Shown in pieces: positions 1-64,000 of a stretch of DNA of 64,000 nt. A program made the translations under genes and the position numbers. The stretch's first letter is position 1; every line of letters begins with the position of its first letter. The notes under the pieces are model-generated. The model did not search any database. It saw nothing but the letters and a program-made list of their open reading frames with translations, and had not been told where the DNA came from. The DNA is from a virus (lineage: Duplodnaviria > Caudoviricetes): IMG/VR virus record IMGVR_UViG_3300027847_001698; one strand, given 5' to 3'.

Positions 1-148
1 CCCATACTCCACCATCTGGTTTAACTCCATCTTTTCTCCACCGATCATTACTAACATTTGAAGTTAAAACCTTTCTTTTTAGTTTATCTAACATTGATAA
101 ATTATCCTCTAATACTAATATACGATTTACTTCATTATACTTATTCAT
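1..148 (-). CDS. Hypothetical protein, N-terminal part only (runs off window start); possible head-internal protein
   Basis: Hand translation MNKYNEVNRILVLEDNLSMLDKLKRK..., open to position 1; overlaps the stop of the upstream small ORF. Confidence 0.5.
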   Translation of the reverse strand, partial: MNKYNEVNRILVLEDNLSMLDKLKRKVLTSNVSNDRWRKDGVKPDGGVW

Positions 149-281
149 TTTTTTTCCCTTTATTAAATAATTTTTTCACTGCATTAACGGTCGATAATTT
201 ATTAAAAAGTTCAATTATCTTGAATTCTTCTTTATCTTTTGATTCTAATAATATAGCTACTAACGTATATTTGTCATTCAT
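141..281 (-). CDS. Small hypothetical protein (46 aa), not in ORF track
   Basis: MNDKYTLVAILLESKDKEEF...GKKNE*; ATG overlaps the TGA of 278..937 (ATGA coupling). Confidence 0.5.
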   Translation of the reverse strand: MNDKYTLVAILLESKDKEEFKIIELFNKLSTVNAVKKLFNKGKKNE

Positions 282-937
282 TTTTGTTCCTTCAATAAAA
301 GATTTTTTACTGCGCTATATGTTGAGTCAAATAATATTTTCCTGGATACATCATACGGTATTTCTGTCTCGTATATCGACAGAACATTTAACCAATCTTT
401 TTTGATCATCTCAACTGGATCAAATGTTCCCCCCTCGTTCCCAGGATAAGGTTTCATATTTAAAATATTCTTGGTTGCAGTTACGTGAGTCTTTATTATT
501 TTTTTTGCATACTGTACATTAGATTTTTCCCATTTAGGTTCTAAATTTAATGAGAATGCTTCATCATCATAAATAATATATTTTTTTTGATTTTTAGATA
601 ACCACTTTAATAAAAAATCAAAACTTTTATAAAACTTTTCTGATTTATCTTCTATGTTTAATTTATTAGTAAGAAGTCTAAGTCTCTTTAAATTATCTAA
701 TCCTTTCTTATAATCTGAAATAAAAATATTTTGAGTGAATTCACTTCCATCAAAAGAATCTCGGCTTTTAACTTTTATAAATTTAAGAGGCTTAGACCCA
801 ACTAAAAATATAAAAGGAATAATCATATATACATTTTGAGAATATATACTAGAATATATAGAAAATTCACCTTTACCACTATCGTCATAATCCTTTGGAA
901 AATTATTAGATCCATGTATTGAACATCTTACACCCAT
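278..937 (-). CDS. Hypothetical protein (219 aa)
   Basis: ORF track; tightly packed in the minus-strand operon. Confidence 0.7.
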   Translation of the reverse strand: MGVRCSIHGSNNFPKDYDDSGKGEFSIYSSIYSQNVYMIIPFIFLVGSKPLKFIKVKSRDSFDGSEFTQNIFISDYKKGLDNLKRLRLLTNKLNIEDKSEKFYKSFDFLLKWLSKNQKKYIIYDDEAFSLNLEPKWEKSNVQYAKKIIKTHVTATKNILNMKPYPGNEGGTFDPVEMIKKDWLNVLSIYETEIPYDVSRKILFDSTYSAVKNLLLKEQK

Positions 938-943
938 AATAAA

Positions 944-1471
944 TTATCCCTTCGGAATGGCAACCATTCTTACATGCGCTAATAGTTTCTTTTTATCAAA
1001 GTTTCTACCAGGACATGCATTTTCCATTTCCTTGTCAGTAGTTACTTCACTATGCAACATAATCTTTGTGTACGGTACTCTAAATAATTGAGCTATGGGA
1101 GCCAAAACTCTATATGCCAATTGTTTATACAGCCTAGCATTAGGACTTTCATATACAAAATTACCCATAACTGCAATATGAATAGCGTTCTTATATGGAT
1201 CAATAATATCATCAAAATCACAATGTGCTGTAATTGGACGACCAACTACTGTTTCGTAGTCATCTCCAATTCGTTCTGCGATAAAATGAAAACTTAAATC
1301 ACTTTCACCATGCAAAACATAATCATTGACCCTAAGTCTATTAGACTGCATTTTAATTGAGTCTTTATAGAAATCGGATAGGTGAGAGAACTTACAAGAC
1401 ACATCATGGATAATAATGTACCTTACTTTTTTTAGTCGTTTAAATGACGCTGGTTTATATGGGATTCTCAC
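944..1471 (-). CDS. N-acetylmuramoyl-L-alanine amidase (Amidase_2-like), lysis or virion-associated
   Basis: Motifs YIIIHD, FHFI, AIHIAVMGNF, LHSEV and CPG, typical of T7-lysozyme-type Zn amidases. Confidence 0.8.
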   Translation of the reverse strand: MRIPYKPASFKRLKKVRYIIIHDVSCKFSHLSDFYKDSIKMQSNRLRVNDYVLHGESDLSFHFIAERIGDDYETVVGRPITAHCDFDDIIDPYKNAIHIAVMGNFVYESPNARLYKQLAYRVLAPIAQLFRVPYTKIMLHSEVTTDKEMENACPGRNFDKKKLLAHVRMVAIPKG

Positions 1472-1496
1472 TATCTAGCTTCTTTATATTTTTGTT

Positions 1497-2558
1497 CTAA
1501 TCTTCAATATCTGATATTATTAATGTGGTAGGCAATACAATAGGATTCGTAACTGGTAGTTCATCTTCTGGACCTTGAGTTGATCCGGGTATAATTCTTT
1601 CTCCGTTAGGTTCAGGTGGAGTTGCCACAATTCCAGAAACCAAAGAAGATATTGATGTGCTTGACTGTTGGGACACTTTAGAAGCATCTATATTTACTGT
1701 ACCACTTGCCTTAAAATGAATTGAATTACTAATGGATGTTTGAAATATTCCTCCATCCACTTTTATATTACAATCCCCTCCAATATTCTCACTCAACGAA
1801 TTACCAATATCAATATTCGCATCAATATTCGCTGTAATATTTATATTCTTATGAGCTAGTAATTCAATATTATCAGCAGCTTCAAAGAATATAGATTTTC
1901 CACTTTTAATTCTAATATTTTTAGTAAACGAAATATGTAATTCTTGATTCTCAATATCAAAGTTAATAAAGTTACCTTTATGATCTTTGATTAAAATTTG
2001 TTCTTCCCCATCTCTCTCATTCAACAAGATAATGGTTTGATTATCTTGAGTGTCATATACACTCTCGGGGTTACCAGATACATCATCCCCACTCAACTTT
2101 CTTTTTTTACCCGTTATTTCTACACGTTCATCATGAGGATCATCAGATACTATAATGGTCCGACCTTTGCTAGACTTGAATATGGTAGTCTTGTTGTAAT
2201 ATTCATCACCTTGTTGATTCTCAATAGGGACTTTAGACTGACCAAAATCTCCAGCAGCAAAATATCTAGGTTCTGTAGGATCATTATATTCAAAAAATAT
2301 ATAAACCCAACTCCCAACAGGAGGTATATAACATGTTCCTTGGTAATGGTGATTTGATCCGTTTTCCACTACGTTACGGCCACCTAATGGGTTATTAGCA
2401 GGTCTCGCCCATATACCTTTATCATCATCTATTTCGGGCATAGTATCAGGACACCAAATTTTAACTCGTCCTTGATACTCAGGATCTTTAGCGTCTATGA
2501 CCTTAGCTCTATAATTTCCTGTCCAAGAAAACCCACTATCTTCTCCTGGATTTGGCAT
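1497..2558 (-). CDS. Baseplate hub/spike protein, T4 gp5/VgrG-like (OB-fold plus beta-helix)
   Basis: YRAKVIDAKDPEYQGRVKIWCP, WARP, IPPVGSWVYIFFEYNDP followed by beta-helix-like repeats. Confidence 0.85.
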   Translation of the reverse strand: MPNPGEDSGFSWTGNYRAKVIDAKDPEYQGRVKIWCPDTMPEIDDDKGIWARPANNPLGGRNVVENGSNHHYQGTCYIPPVGSWVYIFFEYNDPTEPRYFAAGDFGQSKVPIENQQGDEYYNKTTIFKSSKGRTIIVSDDPHDERVEITGKKRKLSGDDVSGNPESVYDTQDNQTIILLNERDGEEQILIKDHKGNFINFDIENQELHISFTKNIRIKSGKSIFFEAADNIELLAHKNINITANIDANIDIGNSLSENIGGDCNIKVDGGIFQTSISNSIHFKASGTVNIDASKVSQQSSTSISSLVSGIVATPPEPNGERIIPGSTQGPEDELPVTNPIVLPTTLIISDIED

Positions 2559-2569
2559 ATATTATCTCC

Positions 2570-3064
2570 TTAGGTAATTACAAGACGTCCAACAATTTTA
2601 AACGTATTTATAAGATTCTTCTTTTGCCATAATTTAATTATATCATTTTTAGATCTTAGTTTAGACAATCTTTTGCTTTCCATCTTATATCGTCTATTTT
2701 TATTTTTAGATATACCAGCATAAAATACATCAGCTAAAGTTATATCATATACAGAATTATTATCTATATTTCTTCTACAATAAAAATTAAATGAAATACT
2801 ACCAGCCGATGATGACATGGAGCAGAACATCACTACATAATTTTTTACTTGCATATTATGTTTATCTTTAGGATAATCCACAGATATGGTTTTACCATGA
2901 GTTATATGACTAGGGTCTACAACTTTTAATTCATCATTAATAATATCAAGTGTTTTATTTGTAATTGGTCTAAACATATTAGCCAACGTATCAAATTCTC
3001 TAATTTGTATATGATGAGGCTTGTCTTTAAAAAACCCTTCGGTTAGTATGAATTTATTATTCAT
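2570..3064 (-). CDS. Hypothetical protein, possible head-internal protein
   Basis: ORF track; N-terminus MNNKFILTEG carries an L-x-E site. Confidence 0.6.
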   Translation of the reverse strand: MNNKFILTEGFFKDKPHHIQIREFDTLANMFRPITNKTLDIINDELKVVDPSHITHGKTISVDYPKDKHNMQVKNYVVMFCSMSSSAGSISFNFYCRRNIDNNSVYDITLADVFYAGISKNKNRRYKMESKRLSKLRSKNDIIKLWQKKNLINTFKIVGRLVIT

Positions 3065-3942
3065 TATGTAATGTCTTTTTTCATAGTATCTATTATTTTC
3101 GTAAACAATTGCGGATGATATTTTGCTATAGCTGGAGAAAATAAATCATTACCATTAATAGTAGATGCTCCCAATGTGGCCATAAATCTCATACCATCTT
3201 CAAACATAGAAAGACTTTGTACTCCAAATGTTCTAATTATCTTAGATGCAAACTCATATGTTGTCAATCCATGCAGTACACCACTATCAGATAAACATCT
3301 AAGAAAGTCTTTAGCATCTGAAAAATCAAAATCAGTTAAATCAATATCAAAATCCTTAATAGTAATTTGAGATAGATTACCTGCCTTTTTGAATGCTTTA
3401 CTTAGACTTGCATTAAAGAATGACTTCATTGTAAATGTAGTTACAAGAAATCTTAATTTATTAATTTCCCCTGCATAACTACCCATTAGTCCATATCTCT
3501 TTGCAAATAATTTAATATAAATACTAGACATGAAATCACAAATATCATTTTCAAATGCAGGCTTTATTGGTTTAACTGAATAATATGCACAGATGTAACC
3601 ATAAATTATAATAGAATATAAATCTTGTGGGGGAATATTAAAAACATTCTTTCTCCCCCATACAGACATGTTTATTAAAATCTTTTTTGTGTTAGTATTA
3701 AATGCTGCGGGTAGAATATATTTTTGAATATCCACGAACGTATAATTTTTAAGGTCGTTACCCATTTGTCTCTGTACTAGTTCGTATGCAAAATTACCTT
3801 TTGCTTTATTCGAAAATAATTCTACAGTATCAAGAATTGCCTTTCTGCCTTCTTCTTCTACTTCGAATGAACTTAGCTTAGACTTTGGATAGTCTAAAAT
3901 ATTCTTAGCATTGTTTAATAAAACTAATTTTTGCTTAGCCAT
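3064..3942 (-). CDS. Hypothetical protein (292 aa)
   Basis: ORF track; coupled to neighbours. Confidence 0.7.
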   Translation of the reverse strand: MAKQKLVLLNNAKNILDYPKSKLSSFEVEEEGRKAILDTVELFSNKAKGNFAYELVQRQMGNDLKNYTFVDIQKYILPAAFNTNTKKILINMSVWGRKNVFNIPPQDLYSIIIYGYICAYYSVKPIKPAFENDICDFMSSIYIKLFAKRYGLMGSYAGEINKLRFLVTTFTMKSFFNASLSKAFKKAGNLSQITIKDFDIDLTDFDFSDAKDFLRCLSDSGVLHGLTTYEFASKIIRTFGVQSLSMFEDGMRFMATLGASTINGNDLFSPAIAKYHPQLFTKIIDTMKKDIT

Positions 3943-4733
3943 TAATTAGCATCCTCATCTTTAGCATATCTAACCTCTAAAATATCATTAACTTCTAATG
4001 TCCCATCCATTCCATCACCCAATGCGTTATCTACTGCTTTCCATGATAATCGCTTTGCATCACCACTAATATCATCTATTAAAACATAATCTTTATTATA
4101 TACAGGAAGAGCTGATAACTTGACCTGTGTAGGAGAAGCTATTGCAATATCTACCGATTCAGGATGCGGGACATAAGCCAAATCAATAAACCCATTATCT
4201 ATGTTCGTATCGGTAAGATCAAATTTTTGTCTGATAAAAAATACACTTGTTGCCACTGTGGTTTCCTCTGCTGCAAAAATACTCAATTTAGGCTTAACTT
4301 TAGTTGAAAATAACTGAAGAGTTAACGTATTAGTATTAACTTCTGGAGATGCATCTAAATTAATCAAATTAACTGATATTTGATTATCTCTAGCTATATC
4401 CAAAATAGCCGAATGAGTAGGAACTAAAATTTCTGATTTTGTAAAATCTTCAATTGATGCCATGTCATTTATATATAGGAGCAATGTCCATAATCCAGTA
4501 ACGCTATATTCTTCATATGAAAAATAATCTGGTCGGTAATGAAACTTCTGTTCTACTTTCTTCTTAACTGAATTCTTTAGAAGATAATATCTGAATTTTT
4601 CATATGTAACTATTTCAGGTGAAACAAACTGGACAGTTACAGATCCTTCTTTTTTTAGGAATCTTCTTCTATGTTTATCGACATCAGTAATAAGATTCCT
4701 AAGCTTCTTTGCTTCAACATCTATTGTAGCCAC
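3942..4733 (-). CDS. Putative baseplate wedge protein (gp53/LysM-tail-X-like)
   Basis: YRPDYFSYEEY...LWTLLLYIN resembles the RPDxxAYxxY...LWWxIxxxN signature; lies near the gp5-like gene. Confidence 0.5.
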   Translation of the reverse strand: MATIDVEAKKLRNLITDVDKHRRRFLKKEGSVTVQFVSPEIVTYEKFRYYLLKNSVKKKVEQKFHYRPDYFSYEEYSVTGLWTLLLYINDMASIEDFTKSEILVPTHSAILDIARDNQISVNLINLDASPEVNTNTLTLQLFSTKVKPKLSIFAAEETTVATSVFFIRQKFDLTDTNIDNGFIDLAYVPHPESVDIAIASPTQVKLSALPVYNKDYVLIDDISGDAKRLSWKAVDNALGDGMDGTLEVNDILEVRYAKDEDAN

Positions 4734-4751
4734 TTATACGTCTCCTAGTTA

Positions 4752-5450
4752 CTAATATGGGAGAGTACCAACGACTTTCCCTGTTTCTGTAATCATTTTA
4801 ATTTCAGGCTTAGGTGGAAGAACTGATGTAGAATCTTTCTTCTTATCACTTGATCCCGGATACATATCTTTTCCCCATGTCATATTACATTCTTCAGTAG
4901 TAATAGTCGCTAACCCCATTATCCTTTCACGTTCGTCGTCATCAACAGGGTAAGTCTCTATTATATGCTTCCAATTCCCGCTTACGTGGTCAATAGGAAG
5001 GTTTAAGTATCCATTATGATACTTAGCATGTAAATCAGATAACAATGGCATACATCCTACTTTGTTTTGAAAATGTAATTCAATAACATCCTTACATATA
5101 TCAAATGTACAGAAAGATAATCCTTTATTTAATTTATCAGATATTACAGCTTTACAAATAGTAAAAAGGTTTATTGGATGGTGATGTATTTCAATGCTAC
5201 ATTCAGAAGATAACTCTTTAGTCAAAGAACATGCATTCTTCCCTAAGTTTTCAACTAAATATCTTATCCATTGTTTATACTCTAAACTACTTCTAATCAA
5301 TCGTTCAGTATTTTTTATAAACTTGATAAAATCACTTTCAGCATAAAAACATTTTATACGGAGAGACAAAGTGAAGGGACTATCATTTACTTGTATAGTA
5401 TTATCTTCTTCGTCGTTAGACTGTTGTATTAATTCTTTTTCTAGATTCAT
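4752..5450 (-). CDS. Hypothetical protein with HNH-like metal-binding pattern
   Basis: C...C-x-IEIHHHP...CMPLLSDLHAKYH. Confidence 0.4.
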   Translation of the reverse strand: MNLEKELIQQSNDEEDNTIQVNDSPFTLSLRIKCFYAESDFIKFIKNTERLIRSSLEYKQWIRYLVENLGKNACSLTKELSSECSIEIHHHPINLFTICKAVISDKLNKGLSFCTFDICKDVIELHFQNKVGCMPLLSDLHAKYHNGYLNLPIDHVSGNWKHIIETYPVDDDERERIMGLATITTEECNMTWGKDMYPGSSDKKKDSTSVLPPKPEIKMITETGKVVGTLPY

Positions 5451-6789
5451 TTACTGCATCCGTAAATCCATCGTGATACATAGATAGCCTGTTAATAGCT
5501 TCATTCTGTACATCCATGCTTTCTTTCATTTTCTTGAGATTAGTTCTCTTAAACTTACCAACTACTCGTTTAGTAAATCCTGATAAGGCTTCTAAATCTT
5601 TAAATAAATCTGAACCATTTAAACTATGGAACAGATGTGAATATGGAATCTTTGTACACATTCCACCTTCATAATAAGAGCAAAAGATCAATTTCTGTTC
5701 GGTATCATTCATTACCCCAAAACTATTCCATCCTACTTTAAATAATTTTGAAACCTTAGCTGGGTCTGAAAAGAAATCTTGTTCTTGATGGCGAATATCA
5801 TCTGCGCTCATTAAAACTATTGCCGCTGAATATTTTTGATAACTTGGTCCTTGTGTACTCGATCTAAATGTACCCGCATCAATGTATCCTTTCTTATTCA
5901 AGAGAATATCTTTGTACAATGAAATATCCTCACCATCTATAAAAATATTGGTAAATTTTCTAATCATTGTTCCAAAATAAGAATTAAGTTTTCCTGCAAA
6001 TGCCCTAAATACTCCTTTATAAATAGAAGAATATTTATTAGCATAGTAATCATCAACTAGTACATCATATATGCTTGAAAAATTATTTGCTATCATTGGA
6101 ACTACTTTAACACTTAATGGAATTGATCTTTCGTCAGGCTCACCACGGGTAGGAGCATCAAAATGTATCTTCTGTCTTACCTCTATCTTAGCGGTAATAG
6201 AAGTAGACGTAGGACGCAAATCTAACATCGTACTAGTATCTACTCTAATATTAGTTGCTCCTTTTGAATATGTTGCCTTAGGAGCTTTATCTTTTTCTTT
6301 AGCTGCTGCAGCTACATCTCGCTCTGAATTCTGTATTAGTTTTTGGATATGGCGAATATCATCTACTATTGCCTCTAGACTATCTTTTGCGGCGACATAA
6401 TCACCATATAACTTCGAGTCTTTATATCTGCGTTCGTTATCTGGGCCACCGCCAGAATGAGCTGTTGCCTTTCTTATAACTGCTAGAGCTTTATCTCTCT
6501 TTTTTGTGAGATCTGCTAAATCAGTTAGTTGTTGATTTAATTTCTCTTCTAATTCTTCTTTGTTATCTTCAAATAAAATTGCTTTATTTACATCAGTATC
6601 AGTAGACTCCAATCTGATCTCAGAAAATTTACCAGTTATTCTATTTTGTGTAATATAAAACTGGAGAGTTCCACTTGAGACCGCTTCAGTTATGTGGTGC
6701 AGATAGTATAACTCTATAGTCTTTATCATACCGGGAAGATATCTCTCCTCAATATTACCTGAAATAATGGCGGGGTATACAAATATCAT
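5416..6789 (-). CDS. Hypothetical protein (457 aa) with coiled coil; possible head protein
   Basis: ORF track; coiled-coil segment EELEEKLNQQL; several L/I-x-E sites. Confidence 0.65.
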   Translation of the reverse strand: MIFVYPAIISGNIEERYLPGMIKTIELYYLHHITEAVSSGTLQFYITQNRITGKFSEIRLESTDTDVNKAILFEDNKEELEEKLNQQLTDLADLTKKRDKALAVIRKATAHSGGGPDNERRYKDSKLYGDYVAAKDSLEAIVDDIRHIQKLIQNSERDVAAAAKEKDKAPKATYSKGATNIRVDTSTMLDLRPTSTSITAKIEVRQKIHFDAPTRGEPDERSIPLSVKVVPMIANNFSSIYDVLVDDYYANKYSSIYKGVFRAFAGKLNSYFGTMIRKFTNIFIDGEDISLYKDILLNKKGYIDAGTFRSSTQGPSYQKYSAAIVLMSADDIRHQEQDFFSDPAKVSKLFKVGWNSFGVMNDTEQKLIFCSYYEGGMCTKIPYSHLFHSLNGSDLFKDLEALSGFTKRVVGKFKRTNLKKMKESMDVQNEAINRLSMYHDGFTDAVNESRKRINTTV

Positions 6790-6804
6790 CTTTATAATCC
6801 TATT

Positions 6805-7065
6805 TTACCAAAGGGTAACAATATCTCTTTTTTTATTAACTTTTTTCTTTTTAAATTTTTGATTGATATTTTTCAATCTAGAAATTTTAGTTTGAGCCGT
6901 TGTCTCCTCAACAATAGCACTACTATCTTGAGGAGATTCAATAGCTTCTTCTACCTCAGGAGCTTGTGCAATTACAGTTACTGGTCGTTCAGTTAAATAA
7001 TGTTTAACAATAGATTTCTTTTCAGATTCTAATCTATCAGCAACCTCTTTATGAATTGCGGGCAT
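6805..7065 (-). CDS. Hypothetical protein
   Basis: ORF track 6805..7095; the ATG at 7065 (MPAIHK) reduces overlap with 7049..7972. Confidence 0.55.
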   Translation of the reverse strand: MPAIHKEVADRLESEKKSIVKHYLTERPVTVIAQAPEVEEAIESPQDSSAIVEETTAQTKISRLKNINQKFKKKKVNKKRDIVTLW

Positions 7066-7972
7066 TGCGGACATCTCGAGCATTTCGAGTACCAACTTGC
7101 GCTTTCGAAGGCTCTAATCCATGTCGTTTATATAAATCAGCAAGAGCACGTTCATATTGAGAAGCAGAAGTAATCTTTCCAGCTGAAACAGCTTGTTTTA
7201 AACGAAGAACTCCAATTTTTAAATCGCTATTTCTTCCTGTTCCTATTCTAGATACCTTTCTAGCAGCATTAGCCATAGTTGTTCTCAAACTATTAGAAAT
7301 ATTTAATGGATTTAAATGTCTAACAGCTTTTTTTATTCCATGTGTAGTGTCTGTTTTATCTCTGTTATACTTTCTACCAACGGCATGGACAATGAAACCT
7401 TCTTGGAGTGTTCCTGAGTCATCAACTTTTTCACATGTTAATGCTAAACGAACTATTGCATCTCTATTCATCTTATGTGCCTTTTCAAGAATCTGACACT
7501 CAAAACTACAAGTAGAATTTATAGATTCACTTTCAAGCAAAGGAATACCGATTAGACAATTATCTAATGATATCTGCATAAACTTCTCATGAATTATTTT
7601 TCCTTGAAATGAATCTAGGTCTGTAATGTTTCTAGATGTAGATTCTGAGATTATATAATTCTTTAAACTAGTTTTTACACTATTCTTTGATAACATATCA
7701 GATGCTAACATTTTACTTTTCTTCGCAGTATTAACTGCTGATTCTTGTAAAGTCTTAACTGTATTAGGAATAACTCTATTTTTTGGTTTATAACCAACAT
7801 GATTCCAATACTCAAACAAATTACTTAATAATCCAGCCTTTAATACACAATATTCCCGATATGCACTTCCTTCACGAATAATGTTTCTGGCATGGCCATT
7901 AAATAAAATTGAGTCAATAGAATACCAGTTTTCCAAGTTAGTTGAAACCCTTGTTTTAAATGTCTTATCCAT
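7049..7972 (-). CDS. Hypothetical protein, probable prohead core/internal protein
   Basis: Repeated LQES, IISES, LLESES and LQEG sites and a basic C-terminal third; AGAACAA motif upstream. Confidence 0.6.
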   Translation of the reverse strand: MDKTFKTRVSTNLENWYSIDSILFNGHARNIIREGSAYREYCVLKAGLLSNLFEYWNHVGYKPKNRVIPNTVKTLQESAVNTAKKSKMLASDMLSKNSVKTSLKNYIISESTSRNITDLDSFQGKIIHEKFMQISLDNCLIGIPLLESESINSTCSFECQILEKAHKMNRDAIVRLALTCEKVDDSGTLQEGFIVHAVGRKYNRDKTDTTHGIKKAVRHLNPLNISNSLRTTMANAARKVSRIGTGRNSDLKIGVLRLKQAVSAGKITSASQYERALADLYKRHGLEPSKAQVGTRNARDVRNARNS

Positions 7973-8036
7973 AGTATAAGTAATCCTTGTGTATTTTTCG
8001 ATAATAAAAAATCTTTTATTTTTGTTCTGTTAGTAT

Positions 8037-8474
8037 TCAATCAAGTAAATCCGATAAGAGGGATCTATCTGGAATATCTTCCTTGTTCCTATTAGCTCTG
8101 TGTTCCATTCCTGTTATTTCATTATCAGTAAACAATAAACAAAATTCAGAACTATTCTCAACTATGACAGCATAGTAAAAGTCTTTTGCTTTCCAATGCC
8201 TCTTATTTTTATTTGGTACTTGTTCTATTCGGCCTAGTTTTTTAGAACTTCCGAATATTTTAGAGAATAATCCTGTATCTCGTTCTATGCAATCTTCTTT
8301 ATTTTTTGATGTTCTAACCAATGCTCTATCATATTCTTCATGTGTGAGTAACCAACATCTTTCATTTGAGCCATTTGAGTCTTCAACCCAAATGGCATAA
8401 TAAGCATTTTTAGCATTAGTGAATACAGGTTTATCTCTATTTATTATCTCTGTAACTATTCCCATTTTCGACAT
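8037..8474 (-). CDS. Hypothetical protein built from two tandem homologous ~65-aa domains
   Basis: AKNAYYAIWVED...RTSKNKEDC versus AKDFYYAVIVEN...RANRNKEDI. Confidence 0.7.
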   Translation of the reverse strand: MSKMGIVTEIINRDKPVFTNAKNAYYAIWVEDSNGSNERCWLLTHEEYDRALVRTSKNKEDCIERDTGLFSKIFGSSKKLGRIEQVPNKNKRHWKAKDFYYAVIVENSSEFCLLFTDNEITGMEHRANRNKEDIPDRSLLSDLLD

Positions 8475-8485
8475 TTTTAATTCTC

Positions 8486-9781
8486 CTATTCAATTACGGC
8501 TTTATAACGATCTATAATTTCTGTTTGAATTGTCTCTTGTACTGCTGCGTCAAACTCTTTTGCAAACTCGGGATTTTCATTATATTTAACTAAACAATTT
8601 TTAGTCCCTTGCCATTTTACTTCTGGACATGTAATCAATTTACCCCATGCTCCAGGTTGTATTCTTTTATGATTTACTAATAAGTTATAATTAGTCCAAA
8701 AATTAGAAATGCCAGTATTGAAATCAACAACTAACTGGATAATTACATTTGGGGGAAATAACTTATTCTTTACACATTTAGCATCTATCATTACACCATC
8801 AAATCCCCATTGATCATATTTAAGATCAGATTTGACTTTCAATAGTAATAAATGAAATGCATTATATTCAATAGCCTTGCCTCCTGGCATAACTCTATTC
8901 TGGCCTAAGTATCTCAAAGGATTGGCTGTTTTAAATTGTCCTATATCAATTTTATCTCTTAATTGATTGATTGCTATAAGGCTAATATTACTCTTTCTCA
9001 TTTTAGAAATATATCTAGGTAAACAAGATGATAAAATTCTAGCCTTTAAACCCATTGTTTTTGCAGGGTCAGTTTCTTCACTCTCTCTTTCTTTATCCGT
9101 TGACGTATTTGCAATGGAATCCCATGCTACTATAGCTGGATAGTCTTCAATGCCTTTACTTATCTTGTATGCCATAGTACCTTGAATAGTCTTGAAAACC
9201 TTCTCAACCGATATATCAGTTGAAATTTTTAATCGTCTGGCACCCATTGATGCACCACGTTCCACTGTCATAGCTTCCTCTGAATCCAGGAACTTGTGTA
9301 GCAATTTACCATTAAACTTTTTCTGACTAGTGCCTATAATCTGAGCTAGGAGTGCAGACTTAAATGTTCCTGGTTCCCCAACAATAATTGAAAATGCACC
9401 ACATGCAAATCCTCCACCCAAAATAGCATCTAATACATCTACTCCTGTTGGGAAAGTTTCTATGATTCCTGAACTCTGACTTATATCTGCCTTTGTTTCT
9501 AAGAACTCAGAAAAGTCATCAAGTAATTCATCACTCTGAACTTGTTCTTCGTCAGATAGACCATTATCTTTCCAATTGTTGTCTGGCTTTAATACTTCTA
9601 CTTCTTGATCTTTCTTAGAATCTATTAATTTCTGTTCGTCTTCATTTAAATTGAGAGTCATGCTCTCTAATGATTTTTTTGCAGCAGCATTAAGTTCATG
9701 TTCTGCATTTTCATCAAATAGCTCTTCAACGCTATCAACAGTATCTACATCGTCAGGACCTATGGTTATCTCTTTAGGCAT
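8486..9781 (-). CDS. uvsX: RecA/UvsX-like recombinase with acidic N-terminal extension
   Basis: PTGVDVLDAILGGG, Walker A GEPGTFKS, FLDSE, WDSIA, INQLRD, PGGKAIEY. Confidence 0.93.
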   Translation of the reverse strand: MPKEITIGPDDVDTVDSVEELFDENAEHELNAAAKKSLESMTLNLNEDEQKLIDSKKDQEVEVLKPDNNWKDNGLSDEEQVQSDELLDDFSEFLETKADISQSSGIIETFPTGVDVLDAILGGGFACGAFSIIVGEPGTFKSALLAQIIGTSQKKFNGKLLHKFLDSEEAMTVERGASMGARRLKISTDISVEKVFKTIQGTMAYKISKGIEDYPAIVAWDSIANTSTDKERESEETDPAKTMGLKARILSSCLPRYISKMRKSNISLIAINQLRDKIDIGQFKTANPLRYLGQNRVMPGGKAIEYNAFHLLLLKVKSDLKYDQWGFDGVMIDAKCVKNKLFPPNVIIQLVVDFNTGISNFWTNYNLLVNHKRIQPGAWGKLITCPEVKWQGTKNCLVKYNENPEFAKEFDAAVQETIQTEIIDRYKAVIE

Positions 9782-9847
9782 TTATAACTTCCTCATCTAT
9801 TCTACAAGTGTTAAACTTATTGTTAATTTATTCTTAATCGCCATTTA

Positions 9848-10216
9848 TTAATCCTTAGTTGAAACTTTAAGACCTTCCGATTCTAGTCTCGCTACAATGT
9901 CTCTAACGCCCAATTCTTCATCACCACCCGCAGCACTTAGCTTTCTTCTCACTTCAATTTCTTGTAGAATAAGTTTATTAATTTCTTGATTCATTGTTAA
10001 AATAGTAGAGAAGAAAGATGTAGTCGTTTTAACTTTTTCTTCCATTATGAACTTATGTTTATAATCCATATCCTTAGGAAAAATAGCAGAGACCCCATCT
10101 TTCAAATCATATAGATCTTGTAGATCAGTTTCTATTCTTGCTTTCTTCTCAGTTAGATCAGCTAACAGTTCATAAATTTTAGGATCAATTTTATCTACTG
10201 CAAAATCATCTGCCAT
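9848..10216 (-). CDS. Hypothetical coiled-coil protein
   Basis: ORF track; 3 nt from the actin-like gene. Confidence 0.7.
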   Translation of the reverse strand: MADDFAVDKIDPKIYELLADLTEKKARIETDLQDLYDLKDGVSAIFPKDMDYKHKFIMEEKVKTTTSFFSTILTMNQEINKLILQEIEVRRKLSAAGGDEELGVRDIVARLESEGLKVSTKD

Positions 10217-10218
10217 TA

Positions 10219-11280
10219 TTAATCCCCATAATCAGATATACCCTTTATTAATAATCCCTCCGCTACACATGCTAGAGGATCTTGAGCATGAACTATGTCC
10301 TGTATCTCAAATGGAAATTCATCATAATCACCAATGATCCCTTTAAACATATCCATGAACCCTTTAGCCATACTAGTTCCACCAGATACAACCACAGGGA
10401 CCGATTCGGGCAATTGAACGTCCTGTAGTTCATTGTCTAATTTATCTTTAATGGTGTCTAATGCATATGTTATTAAATTCTGATAGTAATAACAAATAGC
10501 TTCTCTAATTCTACGTTCTTTTTTGTTTCCTTGTTTATAATCCGAAATATCTGTATTATTTTCTTTTATTGATGTGATTCTGTTTGGAACTGTTCCAAAT
10601 TGTCTAGCTACATTGTCGTCAATCCAATCTCCACCTCTACCAACACTAAATTCCAAAACTAGATTTCCTTTAAAAGACATAGCACAATTCGTCATACCCG
10701 ACCCAAATGAAAATGAAAGCCCAGTAAAATTACTATCTGAACATTCATTATATATTATAGCCATTGCTTCATTGACAGGAACTGCTTTATATCCTAACTC
10801 GTTGAATATTCGCTTAAATACATTTGTATGGTACAAGATATCATTATTAGAATCTATTGATGCAGCAGGAATTGAATAATAACATATTCCGTTTTTGGTT
10901 CGACCAACTAAATGTTCCATAACTAATGCAAGAACATCTAATGAATCAACATCTGATGATGATATAAGACCGTCTTTCATTGGTCTCTTTACAGGATTAC
11001 CAAAAATATTAGCCATCCTATAAGCATCTTCTGATATGATGTATATCATATCTTCTGTTTCAACATAACTAAGTTGAGTTAAATCGGAAACATTTGACGA
11101 ATCCTTTTCAATTGGAAGATACATATTTCTGATACTTTTTACTGATATAGCCGAATCATTATCATCCTGTCGGGCACAAACTAAGTTCATTGTACCCACA
11201 TCGAGTCCAATAATATCTAGCTTTTCTTCTTGTTTAGATGTTAAATCTGTTATTTCGGATTCATCTTTTTTCTTTGGCAT
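10219..11280 (-). CDS. Actin-fold ATPase (MreB/MamK/ParM-like)
   Basis: Phosphate-1 IGLDVGTMN, YSIPA, connect-1 NEAMA, phosphate-2 SFGSGMTN, GGDWID, adenosine VSGGTSMAKGF, connect-2 DPLACVAEG. Confidence 0.88.
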   Translation of the reverse strand: MPKKKDESEITDLTSKQEEKLDIIGLDVGTMNLVCARQDDNDSAISVKSIRNMYLPIEKDSSNVSDLTQLSYVETEDMIYIISEDAYRMANIFGNPVKRPMKDGLISSSDVDSLDVLALVMEHLVGRTKNGICYYSIPAASIDSNNDILYHTNVFKRIFNELGYKAVPVNEAMAIIYNECSDSNFTGLSFSFGSGMTNCAMSFKGNLVLEFSVGRGGDWIDDNVARQFGTVPNRITSIKENNTDISDYKQGNKKERRIREAICYYYQNLITYALDTIKDKLDNELQDVQLPESVPVVVSGGTSMAKGFMDMFKGIIGDYDEFPFEIQDIVHAQDPLACVAEGLLIKGISDYGD

Positions 11281-11779
11281 CTTCTTTTCCTATATTCTTA
11301 AGGTTTTTTATTCTGTCTTTTATGTTTTTTAGTGGTTTCTTCTGTTTAGTATTTACTACACCCTTTACAGACATTCCACCTGTATCAATAGTTGGAATAT
11401 AATCATCAACATCATTCTTGTTAGTTCTTTGTTTAGATGTATCATCATTTCCAGATACAACAATTCCACTAGTCACCAATATCTGAAGTTGGTCATTTAT
11501 TAGAGCTAAAGACTTATCTAAAGATCCAGATTTATCATTAACTAATTTTTCCAATTCACTAAACCGTTTATTAACACTAGATCTTAATCTATTTATAGAT
11601 TTTTCAATTGTTGGTGCATCTGTATCTTCTTCATCATTACCAAGAACAGGAATATTATATTGATTGTGCATAAGGTCACACATCATGTCAAGATTTTCTA
11701 ATACCCGTCCTTCCCAATTTATCTTAAGTTTTTCAGCATCCCTTTCAAGTTGCTTGGTTCTCGCTTTTATATTACTCAC
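11261..11779 (-). CDS. Hypothetical protein with coiled coil, overlapping the actin-like gene
   Basis: ORF track; 20-nt overlap with the actin-like start. Confidence 0.7.
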   Translation of the reverse strand: MSNIKARTKQLERDAEKLKINWEGRVLENLDMMCDLMHNQYNIPVLGNDEEDTDAPTIEKSINRLRSSVNKRFSELEKLVNDKSGSLDKSLALINDQLQILVTSGIVVSGNDDTSKQRTNKNDVDDYIPTIDTGGMSVKGVVNTKQKKPLKNIKDRIKNLKNIGKEDAKEKR

Positions 11780-11800
11780 ATTCCACTCAATATGTTATGA

Positions 11801-14356
11801 TTATGAACAACCACTAAATCCACAGTTTGTACACATTATGCAACCATTTTCATACTTTAAGGATTTAGTTTCACAACTGGCACAATAATCTGCGGATGTT
11901 TGTCCATCGTTGATATATTTCTTTAACACTCTTGAAATTCCTTTCTCAAAAGTAAACATATTTATATCTGATGTTTTGTGAAGTTGCTCACATATAAAAT
12001 GAATCGGTACATAATGTCTCAACATTGTTGATACCATTCTAGTATACGTTCCCAAATCCGGTCTAAATGAAGATGCTAAATCCTTTATTACCATTCCTTC
12101 ATCCCCATCTACAGATCCTAAATACAAATCATAAGTCCTAATACCATTATCACTTCTTTTATTTTTCTTAATCCACCCTGACTTATATTTAGACGGAATA
12201 GATATTTCTCCCTTCTGACCACCAAATATCTCATACGGTTGGCCATCAATTTGTCCTACAAAAAAGATCCATTCGTTTCCTTCAATAGTTGAATAGTGAA
12301 TATCACATTGTAACATATCAGGACGTTTAGATGGAAAAACTTCTTCATTTTTATCTTCATCAATTGGTTCTTTTGATATTAGAACTCCACTTCTGCAACC
12401 ATCTCTATAAATTGTAATACCCTTTAATCCATGTTTCCATGAGTCCATATAAATATCACAAACTTCATCAACAGTAACATCACTTGGTAGATTAATAGTA
12501 GAAGATATAGAATGAGTTATATATTTTTGAACAATGCCTTGAAGTTTAACTCGTTTGCTCCAATTGATGTCCGACGCAGTACATCCCCAATATGGAGATT
12601 CTTCTAAATTAGTTTTCTTTGTTGCTGTTCTCCATGCTGCTAACTGTGGATGATCTGTATCAAATTCCATCCATGAATCACCAAGGTCATCAACAAAATC
12701 AACTTTTGCACCTGGATCATTTGGATTTACCTTTCTGCGTCTTGTATATGATAATTGGTATACTGGCTCAATGCCGGATGAAACGTTAGCCATAAGTGAA
12801 ACTGTTCCAGTAGGAGCAACTGTACTTATTGATACATTACGTCTACCATATTTCATGTTTCGGTTATATATCTCAGGAAAATCAGATTTAAGCATTTGAA
12901 TGAAGTCAGAAGTTTTCTCTATGTTGGGATCGAATCCTGCAAATGGACCCCTTTCAACAGCCATATCAATAGATGAATCCCATTCAGCTTCACACTTAAC
13001 TTTCATTATCATATCAGTAATAGTTAAAGCATCATCGCTATCAAACTTGATATTTTGTGCCGCTAAACAATCACCTAATCCAGTAAAACCTAATCCGGTT
13101 CTTCTTCCCTGTTCTGCCTGAAAACGAATCTCCATCCATGTTCGTTTTTCTATCTCTTTTATATGTACAGGACAGTCATCAGAAGCTACCTTTTCTAAAA
13201 TTCTATCAATGTATTTAATTTCCAAATCTACAACATCATCCATAAGGCGTTGTGCTTCATACGTGTACTCATAAAACAATTCAAAATCAAACTGTGCATT
13301 TTCAATAAAAGGGTTCTTTACAAAGCTATAAAGATTCATACACATCAATCTACAAGTATCGCCGCCCTGCATCGCAATTTCCGAGCAAGGATTTGTAGAA
13401 CTATTCTCATACTGAGGATAAACTGAAGATGGCGAATAATTATGCTGAGTATCCCAAAAAATTAAACCAGGTTCTGCTGTTGAATGAGCAGATTCATTTA
13501 TCTTCATCCATAATTCTTTTGCATTAACAGTCTTGTAAATATTATCTGAATTACATGGCCAACACAAATCAAATGTATCATCATTTTCAACTGCATTCAT
13601 AAAATCATCACTAAGACGTACTGATATATTTGCACCAGTCACCTTAGTCAAATCGGCTTTAACTGAAATAAACGCTTCAATGTCAGGATGCCTAACGTCC
13701 ATTGTAATCATCAATGCTCCACGCCTTCCACCTTGTGCAACTTCACGTGTAGTATTAGAGAATCGCTCCATAAAAGAAACTGATCCAGTTGACGATATCG
13801 CCGCATTACTCACATGTGTGCCTGCTGGTCTTAAATCAGAAATATCGACTCCAACCCCACATCTCCGTTTCATCAATTGTGCTAACTGTTGATCACTATA
13901 ACATATACCCGCATATGAATCATGTGGGGGATCTATAACCACACAATTAGATAGTGATCCAATCTGTTTATCATTACCCAATATGGACATAATTGATCCT
14001 TGGGGTATTATATATCTAAATCCGTGTATAAGATGATAAATTTTAGAACGAGTTAATTGTTTTCTATTTCTGCCATACTCTGATAATTTTCCAGTATCTT
14101 TTACCTTTTTAGTTGATTCTACTTCAGATTTAAAAAATTCATCAGCCAATCTGCTATGCATATCATCTGGGGTTAATTCAAAATAGTTTCCACTAGAATC
14201 TTTTACACAATATTTATTTATCCACGTTGTTGATGGTAAATCTTCTCCGTTGAAATAATTAGTAGCGGCACCTAATACATCCTCAAATTTATAGCTATCC
14301 ATTTTCTTCTTAGTTCTCCTAGATTTTTTAACTACAGTACTCTTCTTTAAGACCAT
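11801..14356 (-). CDS. nrdJ: Class II (adenosylcobalamin-dependent) ribonucleotide reductase
   Basis: SNCVV, NPCSE, RRTGLG, TVAPTGTVSLM, KGITIYRDG, C-terminal Cys cluster; AAGGA RBS before the ATG at 14356 (track start 14389). Confidence 0.93.
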   Translation of the reverse strand: MVLKKSTVVKKSRRTKKKMDSYKFEDVLGAATNYFNGEDLPSTTWINKYCVKDSSGNYFELTPDDMHSRLADEFFKSEVESTKKVKDTGKLSEYGRNRKQLTRSKIYHLIHGFRYIIPQGSIMSILGNDKQIGSLSNCVVIDPPHDSYAGICYSDQQLAQLMKRRCGVGVDISDLRPAGTHVSNAAISSTGSVSFMERFSNTTREVAQGGRRGALMITMDVRHPDIEAFISVKADLTKVTGANISVRLSDDFMNAVENDDTFDLCWPCNSDNIYKTVNAKELWMKINESAHSTAEPGLIFWDTQHNYSPSSVYPQYENSSTNPCSEIAMQGGDTCRLMCMNLYSFVKNPFIENAQFDFELFYEYTYEAQRLMDDVVDLEIKYIDRILEKVASDDCPVHIKEIEKRTWMEIRFQAEQGRRTGLGFTGLGDCLAAQNIKFDSDDALTITDMIMKVKCEAEWDSSIDMAVERGPFAGFDPNIEKTSDFIQMLKSDFPEIYNRNMKYGRRNVSISTVAPTGTVSLMANVSSGIEPVYQLSYTRRRKVNPNDPGAKVDFVDDLGDSWMEFDTDHPQLAAWRTATKKTNLEESPYWGCTASDINWSKRVKLQGIVQKYITHSISSTINLPSDVTVDEVCDIYMDSWKHGLKGITIYRDGCRSGVLISKEPIDEDKNEEVFPSKRPDMLQCDIHYSTIEGNEWIFFVGQIDGQPYEIFGGQKGEISIPSKYKSGWIKKNKRSDNGIRTYDLYLGSVDGDEGMVIKDLASSFRPDLGTYTRMVSTMLRHYVPIHFICEQLHKTSDINMFTFEKGISRVLKKYINDGQTSADYCASCETKSLKYENGCIMCTNCGFSGCS

Positions 14357-14396
14357 TAAAAAAACTTCCTTTCTTGTCGGATTCTTCAAATCCTAA

Positions 14397-15143
14397 TCAT
14401 TCTAACTTCTTATGTAAACAAAGAGCGATACCGATAGAATCCGCAATATCTGAAGATACTCCAGTTTGTGAATAGATGTCATTTCCTATCACGGATAACT
14501 CTTTGTCGATTTCCTTTTGCTCAATCTTAAATTTGATTTTATTATTTTCATAGAGCAAGGTCTCATCCTTTATTTTGTTCTCTATTTCAACTTTTTCATC
14601 TCCACTAAATGGGTTTCGTTTTCTCTTCAATGACGACTTTAGTTTATCTAGAAGCTTCTTTTCACCAACTAATTGCTTTTTAAAGTTATCAATATAAATA
14701 TTCTTTTCTGCTATTAAATAATCAAAAGTTTCAAAATCACCAGTAACACTAATGTTAAAAGTTCGACATACCTCTAATTGTGTTTTCCATTTTGGTGTGT
14801 TGGATGCAATTCCATTCAATGAATTGGATTTCCAATGGCTAGGATCATACAATACAATATTGTCTTTTACTGCTGAATATGCAGCATGTATAAATACTCC
14901 ATTTATCCTAGCCAAATACGTCAAAGTCTTAGCTCCTGAAATAGCCAAGATTACATCCTCCATAGCAACATAATCAGGTTTATATCTATTAAATAATCGA
15001 GTAGCTTCATTGTGATAGAAACTTAATTTCTGAGGAAGACTTAATTTAGACGATGGGCAAATAGATCCATAATCAACTAACAATCCATCATCTAATACCG
15101 ACCACCCTGTTGTGGTGGCCGGATCAAAGCCTAATATTATCAT
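14397..15143 (-). CDS. ruvC: RuvC-like Holliday junction resolvase with long helical insertion
   Basis: ILGFDPATTTGWSV, VAMED, DIADSIGIAL. Confidence 0.85.
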   Translation of the reverse strand: MIILGFDPATTTGWSVLDDGLLVDYGSICPSSKLSLPQKLSFYHNEATRLFNRYKPDYVAMEDVILAISGAKTLTYLARINGVFIHAAYSAVKDNIVLYDPSHWKSNSLNGIASNTPKWKTQLEVCRTFNISVTGDFETFDYLIAEKNIYIDNFKKQLVGEKKLLDKLKSSLKRKRNPFSGDEKVEIENKIKDETLLYENNKIKFKIEQKEIDKELSVIGNDIYSQTGVSSDIADSIGIALCLHKKLE

Positions 15144-15625
15144 TATGGAGTAACCTTCTCTCGTATATCCATTAATATTTTACCTAATTGATTTTGACCT
15201 CTATTTGAATAACCCCAATAATTACTAAACGGTGACATTTCCCGAAGTTCTTTATCTCCAGTTGAAATTAGACGTGACTTCAATTCAGGATTCTGATCAA
15301 ATTTAGCATAGCAGCCATCATACATCAACTGCCACTTGTTATTATCCCAATCATCTATTGACTTGCACCCTTTAGATATAGCTTTAGCTTCTGCTGGAGT
15401 AGTTGCCGCCTTTATGTATGCCCAGTCTCCAGGTTCATCACATCTTCTAGTATAATACCATTGTGCCACACTATCCCACCATTCATCATCCAAATAAAAC
15501 TTTGATGGATGAAATACTGATAGAAAATAAAACACACTGCTACTATGTGGACCATGGAAATCTATATAAGATACTCCTCTTGGGATATTTATAACTTTAT
15601 CTCTTTTCTGTTTTTTTAATGCCAT
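15143..15625 (-). CDS. NADAR-domain protein (YbiA-like)
   Basis: FLSVFHPSKF, AKAI, MYDGCYAKFDQNPELKSRLISTGDKELRE, YWG, NQLGKILMDIR. Confidence 0.9.
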   Translation of the reverse strand: MALKKQKRDKVINIPRGVSYIDFHGPHSSSVFYFLSVFHPSKFYLDDEWWDSVAQWYYTRRCDEPGDWAYIKAATTPAEAKAISKGCKSIDDWDNNKWQLMYDGCYAKFDQNPELKSRLISTGDKELREMSPFSNYWGYSNRGQNQLGKILMDIREKVTP

Positions 15626-15640
15626 TTTATAACCTCTCTA

Positions 15641-16570
15641 TTATAAAGACCAAGATTGTGTATGTAATTTCACAATCTCAGAAGTAACATTCTCATTATC
15701 AGGAATACTAACAATATTACAAGCTAAGTCAAACTCATCTACTGAATTATCAAAGAATACTGTACATTCCAATTTGTGACATAAACAATATGTAATATAT
15801 CTCGACGGAAATCCAAAGAATCGTTCACATGAATGTAATATATTTACTATATTTTGATCCGTTACATTTGAAACTGGCATCACATTCAATAATTCTTTTA
15901 TTTCAGACATCTGATGATATGTATAATGTTCACTTAGATCACCTAATATGTAAACTATCAGTGATTTATGTTTTCTTGCTAAAAATTCTAAATAACTAAA
16001 CTCAATCATTTGGTCCTCATCAGATTTCTCTAAGTGAAGAATAATAAATGGTCGGTGTGACTGAATTCTTGCAGTTGGAGGCATTAAAAAGAAATCATCT
16101 TTCTTTAAAGAATTAAATTCTTCTATAACGCCATCCTGTTTATTATTACCATGAATAGTTTCAGGTTTACCTTTTGGTGTTTCTACTATTCTAGGATCCT
16201 TTTTCTTTTCCTTTTCAGTTCTCATATCAGAAGCAGTAAAATCAGTTATGCAATCATGATCTGCTTCCTCATCAACTTTTCCACATTCTACACATAAAGA
16301 TTTCTTTCGTCTATATGATAAAATAGTTTTTATTCGCGCATCCAATTCAGGAATAACCTTTAATGGAGTAGATTCTTCGGGTTTAAGTTCGGGCTTACCC
16401 GAAATTATATCTTTGTCTTCTAACTCAACTCCTCTCATATCAGATTTAACATAATTTTCATAACATGTATGTTCTGATTCAGCTTCCGCTGTACCACACA
16501 ACACACATAAATCTTTCTTTTTTCTATATCCGGAGATAGATCTCTTTTTGGGTTCTGATACTCTTTTCAC
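15641..16570 (-). CDS. Protein with two CCHC Zn-finger-like repeats and a C-terminal domain resembling a degenerate GT-B half
   Basis: YRKKKDLCVLCG..EHTC..SDMR and YRRKKSLCVECG..DHDC..SDMR; the C-terminal assignment is tentative. Confidence 0.55.
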   Translation of the reverse strand: MKRVSEPKKRSISGYRKKKDLCVLCGTAEAESEHTCYENYVKSDMRGVELEDKDIISGKPELKPEESTPLKVIPELDARIKTILSYRRKKSLCVECGKVDEEADHDCITDFTASDMRTEKEKKKDPRIVETPKGKPETIHGNNKQDGVIEEFNSLKKDDFFLMPPTARIQSHRPFIILHLEKSDEDQMIEFSYLEFLARKHKSLIVYILGDLSEHYTYHQMSEIKELLNVMPVSNVTDQNIVNILHSCERFFGFPSRYITYCLCHKLECTVFFDNSVDEFDLACNIVSIPDNENVTSEIVKLHTQSWSL

Positions 16571-16578
16571 TTAAATTC

Positions 16579-17811
16579 CTATAGTTGTAATAATCTATTT
16601 ATTTTTTCGTGTGCCTGTTCAAAATCAATATTATTGAAACAAGGGGACATTCCATTATCATTAAATGGACATGGGGTATGACCATGTAAACAACAGTATC
16701 GCCCACCATAACTACATACATCACTTGGCTTAGGTTCTATGTAATCAACATTATCATATAAACTAACTCGTATATGACCAGGAAATGGACCATACAATGA
16801 AAATGCAGGAACCCCCAATGCAGCAGATAAATGTACAAACGATGAATCTGGTGTTATAACCATTTTAGAATGGGCTATAATACTAACAGCAATAGCTATC
16901 GTTGAACTTAACTTTGATATGTTATATACATTCTTTCTTAAATCAGGAGGGATAGTTGCTTCAATAAACTTATCCATCTGTTCTTTTAAATCTGGTCTGT
17001 CAACTATGACTATAGTTCTACCTTGTTCTAATAATGGAGTTAAAATATTCTTCCAGCATAGCAATGAAGGAGTTCTAATAGGTGACGAAGCTCGTATCTG
17101 AACTCCTATAAATTCACCTGCGGTTATACCCATCTCTTTCAGTTTAGCAGCTACAATGTCGTTATTTTCAGTTTTAGTGTACTGTATGGGTTTTAATTCA
17201 TTATCCGGTATATCAAGTCCCATCCACCTTGAAAATAGTTTATATGCATTTACTTTCTTAGCTTCATTGCATCGCTCTATGACTCCTTCAAATGTTACAT
17301 GATAATCTGCTTTCTGAAAGTAGTTATAATCAATTGGTAGGTGGACCAACTCATCTATACATTCCCAATTATCAACTAATGAAAAGTAATTAGGAGCACA
17401 CGAGAAGATTATGTGACAGCTAGGATATTTCTTTTTGAGATAGTATAGATTAGGCTGGATAAACATCAAGTCACCTATTCCTCCAGTTCTCCACACCAAT
17501 ATTGATTTGTTAGTTAAATCTTGTCCATTGTATGGACGATATATATCTTTGAATTTAACCTTGGAAGGTTCTAAACATTCATCCCCATTAGGATCTTGTT
17601 TTAATCTATCATACAAATAGATAGACATTACCTTTGATGTTCCTTTTGTGAATTTATGCTTTGCAAATCTATCTATTGAAAATTCAAATGTGACTTTAGA
17701 TGTTCCTATAACCATACCTGGGGTAGATTTTCGCAACTCTTCAATATTATCATACATAGTAGTAACATCGCTATGGACAATACCTAACTCAGTTAATAAT
17801 TTAGGATCCAA
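16579..17811 (-). CDS. Glycosyltransferase family 9 (ADP-heptose:LPS heptosyltransferase-like)
   Basis: RTGGIGDLMF..P..YLKKKYP..HI, ITPDSSFVHLSAALGVPAFSLYGP. Confidence 0.88.
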   Translation of the reverse strand: MDPKLLTELGIVHSDVTTMYDNIEELRKSTPGMVIGTSKVTFEFSIDRFAKHKFTKGTSKVMSIYLYDRLKQDPNGDECLEPSKVKFKDIYRPYNGQDLTNKSILVWRTGGIGDLMFIQPNLYYLKKKYPSCHIIFSCAPNYFSLVDNWECIDELVHLPIDYNYFQKADYHVTFEGVIERCNEAKKVNAYKLFSRWMGLDIPDNELKPIQYTKTENNDIVAAKLKEMGITAGEFIGVQIRASSPIRTPSLLCWKNILTPLLEQGRTIVIVDRPDLKEQMDKFIEATIPPDLRKNVYNISKLSSTIAIAVSIIAHSKMVITPDSSFVHLSAALGVPAFSLYGPFPGHIRVSLYDNVDYIEPKPSDVCSYGGRYCCLHGHTPCPFNDNGMSPCFNNIDFEQAHEKINRLLQL

Positions 17812-17813
17812 TT

Positions 17814-18158
17814 CTAATTTTTCCTCAGGTTCAATATTAATTCAGTTTGCTTATGTAATATAGAATCGTGTAAACAATTCAAGGTAGTTGAATCAAACAG
17901 AGTAACTGCTCTTCTACCAGCCTTCTCCAAAAAATCAAAATATTGAGTTATATGGGTTTCTACTTCCTCCATTTGAGAGATCGGATTCAATAACGATAAA
18001 GATATAGCTTTTATAATCGAATCATTTCCTTCACGGTATAACTCTTTCTTATCTTTGTTATCTAATATTTTAGATCTACTTCCTATCTTTGAAATCTTCC
18101 TAAGAAGTATTCTCTTAGTTTTTCTGTAACTTCCAACTTCAATTTTAATTTTTGCCAT
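17814..18158 (-). CDS. Hypothetical protein
   Basis: ORF track; first gene of the long minus-strand operon. Confidence 0.65.
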   Translation of the reverse strand: MAKIKIEVGSYRKTKRILLRKISKIGSRSKILDNKDKKELYREGNDSIIKAISLSLLNPISQMEEVETHITQYFDFLEKAGRRAVTLFDSTTLNCLHDSILHKQTELILNLRKN

Positions 18159-18368
18159 TTACTCATTTATTCTTTATATAAGTAACAGTATCTTATTTGT
18201 GAGTATAAAAAGATATATTATATATATTAATAATTGGAATACTTCTTATGTAGTATTCTGTGGTGGTAGCTGGTGGGATTTTTATTATCAATATTATTTA
18301 GAACATATTTAAAGAAGGTTCATCAACGATACAGCCTTCAAAAAGAAACTAAAAAAAGGAAACACAAA

Positions 18369-18596
18369 ATGGAAAGCAACGAACAAGTACCAGTACCAGT
18401 AGCGGAAGTAGAACTAGATGCATATGATTCAACTATTTCATCACTACAAGGCAAGTTCACTGCATTCGTAACTGAAGCTCAATCCGGAAAAGGAAAAAAA
18501 GCCTCTGCTCTTAGAGCAAGAAAACTAAGTCTCGAACTTAGAAAGGATCTACAAGAATTCAGATCAGCTTCAGTTACTAACGATAAAGCACACTAA
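18369..18596 (+). CDS. Histone H1-like Hc1-family nucleoid protein
   Basis: FTAFVTEA..GKGKKASALRARKLSLELRKDLQEFRSAS matches the Hc1 pattern as recalled; AAGGA RBS before ATG 18369. Confidence 0.8.
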   Translation: MESNEQVPVPVAEVELDAYDSTISSLQGKFTAFVTEAQSGKGKKASALRARKLSLELRKDLQEFRSASVTNDKAH

Positions 18597-18612
18597 GATT
18601 TTATTTTTTAGT

Positions 18613-18655
18613 AAAAAAAAAGCGACTTAGGAATAACCCCCTAAGTCGCTTCTTT
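18613..18655. terminator. Bidirectional intrinsic terminator
   Basis: A-run, AGCGACTTAGG / CCTAAGTCGCT 11-bp stem, T-rich tail, between convergent genes. Confidence 0.85.
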
Positions 18656-18666
18656 CACGTCTTGGA

Positions 18667-19203
18667 CTACTCTGGTGACTTCATCAACTTGATTCCGAAC
18701 ACTTGTTGGGCATCGGTGATGAACGAGGTCACCGCAGCATCCCGTGCACTCAAATGCAAAGCACGAAGTCTATCAATTTGATCATCGATTTGATGGAGGG
18801 CTGTTGCGTATTGTGTCGGCGTTGTCGCTGCCTCCACATCATGCTGAAGCATGTCGAATTCAGTACGACGTGACTTCGGAGGTGTGGGGGTAGATGACGG
18901 AGTAGCCACCACCATCTCCTCCACATCCAAATCAATCAGATGCGAAACATCCATATGACGTTTTCCCTTGATCCGGTTCTTTCCCTTGTTTCCTTTCTTC
19001 CACCTTTGCCTATCAATGGTGGTTATCCCGAGGATGTTGCAAATATTCGTCGACCGCATCGTGGGATATATGGTCGCGATTGCATTGTACTGCCCCAAAA
19101 GAATTCCCTTCTGATCTTCGGACCACATCCGGGAAATTCCTGAACGCTTCTTCTTCATACTGATCGGACCCAAAATAAGGTCCTGTTGGACGTTGATGGT
19201 CAT
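18667..19203 (-). CDS. GC-rich accessory protein with putative N-terminal HTH
   Basis: WSEDQK...NICNILGITTIDRQRWKK; about 47% GC in a counted 60-mer; GAGGGA RBS. Confidence 0.65.
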   Translation of the reverse strand: MTINVQQDLILGPISMKKKRSGISRMWSEDQKGILLGQYNAIATIYPTMRSTNICNILGITTIDRQRWKKGNKGKNRIKGKRHMDVSHLIDLDVEEMVVATPSSTPTPPKSRRTEFDMLQHDVEAATTPTQYATALHQIDDQIDRLRALHLSARDAAVTSFITDAQQVFGIKLMKSPE

Positions 19204-19278
19204 GATGTTCCCTCTCTGTAGAGATGTTTTTTGTGAAGGATGAAACTAAAGACCAAATAGTTTCATCCTGATTTAAAA

Positions 19279-19292
19279 GATATATATATAGT
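19279..19292 (-). promoter_or_regulatory. TATATATAG-class motif upstream of accessory gene 18667..19203
   Basis: GATATATATATAGT, variant of the motif at 25972, 29287, 53115 and 62713. Confidence 0.5.
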
Positions 19293-19356
19293 ACAGATTA
19301 CTCATAAAACAAGAATTTATTTTAGAAATAAGGAATAACAGTTAAAGGAGCTTTTA

Positions 19357-22300
19357 ATGTATAAAATTACCAGCAGTCATGCTGATTGTAACAATTGCGA
19401 ATTACTAGATTGCGCGTCCGCCACATCTGATACCAACTGCAAGGATAACTTAAAGTCAGTAAACGTATTTATTGTTTCAGAAAATCCAAGTAAGGAAGAT
19501 ACCATCGGGGGGACATGCCTAGGTATAACATATCCACCCGGAACCCCATTGATAGGCAAAGGTGGAAAATTATTCAGGGAAGTATTTAATGATACAATTA
19601 TCCCTTTAAATATTAATTATTTTATTACAAACATGGTGTTGTGTCATAGTACGAAACCAGATGAATCTCCACAATCAAAGATTGCACATACAGAACATTG
19701 CAAACCAAACATGTTAAAAATGTTAGAGGTATGTGAACCTGATTTAATCATTTCATTAGGCGCAAATCCAATGAAAACATTTGGTATTCACGGAGGAGTA
19801 ACCAGTAATAACGGAAGAATGTTTTCATACACACACGAAGGAAAACAATATCCAGTATTAGTTGCAACTTCCCCTAATTATATTGACAAGAAAGGTGGAC
19901 TGAACTCTGAAGCTGGAGATGAATTCATATTGGCATTTAAAAATGCAGCAGCATTCTTAAATGGAGAGGAAATAGACGATGGGGCCGAAGAATCAGAAGG
20001 CCAGAAACATTTATTCAATATTGATCCTAAATATTACAGCGAAGATTACAGACTTGTAGATATTCAATATATCGCAAGACAACAAAAATTGATATTCATC
20101 TTTAGAGATAAAGATAATAATAAAATCTTCTATGAACAAGATCAACAAGATAAAAACTACTACTGGTACACTAATAATTCAGAGGGAAAGTTAATTGAAT
20201 CATTTGAAGATTTAACTCTTAGAGTTGGCAATTATAAGCAACGTGGATTAACCAGTAACTGCTATGAATCAGATATTAGACTACCTGAAAAACATGCAAT
20301 AGATTATTATATCCAATCAAAAGGAGAATGCAGTATTGAAAAACAAAATATTTTATTTTTTGATATTGAAGTCTATACTTATGACTATAAGGGTTTTCCT
20401 GGCGTACAAAAGGCCGAATGGCCAGTAAATGCTATTTCGTTTGCTTTAGATGATGACGATACAGAGATGTACCTTTACCATATTGAAGGGAGAATTGATT
20501 CACGGATAGAAGACGAAAAAGATAAATATCCAACTTTAAAAATCTTCAAAAGTGAAAATCAAATGTTAGAAGCATTTATAAAACGTATTCATGAATTGGA
20601 ACCAGATTATATTGTTGGATGGAATAGCATCCGTTTCGATATGAGTTATTTATATCAACGAATGATGAACATAAAAGTCAAGTTCAACAATATGTCCCCC
20701 TTCAAAAGTACATGGGTAGATGCAGAAAAGGGAAAATGTGATGTAACGGGTTATATATGTTATGACATGTTACAGTTATACAAAAACTTAACATATATAA
20801 ATGAGCCTAGTTATAAATTAGATAGTATTGCACAAAAGGTACTCAAGACTAATAAAATAGAATACACTGGCAGTTTAAATCATATTTATGAAAATGATAT
20901 TGCGACATTCTTAAAATATTATGCGACTGACACGGATCTTCTAAAAGGTCTTGATAAAGCATTAGGTCATGTTGCATTACAAGACGAGTTGAGACGAGCA
21001 GCAACAACAACTCACCATGGAGCAAATTCTACGACTGGACTTGCAGATGGGTTATTCAATTATGCATTGAAGACTGATGGATATGTAATGAAGAATTCCA
21101 GTAAGGGTTATAAAGAATCTATTATAGGTGCATATGTAAGAGATCCAATAGGTGGAGTATATGATTGGGTAATTGATTTTGATTATACTAGTTTGTATCC
21201 ATCTATCATCTGTTCATTTAACATTGGACCGAATACATGGTTGGCTAAAATCAATCCAACGTTGGCACACGATTACACCTATAAAACAGATGAAGTAACC
21301 GATAAGACGTTTGACATAACACTTGATCCCCTGTATAACCCCACAGTTGAACAATGGTCCTATGACACGTTTACAGCGTTTATAAAGGAACGTAATGCCA
21401 TTATAACCCCATCGGGTTGCATATTTAAAAATCACACAGAAGAGAAATCTATTTTCTATAAAATCATCAAAACCTTATTCCAAAAGAGAAAGGAATATAA
21501 AACCTTGATGTTTCAGTGTAAAGAATCTGGAGATTCATCAAATCAACAGATCTTTGATAATAGACAAATGGCATACAAGATTTTATTGAATAGTTTATAT
21601 GGCGTTTTGGCACAAGAATACTTTCGATTTTTTAATCTCGATTTAGCATCAACTGTTACATTATCAGGTAGAGAGTTAATTAGATTTGCTGGAGAACATG
21701 TAGATAATTGGATGATAGATGATACTAATACTGATATTAACTGTAACTTCAATGAAGATGTAGATAGTCAGAAGGAGTATTTCAAATATGCAGATACTGA
21801 TTCAGTATTCTTGCACGTTCAGCCTTATTTAGAAAAAAAGGGGCTTCCTGTTGACAAGGAAACAATCGTAGATGAAGCATTAAAAATTCAAACGTATCTA
21901 AATATCGAATTACTTCCAAGATATGCAATAATTCATAATATTGATCCTGTTGAAAGTATGTTTGAGTTAAAAAACGAATTGATATGTAGACGATATTACA
22001 CGTTGAGCACTAAAAAGAAATATGCTTTACATGTAGTTGTAAATGAAGGAGTAGATACAGATGAGGTTGATATTAAAGGTCTAGAAATAAAACGATCTGA
22101 TTATTCAGTGTTAACAAAAACAATGTTAACTAAAATATTAGATATGATTATAAGACCTGAAGGTCAACCAGATATTGATAAAATATTAGATTACGTTAGT
22201 GAGACTAAAACGTATGCAACTCAGTTAGCTATTGATGGCAATGCTGATTTATTCAAGAAAGTATCATTCAACAAACCATTAGAAGAATATAAAAATACTC

Positions 22301-22623
22301 CTCAACACATCAAAGGTATGTTAATATGGAATGCTCTAGAATATGAGTATTTCCAATTAGGTAGCACAGGTATCTTATATCCTCTAAAATCATTTGAATT
22401 ATTTAATGCACCAGATGAGATTCAAGATAACTTCCAGAATTTATTTCTAAAGAAGTTTGAGCAAAAGGATTTAGATGTTATTGTTCTCCCAGAGGACGTT
22501 GATTCATTACCTGATTACTACGGAGTAGATGTAAATAAAATTGTAGATTTTTCAGTTAATGATCGTGCTGATATATTATTGGAGCCACTAGTCAAAAAGA
22601 CAGATGACTTATTATTATGGTAA
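19357..22623 (+). CDS. polB: Family B DNA polymerase with N-terminal uracil-DNA-glycosylase family 4-like domain
   Basis: Exo FFDIEVY and GWNSIRFD; Pol DFDYTSLYPSII, KILLNSLYG, YADTDS, KKKYA; N-terminal CNNC, SENPSKED, FITNMVLC, HCKP, IISLG. Confidence 0.93.
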   Translation: MYKITSSHADCNNCELLDCASATSDTNCKDNLKSVNVFIVSENPSKEDTIGGTCLGITYPPGTPLIGKGGKLFREVFNDTIIPLNINYFITNMVLCHSTKPDESPQSKIAHTEHCKPNMLKMLEVCEPDLIISLGANPMKTFGIHGGVTSNNGRMFSYTHEGKQYPVLVATSPNYIDKKGGLNSEAGDEFILAFKNAAAFLNGEEIDDGAEESEGQKHLFNIDPKYYSEDYRLVDIQYIARQQKLIFIFRDKDNNKIFYEQDQQDKNYYWYTNNSEGKLIESFEDLTLRVGNYKQRGLTSNCYESDIRLPEKHAIDYYIQSKGECSIEKQNILFFDIEVYTYDYKGFPGVQKAEWPVNAISFALDDDDTEMYLYHIEGRIDSRIEDEKDKYPTLKIFKSENQMLEAFIKRIHELEPDYIVGWNSIRFDMSYLYQRMMNIKVKFNNMSPFKSTWVDAEKGKCDVTGYICYDMLQLYKNLTYINEPSYKLDSIAQKVLKTNKIEYTGSLNHIYENDIATFLKYYATDTDLLKGLDKALGHVALQDELRRAATTTHHGANSTTGLADGLFNYALKTDGYVMKNSSKGYKESIIGAYVRDPIGGVYDWVIDFDYTSLYPSIICSFNIGPNTWLAKINPTLAHDYTYKTDEVTDKTFDITLDPLYNPTVEQWSYDTFTAFIKERNAIITPSGCIFKNHTEEKSIFYKIIKTLFQKRKEYKTLMFQCKESGDSSNQQIFDNRQMAYKILLNSLYGVLAQEYFRFFNLDLASTVTLSGRELIRFAGEHVDNWMIDDTNTDINCNFNEDVDSQKEYFKYADTDSVFLHVQPYLEKKGLPVDKETIVDEALKIQTYLNIELLPRYAIIHNIDPVESMFELKNELICRRYYTLSTKKKYALHVVVNEGVDTDEVDIKGLEIKRSDYSVLTKTMLTKILDMIIRPEGQPDIDKILDYVSETKTYATQLAIDGNADLFKKVSFNKPLEEYKNTPQHIKGMLIWNALEYEYFQLGSTGILYPLKSFELFNAPDEIQDNFQNLFLKKFEQKDLDVIVLPEDVDSLPDYYGVDVNKIVDFSVNDRADILLEPLVKKTDDLLLW

Positions 22624-22735
22624 CACCTATGGAAGACCGAACAAGATTTAGAAAAATTAAAAAAGAGTTAGATATGAAACAATAGAATGAACGGATACAC
22701 CCATAGGGAAGAGTATCTATACATAAAAGGTAATT

Positions 22736-23134
22736 ATGGACATATTGAAAACATACAAGTTAAAAAAGGGGAAGTATAAAGATATACCCATTATAGAAGT
22801 ACCGAGATGGTATCTAAAATGGGCATTAGAAAAGTGGGATGAATGTGAAGACACAACAATGTGTGCAACTGTATTATCTTTAGATAATAAACGAAACAAA
22901 CCACTAAATAATATAACTGAAGAGTGTATGTGTACTATGAATGACATGGATGGAATTGTTTTATTTCATGGAAAAATATCAGAACTACAAACAGAAATCT
23001 TTGGTAATGATAAAAGTCTTAGAATGGAAAAGCCAGGATTGATAACTAAATGTGCATTTCCAGACAGAGACCCATATGGTACTAATGAAAAATATGCGAC
23101 TTTAAGTATAACACCAATAATGACAAAAAAATGA
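22736..23134 (+). CDS. Small protein with DUF3820/QSregVF_b-like N-terminal motif
   Basis: KGKYKDIPIIEVPRWYLKWALE. Confidence 0.55.
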   Translation: MDILKTYKLKKGKYKDIPIIEVPRWYLKWALEKWDECEDTTMCATVLSLDNKRNKPLNNITEECMCTMNDMDGIVLFHGKISELQTEIFGNDKSLRMEKPGLITKCAFPDRDPYGTNEKYATLSITPIMTKK

Positions 23135-23204
23135 CTAATAAGATAGTTAGATCTGTTTATAAATCGAAAGAACAAAAAAACGAGGATCGATTATTTGGAA
23201 TTAG

Positions 23205-23315
23205 GATACTCTACCATAATACGATAGTATCATTGGAGACTAATCCATTTCAAGTCTCATCCTTCCCTATAAGGGATGAGTAGTGATCATATTAATAATA
23301 CTAATATTGATCACT
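23205..23315. ncRNA. Candidate structured RNA element (hairpin cluster)
   Basis: Stems GATACT/AGTATC, GAGACT/AGTCTC, CTCATCC/GGATGAG and AGTGATCA/TGATCACT within 110 nt, just after an AGAACAA motif (23169). Confidence 0.35.
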
Positions 23316-23374
23316 GCCTTTTAACTCTCAATAGTTTTTGGGGTTCTAACATAACATAACATAAGAATAATTAA

Positions 23375-24097
23375 TTGAAGTTAAGGAGATTTTATAGTCC
23401 TATGAGACTAATTGGGTATTCAAGTGGGGCACTAGCTAAAGGGAAATTCAACGTTGCAATTGATATGTTAAATAAACATAAAAATGTTACAGCAATTGAA
23501 TTATCCGCTCTATTATACTCTGAACTAAAAACATTAATAGATGCAATTCATACATTAAATTTATCAAAATATGAATACATATCCATACATGGTCCCAAAT
23601 TTGAAAATGAAACAGAGGAAGAAATAACAGTAGAAACATTACTTCCTCTAATAGATTTAAATTGGAATATTATATTACATCCAGATGTGATATGTGATAT
23701 TAATAAATGGAAAGTATTTGGGAAATTACTATGTATTGAAAATATGGATAATAAAAAATCATTTGGCCAAACAGCAGAAGAATTACAAACCATATTTGAA
23801 GAGTTACCAGATGCGTCAATGTGTTTCGATATAGGCCATGCCTTTCAAGTAGATCCTACAATGAAAGAAGCAAAGAAAATTCTATGGATGCACGGTCACA
23901 GATTACAAGAAATTCATATGAGTTATGTAAAACCAGATGGTAGTCATAATCCTTTATCAGTTCAATGTTACAAGCAATACCAATTAGTAGCTAGATATAT
24001 AACAGAAGATATACCAATAATATTAGAATCTGGAATAGAAGCTAATAAAATACAAGATGAACTTAAAACCGCTCATAAGTATTTAAAAATAAAATAA
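23375..24097 (+). CDS. Xylose-isomerase-like/AP-endonuclease-2 TIM-barrel protein
   Basis: SIHGP, ILHPD, IENMD, CFDIGHA, EIHMS, IILES metal-binding pattern. Confidence 0.8.
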   Translation: MKLRRFYSPMRLIGYSSGALAKGKFNVAIDMLNKHKNVTAIELSALLYSELKTLIDAIHTLNLSKYEYISIHGPKFENETEEEITVETLLPLIDLNWNIILHPDVICDINKWKVFGKLLCIENMDNKKSFGQTAEELQTIFEELPDASMCFDIGHAFQVDPTMKEAKKILWMHGHRLQEIHMSYVKPDGSHNPLSVQCYKQYQLVARYITEDIPIILESGIEANKIQDELKTAHKYLKIK

Positions 24098-24140
24098 ATC
24101 TAATCTTTTAACTTTTAAAAGAATGTTTTTATTTTAAATA

Positions 24141-24690
24141 AGAACAACAAACAATTGCTACAATGGTATGTTGAATATTATTCTCAAGTCGTTAGACAAT
24201 TCAACAGTAAATAGTCCTAAGCAATCAATGGATGTCAGTTTTTTTAGTTCCGAAAGGAACTTAGGATGTTTCTGGCCTTGGAAATAATCACCCAAGTATT
24301 AAAACCAAAAAAATAACCTGAATAAATAGGCCAAAGTAATTTCTATCGGGTCAGAGAAAGATTCGATGCGTCAGCTTTAATTCCTGCACTGAAAATCAGA
24401 TGGAAGGTCAAGTCATTTTAATCGGATGGTGGCGCGATCGGAGGGAGGGCGTAGCCCTCCGATTAGCCCAAGTTCAAATATCCTATTAACACCTGAAGAT
24501 TAAATATTAATCAAATAATCAAGCAAAAACAGAAGAGCGCGGAACGCCAGTGGATGTGCCTCTACTGGAGCTAGAAGTTCAGAAAGAATCCAATTAAAGG
24601 GGAAAAAAAGGAAGTTAATTAAAGAGAAATTCGTCAAGATCCAAGTGCCCCAGGAAGGCAGTCCTGACGGACAGCTTCCCTCCTAGGTCT
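24141..24690 (+). ncRNA. Candidate large structured ncRNA (~500 nt)
   Basis: No track ORF; GC-rich stems with A-rich linkers: GTTCC-GAAA-GGAAC, TCCTAA/TTAGGA, TGGCC/GGCCA, GGAGGGC-GTA-GCCCTCC, CCAGTGGA/TCTACTGG, GTCC-TGAC-GGAC in GGAAG/CTTCC; AGAACAA motif at 24141. Confidence 0.5.
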
Positions 24691-24698
24691 CAGATAAA

Positions 24699-25037
24699 TC
24701 AATATTCTTTGATTTCTTCTTTCAATTGAATATTATTAGATTGTGAGTTAATAACCTTTTGAACCCTTAAGATTACTAACTTCTGACAGATTACAAAGAT
24801 GACAATTAATAATATTTCAAATGTAATCTTCTTCCATGTATAAATATCAAAGATACAAGTTAAGATAATCAATGAAAGGGATATAAGTGACAACCCCATT
24901 ACATATTTAAATATTATCAATCCTATAAATTCTTTTTTAATTGTAAATGGTGAAGGGATAATATCCCATCCAACTGTAAAAGTTGATACTCCCATTAATA
25001 TGCATCCTACTGCAAGAAAAAGAGTTAAAACATCCAT
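24699..25037 (-). CDS. Small multi-pass membrane protein (112 aa)
   Basis: Three hydrophobic segments. Confidence 0.7.
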   Translation of the reverse strand: MDVLTLFLAVGCILMGVSTFTVGWDIIPSPFTIKKEFIGLIIFKYVMGLSLISLSLIILTCIFDIYTWKKITFEILLIVIFVICQKLVILRVQKVINSQSNNIQLKEEIKEY

Positions 25038-25217
25038 TTTTTTTGATTCCGATTAGTGTTAGAAATGATTAGAACTATTTTAAAGTTCTAATTGTGAGAT
25101 GAAGGAGATAATATTCAATAAACTTCCTTCGGTCGAATTACCCTCTTATTTTCCTACCCGGTGGGGAAACCCTTCGGGTTTATCCTGTCCTTCGGATAGA
25201 TAAGTTTATCTTGATCT

Positions 25218-25562
25218 TTAAGTTACGAGGTTAAATATTATTAATGATATAAATGATATAATTACATATCCAATAGAAGCCTGAAATGCAGGTTCGCTTT
25301 TTCTAATAGTTGAATCATGATATGTTGCACCAGCCAGAAATGCGAATCCAATAGATATGATATGAGACATAAAAATAATTACAAATGATACTATCTTTAA
25401 GGGATAAATTATCATTGCAAGTATGACGAGTACCACACATGCTGTATTTGTCCCTTTTAATTTTTCAGTGTTTGATTGGTATAAATATCCAGCTGTTGCA
25501 GAACACCCAACTGATACTATTACTAATACCATAGTGATAAGTAAAGATGATAAAATAATCAT
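25218..25562 (-). CDS. Small multi-pass membrane protein (114 aa)
   Basis: Three to four hydrophobic segments; leader similar to that of 24699..25037. Confidence 0.7.
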   Translation of the reverse strand: MIILSSLLITMVLVIVSVGCSATAGYLYQSNTEKLKGTNTACVVLVILAMIIYPLKIVSFVIIFMSHIISIGFAFLAGATYHDSTIRKSEPAFQASIGYVIISFISLIIFNLVT

Positions 25563-25971
25563 TTGATTTCCAGATTGAGTGTTATAGATTCAGAAGAAGT
25601 GGAATCTAAAAATATATAGAAGTTCTGACAATAGGCTAAGTAATATCAAAACTCTTACATTCTCTAATTTTATTAAAGACCACAAGTTAATCAATTCTTA
25701 GATTTTTATTTGGATCTTAAGTTTAGAAATTATCTGATTTGTTATAGATATTTTTATTTAAATTAAGGCTTATTAATCTTCCTGTTTTAAAAGATAACAT
25801 ATCTTCTTTGGTAACTACTATCCAATTTAGTGTCTATCATATACTGATGTATGGGATGTCATCATTTGTGAGATTCATTAGTTGATACGCACCCTGATGT
25901 AATAACAAGTATGATTATTATGAATAGATGTCTCATGAATAAAGATTCATGTTGGGATAGATTGTTAATTC

Positions 25972-25990
25972 AAAAATTAATATATATAGA
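25972..25990 (-). promoter_or_regulatory. Conserved accessory-gene promoter-like motif
   Basis: AAAAATTAATATATATAGA, identical to 62713..62731. Confidence 0.6.
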
Positions 25991-26038
25991 TAAGAATTCA
26001 TTTACTTATATGAGAATAAACAATAAAGGAAATTATAT

Positions 26039-27016
26039 ATGTCAATTGAATCTGATGCATTAGATTCGTTATGGGTCGAAAAACATCGTCCCAAGGAACT
26101 AGCTGAAGTAGTACTAGAAAAGGAACATCAAGATAAAATAGAAGAATGGTTAAAGAAAGGGGCGATTCCTCATTTATTAATGGTAGGTCCAGCAGGATCA
26201 GGTAAGACCACCACCGCTAGAATTATATGCAATTATATTATTAAGGATGATGCAGATATTTTAGAACTGAATGGTTCTGATCAAACTGGAGTAGATACTG
26301 TTAGAGATTCTATTAAAGGATTTTTAAAATCTCCCCCACATCTTAGTGCTCATAAAATAGTATTCATTGATGAGTTTGATTATATGTCCCAAAATGCACA
26401 AGGTGCACTTAGAAATATATTTGAGACATATGCAGGCACAGGCAGATTTGTATGTACGGGTAATTATAAATCAAAGATCATAGATGCATTACTATCAAGA
26501 TTTCAAATTTTTGAGATGAAAACAGTATCTCAAGAGTTTGCGATTAAATATTGTCAAAGTATTTTAGATTTTGAAAAGATAGAATATGATATTGATACGG
26601 TATCGGTTATTGTTGAAAGTCTTATTCCTGATGTTAGAAAGATTGTTGGTACATTACAACAAACCGTAATAGATGGAAAGCTACACAAGATTGATAAAAA
26701 TTCTATAGCTACAGCCGAGAAAAAACTAGTAGGGTTAATCTGTATGATGTTAGACTCTATTGGAACTATTGGTTGTAAAGAAATAGTTAATTCTAGTATT
26801 GTAGAAGTACATGAATTATTAAATCAAGGAGAGGTAGATTATCTTTCTATTTATGATTTATTATTTCATAATAAGAAGATTCCAGTATGGGCGAAGATCG
26901 TTGTAAATAGATATAGTAATATGCATTATCAATGTTTATTTCCGAACATGCATTTTGTTGCAATGGTTTATGAGTGTATACAGAATGGTAAGAAATATCA
27001 CGAAACATTTGAATAA
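26039..27016 (+). CDS. Clamp loader ATPase subunit (RFC/T4 gp44-like)
   Basis: LWVEKHRP, GPAGSGKTT, ELNGSD, FIDEFD, QGALR, LLSRF. Confidence 0.93.
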   Translation: MSIESDALDSLWVEKHRPKELAEVVLEKEHQDKIEEWLKKGAIPHLLMVGPAGSGKTTTARIICNYIIKDDADILELNGSDQTGVDTVRDSIKGFLKSPPHLSAHKIVFIDEFDYMSQNAQGALRNIFETYAGTGRFVCTGNYKSKIIDALLSRFQIFEMKTVSQEFAIKYCQSILDFEKIEYDIDTVSVIVESLIPDVRKIVGTLQQTVIDGKLHKIDKNSIATAEKKLVGLICMMLDSIGTIGCKEIVNSSIVEVHELLNQGEVDYLSIYDLLFHNKKIPVWAKIVVNRYSNMHYQCLFPNMHFVAMVYECIQNGKKYHETFE

Positions 27017-27039
27017 ATAATATAGGGACCAAGGGGTAT

Positions 27040-27378
27040 ATGATTAAAACTATACAAGAACGATTAAAGAACATAGAAGAAATAAAAGATACAGTCTCAG
27101 AGTTTGTTGAGGACTTAAATACTGTGATGGGAGAACCAGTTTTTTCCCATGAATCAGATATTGTATATTATAAAATATCTAATATAAAAACTCCATTATT
27201 AGAAGTACATATTATGACAAGTAGGCTTGATGGTTTCCCTGTTAAACTTCATTGTGAAATAGATACAAGATTAGGATTCAGTGCTGAATCCGTTGAGGAA
27301 TTGGAATCTAATTTATCTATGTTTTCAAATCAATCGGTTATTACTGAATTGTTATCTAGAATTAAATCTAAACTATGA
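27040..27378 (+). CDS. Hypothetical protein
   Basis: ORF track; ATGA coupling to primase. Confidence 0.7.
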   Translation: MIKTIQERLKNIEEIKDTVSEFVEDLNTVMGEPVFSHESDIVYYKISNIKTPLLEVHIMTSRLDGFPVKLHCEIDTRLGFSAESVEELESNLSMFSNQSVITELLSRIKSKL

Positions 27379-28412
27379 ATATAGACAATCTTAGAAAGCT
27401 AATAAAAGATAAAAAATTATGGGTAAAGGAAACTACTAAAAATATAATATGCATATGCCCTTATTGTGGTGATCACAAAGATGATAGAAAAAAAGGACAT
27501 TTGTATGTTAGTAAGAATCCTGAAATTCCAGTGGTTCATTGTTTTATTGGGGGATGTGCTAAAGGATTAGTACAATTTATTGAAGATATTTCAGGTTCAA
27601 GAGTTGCTGCTGATTTAATCATTTCTAAAGAAGAAGTGAATAAAGCAAAAAAGAAGTCTAAATCAGAAGGAGCAGTACAAAAAAATCAAGATGTATATGA
27701 TATACCTAAACTCGACATTAAACCATTTCCAATGAAGGTGTCACACATCAAAAAAAGAACTAATGGTAATTTGACACCTGAACAGGTACCAAATCTTATT
27801 TTTGATTTTCAAACATTCTTTAGTATGAATAATCTTGGAAGTGTAGTTGAAAATGAAGTTGGGGAATTTTTAACTACCCTGCAACGTCAATATGTTGGAT
27901 ACTTAGTTGAAAATCAATCATATATAGTATGTAGAAATATTGATCCTAAATCTGAATTTAAACATAGAAAGATTATGATCAGAGAACGGAATTTTGGATT
28001 ATTGGATTACTACAAAGTAGATGGGGGTAATCCTGATAGTGATAAAATTGTGTTAGCAGAAGGAGTTTATGATGTATTGGGTGAATATTCAGCCAACTCA
28101 TTAAAGTACAAAGGCAATGTTAGATTATATGCATCTGGACAATCGTATTCTTATGCATCATTACTTAAAGCTGTTTTATTTGACGAATGTTTATGTAAAG
28201 CAGATGTTGTTATTTTAAGTGATTCTAATATCAGCACCCCATTTTATAGAAAATTATTAACTAACTATAAGCACGTTATAAAGAATTTAAAAGTGTTTTA
28301 TAATAAAAATAAAGGAGGAGATTTTGGAAGCTTCCCACTCGCACCTGTGGAACTCAGAGTACAACCATACAAAAAATGGAATGGCTCTACAAATAAACAA
28401 TATCGCAGATAA
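27375..28412 (+). CDS. DNA primase (Zn-finger plus Toprim, T4 gp61-like)
   Basis: CPYCGDH...HCFIGGC Zn ribbon; VLAEGVYD, ILSDS Toprim. Confidence 0.8.
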   Translation: MNIDNLRKLIKDKKLWVKETTKNIICICPYCGDHKDDRKKGHLYVSKNPEIPVVHCFIGGCAKGLVQFIEDISGSRVAADLIISKEEVNKAKKKSKSEGAVQKNQDVYDIPKLDIKPFPMKVSHIKKRTNGNLTPEQVPNLIFDFQTFFSMNNLGSVVENEVGEFLTTLQRQYVGYLVENQSYIVCRNIDPKSEFKHRKIMIRERNFGLLDYYKVDGGNPDSDKIVLAEGVYDVLGEYSANSLKYKGNVRLYASGQSYSYASLLKAVLFDECLCKADVVILSDSNISTPFYRKLLTNYKHVIKNLKVFYNKNKGGDFGSFPLAPVELRVQPYKKWNGSTNKQYRR

Positions 28413-28980
28413 TTTAGATGCACTTAGATTCAAAACAGTAGTAATGACCAATGGGTGTTTTGATCTATTTCATATAGGTCATTTGTATACTTTGCAAGAA
28501 GCCAAAAAGTTTGGTGACATCCTTGTAATTGCTATAAATTCAGATGAAAGCATAAGAGCGTTAAAGGGTGCCGGTAGACCCATTCTTAATTTAGAAACTA
28601 GAATGGCGATATTGTCATCATTAGAAATGGTAGATTATGTTATCCCGTTTTCAGGGGAAAGAGCAACTGATGTAATAGCTCAGATTGAACCAGATGTATA
28701 TGTCAAGGGTTCAGATTACACGTTAGATACGTTAGATGATGGGGAACGGGAAGCATTAGAAAATGTTGGTGCTCAAATCAAATTCATAAATACAATAGCT
28801 ACTGAATCCACTAGTGATATATTAGATAGAATTAAAAAATCTGATAATAATACTGAAGTTAAGTCTAAATTTATAAATGATGGTAATCAACTTTCAGTGG
28901 GTTGGAGATATGGTGACGAAGAGATAAAAGTCGGCATTGATGCATCTAGTGGTAATGTATTATGGGTCATGGGTGTTTAG
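28381..28980 (+). CDS. rfaE: Stand-alone RfaE/HldE domain II nucleotidyltransferase (heptose-1-phosphate adenylyltransferase-like)
   Basis: VMTNGCFDLFHIGH, GDILVIAINSDESIRALKG..RP, VDYV, PDVYVKGSDY, STSDI; likely start 28381. Confidence 0.88.
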   Translation: MALQINNIADNLDALRFKTVVMTNGCFDLFHIGHLYTLQEAKKFGDILVIAINSDESIRALKGAGRPILNLETRMAILSSLEMVDYVIPFSGERATDVIAQIEPDVYVKGSDYTLDTLDDGEREALENVGAQIKFINTIATESTSDILDRIKKSDNNTEVKSKFINDGNQLSVGWRYGDEEIKVGIDASSGNVLWVMGV

Positions 28981-29076
28981 AAAAAAAGGGCTCATGTCCC
29001 TTCTTTTGTTGGATCCCCTTCCACCCAAAGTGGGTGCTTTCGAATCTCATCTCGAATCTCTGGTGTTGAGTGAAAG

Positions 29077-29208
29077 TTACTGCGGGTAATTTTCGAGGTC
29101 GTACTGCGCTTCGGCATCTCCCACTTCAGCGACTTTACGGGTGGCGTACGAAAAGCCGGTAAAGATCCCGTTCCGGATTTTCTTCAGAAAGTTCTTTAGG
29201 CTAAACAT
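29077..29208 (-). CDS. Small accessory peptide (43 aa)
   Basis: AGAGG RBS before ATG 29208 (MFSLKNFLKKIRNG...); GC-richer; TATATATAG motif upstream. Confidence 0.5.
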   Translation of the reverse strand: MFSLKNFLKKIRNGIFTGFSYATRKVAEVGDAEAQYDLENYPQ

Positions 29209-29286
29209 AATAAACCTCTTGATAAATTGTTGATTAGAACTCCCAATCATATAATTAGTATATAATTGTATTCCTTTCAAATTATT

Positions 29287-29298
29287 ATATATATAGAC
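29287..29298 (-). promoter_or_regulatory. Accessory-gene promoter-like motif
   Basis: ATATATATAGAC. Confidence 0.55.
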
Positions 29299-29382
29299 GG
29301 ATATAATATATAACAAGTAAGAATCTAAAATTAAATTTGAGAACAACAAGTAATAATAAACAATTTTAATGGATTAAATAAT

Positions 29383-29727
29383 ATGGCTAGAACGCAATCG
29401 GTAGTTAAAAAATTGTATAATGAGACTGTATCTGGTGATATTGTTTTGGATTCAGAAGCACTACCAGTTGACATTATTAGAGAATGTAATGACAAAAAGA
29501 CACTTTGTGAACATGACGGATTTTATATGGCATTCTGTAAAGCAAAACATGAAGACCAGAAATGCGTTAGGATGATTTTTGCAATCAAAGAAGGAAATAA
29601 AGTAAAGAATATAAGTAAGATAATGGATATGATTAAAAATTTAGAATCAGTTTTTGTTTACATGGATCAGTGTTTGACAAGTAAAGAAAATGGATTCTCA
29701 TATATTGATGCAATCAAGATGGCATAA
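29383..29727 (+). CDS. Hypothetical protein
   Basis: ORF track; AGAACAA at 29340. Confidence 0.7.
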   Translation: MARTQSVVKKLYNETVSGDIVLDSEALPVDIIRECNDKKTLCEHDGFYMAFCKAKHEDQKCVRMIFAIKEGNKVKNISKIMDMIKNLESVFVYMDQCLTSKENGFSYIDAIKMA

Positions 29728-29741
29728 CAAAGGACATTAAA

Positions 29742-30539
29742 ATGAATTTAGTTGAAGACGTAACAGAGGAAATTAAAAAGGAACCATCAAAGGAAGTTTC
29801 ATTAGAGGATTTTCAAAAGTTGGTAGAATGTTTTAGAATAATCACTGAAACAAATTGTACTGATTGTGACATCGAGAAGGGGGTTATCAGACAACGAACG
29901 AATGATAGACATTCTCTATTACGAATGGACTTGACTCCAATTCTAGGAGATTTTAATTTAGGTATTGCATCCACTAAACAGAAAGTGGGTATAATGAGAA
30001 TGTTTTCAGATTTTGAAGATTCGAAGAATATTCTAATAACTGATAAAGGTACATTCTTCAGATATAATGATCAACATTCAAAGATTGAAAGCACAAAGCC
30101 AGATAGAGCATTACTTGACAATCAATATATTTCAGATGAAAAATATAATGATTACACCAATATAGATTCGGATGAACTTCTATTATCTACTGAAATTGAA
30201 TCTAATTTTAATAAAAAGATTAGTATTGTAGGTGAGCATATTGATTCAGATATGGTTATCATTTCAATGAATAAGCTAACTGCAACTATTGGATTAGAAG
30301 AAGCAAATAAAGAAAATAAAATAACAGTAGTTAAGGATATTCCTCTTAATCAGGAAGTTGAAAAGTCATCTTGTAGGGTTTTTATTCTACCATTCAAAAT
30401 GGAAACAATTGGACCAATCAGTCTTAATATTTATAAACGAAAGAAGAATGTTGCGTTTTGTCAGTTCGATATGACACTAATAAACGGAATTACTTTCAAT
30501 GTCTATATCTTAGCAAAAATAACTTATACCACGAAGTAA
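29742..30539 (+). CDS. Probable sliding clamp (gp45/PCNA-like)
   Basis: 265 aa, beta-rich; RQRTNDRHSLLRMDL resembles the clamp N-terminal strand; replication context. Confidence 0.55.
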   Translation: MNLVEDVTEEIKKEPSKEVSLEDFQKLVECFRIITETNCTDCDIEKGVIRQRTNDRHSLLRMDLTPILGDFNLGIASTKQKVGIMRMFSDFEDSKNILITDKGTFFRYNDQHSKIESTKPDRALLDNQYISDEKYNDYTNIDSDELLLSTEIESNFNKKISIVGEHIDSDMVIISMNKLTATIGLEEANKENKITVVKDIPLNQEVEKSSCRVFILPFKMETIGPISLNIYKRKKNVAFCQFDMTLINGITFNVYILAKITYTTK

Positions 30540-30561
30540 TAATACATAGGAATACATTAGA

Positions 30562-30759
30562 ATGAAATTCATTGTAGTATGGTTAGCAGGTATGATTATA
30601 TCCCCAGAAGATAGATTAAATTGGAAGATTGAGTTTCAAGTAACAAAAACTGGATACACTGGAACTTCGTTTTTTAATACAGCGGGGATCGTGGGTCTCT
30701 TAATTAAAGGTGGTTTTAGAAGTTATGAATCTTGTACTATTACTAAGTTGAAAGGTTGA
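30562..30759 (+). CDS. Small hypothetical protein
   Basis: ORF track; AGGA upstream. Confidence 0.45.
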   Translation: MKFIVVWLAGMIISPEDRLNWKIEFQVTKTGYTGTSFFNTAGIVGLLIKGGFRSYESCTITKLKG

Positions 30760-30808
30760 AAGAAGTAATTGGGAATACCCGAAATTAAACTAGTATGGAA
30801 CATAATCT

Positions 30809-30994
30809 GTGATTATGATATACGACATACTGACTGACAATTTTATAATACAGCTAGAATTGATGGGAGGGTCCTGTAGTTGCAGAAAGCAACGAGTGAG
30901 ATTTACCCCTATCTCATATGAACAGGTAATAGAAATAATGAATCATAAAAAACCATTTAAGGTAGTAGATCATCATAACCGAGAAGACGAATGA
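30809..30994 (+). CDS. Small hypothetical protein
   Basis: ORF track; ATGA overlap with next gene. Confidence 0.5.
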   Translation: MIMIYDILTDNFIIQLELMGGSCSCRKQRVRFTPISYEQVIEIMNHKKPFKVVDHHNREDE

Positions 30995-32112
30995 ATATAT
31001 CACAACTAATGAACTATTATCCCAAATACTCATATTTGGATCAGATAGTATCTTCATCTGGTAAAGACAAAATAACGCTCTTTATTGATTTAAAGAGTTG
31101 TATGCAATCTCTTTATCAGGAGTGGGCAGTTCGATATATCATAGATCAATCAAGAGGAACCCGTCAAGTGGATTGCTCTATGTTTGGATCTCTGTTAGAG
31201 TTTATCTCATGGCATAAAAACTATGCAAAAAAACGAGGATTGGGGATCTCCTTCTTCGTTTTTTTGGAGTCAGGAAAATCGGGTTACCATACAAACATAG
31301 AACCTCGGTATAAAGCAAATCGTAAACTAACAGATTTTTTTGGTCTTGATTCAGATACCAAAGAGCTGTTCTTTAATGTAATGGATAAAAACTACAATGT
31401 AATAGAAAAGGTATGCAATAAGCTTCCTGATGTTACTTGTATCAGGTTAAGGTATCTTGAAGCTGATTTTATTCCATGGTATACTGTCAAAAATTTAAAT
31501 GTAATGGATGAAGATCAGGTTGGGGTTATATATTCAACTGACAAAGATATGTTACAATGTTTAGATGATGGGAAAATGTATCAATTTTATAGGCATTATA
31601 AAAATCATAAAATCTTATCTGGTAAAGATGTGTTTGATCATTACTTTAAAGATACGTTAGAGTGGAATTATGATCCTGAATATATTGCTTTAATATTAGC
31701 AATTGTTGGGGATACTGCCGATGGAATCGAAGGTATAAAGGGAATAGGGGATAAAACTATTAAAAAAGTTCTCCCTGAAATTATTGAATCATGTGGGTCT
31801 ATGGAAGATATTTGCAAAAAGGTACTAAATAAAGAAAAACTATTTGAAAATCTCGGAACAAATAAAAATAAACCTCTAGAAAAAATTGCAGCAAATGAGG
31901 ATATTGTAACCAGAAATTTGAAACTTACATCATATAGAATATTATCTGATCATGTATCTAATAGTATTGATTATGTAGAAAGAGTCAAAACGATAGGAGA
32001 TACGGTATCCAACAAGCGGAAAATAGTTAACGGCGAAGTGCTAAACGAAGCACTATCAAAGTTAGGGTTGCATGGAATGATGTCAGAGGACGCAGTTTTT
32101 AATATCTTTTGA
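30991..32112 (+). CDS. 5'-3' exonuclease / RNase H (FEN-like, T4 rnh-like)
   Basis: YKANR, LEADFI, STDKDMLQ, IVGDTADGIEGIKGIGDKT. Confidence 0.9.
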   Translation: MNISQLMNYYPKYSYLDQIVSSSGKDKITLFIDLKSCMQSLYQEWAVRYIIDQSRGTRQVDCSMFGSLLEFISWHKNYAKKRGLGISFFVFLESGKSGYHTNIEPRYKANRKLTDFFGLDSDTKELFFNVMDKNYNVIEKVCNKLPDVTCIRLRYLEADFIPWYTVKNLNVMDEDQVGVIYSTDKDMLQCLDDGKMYQFYRHYKNHKILSGKDVFDHYFKDTLEWNYDPEYIALILAIVGDTADGIEGIKGIGDKTIKKVLPEIIESCGSMEDICKKVLNKEKLFENLGTNKNKPLEKIAANEDIVTRNLKLTSYRILSDHVSNSIDYVERVKTIGDTVSNKRKIVNGEVLNEALSKLGLHGMMSEDAVFNIF

Positions 32113-32122
32113 GAGATAACTA

Positions 32123-32833
32123 ATGATAAGTTGGAGTTTTATAATTGAGCGCCTAAAGGAAGAGCTTGGCCTTCCTTTTCAAGTGTTAGAACGAAGCGAT
32201 GAAGAGATAGAAGAGTATCTCAAAAAAAATACTGTAAAAAAATTCTCTAAGTTCTTTCCTACTAAATACAGAATTACTCTAGAAACTAGTGTATCAGATG
32301 TACAGGTACCAAATAGACAGAGTGAATTTTATGTAGTTGATCCGGACGATAGGACTATTTTAAGTATAATAGATTTCATACCAACATTTGGAACTAAACT
32401 TTTAACAGGACATCCAGTCATGGGAGCATTTAGTTATAATGCTATTCCTGAATATGCACTAGCTGTTAATGCTGCAAATACCACAGAATTATTTTCGATT
32501 TATAACTATACTCATGAATTTATGGCACCAAATATTATCCGCATCAGTCCTATATTCAATGGTCAAGCAGTTATTGAATATGAGAGATCAATTGATCCAG
32601 AGTTATCTGATATTCATCCTGAACTGGAAGATGATTTTACAGAATTATGTATCGCCATGTTTTTTCAACAAATAGGACGTATCAGACGGAGATATAGTAA
32701 TATCAATACCCCATTTGGGGATATACAATTAAATGCCGAAGAAATCTTCTCGGAAGGAGAAACTAGGTATAATGAATTAATGGAAAAGTTTAACAATGGA
32801 ACTATTCCTAACGTAATTTTTTCTAGAGGGTAA
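32123..32833 (+). CDS. Neck protein (T4 gp13-like)
   Basis: IIERLKEELGLP...SDEEIEEYL; C-terminal TPFGDIQLNAEEIFSEG. Confidence 0.65.
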   Translation: MISWSFIIERLKEELGLPFQVLERSDEEIEEYLKKNTVKKFSKFFPTKYRITLETSVSDVQVPNRQSEFYVVDPDDRTILSIIDFIPTFGTKLLTGHPVMGAFSYNAIPEYALAVNAANTTELFSIYNYTHEFMAPNIIRISPIFNGQAVIEYERSIDPELSDIHPELEDDFTELCIAMFFQQIGRIRRRYSNINTPFGDIQLNAEEIFSEGETRYNELMEKFNNGTIPNVIFSRG

Positions 32834-32924
32834 TTTACTATGAGAATAAAAACCGGTACAGATTTATATAGACGACTGTTACAAAAAACACAGAATTAAT
32901 AATATAAACATAAGGTAACTTATT

Positions 32925-33449
32925 ATGCCAGACTTATCATATTCAAATCCTGCAAAACAACTTCCCGGTAGAAGACCAGGTGAAGTCGGAGGACCACCAC
33001 TAGATAGACGTAACGCAAGAACTAGAGTGGGAAGTGGTGATTACAACAATCCACAACCTCCAGAAATGCAAGGAAATGGACTATCTACTAATCATGACAA
33101 TGATGAAACTAATGTATTTGATGGAGTTAGTCCGAATGATTATGGAAAGACTGCAACAGTAGAAATACTAGTAAGTAGTACTGAGAGGAAAGTTAAAGGG
33201 GCGTATATGGGATTCGAATATTGGAATGGATCATCATGGGTGGCCACTACAGTGGAACCTAGATACGGTGGAGCGTTGTCAATGACATTTAATGTCGTAT
33301 TAGCTTCGACTCCTAGATTATCATTTAGAACTAGAGGAATGGACAATATGACATTACCAACTGGAACATATTCATATATCATGAAACTAATAGTAGATGG
33401 TAAAACAAAAGCTGAAGATTCAGCAACATTTGATCATAGTGAAGTTTAA
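32925..33449 (+). CDS. Hypothetical, possibly structural protein
   Basis: ORF track; Pro/Gly-rich N-terminus, beta-rich C-terminus. Confidence 0.65.
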   Translation: MPDLSYSNPAKQLPGRRPGEVGGPPLDRRNARTRVGSGDYNNPQPPEMQGNGLSTNHDNDETNVFDGVSPNDYGKTATVEILVSSTERKVKGAYMGFEYWNGSSWVATTVEPRYGGALSMTFNVVLASTPRLSFRTRGMDNMTLPTGTYSYIMKLIVDGKTKAEDSATFDHSEV

Positions 33450-33556
33450 ATACTAACAAAAATAAGGAATGAAAATGAGTAAATTATACGGATATATTGC
33501 AGAAGATATGATATTTCACGGATTTATTAATTATCAAATTTTAGTAAGACAATATA

Positions 33557-34132
33557 ATGCCTAGTTATAAAAGAAAGCAATTTCAAGATGGAGATTCTGT
33601 TCGTCCGGGTGATATCCCTAACGAGGATCAATTAATACCGAAAGCTAATCTCTTTTGGTATGGAGCTAAAGATCTTATTGAGAGATTGAAAGCTCAGGGG
33701 ATAATGACACCGAATAGATTACTAAAAACATATCCGTCACATGAGGAACATATACGTGATGTATATGGGACTTATATAGATGGGGTATCTAAAGGGAATG
33801 CCGTTCCCGTTTTTTTTAGTCGGATTCCTGAAACGTTAGATAACACAAGATCGTTTATAGAAAAGAATTCTCCAGTTAGGATTTTGATTCCTAAATTACT
33901 TAGGTCAAAAAAGAAATTTAAGATCCTAGCAGCAATGCCAAACAACCCTGACAAGTTAATCATTATAACAGAAGAACGATTAGCAAAGTTAACTATCAAA
34001 GAAGATGTATGGTATAAGTTTTTTGAAAGAAGTAAAGATCCTTATTTTAGGGATGTTCCACAAGCATTAATATTTAGTAGTGAAGGGATAATTCCTCCTT
34101 TTGCATGTAAAATTTTAAAAGTAGGAAAATGA
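33557..34132 (+). CDS. Hypothetical protein
   Basis: ORF track. Confidence 0.7.
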   Translation: MPSYKRKQFQDGDSVRPGDIPNEDQLIPKANLFWYGAKDLIERLKAQGIMTPNRLLKTYPSHEEHIRDVYGTYIDGVSKGNAVPVFFSRIPETLDNTRSFIEKNSPVRILIPKLLRSKKKFKILAAMPNNPDKLIIITEERLAKLTIKEDVWYKFFERSKDPYFRDVPQALIFSSEGIIPPFACKILKVGK

Positions 34133-34496
34133 ACTCAAAATTTAAACAAGTGCCAAATATTTTAAATCGTAATAAGGATATCTTAAAACGAGGTGGGATT
34201 GGTGCTGCTGCAGGTGGTGTAAAGGCGGATTAAAAATATCCAATGCGAATGAACGAGTTCAACACTGGAAAGCCAAATTTAAATCCTCTCAATCTGATAC
34301 CCAGAAAGAATTTGCTAAACAAAAATTAAAACATTGGATATCTGTTGCAAGAAAAAAGAGAATGTCTTCTATTAAATCTAAAGCAATTAATTCTGGAATT
34401 AGGGGAGCAGGAATTGATGGAGCAGCTGGAATAGTATCTCATCTTAGAGTAAGTTCTAAAATGAAAGATTATTTAAATACAACTTCTAATTTATAA
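34129..34496 (+). pseudogene. Frameshifted basic Gly-zipper protein (or sequence error)
   Basis: ATGA-coupled start; MNSKFKQ...RGGIGAAAGGVKAD* stops at 34233; the -1 frame continues GLKISNANERVQHWKAKFK...GIRGAGIDGAAG...TSNL* to 34496. Confidence 0.6.
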
Positions 34497-34520
34497 TTAA
34501 CAAAACATGGACAATTTAAT

Positions 34521-34748
34521 ATGGCTAATGTAAAAGTAACAGTAACATCATCAACTACATTTTATAATGAAGTTATGGATGAAACAACTGTTGCAGCATA
34601 TGTTGCAGCAGCAAACACGGCTGGATTTTTTGAAAATTCAGATTCTAATATTTTTATTCCATTTGCAAATGGATCAGTAGTTGTGAATGCAGAAGCATAT
34701 GATCAAGCAGATAGAGAAGATGCAGGGAATTTCGGACCTGGTGTATAA
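34521..34748 (+). CDS. Small hypothetical protein (75 aa)
   Basis: ORF track. Confidence 0.65.
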   Translation: MANVKVTVTSSTTFYNEVMDETTVAAYVAAANTAGFFENSDSNIFIPFANGSVVVNAEAYDQADREDAGNFGPGV

Positions 34749-34763
34749 AATTTTAAATTAAAA

Positions 34764-34904
34764 ATGAAAATTATACAAGAGTTTTTAGATAGAGGTAACC
34801 ATTTATATCATGCATCTAAGACTTCGGGTATTAAAGTTCTAGAGCCTTAATCTAATAAGGCTGAATATTGCGATTGTTGTAAACACTTCTTACTACAACA
34901 ATAA
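34764..34904 (+). pseudogene. Remnant of a capsid-targeted protein with an LYH(G/A)S motif
   Basis: MKIIQEFLDRGNHLYHASKTSGIKVLEP* (TAA 34848-50), then SNKAEY... in frame. Confidence 0.4.
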
Positions 34905-34921
34905 ACACTAACATTATTTAT

Positions 34922-34957
34922 TATGTTTTAAATTACATATATGTTTTAAATTACATA
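34922..34957. repeat. Perfect 18-bp tandem duplication
   Basis: TATGTTTTAAATTACATA twice (34922-34939, 34940-34957). Confidence 0.9.
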
Positions 34958-34970
34958 AGGGAACCTATAC

Positions 34971-35444
34971 ATGAAACTTCCATCGAAACAGCATATAAGT
35001 ATTACTGCTGTAATTAGTGTGTTAACTGCAATAATAGTATTCTTATCAACTCAAATATGGAACTATGGAGTTGAATGGAAAGCAGAAGTAGATATAGATA
35101 GGCAGAAACTAGTAATAATGGATTCACAAAAAACATATGTTGAAGCTCAAGCTAGAAAGATGCAAAATTTAGAAGAGAAGTTAAAGGAGATTGAAATCCA
35201 AACTAGTGTTATGGATAGATTGATAACAAAATATTTATTATCATCTAGTAGTGGAGTATCCCTCAATTCAACTACAGTTAGTGATGGGGCAGAATTTGAA
35301 CCAGAAGAAGATTTGAAAATACTAGAAGAATTAAAACAATTTGAAATTAAAACGTTTGAAGACTATAAAGAAGATTTGATGTTTGATCATGAGCAGATGC
35401 AACAAATGCAACAACAAATGCTACCCCAGGAGACTAGAAAGTAA
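34971..35444 (+). CDS. Membrane-anchored coiled-coil protein
   Basis: N-terminal TM (ITAVISVLTAIIVFL), coiled coil, Gln-rich end. Confidence 0.7.
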   Translation: MKLPSKQHISITAVISVLTAIIVFLSTQIWNYGVEWKAEVDIDRQKLVIMDSQKTYVEAQARKMQNLEEKLKEIEIQTSVMDRLITKYLLSSSSGVSLNSTTVSDGAEFEPEEDLKILEELKQFEIKTFEDYKEDLMFDHEQMQQMQQQMLPQETRK

Positions 35445-35492
35445 ATATTACAATAAGAATAAATTAATGTATTAAAACAAAAGGAAGTTATA

Positions 35493-35858
35493 ATGAGCCA
35501 GATACAGGAACTAGTAAACCAATGTCATGCTACCGCATTAGATAAAGGATTCTATGATAAAACAAATGAAATCATAGATGTGTTAGGTAGTCATAGTGAA
35601 TTAGTAACGAATTACAAGAAGTCTGAAATTGCAAAAAGACTAATGTTGATTACTAGTGAATTGGGTGAAGGAATGGAGGCGGACAGAGATGATAATTACG
35701 GCTATGAAAAGAAAAGTTCATTTGAAGATGAAATGGCTGATGTGTTTATTAGACTATTCGATTTGTGTGGATGGATGGGTATCGACATTGATAGGCAAAT
35801 TAAATGGAAAATGGGGCATAATAAAACTAGAGAAAAACTTCACGGGAAACAATATTAA
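35493..35858 (+). CDS. mazG: MazG-like nucleotide pyrophosphohydrolase
   Basis: [38 protein letters not shown]. Confidence 0.88.
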
Positions 35859-35860
35859 AA

Positions 35861-37555
35861 ATGATAATCTCTGAAATGTTCTATACTCTTCAAGGTGAAG
35901 GGTATTATTGTGGTGTTCCTTCTGTGTTCGTTAGGACCAGCGGATGCAATTTAAGGTGTTCTTGGTGCTTTTCAGAAAATACAGCAGTGGATACCCCAAC
36001 TGGTGGAAAAAAAATAAAAGATTTAACTATAAATGATGAGGTTTTAACTATAAATCCAGAAACTAATGTATTATCTACTGATGTAGTTATGGATGTATTA
36101 ACCAGGTCGGTAGATATAGAATCTATGATTTGTGTAAAAACTAAAACAAAGAAATTCTTTGTAACTAAAGATCATCCATTTAAAATAAAAGGAAAAGGGT
36201 TTATAGAAGCTCAAAACTTGAAAGAATCGGATACTATAATTTCAGCTACATCAAATCAATTAAATTCGTATAGGATGAAAAATAATAATCCTATGAAAAT
36301 AGAAAAGAATTTAAAAAAAATGATTGAAACTACATCAAGAAGATTTAATTCTGGTGAAATAAAACCATATACACGGACAACTACTCAAAAACAAATCTGG
36401 AAAAAAAGGATGACAGAGAATAATCCTATGAAAAATCCAGAAACTGTTCTAAAACAATGCCAGAATACATTTAGAGGGAAAAGTAAATTAGAAGGACGGT
36501 TTGAAAAGTTTTTCGAAATTAATAATTTTCCAGTTAAATATACAGGTAATAATAAAAAAGTAGTTAGAAATAATAACAAATTGAGATTTCCTGATTTTTG
36601 TGTGGAAGATACATCAAAGGTTATTGAAATTTATGATTCTACTATGGGATATTTAAATCCTAATGGTAGAAAAAAAAGAGATAAAGAGTGGGAAGATAAT
36701 ACTATTTCTTATTATAATGAATCTGGTTATTCTTGTATGGTATTGAATGAAAAAGATTTGAAAGATAAAAATAAACTTAAAACTCATGTAAGTGAATTTA
36801 TTTTTAATGGTGAAGATGTTGTAGGTGTATCTCCCTTGAATGATAAACAGAAATCATTATTATATGGGAATAAACATATTACTAAAGTTGATGTCTACAA
36901 TTTAACAACTAAAACTAATACATTTTTAAGTCAGGGATGTTTGGTTCATAATTGTGATACACCATATTCATCTTGGTGGACAGAAGGAGACAACCAAAGC
37001 CCTCAAGATATTATAGACTTAACGGACCAGTGGCGTCATGTAAAACACTTTGTTGTTTCTGGTGGGGAGCCTACTATCCAAAAGGATCTTCCTGAGTTAA
37101 TAACATTGTTAAAAGACTTGGGTCATATTGTAACGATAGAAACTAATGGGACTAAATTTGTAAAAGAAATGGATCCTCATTTATACAGTATAAGCCCAAA
37201 GACATCAAATAGCTATCCGATAGAAGGAGTAAAGACTCCTACTGGTAGTTGGGAAAAGGAATTGAGAATTCATACCCGTGGAAACAAATTAGATGCATTA
37301 ACAGACTATATAAATAGTGGAATAGATTATCAAATAAAATTTGTAACCCAGAATGATGAAGATTTACAAGAAATAAAAGACATGATTGAAAAATATAGTA
37401 TTCCTCATGATAGGGTATATTTAATGCCTGAAGGATTTACTAGAGAATTACAACAACAACGAACATCTGAAATTGCAGAGTTATGTAAGGCAGAAGGATT
37501 TATTTTTTGTCCTAGAATCCATATAGATATATGGGGGGACAAACGAGGAGTTTAG
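35861..37555 (+). CDS. queE: 7-carboxy-7-deazaguanine synthase (radical SAM), intein-containing
   Basis: [62 protein letters not shown]; 235 aa after splicing. Confidence 0.92.
35966..36952 (+). mobile_element. Intein (329 aa) with Vsr/DUF559-like endonuclease
   Basis: Starts [11 protein letters not shown], block B TKDHPF, ends VYNLTT...LVHN followed by Cys+1; internal NNPMK repeats and SKLE...FPDF...VIEI. Confidence 0.92.
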
Positions 37556-37600
37556 AAAAAAAGGGAGATGGGAGTCTCTGAATGCCCATCTCCACTTCTT
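37556..37600. terminator. Bidirectional terminator
   Basis: A-run, GGAGATGGG/CCCATCTCC stem (37564-72/37585-93). Confidence 0.8.
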
Positions 37601-37635
37601 ACAAATTGTATCCCTAAGACACCCGAGTAATTATC

Positions 37636-37858
37636 AGAATAGTGACAACAACAAATAAATATCACTATTCTAATACATATCCGCTCAGGAGATAGAATCC
37701 TAAAAAACTTCCGCCATCTAAGAGAATCTTCGAAACAATGGCACAGACCAATGTATTACATTGTAACAATACCTATCTCTAAGATGACGGAAATAGAATG
37801 CAAGAGTCAAGAACCGAGACGATGATTAATGCGTCCCTTAAAGTTCCGTTCTCTTGCA
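37636..37858 (-). ncRNA. Candidate structured RNA / long structured 3' tract
   Basis: Stems 37636-45/37662-71 (10 bp), 37709-19/37782-92 (G-U only on minus strand), 37799-806/37851-58; no convincing ORF. Confidence 0.5.
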
Positions 37859-37878
37859 AATTCAAATCTATTGCAAAT

Positions 37879-38034
37879 TCAAAATTCAAAAAGTTTAAAT
37901 TTCTTTGAAAAGTATCTTTCTTTCAACTTTCCTGCTTGGTATGCACTTGCACCCGTAGCAATCAAGATTATAGTGAATCTTAATACTAATACAGTCATAA
38001 AATACCACATTGGTAGTTGAAGCTCACTCATCAT
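37879..38034 (-). CDS. Small single-TM peptide (51 aa), not in ORF track
   Basis: MMSELQLPMWYFMTVLVLRFTIILIATGASAYQAGKLKERYFSKKFKLFEF*; TATATATA motif immediately upstream. Confidence 0.5.
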   Translation of the reverse strand: MMSELQLPMWYFMTVLVLRFTIILIATGASAYQAGKLKERYFSKKFKLFEF

Positions 38035-38078
38035 AAGTTAATATATATAATAAAAAATTGTTATCCAAACCACGAAAA

Positions 38079-38516
38079 ATGAAACCAATAATATACTTAT
38101 CGGCAACTGTAACGGAATTTGAATATAGAAAAAAATGTATACATGACTATTCAGATGATTTCGTATTTATAGACCCTATACACAATACTTCAAAGATAGT
38201 TTTACTTAAAGATGATTTTCAAGGAATAGTAGATCGATCTGTCAGAGCTTCCGATACGCAAGTTATAGAAATTGTAGAGAAAGATAAAAATGATATTTTA
38301 AGTTCAGACTATATGGTTGTATATATAAATACTCCAACATTTGGAACAATAATGGAGATACTATACGCATATGAATATGATATACCTGTATACGGTATAA
38401 ATCCAAATGGAAAATATATAAACGATATTTGGTTTAGATATCATGTGCAGAACATATATGAATCTGTCGATGAATGTTATAATGCTATTAAATTATTGGG
38501 GTATCCGCAATTATGA
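38079..38516 (+). CDS. Nucleoside 2-deoxyribosyltransferase / dNMP N-glycosidase-like
   Basis: IYLSA, DPI, DKNDILSSDYMVVY, GTIMEILYAY..IPVY. Confidence 0.8.
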   Translation: MKPIIYLSATVTEFEYRKKCIHDYSDDFVFIDPIHNTSKIVLLKDDFQGIVDRSVRASDTQVIEIVEKDKNDILSSDYMVVYINTPTFGTIMEILYAYEYDIPVYGINPNGKYINDIWFRYHVQNIYESVDECYNAIKLLGYPQL

Positions 38517-39070
38517 AAGAAGTTGTTGCAATTACAGGAAAGGCGAGAGCAGGAAAAGATACCATAGGCAATTTCTTAGTAAATAATTATGGATTCATTA
38601 AGTATTCTTTTGCTGATGCTATACGGGAAATAGTTAAAACTGCATTTGTTTTATCTGATTCCGAAGTTAGATCTGAAACATTAAAGGAAGCACCATTAGC
38701 TGATTTTCCAGAATGGTCAGTTAGAAAATTATTACAAGTCATTGGCACTGACTTATTCAGAAAATATATACATGAAGATATATGGGTATATAATGTTGCC
38801 AAGAGAATTGAAAAAAATGATAACTCTAGAGTAGTTATAACAGATGTTCGATTTCCAAATGAGCTAGATGTATTAGATACCATTCCTAATGCAAGAGTAA
38901 CTACTATTAAAGTTACTAGACATGGAAGAGATGGGGATGTAGGTCTTACTGGGCATGAATCTGAATCATATGATTTACCTACAAAATATTCTATTTCAAA
39001 TAATGTATCTATAGAGTCTCTACATACTAGAATTAATCATATTATACAAGACATCAAATTGCATATTTAG
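38513..39070 (+). CDS. Deoxynucleoside monophosphate kinase (T4 gp1-like)
   Basis: ITGKARAGKDT, FADAIR, RKLLQVIGTD, VITDVRFPNE, HESE. Confidence 0.92.
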   Translation: MKEVVAITGKARAGKDTIGNFLVNNYGFIKYSFADAIREIVKTAFVLSDSEVRSETLKEAPLADFPEWSVRKLLQVIGTDLFRKYIHEDIWVYNVAKRIEKNDNSRVVITDVRFPNELDVLDTIPNARVTTIKVTRHGRDGDVGLTGHESESYDLPTKYSISNNVSIESLHTRINHIIQDIKLHI

Positions 39071-39094
39071 GAATAAATAAAAAGGAGGTTATAC

Positions 39095-39835
39095 ATGAAT
39101 GAACACGTATTATTATATACGCCAGGAATTGATACATTATTGGTGGAAGATTATCTTACTAGAAAAGGAATCACTCCAGAAAAAGTTTACTATGACATTA
39201 AAAGTAAATACTCTAATCAAGAACTAGAAATGTTAGATTCTAGAAACAACGTAATTATTGATTCTAGTTTCAATTTTGCTGACATTGAAGATGAATGGGC
39301 ATATATTCCTAATCGAAATTTACATTTTGCTTTACATGCGTCAGCAACATATGGTAATACTGTATGGGTAGGAGGAACCCAATCGGATAGAGTATCTGAT
39401 AATAACAAAGAGATATTCTCCGATTTAGGTGTAGTAATAAACAAATCTCTACCAGGTCAGAAAGATATTAGATCTCCGTTTTGGGATAGATGGAAGAGTG
39501 AAATTGTAGCGGAATGGATTGCATTAAAGGGGGATCCGGTGACATTGTTAACTGATACGTTTTCTTGTTATTTTCCCAAATCGACATCCACTGAACATCA
39601 TGGTCTTTATATTAATGCAAATGTAAATAATTCTCTGTCATTTGAAACTTATGAATGCTTACAATGCAGAGCATGTTTTAGAAAAAGCGTAATTCTATTT
39701 GTAGCAGGAATTAGTAGAAAACATAGTAATGACCAATTAATGACATGTAAAAATGAATTTATGAAAAATGAGTCCATTCATGGAACTCCAAGATATTTAG
39801 CTACTTTAAACTATATCAATTACAATACACAATGA
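39095..39835 (+). CDS. queC: QueC-like PP-loop protein (7-cyano-7-deazaguanine synthase-like)
   Basis: LLYTPGIDT (variant PP-loop), YIPNRNL, SPF...KSEIV, TFSCY, CLQCRACFRK. Confidence 0.72.
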   Translation: MNEHVLLYTPGIDTLLVEDYLTRKGITPEKVYYDIKSKYSNQELEMLDSRNNVIIDSSFNFADIEDEWAYIPNRNLHFALHASATYGNTVWVGGTQSDRVSDNNKEIFSDLGVVINKSLPGQKDIRSPFWDRWKSEIVAEWIALKGDPVTLLTDTFSCYFPKSTSTEHHGLYINANVNNSLSFETYECLQCRACFRKSVILFVAGISRKHSNDQLMTCKNEFMKNESIHGTPRYLATLNYINYNTQ

Positions 39836-40365
39836 AAAAAATATCACCTTATGCTATTCTTTCTAAATGGCTTCATGACGGATCTATGGAGTCCGAAATA
39901 CCTAAACAGTTAGTAGATGACAAGAGTATAGGGTGTCATTATGTATTATATTATTTTCAAGATAGTCCTTATATTCAATATATTTCAAATACCTTTAATA
40001 ATTATGAAATATTTAAATTAGATAGGCTTGAGATATTTAAGTTTATTAAACAGACGATAAGATTATGTCATCATAAACCAAGATTCATTTCTAGAGTAAA
40101 CGCACAAAAAACAAAGTTTGAACAGCTTATGTTTAGAAGACATCCTTATTTGAAAAGGATGGAAATTAGAAGATTGTGTGAAGTTATTGATAGCTCTGAA
40201 AATAAAGATCTTATCTATGAATCATTAGGTTTAACAGTTACTAAGAAGTCTAAGATGACAAAGAAAGAAAAGGAAGGATTTAAATCAAAACCAGTAGAAG
40301 CAGTTCCATCTGACGCTATTTCATTAGATGTGTTTCTTTTGGATTTTGGTATTGAGGAAATTTAA
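39832..40365 (+). CDS. Hypothetical; possible clamp-loader small subunit (gp62-like)
   Basis: Size and a helical basic pattern loosely like gp62; weak. Confidence 0.35.
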   Translation: MKKISPYAILSKWLHDGSMESEIPKQLVDDKSIGCHYVLYYFQDSPYIQYISNTFNNYEIFKLDRLEIFKFIKQTIRLCHHKPRFISRVNAQKTKFEQLMFRRHPYLKRMEIRRLCEVIDSSENKDLIYESLGLTVTKKSKMTKKEKEGFKSKPVEAVPSDAISLDVFLLDFGIEEI

Positions 40366-40367
40366 TT

Positions 40368-42470
40368 ATGGAAGATGAAAAGACATATTATAATCAAAAC
40401 CTAATATCTATTTTTGATAGTAGGATTTCAAACAACGAAGTAAAGGTTCAGGCACATTGTAGTGAAAATGAATACGGATTAGTTAATCCAATTATACAAT
40501 TTTCAGTTAATGATTATAAAAATAGATCATTGAATTCAATATACATGCCGTTCCATGTACTAATGGAATTTATAACTCAATGTAAGAAAGTTATAACTTC
40601 TGCAAAACAATTTCAAGATGAGATAGCAAAAGATTCAAATTTTAAAAAGGCATTTTTGGTATCTAACAAGAAAGAACTTAAAGTCACAGTATGTAATAAA
40701 ATAGAATTTAGTGGGATGTGTTTTAGAGTTGCAGTATCATTAAAAGAAGGTTCTAATAATGAAGCTGAATGTTCATTTATAACTCTATATGAACTAGTGT
40801 CTATCTTTAAAGTTATGAGTGATTTCTGTGATAACTATTCTGTGTATGTTAATTTATTCAGCCAACGATCAAGTAATGATAAAATGCTTAATGAATTAAC
40901 TGACGTAAAATCTCTTTTACGAAGACTAACTCAGAAATCACAAGAGCAACCTACTCCAGTGATAACTGAATCTAAAAATTTTGTATTGAATGATCTAATA
41001 TGTTCAGTATGTGGATCACCACAGAAGATATCACCAACTGGGCCTATTTGTGATAATAACCACAATGGAGCAATGGGGATAACTAAAGAGGAATGGGAAG
41101 ATGAAAATGAAAATGATGACATGGATGATTATCTTAATACTAATCTCGATACGATTGAATTAGATTCTGATATTCAAGAAACCATTGATCATGTTCCACG
41201 TGTCCCCGAGATCATTCAGCCATCACAAACATCATTTTTCACAGATGTTATATTAGACAAATCTACTGAAAATCTAGAGAACATGATAAACAGTTCTATA
41301 TCGTCCACTACTTTACTTCATTCAATAGTTAAAGTAATGAATACTAAAGCAGGAAAGGACGAAATGGATATAGAACATTTCTTTCCAGGTTGTTCAAATC
41401 AAGACTATTGGTTGATGAATTACTCTAGCACAAGATTAGTAAAGCATTTCATCAATTTACACCTTAACAACAATAAAACTCTACCAAAATCAACTTCACC
41501 GTTGAGATATAAACGAGCCGAAGGAACAGAGGTTCCTGAGTTGAATCTTTGTATCATGTATGAGCTTCTTATGTATTTCACAGTTTATTCAACTGTTAGA
41601 AATCAGTTACAAGAAGAGGATGCGAATTCTACTAACAATAAAGGTGTAATATGTTTTGCATTGAAATCAATTCTGGCCCCAATGATTTTTTCTATTTTTG
41701 ATTTGATTCCAAATCAAGAAATACTAATTTCTAGAGTATCTGAGCGATTCTTTAAGTGTAAAGACGAAGGAGTATTCGATCACCTATTCGATCACATAAA
41801 ATCAATATACGGAAAGGAAGTTACTATATCATCTGAAACCATATCAACAACAATGTCCACATTATCAACTGCAATAAAGAAGCATCCTGATATGTTCTGG
41901 ATTCCTAATTATTTTGAACAGAGAGTCAAAGATGGTTCAGTATTAATCAGACATGATATATTTGACGATGTTGAATTAACCGAAGATAAAGTGAATAAGA
42001 TTTTATTATTGGAATCTAATTTCAAAAGAGGAGGTTTTATAGATGTAGATAATTTAAAGGAAAAACATAAAATTAATAATTTTAATGATATTCCTGAAAA
42101 AATTCTTAAATTAGTTGGTGTGGAATCCTCAACTTTTAATACAGCTAATTTAACTAGATACGTTAATGAGGAGATGGAAGAAGATACATATTTATCCGAA
42201 GCACTGAAGATTTGTGAACATATTAATGAGAGCTACCAAGATCTTAAAGATGGAAAATTTGACTTTTCTAATCTTCCAAGAAACGTATTGGTCTCATTTT
42301 GTATATGGGATATGAAAGCTGATAAAAAATTATCACTTAATTATGCTTACCTAAAGAAGAAAATAGAAGAATCTTCATTAGATAAGGACTCTGCACAAGC
42401 TATACTATCAAATATTGTAAGAAAATCTAAGGAATATATTGATTTAGTTGGAAGCCTCAACCTAGAGTAA
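40368..42470 (+). CDS. Hypothetical protein (700 aa) with internal Zn-ribbon-like motif
   Basis: ORF track; CSVCG...ICDNNH. Confidence 0.7.
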   Translation: MEDEKTYYNQNLISIFDSRISNNEVKVQAHCSENEYGLVNPIIQFSVNDYKNRSLNSIYMPFHVLMEFITQCKKVITSAKQFQDEIAKDSNFKKAFLVSNKKELKVTVCNKIEFSGMCFRVAVSLKEGSNNEAECSFITLYELVSIFKVMSDFCDNYSVYVNLFSQRSSNDKMLNELTDVKSLLRRLTQKSQEQPTPVITESKNFVLNDLICSVCGSPQKISPTGPICDNNHNGAMGITKEEWEDENENDDMDDYLNTNLDTIELDSDIQETIDHVPRVPEIIQPSQTSFFTDVILDKSTENLENMINSSISSTTLLHSIVKVMNTKAGKDEMDIEHFFPGCSNQDYWLMNYSSTRLVKHFINLHLNNNKTLPKSTSPLRYKRAEGTEVPELNLCIMYELLMYFTVYSTVRNQLQEEDANSTNNKGVICFALKSILAPMIFSIFDLIPNQEILISRVSERFFKCKDEGVFDHLFDHIKSIYGKEVTISSETISTTMSTLSTAIKKHPDMFWIPNYFEQRVKDGSVLIRHDIFDDVELTEDKVNKILLLESNFKRGGFIDVDNLKEKHKINNFNDIPEKILKLVGVESSTFNTANLTRYVNEEMEEDTYLSEALKICEHINESYQDLKDGKFDFSNLPRNVLVSFCIWDMKADKKLSLNYAYLKKKIEESSLDKDSAQAILSNIVRKSKEYIDLVGSLNLE

Positions 42471-42487
42471 TCAGAAGGAAATATATA

Positions 42488-43120
42488 ATGTTAACACTTG
42501 GAAGTAAAGTAAATAGATCATACGGAATGCGACTTCCATTTCAAGGAGATTATGTTGATATAAATGTATTTTTCAATAAAACAAATACATTTATTGGGTT
42601 TAACCCTGACAAGAAATTAAACGACATGTCGAGAAATGGAAAAGTTAAAATTCAATTTTTTAGAGATTTGAGTCAATCAGATTTCGCTACAACATTTTTA
42701 GATCTACAAGATTTTAAAGGACCAAATCTTGATATAAGATGTCAGTTTTCAAATATTATATCTAATCATAAAGATAAGATTCAATATTTATCAAACGAAT
42801 CAATTAAATTAGCTAAAGTAACAACCAACAGTGGAACGTTTAAGAGCTGCTTATACGTGTATAGTTTTTCATTTTCAGATTATGAAGGTGACTTTATTTA
42901 TGTATTAGCAGAACGTCAGCACATTGACGTAGCAATGGGGAAGAAATTAGTAAGGACAGGAGCGATCCAAATTGGAACCATAGAATGTTTAGACAACATG
43001 ACAAATATGGTTCAATATTATAATGGTGGCGAATCCAAAGATTTTGAAACTAAAGGTGAAGAAATAGATTCTATTTCGGATTTACTTGAAGGTGAACCAA
43101 TAGAGGCTAGAAAAATATAA
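42488..43120 (+). CDS. Hypothetical protein
   Basis: ORF track; GAAGG RBS. Confidence 0.7.
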   Translation: MLTLGSKVNRSYGMRLPFQGDYVDINVFFNKTNTFIGFNPDKKLNDMSRNGKVKIQFFRDLSQSDFATTFLDLQDFKGPNLDIRCQFSNIISNHKDKIQYLSNESIKLAKVTTNSGTFKSCLYVYSFSFSDYEGDFIYVLAERQHIDVAMGKKLVRTGAIQIGTIECLDNMTNMVQYYNGGESKDFETKGEEIDSISDLLEGEPIEARKI

Positions 43121-43122
43121 AC

Positions 43123-44307
43123 ATGGCAATAACAAAACCCGAAACACACCAGCACTTTTACATAAATAATTGCTTTGGTTCCTTTTTTAGAGGAGTCTTG
43201 AATTATTTTGGAGAAGTATTTTATGATAGATTTGAATACAAAGTATTAGGAAGCTATGATAAAAGTGTAGAATTCTTTAATAAAAAGAAACAACTTGGTA
43301 GTGAGGTCGATACGAATCTGTTGCCTAGTATAACATTAGATCCAACATATGATTTTCAACCAGCAGAAGTCGGTGGCTTATTCTTTTGGCAATCCCAAAA
43401 CTTTGCACCCGGTCAAGCTAGAATGTTATTTGATTCATATGAAGGCTTTGAAGATCAGAGTTTAGAAATAACTCCCATATTCAGTAAGTACCAAGGAAAT
43501 TTTGAACTTATATTTTGGGTTAATTCGGTATATGAGTTATTAGATATTAGAACATATCTATTTCAATGGTCTGGCGGATATAGAAGAAAATTGAGACCAG
43601 AATTGTTTGAATCATTTATAGTTCTTCCTGAAGGATTAACTGATTTCAAATATAAAGATATTGATGATAATGATGTAGCAATTGACTTTGATAAATCTGA
43701 TTTACTTATCAAAAAAATAACTAATGTAAATCAAGATAGAAGTACAATGCCTGTGTTATTGAGTCCTATGTTTTGGTTTGATAATATTGCTGATGCATCT
43801 AATAAATATGGCGGGGATGGCATAGCAGAATATAAATTATCTGTATCCGTTTCATTTGAAATAGATATTCCTACATACGTGGTTGTAACGCCATATATGG
43901 GGCTAGAAAAATTAAATCTATCCTTTTCAATGGATGCGGTATATAGTAGATATGGTCCATCGCCACAATATGACGAGACAAGTGGGAAATATATTAAGGA
44001 TTCGGAAGGAAATATACCAAAAATGTATTCTAGTCATGAAATAGCAGATGAACCACCTAAAAACAATCAGTTTTCACAACGTGCATATTATTCGTTTACT
44101 GCATCAGATGAAGTAATTACCGCTTTGCCATTTGAAATAGATAATCCATTTGATGTATCTAATGATGAAACTAAAATTATAGTGGTGTCATATTCTGGCC
44201 AATTGGTATATGGTCAAGACTGGACCTTCAATGATGACAAGTCAAAAATTTTAGTACAAGTATCACCTGTCGATGGAGAGTTAGTAGAGTTTTATTTATA
44301 CTCATAA
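43123..44307 (+). CDS. Possible tail-completion/terminator protein (gp15-like)
   Basis: HFY...FFRGVLNYF and LLPSITL loosely match the gp15 layout; tentative. Confidence 0.4.
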   Translation: MAITKPETHQHFYINNCFGSFFRGVLNYFGEVFYDRFEYKVLGSYDKSVEFFNKKKQLGSEVDTNLLPSITLDPTYDFQPAEVGGLFFWQSQNFAPGQARMLFDSYEGFEDQSLEITPIFSKYQGNFELIFWVNSVYELLDIRTYLFQWSGGYRRKLRPELFESFIVLPEGLTDFKYKDIDDNDVAIDFDKSDLLIKKITNVNQDRSTMPVLLSPMFWFDNIADASNKYGGDGIAEYKLSVSVSFEIDIPTYVVVTPYMGLEKLNLSFSMDAVYSRYGPSPQYDETSGKYIKDSEGNIPKMYSSHEIADEPPKNNQFSQRAYYSFTASDEVITALPFEIDNPFDVSNDETKIIVVSYSGQLVYGQDWTFNDDKSKILVQVSPVDGELVEFYLYS

Positions 44308-44371
44308 TAAGATTGTTTTTTCAATAATTGGAATAACAATAAAGGAAATTATATTTTAACGAGGAACTTTT

Positions 44372-45796
44372 ATGGCGGCATCGTCTTACGTTATAGCTGG
44401 AGTTGATACATTCGTGCAACTATTCAGTAAATTCTTAGACGCATCTAATGATGAGTTTTTGAGTAATCCCCTATTCGCATCATTTCTAGCTGATACGGTT
44501 AACAAGTATCTGTTTAGTTATGGTACAGGGATAAATTATAAAACCAAAAAACTATCTAAGAAACACGATCAACGCTTTCTCAAAGTTGTAAATAAAGTCA
44601 GATCATCTGAATTTATGAAGGACACAAAATTATTTTGGGACTCAGGTGGATTCCAAGTAGCTCAAGGTGGAGTTAGAACAGAAGATATGCCTACATTCAT
44701 GGACAATTATTGTAACATGATCTGTGAGCACAATGATAAATTTGAACAAGCATTCATTTTAGATCTTCCACCGGGACCAGGATCAACAGAAATATTTGAT
44801 AGCTACAAACAAATTGAAGATATCAATCGAATATCCTATAATAAATTTAGAACGGATATACCTGATGATATTAGGAAGAAGATTATTTACATTCATCATT
44901 TCAGAACACCTTCTCTATATAAAACATGGAATAAGTTTCTATTTGACGAGAACTTAGGGGAAGGCTATGAGTATTTTGGCACAGGGGGAATTGTAGCCAA
45001 TTTAGCATCGGATGTGTTGATTCCTATAATCATATACACCATACCACTAAGTACGGTCTTGAGCTATGTTAAACAGAGAGGAATTAAAAAATTCAAGTTT
45101 CATGTATTGGGTGGGGCAAACTATGTTGATATCTTTTACCATCAATTATTCACTTATCATATAAAGCAGATTCATGACATAGAAGTAGAGATCACATATG
45201 ACTCTTCTGCTATTTTCAAAGCTCTTGCTATAGGTAGATATATCAATGTGGTCAATGCAGATAAAAAACTTGTTAAGATGGATATACGGTCTGCAAACTT
45301 GCCTATGAGATTGACATTTGGAGACGGAACAGTTGAAGATACAGTATTTAAGTTGGTGAATAAGATAGCAGTTAAATATGGATTCAAGCCTCTGGATAAA
45401 ATAAATAATCCTATTTATAATTTAGAGACTGGTACTTTAGGTAAAGAGAATCATATGTATTTGATGTGTTATGTATTAAATATATTTAAGACCATAGAAG
45501 AAGTATCTAAACAATTTGTAGAACGCATATATCCGATATATGCAGCATCAAATAAAACAGAATTAGTTCCCGATTCATCTATAACTGAATTTGATACAAT
45601 ATGTCAAGAATTCACTCAAAAGATCAATCAAGGAAAGAGAACCAAGAAGCAATTCAACAAGACATCATCAATTTTTAAATCATTACAGATACTAGAAAAA
45701 TTAGATTTAGATATTAATGAACACTATGTTAAAAAGTATTTAAGTGGTGATGACGTATCCACATGGGGTGGTGGCGGCTCTATACTTTGGGAATGA
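44372..45796 (+). CDS. dpdA: tRNA-guanine-transglycosylase-fold protein, DpdA-like DNA transglycosylase
   Basis: FWDSGGFQ, ILDLP, FHVLG, YDSS: the four TGT-fold catalytic segments; co-occurs with queE/queC. Confidence 0.75.
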   Translation: MAASSYVIAGVDTFVQLFSKFLDASNDEFLSNPLFASFLADTVNKYLFSYGTGINYKTKKLSKKHDQRFLKVVNKVRSSEFMKDTKLFWDSGGFQVAQGGVRTEDMPTFMDNYCNMICEHNDKFEQAFILDLPPGPGSTEIFDSYKQIEDINRISYNKFRTDIPDDIRKKIIYIHHFRTPSLYKTWNKFLFDENLGEGYEYFGTGGIVANLASDVLIPIIIYTIPLSTVLSYVKQRGIKKFKFHVLGGANYVDIFYHQLFTYHIKQIHDIEVEITYDSSAIFKALAIGRYINVVNADKKLVKMDIRSANLPMRLTFGDGTVEDTVFKLVNKIAVKYGFKPLDKINNPIYNLETGTLGKENHMYLMCYVLNIFKTIEEVSKQFVERIYPIYAASNKTELVPDSSITEFDTICQEFTQKINQGKRTKKQFNKTSSIFKSLQILEKLDLDINEHYVKKYLSGDDVSTWGGGGSILWE

Positions 45797-45863
45797 TAAA
45801 TGCTTCTTTTGCAATCCCTTATGTATGTTTTAGAATAAATTATTAAAAAGGAGTTTATACACA

Positions 45864-46169
45864 TTGCCTGCACAATCAAGATTAGGAGATATGGGAGTTG
45901 GGATTTGTTGCTGTCATTCAGACCCCACATGTATAGGTATGGTCGGTATTCTTATAACCGGATCACCAAATCATAACACCAATTCTCTTGCAACCGCAAG
46001 AAAATATGATATTATGTTAGGATTTTGTGGTCATATAGGACAGATGATAACAAGTTCAAATACAGCAGAAGTTAACAACAAAGGAATGGTAAGAATAGGG
46101 GATCAATTTACTGGATGCTTTAGGGGTGTTGTAGTAAGTGGATCACCAAATACAACAACAGGAAATTAA
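45864..46169 (+). CDS. PAAR-repeat spike tip protein (gp5.4-like)
   Basis: SRLGD, GSPN..TNSLATARKYD, CGH, VRIGD, GSPN. Confidence 0.85.
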   Translation: MPAQSRLGDMGVGICCCHSDPTCIGMVGILITGSPNHNTNSLATARKYDIMLGFCGHIGQMITSSNTAEVNNKGMVRIGDQFTGCFRGVVVSGSPNTTTGN

Positions 46170-46172
46170 TTT

Positions 46173-46763
46173 ATGGTAACATTAGAATCGTTTTTAGCAA
46201 CATCAATTACAGATCAAGTATCAGTTGCAGAAAATCTCGTCAATATAAACGCTGAGATAACTGATTTAACTGGAACAAGAACAGAAGTATTAAATAGAAT
46301 AATGACCCCATCGGAAGCAGTCGTTGATACATTTATAACTGCTAAGTTTACTGAGTTACAGACGGTAGGGGGTTATGATGAATTTAGAATTACTAAAGGT
46401 TCTGAATACAATGTAATTCCTGCAATACCGGTAAGTTTATCAACACCTGGAGCATACCCAACAAGTAATCTTAGTGATTGGATGGTTGAAGCAAAACATA
46501 CAGTAGACGACGAATGGACAAATCTTTATGATTACACTAACGCGGTTACAGATGTTATAACATCTGTTATAAATGCAAATGAAGAGTTCGTATATGCATA
46601 TGATTTATTAGCACAGAAGCCGATAAATTTAGATGGCACATATGGTATAAATGAAAGAATAGCAAATTTTAATAGAGTTCTAACGATTTTCCAAGCGGAT
46701 GAAGATAAGTTAGAAGATACTGAAGTTATTGTACAAAGAGTATTAGACACCGAGGGAAGTTAA
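46173..46763 (+). CDS. Hypothetical protein
   Basis: ORF track; TAATG coupling to helicase. Confidence 0.7.
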   Translation: MVTLESFLATSITDQVSVAENLVNINAEITDLTGTRTEVLNRIMTPSEAVVDTFITAKFTELQTVGGYDEFRITKGSEYNVIPAIPVSLSTPGAYPTSNLSDWMVEAKHTVDDEWTNLYDYTNAVTDVITSVINANEEFVYAYDLLAQKPINLDGTYGINERIANFNRVLTIFQADEDKLEDTEVIVQRVLDTEGS

Positions 46764-48229
46764 TGTTAACTGATCAAATTTTAAATATCATATGTATCGC
46801 ATGTACATGTGAGAGTAAAAACTTTAACACTGAAATTGGTAGAAACTGCAGTGGGATATTAAAGTTTTATGATAATGATAGGGACGAAGAAATACCTCAA
46901 ATTTCTTCTCTGAAATATCAATTTGCAAAAACTGCTGCGAAATTGAAACAGGATGGGTTAACAGTTGATACTATATTAGATAGTATTAAAAGCACAAGAA
47001 AATTTGATTCATTATCTAGTTATATTTCTATACTTGAACAAAGAGATACAACTAATTTAGAAGCACAAAAGATTTGTGAAGCAATCAAGAAAAAGAAAAT
47101 GTTTTTATCTTCTATGCATAATTTTGGGGATTTAAGAAATTTTGTGGAAACATATGAAACTGATGGGTTTAATAGTACACATGACGCAATGGATAATTAC
47201 GGCAAAGTCATAACTGATATGTATTCTACATATAGTACAGAGAAGAGGAATGAAAATGTATCATCCCTTAGATCATTAGATTTTAGATCAGATGGATATG
47301 AAAATGTATTTGGCCAGATTAAAGAAAATTACTCACAGAAAAATTCAGTCCCATCTGGCTTTGGTCAAATGGACAGATGTATGAACAATGGGTTTGAACC
47401 AGGAAGATTATATATCTTTGGGGGTATTCCTAATGATGGAAAGTCAACACTATTGATGAACTTTTGTAAAAACGCAATGTCAACCAGACGAAGAACTTCA
47501 GATGAAATTGATATCTATGTGTATATTACGTTAGAAAACTTTATAGATGAAAGTTTCCTTAGATTGTATAGTTCACTTAGAGGAACTCCCATCAAAAAGA
47601 TATTAGCGAATTATGATGATGAAAAATCAAATTGTGTATCTATATTCAAAGATATACAAGAAACAAACAATACCTGCTTGGATATGGCATATTTTCCACC
47701 AGCTAGTATTGCTGTTCCTGATATAACAATGTATCTAAAAGAAGTAGAAGAACGATATGAAGGAAAAGCAAAGATTCGTTGTCTGTATATTGATTATCTT
47801 GATTTATTGAGATCAGGAAAAACATTTGATATGCACCGTTTGGAATTAGGACAAGTTACTATTGATTTAAAAGTATTAGCATCAGCTATGCAAATACCAG
47901 TTGTTACATTGACTCAGTTGAATAGAGCTGCTTATAACAAGAAAGAAGGTCTTGGACTTGATATGGTAGGAGAATCAATTAAGAAGGTTGAACACGCTGA
48001 CTTTTTTGGACTTATTCGACATGAAGAAGATCCTAAAGATGTATATCAACAAAATGCAACTGGGAATGGAACAATGAATATTCATATTGGTAAAAACAGA
48101 AGTGGTCCTAAAAATAAAACAATTTCATTGAGAACTGATTTTTCTACTTATTCGATCATAGATATGGACCGAAAAGATACTATGGAATTTGAAGATGTTG
48201 ATGTAGATGCAAGCGATAACATTTTGTAA
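46763..48229 (+). CDS. Replicative DNA helicase (DnaB/T4 gp41-like)
   Basis: Walker A GIPNDGKST, ITLEN, IDYLDL, TLTQLNR, GESIKKVEHAD, KNRSGP. Confidence 0.92.
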   Translation: MLTDQILNIICIACTCESKNFNTEIGRNCSGILKFYDNDRDEEIPQISSLKYQFAKTAAKLKQDGLTVDTILDSIKSTRKFDSLSSYISILEQRDTTNLEAQKICEAIKKKKMFLSSMHNFGDLRNFVETYETDGFNSTHDAMDNYGKVITDMYSTYSTEKRNENVSSLRSLDFRSDGYENVFGQIKENYSQKNSVPSGFGQMDRCMNNGFEPGRLYIFGGIPNDGKSTLLMNFCKNAMSTRRRTSDEIDIYVYITLENFIDESFLRLYSSLRGTPIKKILANYDDEKSNCVSIFKDIQETNNTCLDMAYFPPASIAVPDITMYLKEVEERYEGKAKIRCLYIDYLDLLRSGKTFDMHRLELGQVTIDLKVLASAMQIPVVTLTQLNRAAYNKKEGLGLDMVGESIKKVEHADFFGLIRHEEDPKDVYQQNATGNGTMNIHIGKNRSGPKNKTISLRTDFSTYSIIDMDRKDTMEFEDVDVDASDNIL

Positions 48230-48296
48230 AATCTTGTGAATAAAGGGTAAAATATAAACCCCCTATATAATATTATTAGGAGTAATAAAGACAACT

Positions 48297-49790
48297 ATGA
48301 GTAAAAATAAAAACGCAAAAATAAAGAATCCTTACCTGCAAATGGTGAAGGAAAGTTTGGTACAGATAGATAAGACCACGGTTCACAAAGGCCCAGTCGA
48401 AAATCTTATATCATTTACAGGAAAAGGCGAACTTGAAACAAGCAAGCCGGTAAAGGATGTTGTTAGTATTTTAGAAAGAATGTATGCTTTAGAAGAAATG
48501 GATGAGCCAACCGTCGCTGCAGGGCAAGGTCCTGGTGATGCGGATCCAGAGAACTCGGAAGCTGAAGAACAAGACCTAGCTGATATTGCTAATGTAGGAA
48601 TAGGTAATAAGCCAAATGGTTCGCAACCAGAAGGATTCAATGCAAATGCAGTGGATTCTGATGATTCCACTTCTGATAGTAGAGAAGCATCAGAAAAGTT
48701 CAAAGAAGAAGCAATTGAACTATTCGAAATGGATGCTCTTCCGGATGTAGAAACTGGGGACAATATAGCCCAAGGAAATGCACCTGGGGATACTTTAGGA
48801 GATGAACAAGACGAACTTGATTATGATGAGGATGAGGATGATGATACTTCAATGAAAAATGAAGGAGCAGATCCTGTTCTTCCTACCGCAGATGATAGTG
48901 ATGATGACGATGACGATGATGATAAAGATGATGATAAAGATGATGATGATGATGATGATGATGTTGATCTTGAATCTCTAGAAGAAGAAGGATTCGACTT
49001 TGAACCAACTCTTGAAGAAATGGAACTTTTTGAGACGGATGATGATAAAGATGATGACGATGATGATGACGACGATGACGATGATGATGACGATGATAAT
49101 GATGATGATGATGATGATGATAAAGATGATAATGATGATGATGATATTCTTGAATCTCTCGAAGGAGAAGATAAAGATGACGATGATGACGATGAAGATA
49201 AAGAAGAAGATAAAGAAGATGACGGTGATGATCAGGTAGATCTAAAGGTACCTGCCATTGACACTGACACTGATGATGATGATGATGATGTGAATGAAAT
49301 GGATTATGAGATGGATTATGAGATGGGTGATGCAGATGATGATGATGAAGCAAACCTAGATTCAGAACCATCTAAATTAGAAGATGAAACTGGAATGGAA
49401 GAAGAACCTGTAGGTACTACAGAATTAGACCTTCCAACTGGTGAAGATGAAGATGATGATGATGAAATTCCAGGCGATGACGATGATGACGATGATGAAC
49501 CAACTCTCGGAGAAGATATCTATGAAGATGTTTTAGGTGAGATGGATGAAGATAACGCTGCTGATATTGAAGGTCCTGATGGTAAGGAATTACCAGATGA
49601 AGAAATTAATGAAGACGAAGCAGGGCCAGCGTCTCTAGAAAACGTTATCATTGCAAGAAAAGAAATTGAAGAAAGTATTGTTGATCGTTTAATTAGAGAA
49701 ATGGAAAGTTTCTCTGATGATGCAGAAAGATTATCTGAATCTACTGATGATCTTGATGATCTCGAATTCGGTGACATGTTCAACGACTAA
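48297..49790 (+). CDS. Extremely acidic low-complexity protein; probable prohead core/scaffold precursor
   Basis: Long poly-Asp tracts punctuated by LES/LEE/LFE sites; upstream of the portal cluster. Confidence 0.6.
   Translation: MSKNKNAKIKNPYLQMVKESLVQIDKTTVHKGPVENLISFTGKGELETSKPVKDVVSILERMYALEEMDEPTVAAGQGPGDADPENSEAEEQDLADIANVGIGNKPNGSQPEGFNANAVDSDDSTSDSREASEKFKEEAIELFEMDALPDVETGDNIAQGNAPGDTLGDEQDELDYDEDEDDDTSMKNEGADPVLPTADDSDDDDDDDDKDDDKDDDDDDDDVDLESLEEEGFDFEPTLEEMELFETDDDKDDDDDDDDDDDDDDDDNDDDDDDDKDDNDDDDILESLEGEDKDDDDDDEDKEEDKEDDGDDQVDLKVPAIDTDTDDDDDDVNEMDYEMDYEMGDADDDDEANLDSEPSKLEDETGMEEEPVGTTELDLPTGEDEDDDDEIPGDDDDDDDEPTLGEDIYEDVLGEMDEDNAADIEGPDGKELPDEEINEDEAGPASLENVIIARKEIEESIVDRLIREMESFSDDAERLSESTDDLDDLEFGDMFND
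48899..49500 (+). repeat. Imperfect (GAT/GAC)n trinucleotide tracts encoding poly-Asp
   Basis: Runs such as GATGATGACGATGATGAT at 48899-48964 and 49038-49146. Confidence 0.9.
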
Positions 49791-49804
49791 GGGATATTAA
49801 ATAA

Positions 49805-49843
49805 AAAAATAAGAAAGAGTTTAATAGATTCTTTCTTATTTTT
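49805..49843. terminator. AT-rich 14-bp hairpin, probable terminator
   Basis: AAAAATAAGAAAGA / TCTTTCTTATTTTT. Confidence 0.6.
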
Positions 49844-49928
49844 TAAGGAAGTTAAATCCATAATACTTGGAATTTAAGAACAAAAAAATAAATGGAACTA
49901 CAATTGAATCTATATACTGGAGTAGGAA

Positions 49929-50267
49929 ATGTCAGAACGGAAATTGATTTTATATCAAGTAAATTCTAGTAAACCCATTGTCATAACTGATAATGAACAG
50001 GTTAAAACTAAAATTGAAGACATATTAGTCATCATAAGAAATGCCTTAAAATCCCCGACAAATAGTTTATTTGAATTAATAAATCAAAAAGATTATTTAG
50101 GATTTAAGACTCAAGAAATAGCAGGATTCATGTTATCATCTGACAGTATGTTATCTGTTGATCTTCAAATGGATGACACTTCTAAAATCGAAGTTACACC
50201 TATACAAGAAGAATCCGCAAAGCAGGATGACTATCAAACTGAATTGGTAATTGAAGATGTTGACTGA
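49929..50267 (+). CDS. Hypothetical protein
   Basis: ORF track; AGAACAA at 49877. Confidence 0.7.
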   Translation: MSERKLILYQVNSSKPIVITDNEQVKTKIEDILVIIRNALKSPTNSLFELINQKDYLGFKTQEIAGFMLSSDSMLSVDLQMDDTSKIEVTPIQEESAKQDDYQTELVIEDVD

Positions 50268-50697
50268 ACTTCTTATTCTTGTATGTCTCATATTGATATA
50301 CTACCAAGTAGCAACCTTTCTTAGTAGAAAGGATAGACGTGATTTGATTATTAATAATAAATCATATTATGATATTATTGATAAAATATTAGATACTGCA
50401 TATGAAAGTATATATAAGGATCAAATAGTTCCATATTCTACATCTGGAATGACGCCCAATGATGACCAGTTGGAAACAACTAAACGTAACTGTGTAAAAT
50501 TATTTATTCAATTATGTGGACCTTCAATACATGAAGATTTAATAAATTTCTATGGATCAGAAACAAGTATAGTCGAAACTATACTTTTGAAGATGCAAGA
50601 AAAAATGGATAGTGACGAAATTCTGGACTTAGCTAGACGTATGAAAAACAATGAAGACAATCCCGAAACTCCAGCTCTTATAAAGGATACTGAATAA
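50251..50697 (+). CDS. N-terminally membrane-anchored protein
   Basis: LLILVCLILIYYQVATFL. Confidence 0.7.
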   Translation: MKMLTELLILVCLILIYYQVATFLSRKDRRDLIINNKSYYDIIDKILDTAYESIYKDQIVPYSTSGMTPNDDQLETTKRNCVKLFIQLCGPSIHEDLINFYGSETSIVETILLKMQEKMDSDEILDLARRMKNNEDNPETPALIKDTE

Positions 50698-50699
50698 TA

Positions 50700-52790
50700 A
50701 TGGCCGATGCAAGCGTAACAAAACTATACAATATACTAAAGAATAGGATTGTTGGAACTAGGACTTCGGATGTCGATACCCAAATAGATACAGCTTTACA
50801 GTCTATCAAAAAGGTAAGTCAACAACAATCTACTAATTCGTACATGGATGTGTTTAAGGATTTAGTACATAAGGTAGGTGGTCCTGAGACAGATGATTTT
50901 CTAAAAGATATGGATCAATCTACTGGTATTGACACTTATCAGCAAGGTGAAAGAATTTCACGTTATCACGAATATGAAGCAATTGTTTCTAATATATCCT
51001 ATTGTAAAAGAGCGTTAAAGGTTTTAGTTGATAATATTTTATCTCCTGATGATATTACAAAAAGATCTTTACAAATAATAGTCGATGAAGAACTTTCAGA
51101 CACTAATAAAGTAAGTGAAAATGATTCAATTGCAATTTCCAGATTACATGAAATTAGACGTGAAACTAAAATAGAGAAGCATTTAGAGTTTCTTACTTCT
51201 GTAACTATGAAAAAGGGAGACTTCTTTATAGAGCTTACCCATTCCCCTAAAGGTGAAAATGCGTTTTCTGTTGTTACTGAAGGTGTAGACAGCACAGATG
51301 ATGCAGATTCTCTTGTTCAATTTGGGGTTGTAGATGTACCAGAATCAAAAAATGATGGAGATGTACCATTAAATTCTAGTAAAATCATTTTATATGAATA
51401 TTCACCACCTGGAAGTTTGGGGGGAGCATTAGGTGGTCGTCCTCCAATTGTAACAGGAGCTGCGTCAGATGGAGCATTTAGATCAACTTCTAAAAAGGCC
51501 AGTACTACATCTAGATCGAAATCTCCTCAACAGGTGAACACTGAAGAACCAGAAGAAAAATTCAAGAAGAAGAAAAAGTTTACTGCTACACATGATGAAA
51601 CTTTAGGCAACAATAAACTAGCAGAACTTAAAGATATATTTATTGCATTTCATGATCCCAAATATGTAATACGGTTAGAAACTGAAAGATTTAGAATATG
51701 TTTAGGGTATCTTGTTTTCCCTAAAGTTGATATGTCCGGAATGCAAATCGGAACATATTCTGCTCAATCGTCAGATGTTGATACTATCTGTGCTAACATT
51801 GTAAAACAATTACAAGATAGAATGTCATCAGGACGAGATGTACTGTCCTCTAATGGTGATCTCAGAGATGTTGTATCTGGTTACTTGAAAGTCATTAAAG
51901 ATAATGAAGATTTAAAAGTTAGATATGTTCCCCCCCACATGATGTCCCATTGGAGGATGAATGCTGATAAATTTGATCCTTATGGTGAAAGTATATTTGA
52001 CAGTGTTAAGTTTGATTGCAAGCTTCTCATGGCTTTAAAAACTGCTGTAACTATTAAGCGTCTAACTAGTGCAACAGATAAACGTGTTATTTCAGTAGAA
52101 ACAGGTCTTCCTCGAAATGCCAAAAATTTAGTTGAAATGGTCAGAGAAGGATTGAGAAAGAGAAAGATATCTGTTGATAACTTTGGGAGTGTTGATACTA
52201 TTCCATCTCATATTACAACATTTGAAGATATTTATATTCCTATGAGGGATGGAAAGAAATTTGTAGAATTTGAGAATATTCAATTTGGACCAGATCCCCA
52301 ACAGGATATTGAGCCTTTAAAATTTATGAGAGATAATATTGTAGGAAATCTACATGTTCCTGCGCCATTCTTAGGGATAGAGGAAAACACCTCTAATAGA
52401 GCATTATTGACAGTTGAAAATATAATGTTCGCACGAACTATAATTTCTTACCAACGAGAGTTTTCAGAGTTACTTAAAGATCTATTTCAAAAAATCTATA
52501 CATTAGTATATACGGATGTAGAAATGATTGATGGTATCAAAATCACATTTCCCCCACCAAAGGCTAGTCCATATGAACACCAAATGGAATACTTAGAGCA
52601 GGCTCAGAGAATTATTGAATCTTTAGCTACATTAGGTGTATCTAAAACATGGGCCAAAAAGAAGTATTTACCTGATTTCCCATGGGATGAAATTGATAAA
52701 GCAACTGCTTCAGATAGAACCAGAGAAGCAATTAATGTAGAAAAATCTGAAGATGGAGGAATGGGTGGCGGGTTTGGTGGTGGCTATTAA
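50700..52790 (+). CDS. Portal protein (T4 gp20-like)
   Basis: YEAIV..ALKVLVDNIL, HWR..PYGESIF, VTIKRLT, EDIYIP.RDG, LHVPAPFL, FARTI. Confidence 0.88.
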   Translation: MADASVTKLYNILKNRIVGTRTSDVDTQIDTALQSIKKVSQQQSTNSYMDVFKDLVHKVGGPETDDFLKDMDQSTGIDTYQQGERISRYHEYEAIVSNISYCKRALKVLVDNILSPDDITKRSLQIIVDEELSDTNKVSENDSIAISRLHEIRRETKIEKHLEFLTSVTMKKGDFFIELTHSPKGENAFSVVTEGVDSTDDADSLVQFGVVDVPESKNDGDVPLNSSKIILYEYSPPGSLGGALGGRPPIVTGAASDGAFRSTSKKASTTSRSKSPQQVNTEEPEEKFKKKKKFTATHDETLGNNKLAELKDIFIAFHDPKYVIRLETERFRICLGYLVFPKVDMSGMQIGTYSAQSSDVDTICANIVKQLQDRMSSGRDVLSSNGDLRDVVSGYLKVIKDNEDLKVRYVPPHMMSHWRMNADKFDPYGESIFDSVKFDCKLLMALKTAVTIKRLTSATDKRVISVETGLPRNAKNLVEMVREGLRKRKISVDNFGSVDTIPSHITTFEDIYIPMRDGKKFVEFENIQFGPDPQQDIEPLKFMRDNIVGNLHVPAPFLGIEENTSNRALLTVENIMFARTIISYQREFSELLKDLFQKIYTLVYTDVEMIDGIKITFPPPKASPYEHQMEYLEQAQRIIESLATLGVSKTWAKKKYLPDFPWDEIDKATASDRTREAINVEKSEDGGMGGGFGGGY

Positions 52791-52797
52791 TCTTTAG

Positions 52798-52822
52798 AAA
52801 AAAAGACCCAAGGTCTCTTTTT
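52798..52822. terminator. Bidirectional terminator of the AAAAAGACCC(G)AAGGTCTCTT family
   Basis: AAAAAAAGACCCAAGGTCTCTTTTT between convergent genes. Confidence 0.75.
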
Positions 52823-53069
52823 AATTTAACGAGTGGATGTTCAACTGGTTTAGAATCTTGTTATGGATTAGCCAATCAATTTGGCTGTTTGATAACCAGT
52901 ATAGAATCCCCTGGTCAACGGTCGTTATTCGATTTGGTATTTCTGTGATAATTATTGACCCGGCTGAATTGAACGTTAGGAATGAAACTCCATTTGATTT
53001 GCAAATGAATCCCAAATTAGTAACCTCCACAAACTCATCGATACTTTCACCAATGATTTCAACCTTCAT
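52821..53069 (-). CDS. Small accessory protein (82 aa) inserted in the head module
   Basis: AGGAG RBS; GC-richer; promoter-like motif at 53115. Confidence 0.7.
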   Translation of the reverse strand: MKVEIIGESIDEFVEVTNLGFICKSNGVSFLTFNSAGSIIITEIPNRITTVDQGILYWLSNSQIDWLIHNKILNQLNIHSLN

Positions 53070-53114
53070 GGCAACTCCTGTTTTGGAAATTGAGGTTCAA
53101 TTGCTATTTCTTAT

Positions 53115-53134
53115 AAATTAATATATATAGACAA
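53115..53134 (-). promoter_or_regulatory. Accessory-gene promoter-like motif
   Basis: AAATTAATATATATAGACAA, identical to 62715..62734. Confidence 0.6.
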
Positions 53135-53182
53135 ATATTCTATATTAATAACTTGTTAAAGAACAAAATTTAAAGACAATAA

Positions 53183-53728
53183 ATGAAAAATTTCTTAACG
53201 CGATCTAATGAACTAAAAGAACATTACTATCTAGACTCTTTGCATGAGGCAGATGATGAAGCAGGAGAAGAAGTCGAAGAAGCTCCTCCTGAAGAAGAAG
53301 AAGTCCCGGAAGGAGAGCAAATGCAACCTGAGGTAGGGGCAGAAGGAGAAGCTATTCCTGGAGAAGAAGGAACGATGGATCCAGGAATGGGCGGAGATCC
53401 TGCTATGGGTGGTGGCGGTTTTGGTGAAATGTCAGGGGAAGAAATTAAAACGCCATCTGAATTGGGTAGAATCTATGAACTTAACAAGATATATGATCGT
53501 TTATATTTGATAAATAAGTTTCTAGAGAATAATCCAGATCATAAATTAATAAAACTTAGAAAGATGGTGGGTGAATCATTCTCAATATTCAGACTAGTAT
53601 TAAATAATTTACCTAGTTTTAAAGATAAAATTGATGAAGTAATTTTGGTATACTATCAATTTATATCAAGTGTAGTATTAATGTTAGAAAAATACATGAA
53701 AAAGAAATCAAGTAAACAAAAAGAATAG
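53183..53728 (+). CDS. Hypothetical head-module protein with acidic/Gly-rich N-terminus
   Basis: ORF track; between portal and protease. Confidence 0.7.
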   Translation: MKNFLTRSNELKEHYYLDSLHEADDEAGEEVEEAPPEEEEVPEGEQMQPEVGAEGEAIPGEEGTMDPGMGGDPAMGGGGFGEMSGEEIKTPSELGRIYELNKIYDRLYLINKFLENNPDHKLIKLRKMVGESFSIFRLVLNNLPSFKDKIDEVILVYYQFISSVVLMLEKYMKKKSSKQKE

Positions 53729-53749
53729 GAAAAACACAGGCATATCATT

Positions 53750-54406
53750 ATGGTTAGATCAATACAAGAAAGTGCTGTTTTTTCTCAACCTGAAAAAATT
53801 AAAAAATATACTGACGGCAAAGTCGTATTTGAAACATATCTTCAAGAAGCTGAAGAGCAAAATCAGAATAAGAGAGTTTATCCTAAAAATGTATTAGATG
53901 AAGGATTAAATCGAATATCTGAAAAAGTAGCAAGTAGAAGCTTCTTAGGGGAATTGGATCATCCAATTTCTAAAGATCAAGTTCGCCAAACTACAGTATT
54001 ATATTCTCAAGTAAGTCATATTATTAGAGAAGCTGGTTGGGAAGGGAACTTATTGAAGGGCGTGTTAGAAACAACTCCTTATACGTCTAATGGAAAAGCT
54101 CTATCTGGCTTAATATTGGATAAAGTTAATGTTGGTTTCTCTCTCAGAGGATTAGCTGATGTTCAAGACAATGGAAAGAATCAAATGGTGATGTCGCCAT
54201 TGATTATGATTGCATATGATGCAGTTAGTGAACCATCCAATGTAAAGGCTACAATCCAAGAAGTTCGTAACGAACAATTAATTCAAGTTGTAAATGAGTC
54301 TAAAAACATGATTTGTACAAGTGATGGAAAATGTTTTCTTCCAGATTACTTTGATATGCTGATTGAAAAGAATATAATTAACTTAAGAAGGAAATACTGG
54401 CAATAA
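53750..54406 (+). CDS. Prohead core protease (T4 gp21-like)
   Basis: NQNKRVYP, FLGELDHP, VSHII, VGFSLRG, DAVSEPS. Confidence 0.92.
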   Translation: MVRSIQESAVFSQPEKIKKYTDGKVVFETYLQEAEEQNQNKRVYPKNVLDEGLNRISEKVASRSFLGELDHPISKDQVRQTTVLYSQVSHIIREAGWEGNLLKGVLETTPYTSNGKALSGLILDKVNVGFSLRGLADVQDNGKNQMVMSPLIMIAYDAVSEPSNVKATIQEVRNEQLIQVVNESKNMICTSDGKCFLPDYFDMLIEKNIINLRRKYWQ

Positions 54407-54416
54407 AGTTTAGCTA

Positions 54417-55196
54417 ATGAATAATAATTTTATAATATGTAATTTTATATTAAATGAATCTTCATCTATTAAAGATTTTTTTAAAAATCTTGGTAGCGGA
54501 ATAGCAATCTCTGCAAAAACTCAAGCATTTTTAGCTTATAATATTCCGAAAATTATCCTAAAAAATCTAAAATCCACAGAGAAATCTCCAAAGAAAACTT
54601 TAAATGAAATTAGTAAGTTATTAGATAAAGCTGCAAAAGATATCAAAAATAAAACTGATACCAAAACAAAGAATATTGTAGATATTGTAACAACTATAAC
54701 ACTTCTGGGATTTATTTCTGGTATTTTTTTCGCTATAAATGCGGCATATGTTAGAATGGCAATGAATAAATGGACGGAAAAAGCACTTCGAGATGATACT
54801 CTTGAAGATACTCCAGGTAGAGATACAATATTATATATAAATAAAATTTTAGTTTATTCTATGAATGTATTAATTGCCCCTGCATTAGAAGAATTATCTA
54901 GGAATATATATGCTCGCCAAGGAAAAAGTTTTTTATATGGCCATATATTGAATATATTAGAATTGTGGCAAGCATTTGGCACAAATAGAAGATTAATAGG
55001 AGGGAGTAGCATGAGTGTTATAAAAGGAAGAATTGCTCCTACTGCGGGCCATTATGTTTTCAGTGCTGTTCAAGATAAATTAACTAAGCAGGGTCATCCT
55101 AATCTTGGCTTTTTATGCGCTTTCATTTTACATGCATCTGGTAACTTTGTACAAGTCACTCGAGCTTTTAAGGATGGGGGAATAGTTGTAGCCTAA
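54417..55196 (+). CDS. PrsW/CPBP-like intramembrane glutamic/metalloprotease
   Basis: APALEELSR, ILELW, GHYVF, AFILHASGN (EExxR ... H ... HxxxN) with TM helices. Confidence 0.6.
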   Translation: MNNNFIICNFILNESSSIKDFFKNLGSGIAISAKTQAFLAYNIPKIILKNLKSTEKSPKKTLNEISKLLDKAAKDIKNKTDTKTKNIVDIVTTITLLGFISGIFFAINAAYVRMAMNKWTEKALRDDTLEDTPGRDTILYINKILVYSMNVLIAPALEELSRNIYARQGKSFLYGHILNILELWQAFGTNRRLIGGSSMSVIKGRIAPTAGHYVFSAVQDKLTKQGHPNLGFLCAFILHASGNFVQVTRAFKDGGIVVA

Positions 55197-55277
55197 AACT
55201 ATTTATTATCTAACAAACTAGAACAAAACATTAATAAAGATTAAATTATAAATTACTTTATGGAGAAGTAACAAAAA

Positions 55278-56156
55278 ATGTTAACTAAAAAAGATCGCAA
55301 AGATTTAAGATGGGCAATGAAGGTTGCACTTCTTGAACAATCAAAGAAAATAGAAGACGCCGAAGCAAAACAGATAGTTGTTGAATTTGTAAAACATGAA
55401 GCCACTTATGAACAGCTTCTAAATCTCACATTCAACCCATTTGATAGCGAACAGGTATACGCCGAGAGTAGAGTATTAGAGAACGTTGCTATGGTTGGCA
55501 TATACAATCTAAACTACGGCAAGAAGGCTTTAATGGAAGCCTACAATGCTACTGGTATTGATGGTATTACTGATGGTAACTTATCTGTATATCTAGAAGG
55601 TCTAGGTTTATCAAGGAAAGAACGGACTATAACCAAAGCAGCACATAAGGTAATGAAGTATGATCGTGTTGCTAAAAATTGGATGCAGTCTGTTAGAGAA
55701 GAATATGTGACAGCGTTTGACAAGAAGAAAGCTGGAGCAAGTCAAGGTCGTTTAAGAAAATTAGCTACTGCTGCAAAAAAGAACGCTGGAGACTTTACAA
55801 CTAGATCTAAAGCCGCATTTAACAAGGCTCGGAAATCAACTGGAGAGCAGGCAGCAAAACTCAAAGTACGAGCATCGACGTATGCAACCAAATCGAAAGA
55901 ATGGACCAAGAGAGCAGCAAAGTATACGAAGGATGCATCAATAGTTGGTGCAAAGAAAATTACTCCAAAAACCAAAAAGGGCAAAGTGGGTGCAGGTATA
56001 GGACTAGCAGCAACGGCTGCTGCTGGGTTATATGCATATAAAAAGAGAAAGAATAAAGGAGAAACTAAAACCGAATCAGCTTCCATAGTGGCAGAATGTT
56101 TTAGAAGAAATGGTTTAAACGCTTCATATTGGGAAAACGTTGTAACTTATTCCTAA
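55278..56156 (+). CDS. Probable head-internal/core protein with Lys/Ala-rich C-terminal half and Gly-zipper
   Basis: LLEQ, LMEA and YLEG sites; basic tail; GAGIGLAATAAAG. Confidence 0.55.
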   Translation: MLTKKDRKDLRWAMKVALLEQSKKIEDAEAKQIVVEFVKHEATYEQLLNLTFNPFDSEQVYAESRVLENVAMVGIYNLNYGKKALMEAYNATGIDGITDGNLSVYLEGLGLSRKERTITKAAHKVMKYDRVAKNWMQSVREEYVTAFDKKKAGASQGRLRKLATAAKKNAGDFTTRSKAAFNKARKSTGEQAAKLKVRASTYATKSKEWTKRAAKYTKDASIVGAKKITPKTKKGKVGAGIGLAATAAAGLYAYKKRKNKGETKTESASIVAECFRRNGLNASYWENVVTYS

Positions 56157-56193
56157 AAAAATAAGTTCTATTTTTTTACTTCTCCAGTAACTT

Positions 56194-56236
56194 ACCCGGA
56201 GGCTTGCATTAAAGTTGTGAGTCTTCGGGTTTTTTT
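56194..56236 (+). terminator. Intrinsic terminator
   Basis: ACCCGGAGGCTT / GAGTCTTCGGGT (G-U pairs on +) followed by a T-run. Confidence 0.75.
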
Positions 56237-56275
56237 GCGTAATAAAACAATTTAACAATAATCGAGATTAGATAA

Positions 56276-56665
56276 ATGTCAGACGCGACAACATTACTTG
56301 AAGGAATATTAGAAGAAAAACTCTTTACAAAATCTAAAATGGACTTCTATTGGGAAGAACTTCCCGCTATAATGGAAGCACTCAAGAAAGCACAGAAGTT
56401 TGTAAACAAATATAAAGAAGCAGCTAAAAAACTAGATAAAGACGACGATAATATTGATGATGTAGTTATTGAAGTTCAGATTGTATCTAATTCTTTACTT
56501 AGAAATATATTAGATACAAGAAAAGAAAAAAAGCAAGGAAAATCTAAAAGTTTCGCTTTTTCTGGAGAAGTTAATGTTATGGATGCTAATAGAGTAGTTC
56601 CTGGGTTACTAAACCCTGATTACAGAATTGCAACAATTCCATATAAAGGTCATACTCCCAGCTAA
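56276..56665 (+). CDS. Hypothetical head-module protein
   Basis: ORF track; LLEGILEE. Confidence 0.7.
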   Translation: MSDATTLLEGILEEKLFTKSKMDFYWEELPAIMEALKKAQKFVNKYKEAAKKLDKDDDNIDDVVIEVQIVSNSLLRNILDTRKEKKQGKSKSFAFSGEVNVMDANRVVPGLLNPDYRIATIPYKGHTPS

Positions 56666-56738
56666 ACCCTATTTCAAAATATCTCTAAGATTTATATAAA
56701 GCACATTACATATCCGCATCTAAAACAAAGGTTTACAT

Positions 56739-57035
56739 ATGCAAATGAAATTAGATTCATTAAGTTATAAATTTGGAGAACAAATAAATAATCCCTTATT
56801 TATAGATACTATAAAAGATATACTATCCCAAGATCAATATGGACTTTTGAACTTAAGGGTCAAAAGAACATTGAATAAAAAATCTAAGAGATATCAATTA
56901 CAGATCGATAAGATGATTGAAGTCAATCAAGCCGCAAAAACTAAAACTGATGAATTAAAAAAGAAGCTATTAGCTTTAAAAGCTAGTAACGAAACCGAAC
57001 TCGAAAAATTAAAAGATATTATATATGCAGGCTAA
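56739..57035 (+). CDS. Hypothetical coiled-coil protein
   Basis: ORF track. Confidence 0.65.
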   Translation: MQMKLDSLSYKFGEQINNPLFIDTIKDILSQDQYGLLNLRVKRTLNKKSKRYQLQIDKMIEVNQAAKTKTDELKKKLLALKASNETELEKLKDIIYAG

Positions 57036-57444
57036 CATTATAAATTTAGGTACAATACCTTCTACGGATTCCTCTGCAAAGAAAATCCTACTAGCGGAAG
57101 ATATTATATCACAGTTGCTGCCACTCTTTCATGAAGAGATAGAAGAAAAAAAGAGCCAGCTAGAAAGAAACAGAAGTGATTACTTAACACTTAAAGATAA
57201 GATCGACAGGAATAGAATTCTTCTTAGACGTGTGAGCGTTGATACGAAGAGACAAATTCTAATAAAGCAAATATTAAATCAGATCAACACATTAGTTGAA
57301 TTTGAAGTAATATTTGGTGGAAATAGAAATTCGATTATTCAAATTCTTCAAGATTTAGATTCAATGAGTATAAAGCAATTATCTTCTAGCATAAAAACAC
57401 TTCAAAAAATAAAAAAAAGAAGTATTCAAAAGGTTCTAAAATAA
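57025..57444 (+). CDS. Hypothetical coiled-coil protein
   Basis: ORF track; directly upstream of MCP. Confidence 0.65.
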   Translation: MQANIINLGTIPSTDSSAKKILLAEDIISQLLPLFHEEIEEKKSQLERNRSDYLTLKDKIDRNRILLRRVSVDTKRQILIKQILNQINTLVEFEVIFGGNRNSIIQILQDLDSMSIKQLSSSIKTLQKIKKRSIQKVLK

Positions 57445-57448
57445 AAAG

Positions 57449-58894
57449 ATGAAAGATTTACTCCTTGAGTCATATAAAACAACCAAGAAGTTTACTGGTC
57501 TAGATCCTTCAAAACCTGGATGGATTCGTCAAATTGTAAACAATGACGAACATTTCGATATTTATACAAGATCGTTATGTGAGGGTTTGAAAGAAGAAGA
57601 TCATAAGGGCTTTAAGCTCTTGGCTGAAAATACAAGAAAGACGCTGTTAGAGAATTCTCTATACCAGCTCAATCCATATGAAACATTAGCACTTCCTCTG
57701 TTAAGAGTTTTCTATCCGAAAACTATTGCAAAGGAATTAGTAACTGTTATTCCTATGGACAAGCCAGAAATCGTTAGAGGGTTCGTAAGAGCTACATTTA
57801 ATAGATTTGGTGATTCCAATAATTATAATGCACCGTCGAATACTGATATCTCAGCAGGGCCATCTATTGGTACCCCTGTTGTAGCTACAGCGGCAACTAA
57901 TGCAACTACCGATATTTTGGCAGTAGCAGGATTGACCGCAGACGTTGCACATATCGAGAAGACCTTCAAAATTACGAAGGTAACCGATACTGGTCTAGGT
58001 GATAGCTTAGAAGTTGACATTGAGCCTACAGTTGATGGTGAATTTTCAGCATCAGTATCACTTCCTGCCGGAGATGATGTGATCACGGGTCGTATTGATT
58101 TTAATACGGGTACTCTTGATCTTGCATCAGTCAATAGCATTGTAGATACTATTGACTTCACAGCAACAGTATCATTAGAAGAAAACACAATCAATCCTAG
58201 AGTAACATTTAATATTGATAAGCTGAGACTATTCGCAAAGGATCGTCAGATCTCGACCGAATGGACAATCCAGTACGAGCAAGACATTAAAGCGTTGTTT
58301 AATGTCAGCACTCAAGCAGAACTTGTTTCTGTTATTGGACAGCAAATTGTATTGGATATCGACAGAGAGATTGTCAATTCCCTAATTACAGCAGCAGAGA
58401 AGCTTGCCGGTGCAAGTCACTCAGCTACATTTGCTAAAACACCACCTCCAACGTACACCTGGGGTCCGAAGCAGTGGCTAGAAAATGTCACACCTAAGCT
58501 GAACGATCTTAGTGCTGTAATTTATAACGATACAAACATAGCTGCTGGTAATGTTATTGCTTGCAATCCATTAGACGCTGCTATTTTTGAGTCCTTACAG
58601 GATTATCGTTATACTGGAGGTTCTTCAGAAGATGGTGACTTAGGTTACGAGACTGCCACGGTAAATCACGGAAAATGGAAGGTTCTAGTTTCCAATGTTG
58701 TGCCACAAGGTAAATCAGTAATTGTTTACAAGCCAACAGAAGAAATTAGAGCGACATATATCTTTAGTCCATATGTTCCTGCCGTACTTACACCGTACCC
58801 ACTTGGAAATACTCCGAGTTTAACGGTGTTAAGTCGCTATGGTACACAGTTGATTAGACCTAAGGGTATTGCTGTATTGAATATAGATCCTTGA
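57449..58894 (+). CDS. Major capsid protein (T4 gp23-like, HK97 fold)
   Basis: LPLLRVFYP..IAKELVTVIPM, KDRQISTEWTIQYEQDIKA, EL..VIGQQIVLDIDREI, FSPYVP, SRYG. Confidence 0.92.
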   Translation: MKDLLLESYKTTKKFTGLDPSKPGWIRQIVNNDEHFDIYTRSLCEGLKEEDHKGFKLLAENTRKTLLENSLYQLNPYETLALPLLRVFYPKTIAKELVTVIPMDKPEIVRGFVRATFNRFGDSNNYNAPSNTDISAGPSIGTPVVATAATNATTDILAVAGLTADVAHIEKTFKITKVTDTGLGDSLEVDIEPTVDGEFSASVSLPAGDDVITGRIDFNTGTLDLASVNSIVDTIDFTATVSLEENTINPRVTFNIDKLRLFAKDRQISTEWTIQYEQDIKALFNVSTQAELVSVIGQQIVLDIDREIVNSLITAAEKLAGASHSATFAKTPPPTYTWGPKQWLENVTPKLNDLSAVIYNDTNIAAGNVIACNPLDAAIFESLQDYRYTGGSSEDGDLGYETATVNHGKWKVLVSNVVPQGKSVIVYKPTEEIRATYIFSPYVPAVLTPYPLGNTPSLTVLSRYGTQLIRPKGIAVLNIDP

Positions 58895-58918
58895 TGTTTT
58901 AAGTTTCTAGAAAATTTT

Positions 58919-58950
58919 CCCATGTTGTCGAAAGACAGCATGGGGATTTT
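58919..58950 (+). terminator. GAAA-tetraloop hairpin after MCP
   Basis: CCCATGTTGTC-GAAA-GACAGCATGGG then GATTTTT. Confidence 0.65.
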
Positions 58951-59013
58951 TCCGGGAATAAGAAATGAGAGGGGGTTATATATTTGTAGAACATATAAAA
59001 TAAAGGAGTTATT

Positions 59014-60696
59014 ATGAAAATTGAAATCGAGAAAGCAATAGTTAATATTAATCCTAAAGGAATATCTAGATCTTTGAAATATAAACATCCAGATATTTTA
59101 ACTATACTAGAAAAGCATAAAGAAACTCATAAAACATCTAATATATGTGAATCAATATTTTGGATATTAAATGATTTAATTAGCCCTCCATTATGTAGTA
59201 ACTGTTTAAAAAAAATAAAATTTAAAGGTCTAACTATAGGATATCCTGATCCTTGTGTTCAATGTACTTCAGTTAAAAGACAAAAACAGACAACATTAGA
59301 TCGATATGGTGTAGATAATATAAACAAATTAGAATCAACTAAACAAAAAATAAAAGAAACATGTTTAAAACGTTACGGTGTAGAAAGTCATAATAAATTA
59401 AAATCAGTAAAAGATAAAAAGAAGAAAACACTAATTAAAAATTATGGGGAAGAAGGATTAAAGCATTCTGATATTTTAGAAAAAAGAAGGAAAACATCAT
59501 TAGACCGATATGGTGAAGAACATCATCTAAAGACTAAACGGGGGATGGAAAAACAGAAAGCTACATTATTTAAGAATTATGGTGTAGATAGCCCAATGAG
59601 AATAAAAGGGATGTCTGAACGATTTAAAAAAGTATGGGTAGAAAAGAATTTGGAATCATATGTAAAAAGATTGATTAAAGTTAGAGGTTATAAACTAATT
59701 TCTAGTTATGTTAATTCACATTCTAATATAACGTTAGAATGTGAGAAGGGTCACCATTTTGAAATTCTATGGAATTCATTTCAACAGGGAAATGGTACTT
59801 GTCCAGAGTGTTATCCTTTAAAGAAAGGAATATCTAAACCTGAGAAAGATATAAAAGAATATATTGAATCATTGGGTTTTGAATGTAGTCATAAAAATAG
59901 ATCTATTATTACTCCATATGAGATAGATGTTTTAGTAGACGAAAAAAAATTGGCGATAGAGTATTGTGGTCTATGGTGTCATAGTAGTGGGGGAAATGTC
60001 CCATTCACTGCTAGTCCAGATCAACACTTAAAAAAGTTAAATCGTTGTGAATCTAAAGGGTATCATCTACTAACTATATTTGAAGATGAATGGTTAAATT
60101 CAAAAGATGTAGTCCTATCTATTATAAAATTAAAGTTGGGCAACGTAACTACTAAAATTCCTGCTAGAAAATGTGAAATACGAGAGATCTCATATAAAGT
60201 TAAACATGAGTTCATAGAATCTAATCATCTTCAAGGTGATAAGGCATCTACTCATAATATTGGCTTATATTATAATGAAGCTCTTGTATCAGTAATGTCC
60301 TTTTTATGTTTGAATAAACAACATAAAAAATTCGAGATAGCTAGATATTGTACTACCCCAGATACAATTATACAGGGTGGTGGATCTAGATTACTATCTT
60401 ATTTTAAGAAGAATTTTGATTGGACTGATCTTATTACATATGCAGATAGAAGATGGTCTACGGGTAACTGTTATCATAAAATGGGATTCGTATTAGATTA
60501 TACTACAAATCCTAATTATTGGTATTGGGGAAAATCTATAAAAGGCAGAAAGCATAGATTAAATTATTCTAAAAGATGTCTTGCACAAATGGAAAGTTAT
60601 GATGACGAATTATCTGAATTTCAAATAATGACATTAGAGGGATATTCATGGATTCATGATTGTGGAAATATTAAATTTTCTATAAAAAATATCTAA
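59014..60696 (+). CDS. Free-standing homing endonuclease-like protein (KxTxLxRYG repeats, Zn ribbon, Vsr/PD-(D/E)XK-like nuclease, C-terminal GNAT/Mom-like domain)
   Basis: KQTTLDRYGVDN repeats; CEKGH..CPEC; SKPEKD..EIDV..AIEYCGLWCH; NHLQG..EIARY..GGGSRL..YADRRW. Confidence 0.8.
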   Translation: MKIEIEKAIVNINPKGISRSLKYKHPDILTILEKHKETHKTSNICESIFWILNDLISPPLCSNCLKKIKFKGLTIGYPDPCVQCTSVKRQKQTTLDRYGVDNINKLESTKQKIKETCLKRYGVESHNKLKSVKDKKKKTLIKNYGEEGLKHSDILEKRRKTSLDRYGEEHHLKTKRGMEKQKATLFKNYGVDSPMRIKGMSERFKKVWVEKNLESYVKRLIKVRGYKLISSYVNSHSNITLECEKGHHFEILWNSFQQGNGTCPECYPLKKGISKPEKDIKEYIESLGFECSHKNRSIITPYEIDVLVDEKKLAIEYCGLWCHSSGGNVPFTASPDQHLKKLNRCESKGYHLLTIFEDEWLNSKDVVLSIIKLKLGNVTTKIPARKCEIREISYKVKHEFIESNHLQGDKASTHNIGLYYNEALVSVMSFLCLNKQHKKFEIARYCTTPDTIIQGGGSRLLSYFKKNFDWTDLITYADRRWSTGNCYHKMGFVLDYTTNPNYWYWGKSIKGRKHRLNYSKRCLAQMESYDDELSEFQIMTLEGYSWIHDCGNIKFSIKNI

Positions 60697-60720
60697 AAAA
60701 AAGACCCGAAGGTCTCTTCT
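60695..60720. terminator. Terminator of the AAAAAGACCC(G)AAGGTCTCTT family
   Basis: AAAAAAAAGACCCGAAGGTCTCTTCT. Confidence 0.75.
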
Positions 60721-60900
60721 AAAATGATACAGAGCATGGGTCCACCATGTTGATTACTTACGGCTCTTATAGGAGAAATCCTATGCATTTCTGTCGACCG
60801 TAATGTCTAGCTTTCCACGTCACACCCCCACTTCTATTCATGGGAAAATGCCCGATCTATGCCACTAGATACCCAAAAGGAAACTTCTGCATGGATCTGA

Positions 60901-61083
60901 TTATTTGTATGTGTGTGGGAATAATAATGTTTGGGTTACATTATTATTTGTTATGTCACATGCCATCCACATGCCATCCACAGGTTCTTCTAGTGTCAGA
61001 AGAACCTGCTTCATTCCACAGATTATTTGACTTCTCGTCAAATATGCGAAAGTTATATAGACTTCAACTCTCTTCTGCTTCAT
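60901..61083 (-). CDS. Small accessory protein (60 aa)
   Basis: ORF track 60901..61113; likely start MKQKRV at 61083. Confidence 0.5.
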   Translation of the reverse strand: MKQKRVEVYITFAYLTRSQIICGMKQVLLTLEEPVDGMWMACDITNNNVTQTLLFPHTYK

Positions 61084-61113
61084 TTTGATATATGTATAGT
61101 AGGAATACCCCAT

Positions 61114-61137
61114 AAAAAGACCCGAAAGTCTCTTTTT
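61114..61137. terminator. Terminator of the same family
   Basis: AAAAAGACCCGAAAGTCTCTTTTT. Confidence 0.7.
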
Positions 61138-61149
61138 ATGAAATGATTA

Positions 61150-61341
61150 TTAGCATTCTTTCTTTCCTAATTGTTTTTTGAAATGAGTTGCCTCTGTTCT
61201 GCCCATTCCTGATGCAATAGGTGTGGCTTCTCCCATAAATATAGGACTTCTCTTTCCTCTTACATCTTCAGCGTAAAATACAGCATACGATCCAGTGTCG
61301 TCGCCGTTGTATTTTTTAATTGAATATTTTCTAGGCTTCAT
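61150..61341 (-). CDS. Small accessory protein (63 aa)
   Basis: ORF track. Confidence 0.6.
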   Translation of the reverse strand: MKPRKYSIKKYNGDDTGSYAVFYAEDVRGKRSPIFMGEATPIASGMGRTEATHFKKQLGKKEC

Positions 61342-61571
61342 CTTCTGGGTGTCCTATATCGTTAGGTAGTGGAAAGGTAGATTGGATTTTTCCACAATCT
61401 GCACAGTATGAGAAAGTTATCCGGTTACCAGATCCGATTTTTCAGTTCAGGCGGAATATCCCCTTCCCATTCAATCGATCCCATTGTAGCAGCAAACTGC
61501 TCTGTACATTTTGCAGTTACCGATATTAACCTAGTACATATATGTGTAAGTACATCGTCTAGTATTGGCAT
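61331..61571 (-). pseudogene. Small Cys-containing protein split by a +1 frameshift in an A5 run (or sequence error)
   Basis: AAGGAG RBS; MPILDD..CTRLISVTAKCTEQF..PPELK then stop at 61425; removing one A gives LKIGSGNRITFSYCADCGKIQSTFPL...EA* (79 aa). Confidence 0.6.
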
Positions 61572-61580
61572 TGTTACTCC

Positions 61581-62057
61581 TTATTGTAGTAGTTCGAATT
61601 CATATTGATGGTCAGATATATTGAGTTGAACACCAACATCCATACAATTGATATTCTTCCAATCCAATAAAATTGTTGAATGTGGATAATTACTGTCTAA
61701 TACTAATCTAATAAACCATCCACACATGTATCTCTTTTGGACGGCTAACACATTATATATTTTGCCAGTCGTTCTTGATTTAAACCTCCTGTCACGCAAC
61801 TGATGGGTATCCAATACTATTACTCTTTCCTTTGATTTCCCCACCGATTTGAATTCCTTTTCTACTTTTAATGCTAGACCTGCATCAAATCTATTTCTAG
61901 TTCCACTTTCAGACCATTCAATGACGTAATCACTATGGGGAAATAACAGACCCCCACCCCCTTCCGATAATTTATTTGAAATGAGGAACGAGTAGTAAAA
62001 TAGAAATATAATCATCATGACAGTAACAACATACAATACAATAGAACCCATATCCAA
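61581..62057 (-). CDS. N-terminally membrane-anchored accessory protein
   Basis: IVLYVVTVMMIIFLFYY; GGAG RBS. Confidence 0.7.
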   Translation of the reverse strand: MDMGSIVLYVVTVMMIIFLFYYSFLISNKLSEGGGGLLFPHSDYVIEWSESGTRNRFDAGLALKVEKEFKSVGKSKERVIVLDTHQLRDRRFKSRTTGKIYNVLAVQKRYMCGWFIRLVLDSNYPHSTILLDWKNINCMDVGVQLNISDHQYEFELLQ

Positions 62058-62231
62058 TCTCCGTTAAAAATTAATGTTCAAAGATAAATATATATATAAT
62101 AGTATATTAAAAAAAGGGAATTTCCTCCCCCATTCTTAGACTTAGTTAAACGAATTTATCTGTGCTAAAAGATAAATATATAAAAGATGACACCCATAGG
62201 GTACAATGAAAATACCCTAGGGGTGTACATT

Positions 62232-62675
62232 TTAGATGCAGTTGGTAATGTCGTAAAGCTCACCACCAAACATCATTTCTGTTACTCCACGACCCAATGC
62301 CTTCCGCAACATTGTCTTTGTGCCTTTTAATGTTTTGAATTCTGCTGGTTTGAACGTCCCATTGACTTCTAAGAAGCTAACACTGATGGCATCTTCCGGG
62401 ATGTCATCGAGTCTGAATTCATTGATTGTGGGTTCACTCACAAGAATTGGATCATCCTTGATGGCCAGGATGGGGGGATGAGGAGTACCCAATTCAACTA
62501 CTTGAACGTCAGGAGCCTGATAAGGAGTAATAGGATACTTCTTGAGCAGTTCCCTTGTTAAACGATGTCCAGCCCCAATCAGATATTTCTTGAGGTTACT
62601 GGTCACCAACCTGTATTGTTTGTCGTAGTCACCAATCTGCAGATTTGGATCTGGGTACATGAACTTCTTTTCCAT
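62232..62675 (-). CDS. GC-richer accessory protein
   Basis: GGAG RBS before ATG 62675 (MEKKFMY); motif at 62713. Confidence 0.7.
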   Translation of the reverse strand: MEKKFMYPDPNLQIGDYDKQYRLVTSNLKKYLIGAGHRLTRELLKKYPITPYQAPDVQVVELGTPHPPILAIKDDPILVSEPTINEFRLDDIPEDAISVSFLEVNGTFKPAEFKTLKGTKTMLRKALGRGVTEMMFGGELYDITNCI

Positions 62676-62712
62676 AACATCTCCATAGGATGTTGGGTTA
62701 AATGTTATATTC

Positions 62713-62734
62713 AAAAATTAATATATATAGACAA
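62713..62734 (-). promoter_or_regulatory. Accessory-gene promoter-like motif
   Basis: AAAAATTAATATATATAGACAA. Confidence 0.6.
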
Positions 62735-62825
62735 TATTGTGTTATAACGGCCCACATATAAGAACAAAATTATAATAAACTTTTTTTTAAGATGAACTTA
62801 TAAAGTGATGCTTTAGGAGAATTAG

Positions 62826-63389
62826 ATGGATTTTCATGGAATTGATATGCAAGGGCCGTTTATCACGGAACGAGTTTCTGTTATTCCTCCCGCTCAAGAA
62901 GCTATAGATGAACCAGGACGTTTCATATTCAACCTAGCAGATGAAACTACTTATGTTGGAACAAGTACAGGTTGGAGAGGGGTAGTTGGAACAGGGCCAG
63001 GAATTACTAACCACTCCCAATTACAAGGATTACTTAATGATGATCATGATCAATACGCTTTAAGAACTGATTTAGAATCAGGAGGAGATCAAGATGTAGA
63101 CTGGTCTAGATTAGTAAGTACCCCAAGTCAAATAACTAGTCTGTCATCTAATCAATTATTTGATGCATTAGATGCTAACTCTAAAAACATTGTTAATGTA
63201 GATAAATTAAATGTGGGTGCAGCAACTACTCCTACTGAACGAATTGAAGTTTCTAGTGCTATAAAAATTGGAATGTCGTTAGGTAGTGCTGATGGTACTA
63301 TTAGATGGACTGGATCTGATTTTGAAGGTAGAAAAGCTGGAGCATGGGTATCATTAACTGGTGCTAATGAAGGAGGGTGGTTTAACTAA
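62826..63389 (+). CDS. Probable tail-fibre-associated/structural protein
   Basis: HSQLQGLLNDDHDQY and GTIRWTGSDFEG motifs typical of tail fibres. Confidence 0.55.
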   Translation: MDFHGIDMQGPFITERVSVIPPAQEAIDEPGRFIFNLADETTYVGTSTGWRGVVGTGPGITNHSQLQGLLNDDHDQYALRTDLESGGDQDVDWSRLVSTPSQITSLSSNQLFDALDANSKNIVNVDKLNVGAATTPTERIEVSSAIKIGMSLGSADGTIRWTGSDFEGRKAGAWVSLTGANEGGWFN

Positions 63390-64000
63390 TGGCTAGAAAT
63401 CCAGACGATCCTAAAAAAACATTACATGGTCACATTTATCTTCCCGATCTTGGAGAAAAGGGAACGGAAGCTATAACCAAATTTAATGATGCACAAGAAG
63501 ACCTAGATGAACATATTAGAACTCAAGAAGATAGATCATATGCACTACCTCCTGTTATTGCGTATGCACTAGATCCTCCAAATATTGAAGATCTATTTAG
63601 ATTAGATTATCTTCCTAGTTGGCAAAATATTAGGGGATTATGGAATTTTAATGATGATAGTACAACTAATCATGCAGTTGATGTTAGTTTCTGTGGAACC
63701 TCAGGTGGAGCTAATTTTACAGGATTAGTAAAAGAGGATAATAACTGGTTCTCTGGCGTAGCTGAAGAATGGGATGGAGTTGAATGGGATGGAGTATTTA
63801 ATAATCTTCCTGCTGAGTTAGAAGGTCCATTCTTGAGATGTGACTCAACTGAAGATTTCGCCGCTGAAGTTCCTGGCGTATTACATAATCCTGGAACTGG
63901 TTTTACTATTGATTTCTGGTTCTGTCCTACTAAAGATATAGATGGCACTACATATGACGGATTCACTTATCTATTTGCTAAAGTTAACTCTGCCCTTAGA
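63389..64000 (+). CDS. Structural protein with LamG/ConA-like domain, partial (runs off window end)
   Basis: Hand-translated, open for 204 codons; GLWNFND and FTIDFWF motifs; TAATG coupling. Confidence 0.6.
   Translation, partial: MARNPDDPKKTLHGHIYLPDLGEKGTEAITKFNDAQEDLDEHIRTQEDRSYALPPVIAYALDPPNIEDLFRLDYLPSWQNIRGLWNFNDDSTTNHAVDVSFCGTSGGANFTGLVKEDNNWFSGVAEEWDGVEWDGVFNNLPAELEGPFLRCDSTEDFAAEVPGVLHNPGTGFTIDFWFCPTKDIDGTTYDGFTYLFAKVNSALR

Follow-up and report, generated by a model that had tools for sequence, protein, structure and literature searches.

The window analysed here is a stretch of 64,000 nucleotides (record bases 121369-185368) from the IMG/VR virus record IMGVR_UViG_3300027847_001698 (G000), a sequence of 193.5 kb, estimated to be 61% complete, that belongs to an uncultured marine jumbo phage. 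The annotated genes of the window are of the type carried by large tailed phages and include a T4-type family B polymerase with an N-terminal UDG-like domain, a UvsX-like recombinase, a ribonucleotide reductase, an RFC-like clamp loader and a portal protein. A gap of 601 nt (24098-24698) lies within the replication module, with the polymerase and AP-endonuclease genes on one side and the clamp-loader and primase genes on the other. The gap, its flanking genes and the elements discussed below are arranged as follows.

23375-24097, plus strand: AP-endonuclease-fold gene, the upstream neighbour of the gap (stop codon at 24095-24097)
24104-24135, plus strand: AT-only 8-bp hairpin TCTTTTAA-CTT-TTAAAAGA (24104-24122), present in both the MFE and the centroid fold, then a T-rich run (24123-24135)
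24141-24164, plus strand: promoter-like element, AGAACAAC (24141-24148) followed by TGcTACAAT (24156-24164), an extended -10-like box
24169-24206, plus strand: predicted 5'-terminal 8-bp hairpin UGUUGAAU / AUUCAACA (pair probability 0.94, single-sequence partition function)
24215-24220 and 24261-24266: TCCTAA and TTAGGA, enclosing GTTCC-GAAA-GGAAC at 24247-24260 (direct reading)
24246-24261, plus strand: AGUUCC-GAAA-GGAACU tetraloop hairpin (pair probability 0.96)
24262-24270 and 24477-24485: predicted 9-bp long-range helix (probability 0.93), its 3' strand falling in the conserved block
24273-24277 and 24329-24333: TGGCC and GGCCA (direct reading)
24421-24489, plus strand: conserved block, comprising the alternative 5' strand ATCGGATGG (24421-24429), the hairpin at 24437-24463, TAGCCC, 14 nt and CTATTAA (24483-24489)
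24437-24463, plus strand: G-rich hairpin, ATCGGAGGG / loop / CCCTCCGAT, with a register duplication of the G tract, GGAGGGAGGG, at 24440-24449
24547-24568, plus strand: small hairpin CCAGU / ACUGG with a 12-nt loop (direct reading; the partition function prefers a slightly different pairing at 24530-24567)
24653-24679, plus strand: 3' hairpin GGAAG..GUCC-UGAC-GGAC..CUUCC, with no U-run after it and ending 20 nt short of the stop codon of the convergent 112-aa gene
24699-25037, minus strand: small multi-pass membrane protein gene, 112 aa, convergent with the gap RNA
25218-25562, minus strand: small multi-pass membrane protein gene, 114 aa, convergent with the gap RNA

The gene preceding the gap may have a history of its own. 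The closest homologues of the AP-endonuclease-fold protein (44-49% identity) are mostly on cellular contigs, and in two of these (L107:6001-6717 and L108:6001-6774) the homologue sits directly 3' of a gene with a weak match to NTP_transf_2 (nucleotidyltransferase). By sequence, the phage gene looks like a cellular acquisition inserted between a QSregVF_b-like gene and the RNA. Contigs of 297 kb and 318 kb carrying homologues were considered as phage relatives and rejected, the contigs being cellular. The strongest GC island of the record by far lies elsewhere, about 3.9 kb past the end of the window, where a 400-nt tile (G000 189220-189619) reaches 67% GC against 33% for the record.

An initial annotation of this DNA, made by reading the letters, had proposed a structured non-coding RNA in a region free of open reading frames. 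The second part of that claim is firmly supported, as each of the six frames of the gap contains 8-19 stops (14 in the first frame) and the longest open stretch is 60 codons. The gap is neither coding nor a recently decayed gene; a pseudogene remnant can be discarded, since every frame is interrupted. A leaderless ORF of 39 aa (24168-24287) was also considered and was dropped, having no counterpart in the related contig L091. The helices and motifs that had been listed could all be located by direct reading of the sequence. The gap had further been described as having GC-rich stems in an AT-rich genome, and its GC content of 0.395-0.42 does exceed that of the flanks (~0.30), but the enrichment is moderate, reaching only the 93rd-98th percentile among 400-nt tiles of the 193.5-kb record.

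Several stable hairpins, a GNRA tetraloop among them, can be drawn in the RNA. Yet the predicted folding energy of the whole gap (MFE z = -1.9 on the plus and -1.8 on the minus strand) is no better than that of dinucleotide shuffles and prefers neither strand, and the same holds for 150-nt tiles of the plus strand (z from -1.3 to +0.3). In these models, hairpins are present but the sequence alone provides no statistical evidence for an unusually structured RNA. The picture of an ornate, highly structured molecule was therefore not sustained; on the comparative side it is backed only by one 8-bp hairpin aligned between two sequences, described below.

Evidence that the gap is expressed comes from three seawater metatranscriptome runs (X1-X3), each from a different study and each containing part of the region 23300-25700. 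Their contigs were placed on this 2.4-kb stretch at the following positions.

24170-24649: X1 contig, 480 nt, matching over its entire length with a single difference, G>A at 24602
24168-24407: X2 contig, 241 nt
24175-24372: X3 contig, 198 nt

The left ends of the three contigs (24170, 24168 and 24175) fall within 7 nt of one another. The difference at 24602 is the only polymorphism found among DNA contigs of the same phage, and the X1 contig therefore derives from the same phage lineage. Outside 24168-24649, a single X1 piece of 129 nt was placed at the far left edge (23300-23428); the AP-endonuclease gene is otherwise uncovered, as are both membrane-protein genes and the other intergenic DNA, and no contig in any of the three runs bridges the upstream gene and the gap. 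Absent contig cover does not prove that the flanking genes are silent, and these Logan contigs, of low depth (2.8-4.5), carry no strand, true ends or quantitative level. Carry-over of DNA would nevertheless cover the 2.4 kb evenly, yet three independent libraries cover one sub-region with near-equal left ends, which argues for a discrete RNA. We regard this as good evidence for a discrete RNA of ~0.5 kb that is more abundant than its neighbours, though not as a mapped transcript. The earlier proposal that the gap gives rise to a separately transcribed RNA, for which a discrete transcript had been the suggested check, has thus gained support from RNA libraries.

The arrangement of terminator, promoter-like element and RNA start favours transcription from the plus strand with an independent start. 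The AT-only hairpin and T-run at 24104-24135 are probably a weak intrinsic terminator of the AP-endonuclease-like gene, judging by their sequence; a consensus terminator scan, which demands three G-C pairs, did not flag them. The RNA contigs begin 4-11 nt 3' of the promoter-like element, and AGAACAAC is found again at the head of the syntenic gap of L091, directly after the upstream gene. The RNA most likely comes from the plus strand, given the position of the promoter-like element and the lack of cover on the convergent gene; an origin on the minus strand is disfavoured because the transcript would have to exclude the adjacent minus-strand genes. The 5' boundary at ~24168 could be a processing site instead of a start. 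At the other end, the hairpin at 24653-24679 lies just past the end (24649) of the longest RNA contig and may belong to the gap RNA, to the convergent mRNA or to both. The consensus scan also places a minus-strand terminator-like site at 24548-24536.

The motif AGAACAA had been reported to precede many core genes of this phage. A looser form, AGAACA(A), does occur 20-70 nt upstream of about 8-10 of the 66 ORFs, several of them in the structural region, but the exact 8-mer AGAACAAC is found only three times in the window. That the gap RNA is expressed late is plausible, solely from the presence of AGAACA(A) before structural-region genes. A second motif, ATATATAGAC, also occurs three times in the window (29289-29298, 53123-53132 and 62723-62732; 0.53 expected, with 1 of 100 shuffles reaching three), every copy lying ~40-50 nt 5' of an AGAACAA motif and a gene start, and it may represent a second, composite phage promoter signal. 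The similar sequence ATATAGAC is found inside the L091 gap near 11636.

Searches for known families agree with the earlier impression that the RNA belongs to no recognisable class. In a cmscan-type comparison, Rfam 15 gave no match at gathering score in the whole 64-kb window and nothing beyond chance-level matches at E<=10 in 23900-25700 (the best being AdoCbl-II, E 1.4), and neither GOLLD, ROOL, raiA, OLE nor HEARO matched that region at E<=10. A distant-mode blastn search found no match among 50,697 phage records. Complementarity between the RNA and the rest of the record is limited to 14-mers, which is chance level, and pointed to no partner or target. A CRISPR-repeat mimic was dropped as no resemblance supported it.

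A tmRNA or tRNA-like identity was rejected, since ARAGORN finds neither a tRNA nor a tmRNA in the 64-kb window. The record's own tRNA and tmRNA island is more than 100 kb away: ARAGORN places 12 tRNA genes within the first 19 kb (G000 2082-19062; ~102-119 kb before the window start) and, on the minus strand, the phage's own one-piece tmRNA with a 23-residue tag (G000 17661-18073). Identity with a Y RNA acting with Ro60 was likewise rejected, there being no YrlA or YrlB match at E<=10 in the region and no TROVE match in the 193.5-kb record, itself 61% complete. Two relatives do carry a Ro60 (TROVE/vWA_Ro60) gene directly 5' of the polymerase, a different locus from the gap (L089, 4061-5301; L093, 5054-5195). 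Beside it are YrlA-like Y RNA matches with E-values of 2.7e-09 and 1.9e-06, below the Rfam gathering score. In L089, YrlB also matches weakly, and L089 further includes three tRNAs, a tmRNA scoring 110 bits and, at L089:3154-3345, a group I intron scoring 83 bits. By sequence, these loci resemble a Ro60/Y-RNA module carried by a phage within an island of RNA genes.

Conservation of the gap was examined at several distances. Seven near-identical metagenome contigs, whose AP-endonuclease protein is identical, keep the exact 601-nt spacing with one SNP in the gap and are uninformative for covariation. The next relatives are only 50-60% identical in polymerase or clamp loader, and in IMG/VR no relative exceeds 32% polymerase identity and none of those resembles the gap. 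The window's gene order of polymerase, QSregVF_b-like gene, gap and clamp loader is shared by three contigs, with gaps of 1.58 kb, free of genes, in L091, 443 nt in L092 and 435 nt in the third. Among these syntenic gaps blastn and nhmmer detected no similarity, the pair of window and L091 included. The L092 gap is without similarity to that of the window, which means that the RNA is not conserved throughout the wider group. Other clamp-loader relatives lie on contigs with too little upstream DNA or have a different gene order.

Two further observations concern the same set of contigs. Upstream of the RFC-like clamp-loader gene, the window (25120-25200), L091 (12590-12690) and L092 (11565-11660) each have a group of short G-C hairpins capped by UUCG/UACG-type tetraloops, and GTCCCTACGGGA is common to L091 and L092; this is probably a conserved leader or an element that stabilises the mRNA. 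The L091 gap extends for ~950 nt more without ORFs beyond the sequence it shares with the window. Further RNA genes or an array of promoters may lie in this stretch (L091:12000-12946); in the gap, a palindromic hairpin near 12200-12245 resembles a bidirectional terminator, and TAGAAC/AGAAC repeats are numerous.

Among relatives with a 55-60% identical polymerase, L091 alone shares gap sequence with the window, in the form of a single 62-nt block that was first spotted by eye and then recovered by local alignment. The best alignment of window 24433-24489 to the L091 gap scores 44, compared with 26.8 +/- 3.0 in 300 dinucleotide shuffles, none of which reaches 44 (maximum 38). The block contains an 8-bp hairpin (ATCGGAGG/CCTCCGAT in the window, ATCGGTGG/CCACCGAT in L091) in which all eight pairs are kept, one through a compensatory A-U/U-A exchange. 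The 5' strand is duplicated in register (GGAGGGAGGG in the window, GGTGGGTGGG in L091); the duplicated GGAGG, which had been read from the window as two alternative registers for one helix, is a G-tract duplication at 24440-24449 with a counterpart in L091. A copy further upstream, ATCGGATGG in the window and TTCGGTGGG in L091, can pair alternatively with the same 3' strand, and this alternative helix keeps 13 of 14 cells and shows that same compensatory exchange. L091 carries a second copy of the 3' strand, 11 nt from the first. In both phages the hairpin is followed on its 3' side by TAGCCC, 14 nt and CTATTAA. Within the 193.5-kb record the 9-mer occurs at this site only, twice in direct orientation (once with a mismatch) and once inverted.

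The search for homologues and covariation, which had been suggested as a check on the RNA, was only partly successful: it yielded one compensatory pair with L091, but the comparison rests on two alignable sequences over 62 nt and has no statistical power, some 240 of 500 shuffles being equally good. A covariance model of the block (R1) recovered the window and L091 only among 32 relative loci, and no other among the 118 loci searched. Scanning metagenome contigs with the hairpin pattern produced four chance matches, in high-GC cellular contigs, and when viral and genome contigs were scanned with the pattern's G-tract half, only chance matches emerged, which R1 rejected. A role as a Shine-Dalgarno or anti-Shine-Dalgarno mimic was rejected, as GGAGG is changed to GGTGG in L091. 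Direct and inverted copies that change in concert are equally expected of protein-bound DNA sites (iterons).

Taken together, we favour, with a probability of roughly 55%, a stand-alone gene in the gap for a non-coding RNA of ~480-530 nt, transcribed from the plus strand from its own start. Direct support for this reading comes from the lack of coding capacity, the discrete RNA in RNA libraries, the absence of a known family and the one conserved block; the strand, the transcription start, the use of the promoter, action in trans and the binding of a partner are what we infer. The upstream AP-endonuclease-like gene would end at its own weak terminator, and the promoter-like element at 24141-24164 would start the RNA at ~24168-24170, after which it would build up to a steady-state level above that of the neighbouring mRNAs. 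Most of its sequence appears to be fast-evolving and not demonstrably structured. In the module, a single C-rich 3' strand could have two or three G-rich 5' strands as alternative pairing partners, forming a "sliding" or switching hairpin. Our best guess is that the module lets the RNA, acting in trans, bind or titrate a partner, either a protein or a nucleic acid, the remainder serving as a variable scaffold.

The main rival is a DNA-level element. The block may be a set of iteron-like repeats at a replication origin or another protein-binding site, with the transcript activating or priming, as do ColE1 RNA II and the R-loop transcripts of T4 oriF/oriG. Both ColE1 RNA II, which is ~550 nt long, and the T4 oriF/oriG transcripts are promoter-driven and non-coding, with G-rich segments able to hybridise to DNA. 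Origin primers of this kind form a persistent RNA-DNA hybrid that primes DNA synthesis, and RNA II is further marked by RNase H processing and an antisense counterpart, RNA I. The gap RNA resembles these as a probably promoter-driven non-coding transcript in or beside replication functions that carries G-rich segments. The locus between the polymerase/AP-endonuclease and clamp-loader/primase genes would suit an origin, as would a 9-mer that the record has only here, in its two direct copies and a single inverted one. The L091 copies are separated by 11 and 22 nt, about one and two helical turns, and all copies change A to T in concert, as expected under co-evolution with a binding protein. The RNA is also purine-rich (57% A+G), with conserved G-tracts (GGNGGGNGGG) that favour R-loops, and an AT-rich stretch (24470-24530) follows the block.

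Other features fit an origin poorly. The cumulative GC-skew minimum and the switch in gene orientation are at window position 19171, 5 kb from the gap; this record-wide minimum falls in the divergent intergenic region just 5' of the polymerase gene, and skew here tracks gene orientation, which makes it unreliable for mapping origins. In T4 origins the unwinding element is directly downstream of the promoter, whereas the block lies ~270 nt downstream of the promoter-like element. An RNA that primes replication or forms R-loops would not be expected to build up beyond the mRNAs around it, yet the contigs show that pattern for this RNA, and no initiator gene was identified. On balance we consider a DNA element possible but unlikely. 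It is tempting to speculate that the 62-nt module is a hairpin/G-tract sliding switch at a transcription-primed origin, and that this phage and L091 use a promoter-driven, RNA II-like primer or activator of ~0.5 kb. We would give this idea rather long odds, but if true, the concerted change of the repeats would mirror pairing within the RNA as well as their recognition by an initiator protein.

A less likely explanation is that the RNA is a stable processed fragment, either a piece of the 3' UTR of the AP-endonuclease mRNA or a decay intermediate shielded by its terminal hairpins, with or without a function of its own. There is precedent in ncRNA1 and ncRNA2 of phage PAK_P3, which arise by 3'-UTR processing (PMC10914365). 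These RNAs and the ncRNAs of phiKZ are abundant products of UTR processing, 90-210 nt long and without a start site of their own (PMC10914365). Like them, the gap RNA is apparently abundant, phage-encoded and conserved among close relatives only; unlike them, it is ~0.5 kb long and has a promoter-like element directly upstream. The weak upstream terminator with its AT-only stem, the 8-bp hairpin with which the covered region begins and the lack of conservation over most of the sequence would all suit a fragment. The extended -10-like box and the recurrent AGAACAAC just 5' of the boundary, a motif kept in L091, argue instead for initiation at this point, and in the three runs no contig joins the upstream gene to the gap. 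We judge a processed fragment to be improbable.

A large, intricately folded "ornate" RNA like GOLLD or ROOL, with a fold that escapes single-sequence methods, is the least supported reading, and the likeness that had been drawn to these RNAs holds as analogy only, as tests of family membership fail. GOLLD and ROOL are recognisable across distant phages and in phages and prophages usually lie by tRNA genes. The gap RNA shares with them a phage location, a length of several hundred nt (~0.5 kb) and the absence of coding capacity, and the local GC enrichment in an AT-rich genome, the several stable hairpins with their GNRA tetraloop and the predicted helix 24262-24270/24477-24485, one strand of which is in the conserved block, are all features that such an RNA might have. 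However, it matches no Rfam 15 covariance model, its fold z-scores are ordinary on both strands, and no tRNA gene adjoins it or occurs anywhere in the window. Its conservation amounts to one 62-nt block, with a single compensatory pair, in one relative, and we think an ornate RNA very unlikely.

Least probable is a regulator acting on the convergent membrane-protein genes by 3'-end overlap (antisense or type I toxin-antitoxin-like) or a CsrB/RsmZ-type protein sponge, a class with many GGA motifs that lie mostly in hairpin loops: the two opposite-strand genes downstream do encode multi-pass membrane proteins, an mRNA ending at the minus-strand terminator-like site would overlap the last 100-150 nt of the RNA, and the RNA has 15 GGA against 10.0 +/- 2.2 in shuffles, but L091 carries the block without adjoining convergent membrane genes, type I toxins are usually under 60 aa whereas these proteins have 112 and 114, and the GGA excess is mild (19 of 1000 shuffles reach 15).

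A stand-alone RNA gene of this kind has close parallels in the jumbo phage PA5oct, from which four orphan ncRNAs (ncRNA001-004) of 236-619 nt have been described by RNA-seq in actively transcribed, ORF-free regions, without database similarity beyond the species of that phage (Lood et al. 2020, PMC7318152). Transcription of PA5oct depends on its host's RNA polymerase, and the two ncRNAs that account for 2.4-5% of phage reads, the abundant ones, lie in the terminal repeat (PMC7318152). The gap RNA is likewise a transcribed jumbo-phage region of similar size with no plausible ORF, it appears to reach high levels as the PA5oct RNAs do, and it has no similarity outside its own lineage, with the 62-nt block of L091 as the sole exception. 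It differs in lying in the replication module and in being known from metatranscriptome contigs rather than an infection time course. The gap RNA is thus an orphan, lineage-restricted phage ncRNA akin to those of PA5oct and does not represent a novel type of system.

Stand-alone RNA genes of several hundred nt with no known job recur in jumbo phages. The RNA described here was seen in situ in three independent ocean RNA surveys and is therefore produced in natural infections, by a phage lineage that has been recovered from many ocean samples. It offers an expressed example with defined boundaries and a small module open to mutation and probing, which makes the role of an orphan phage ncRNA testable in an environmentally abundant phage.
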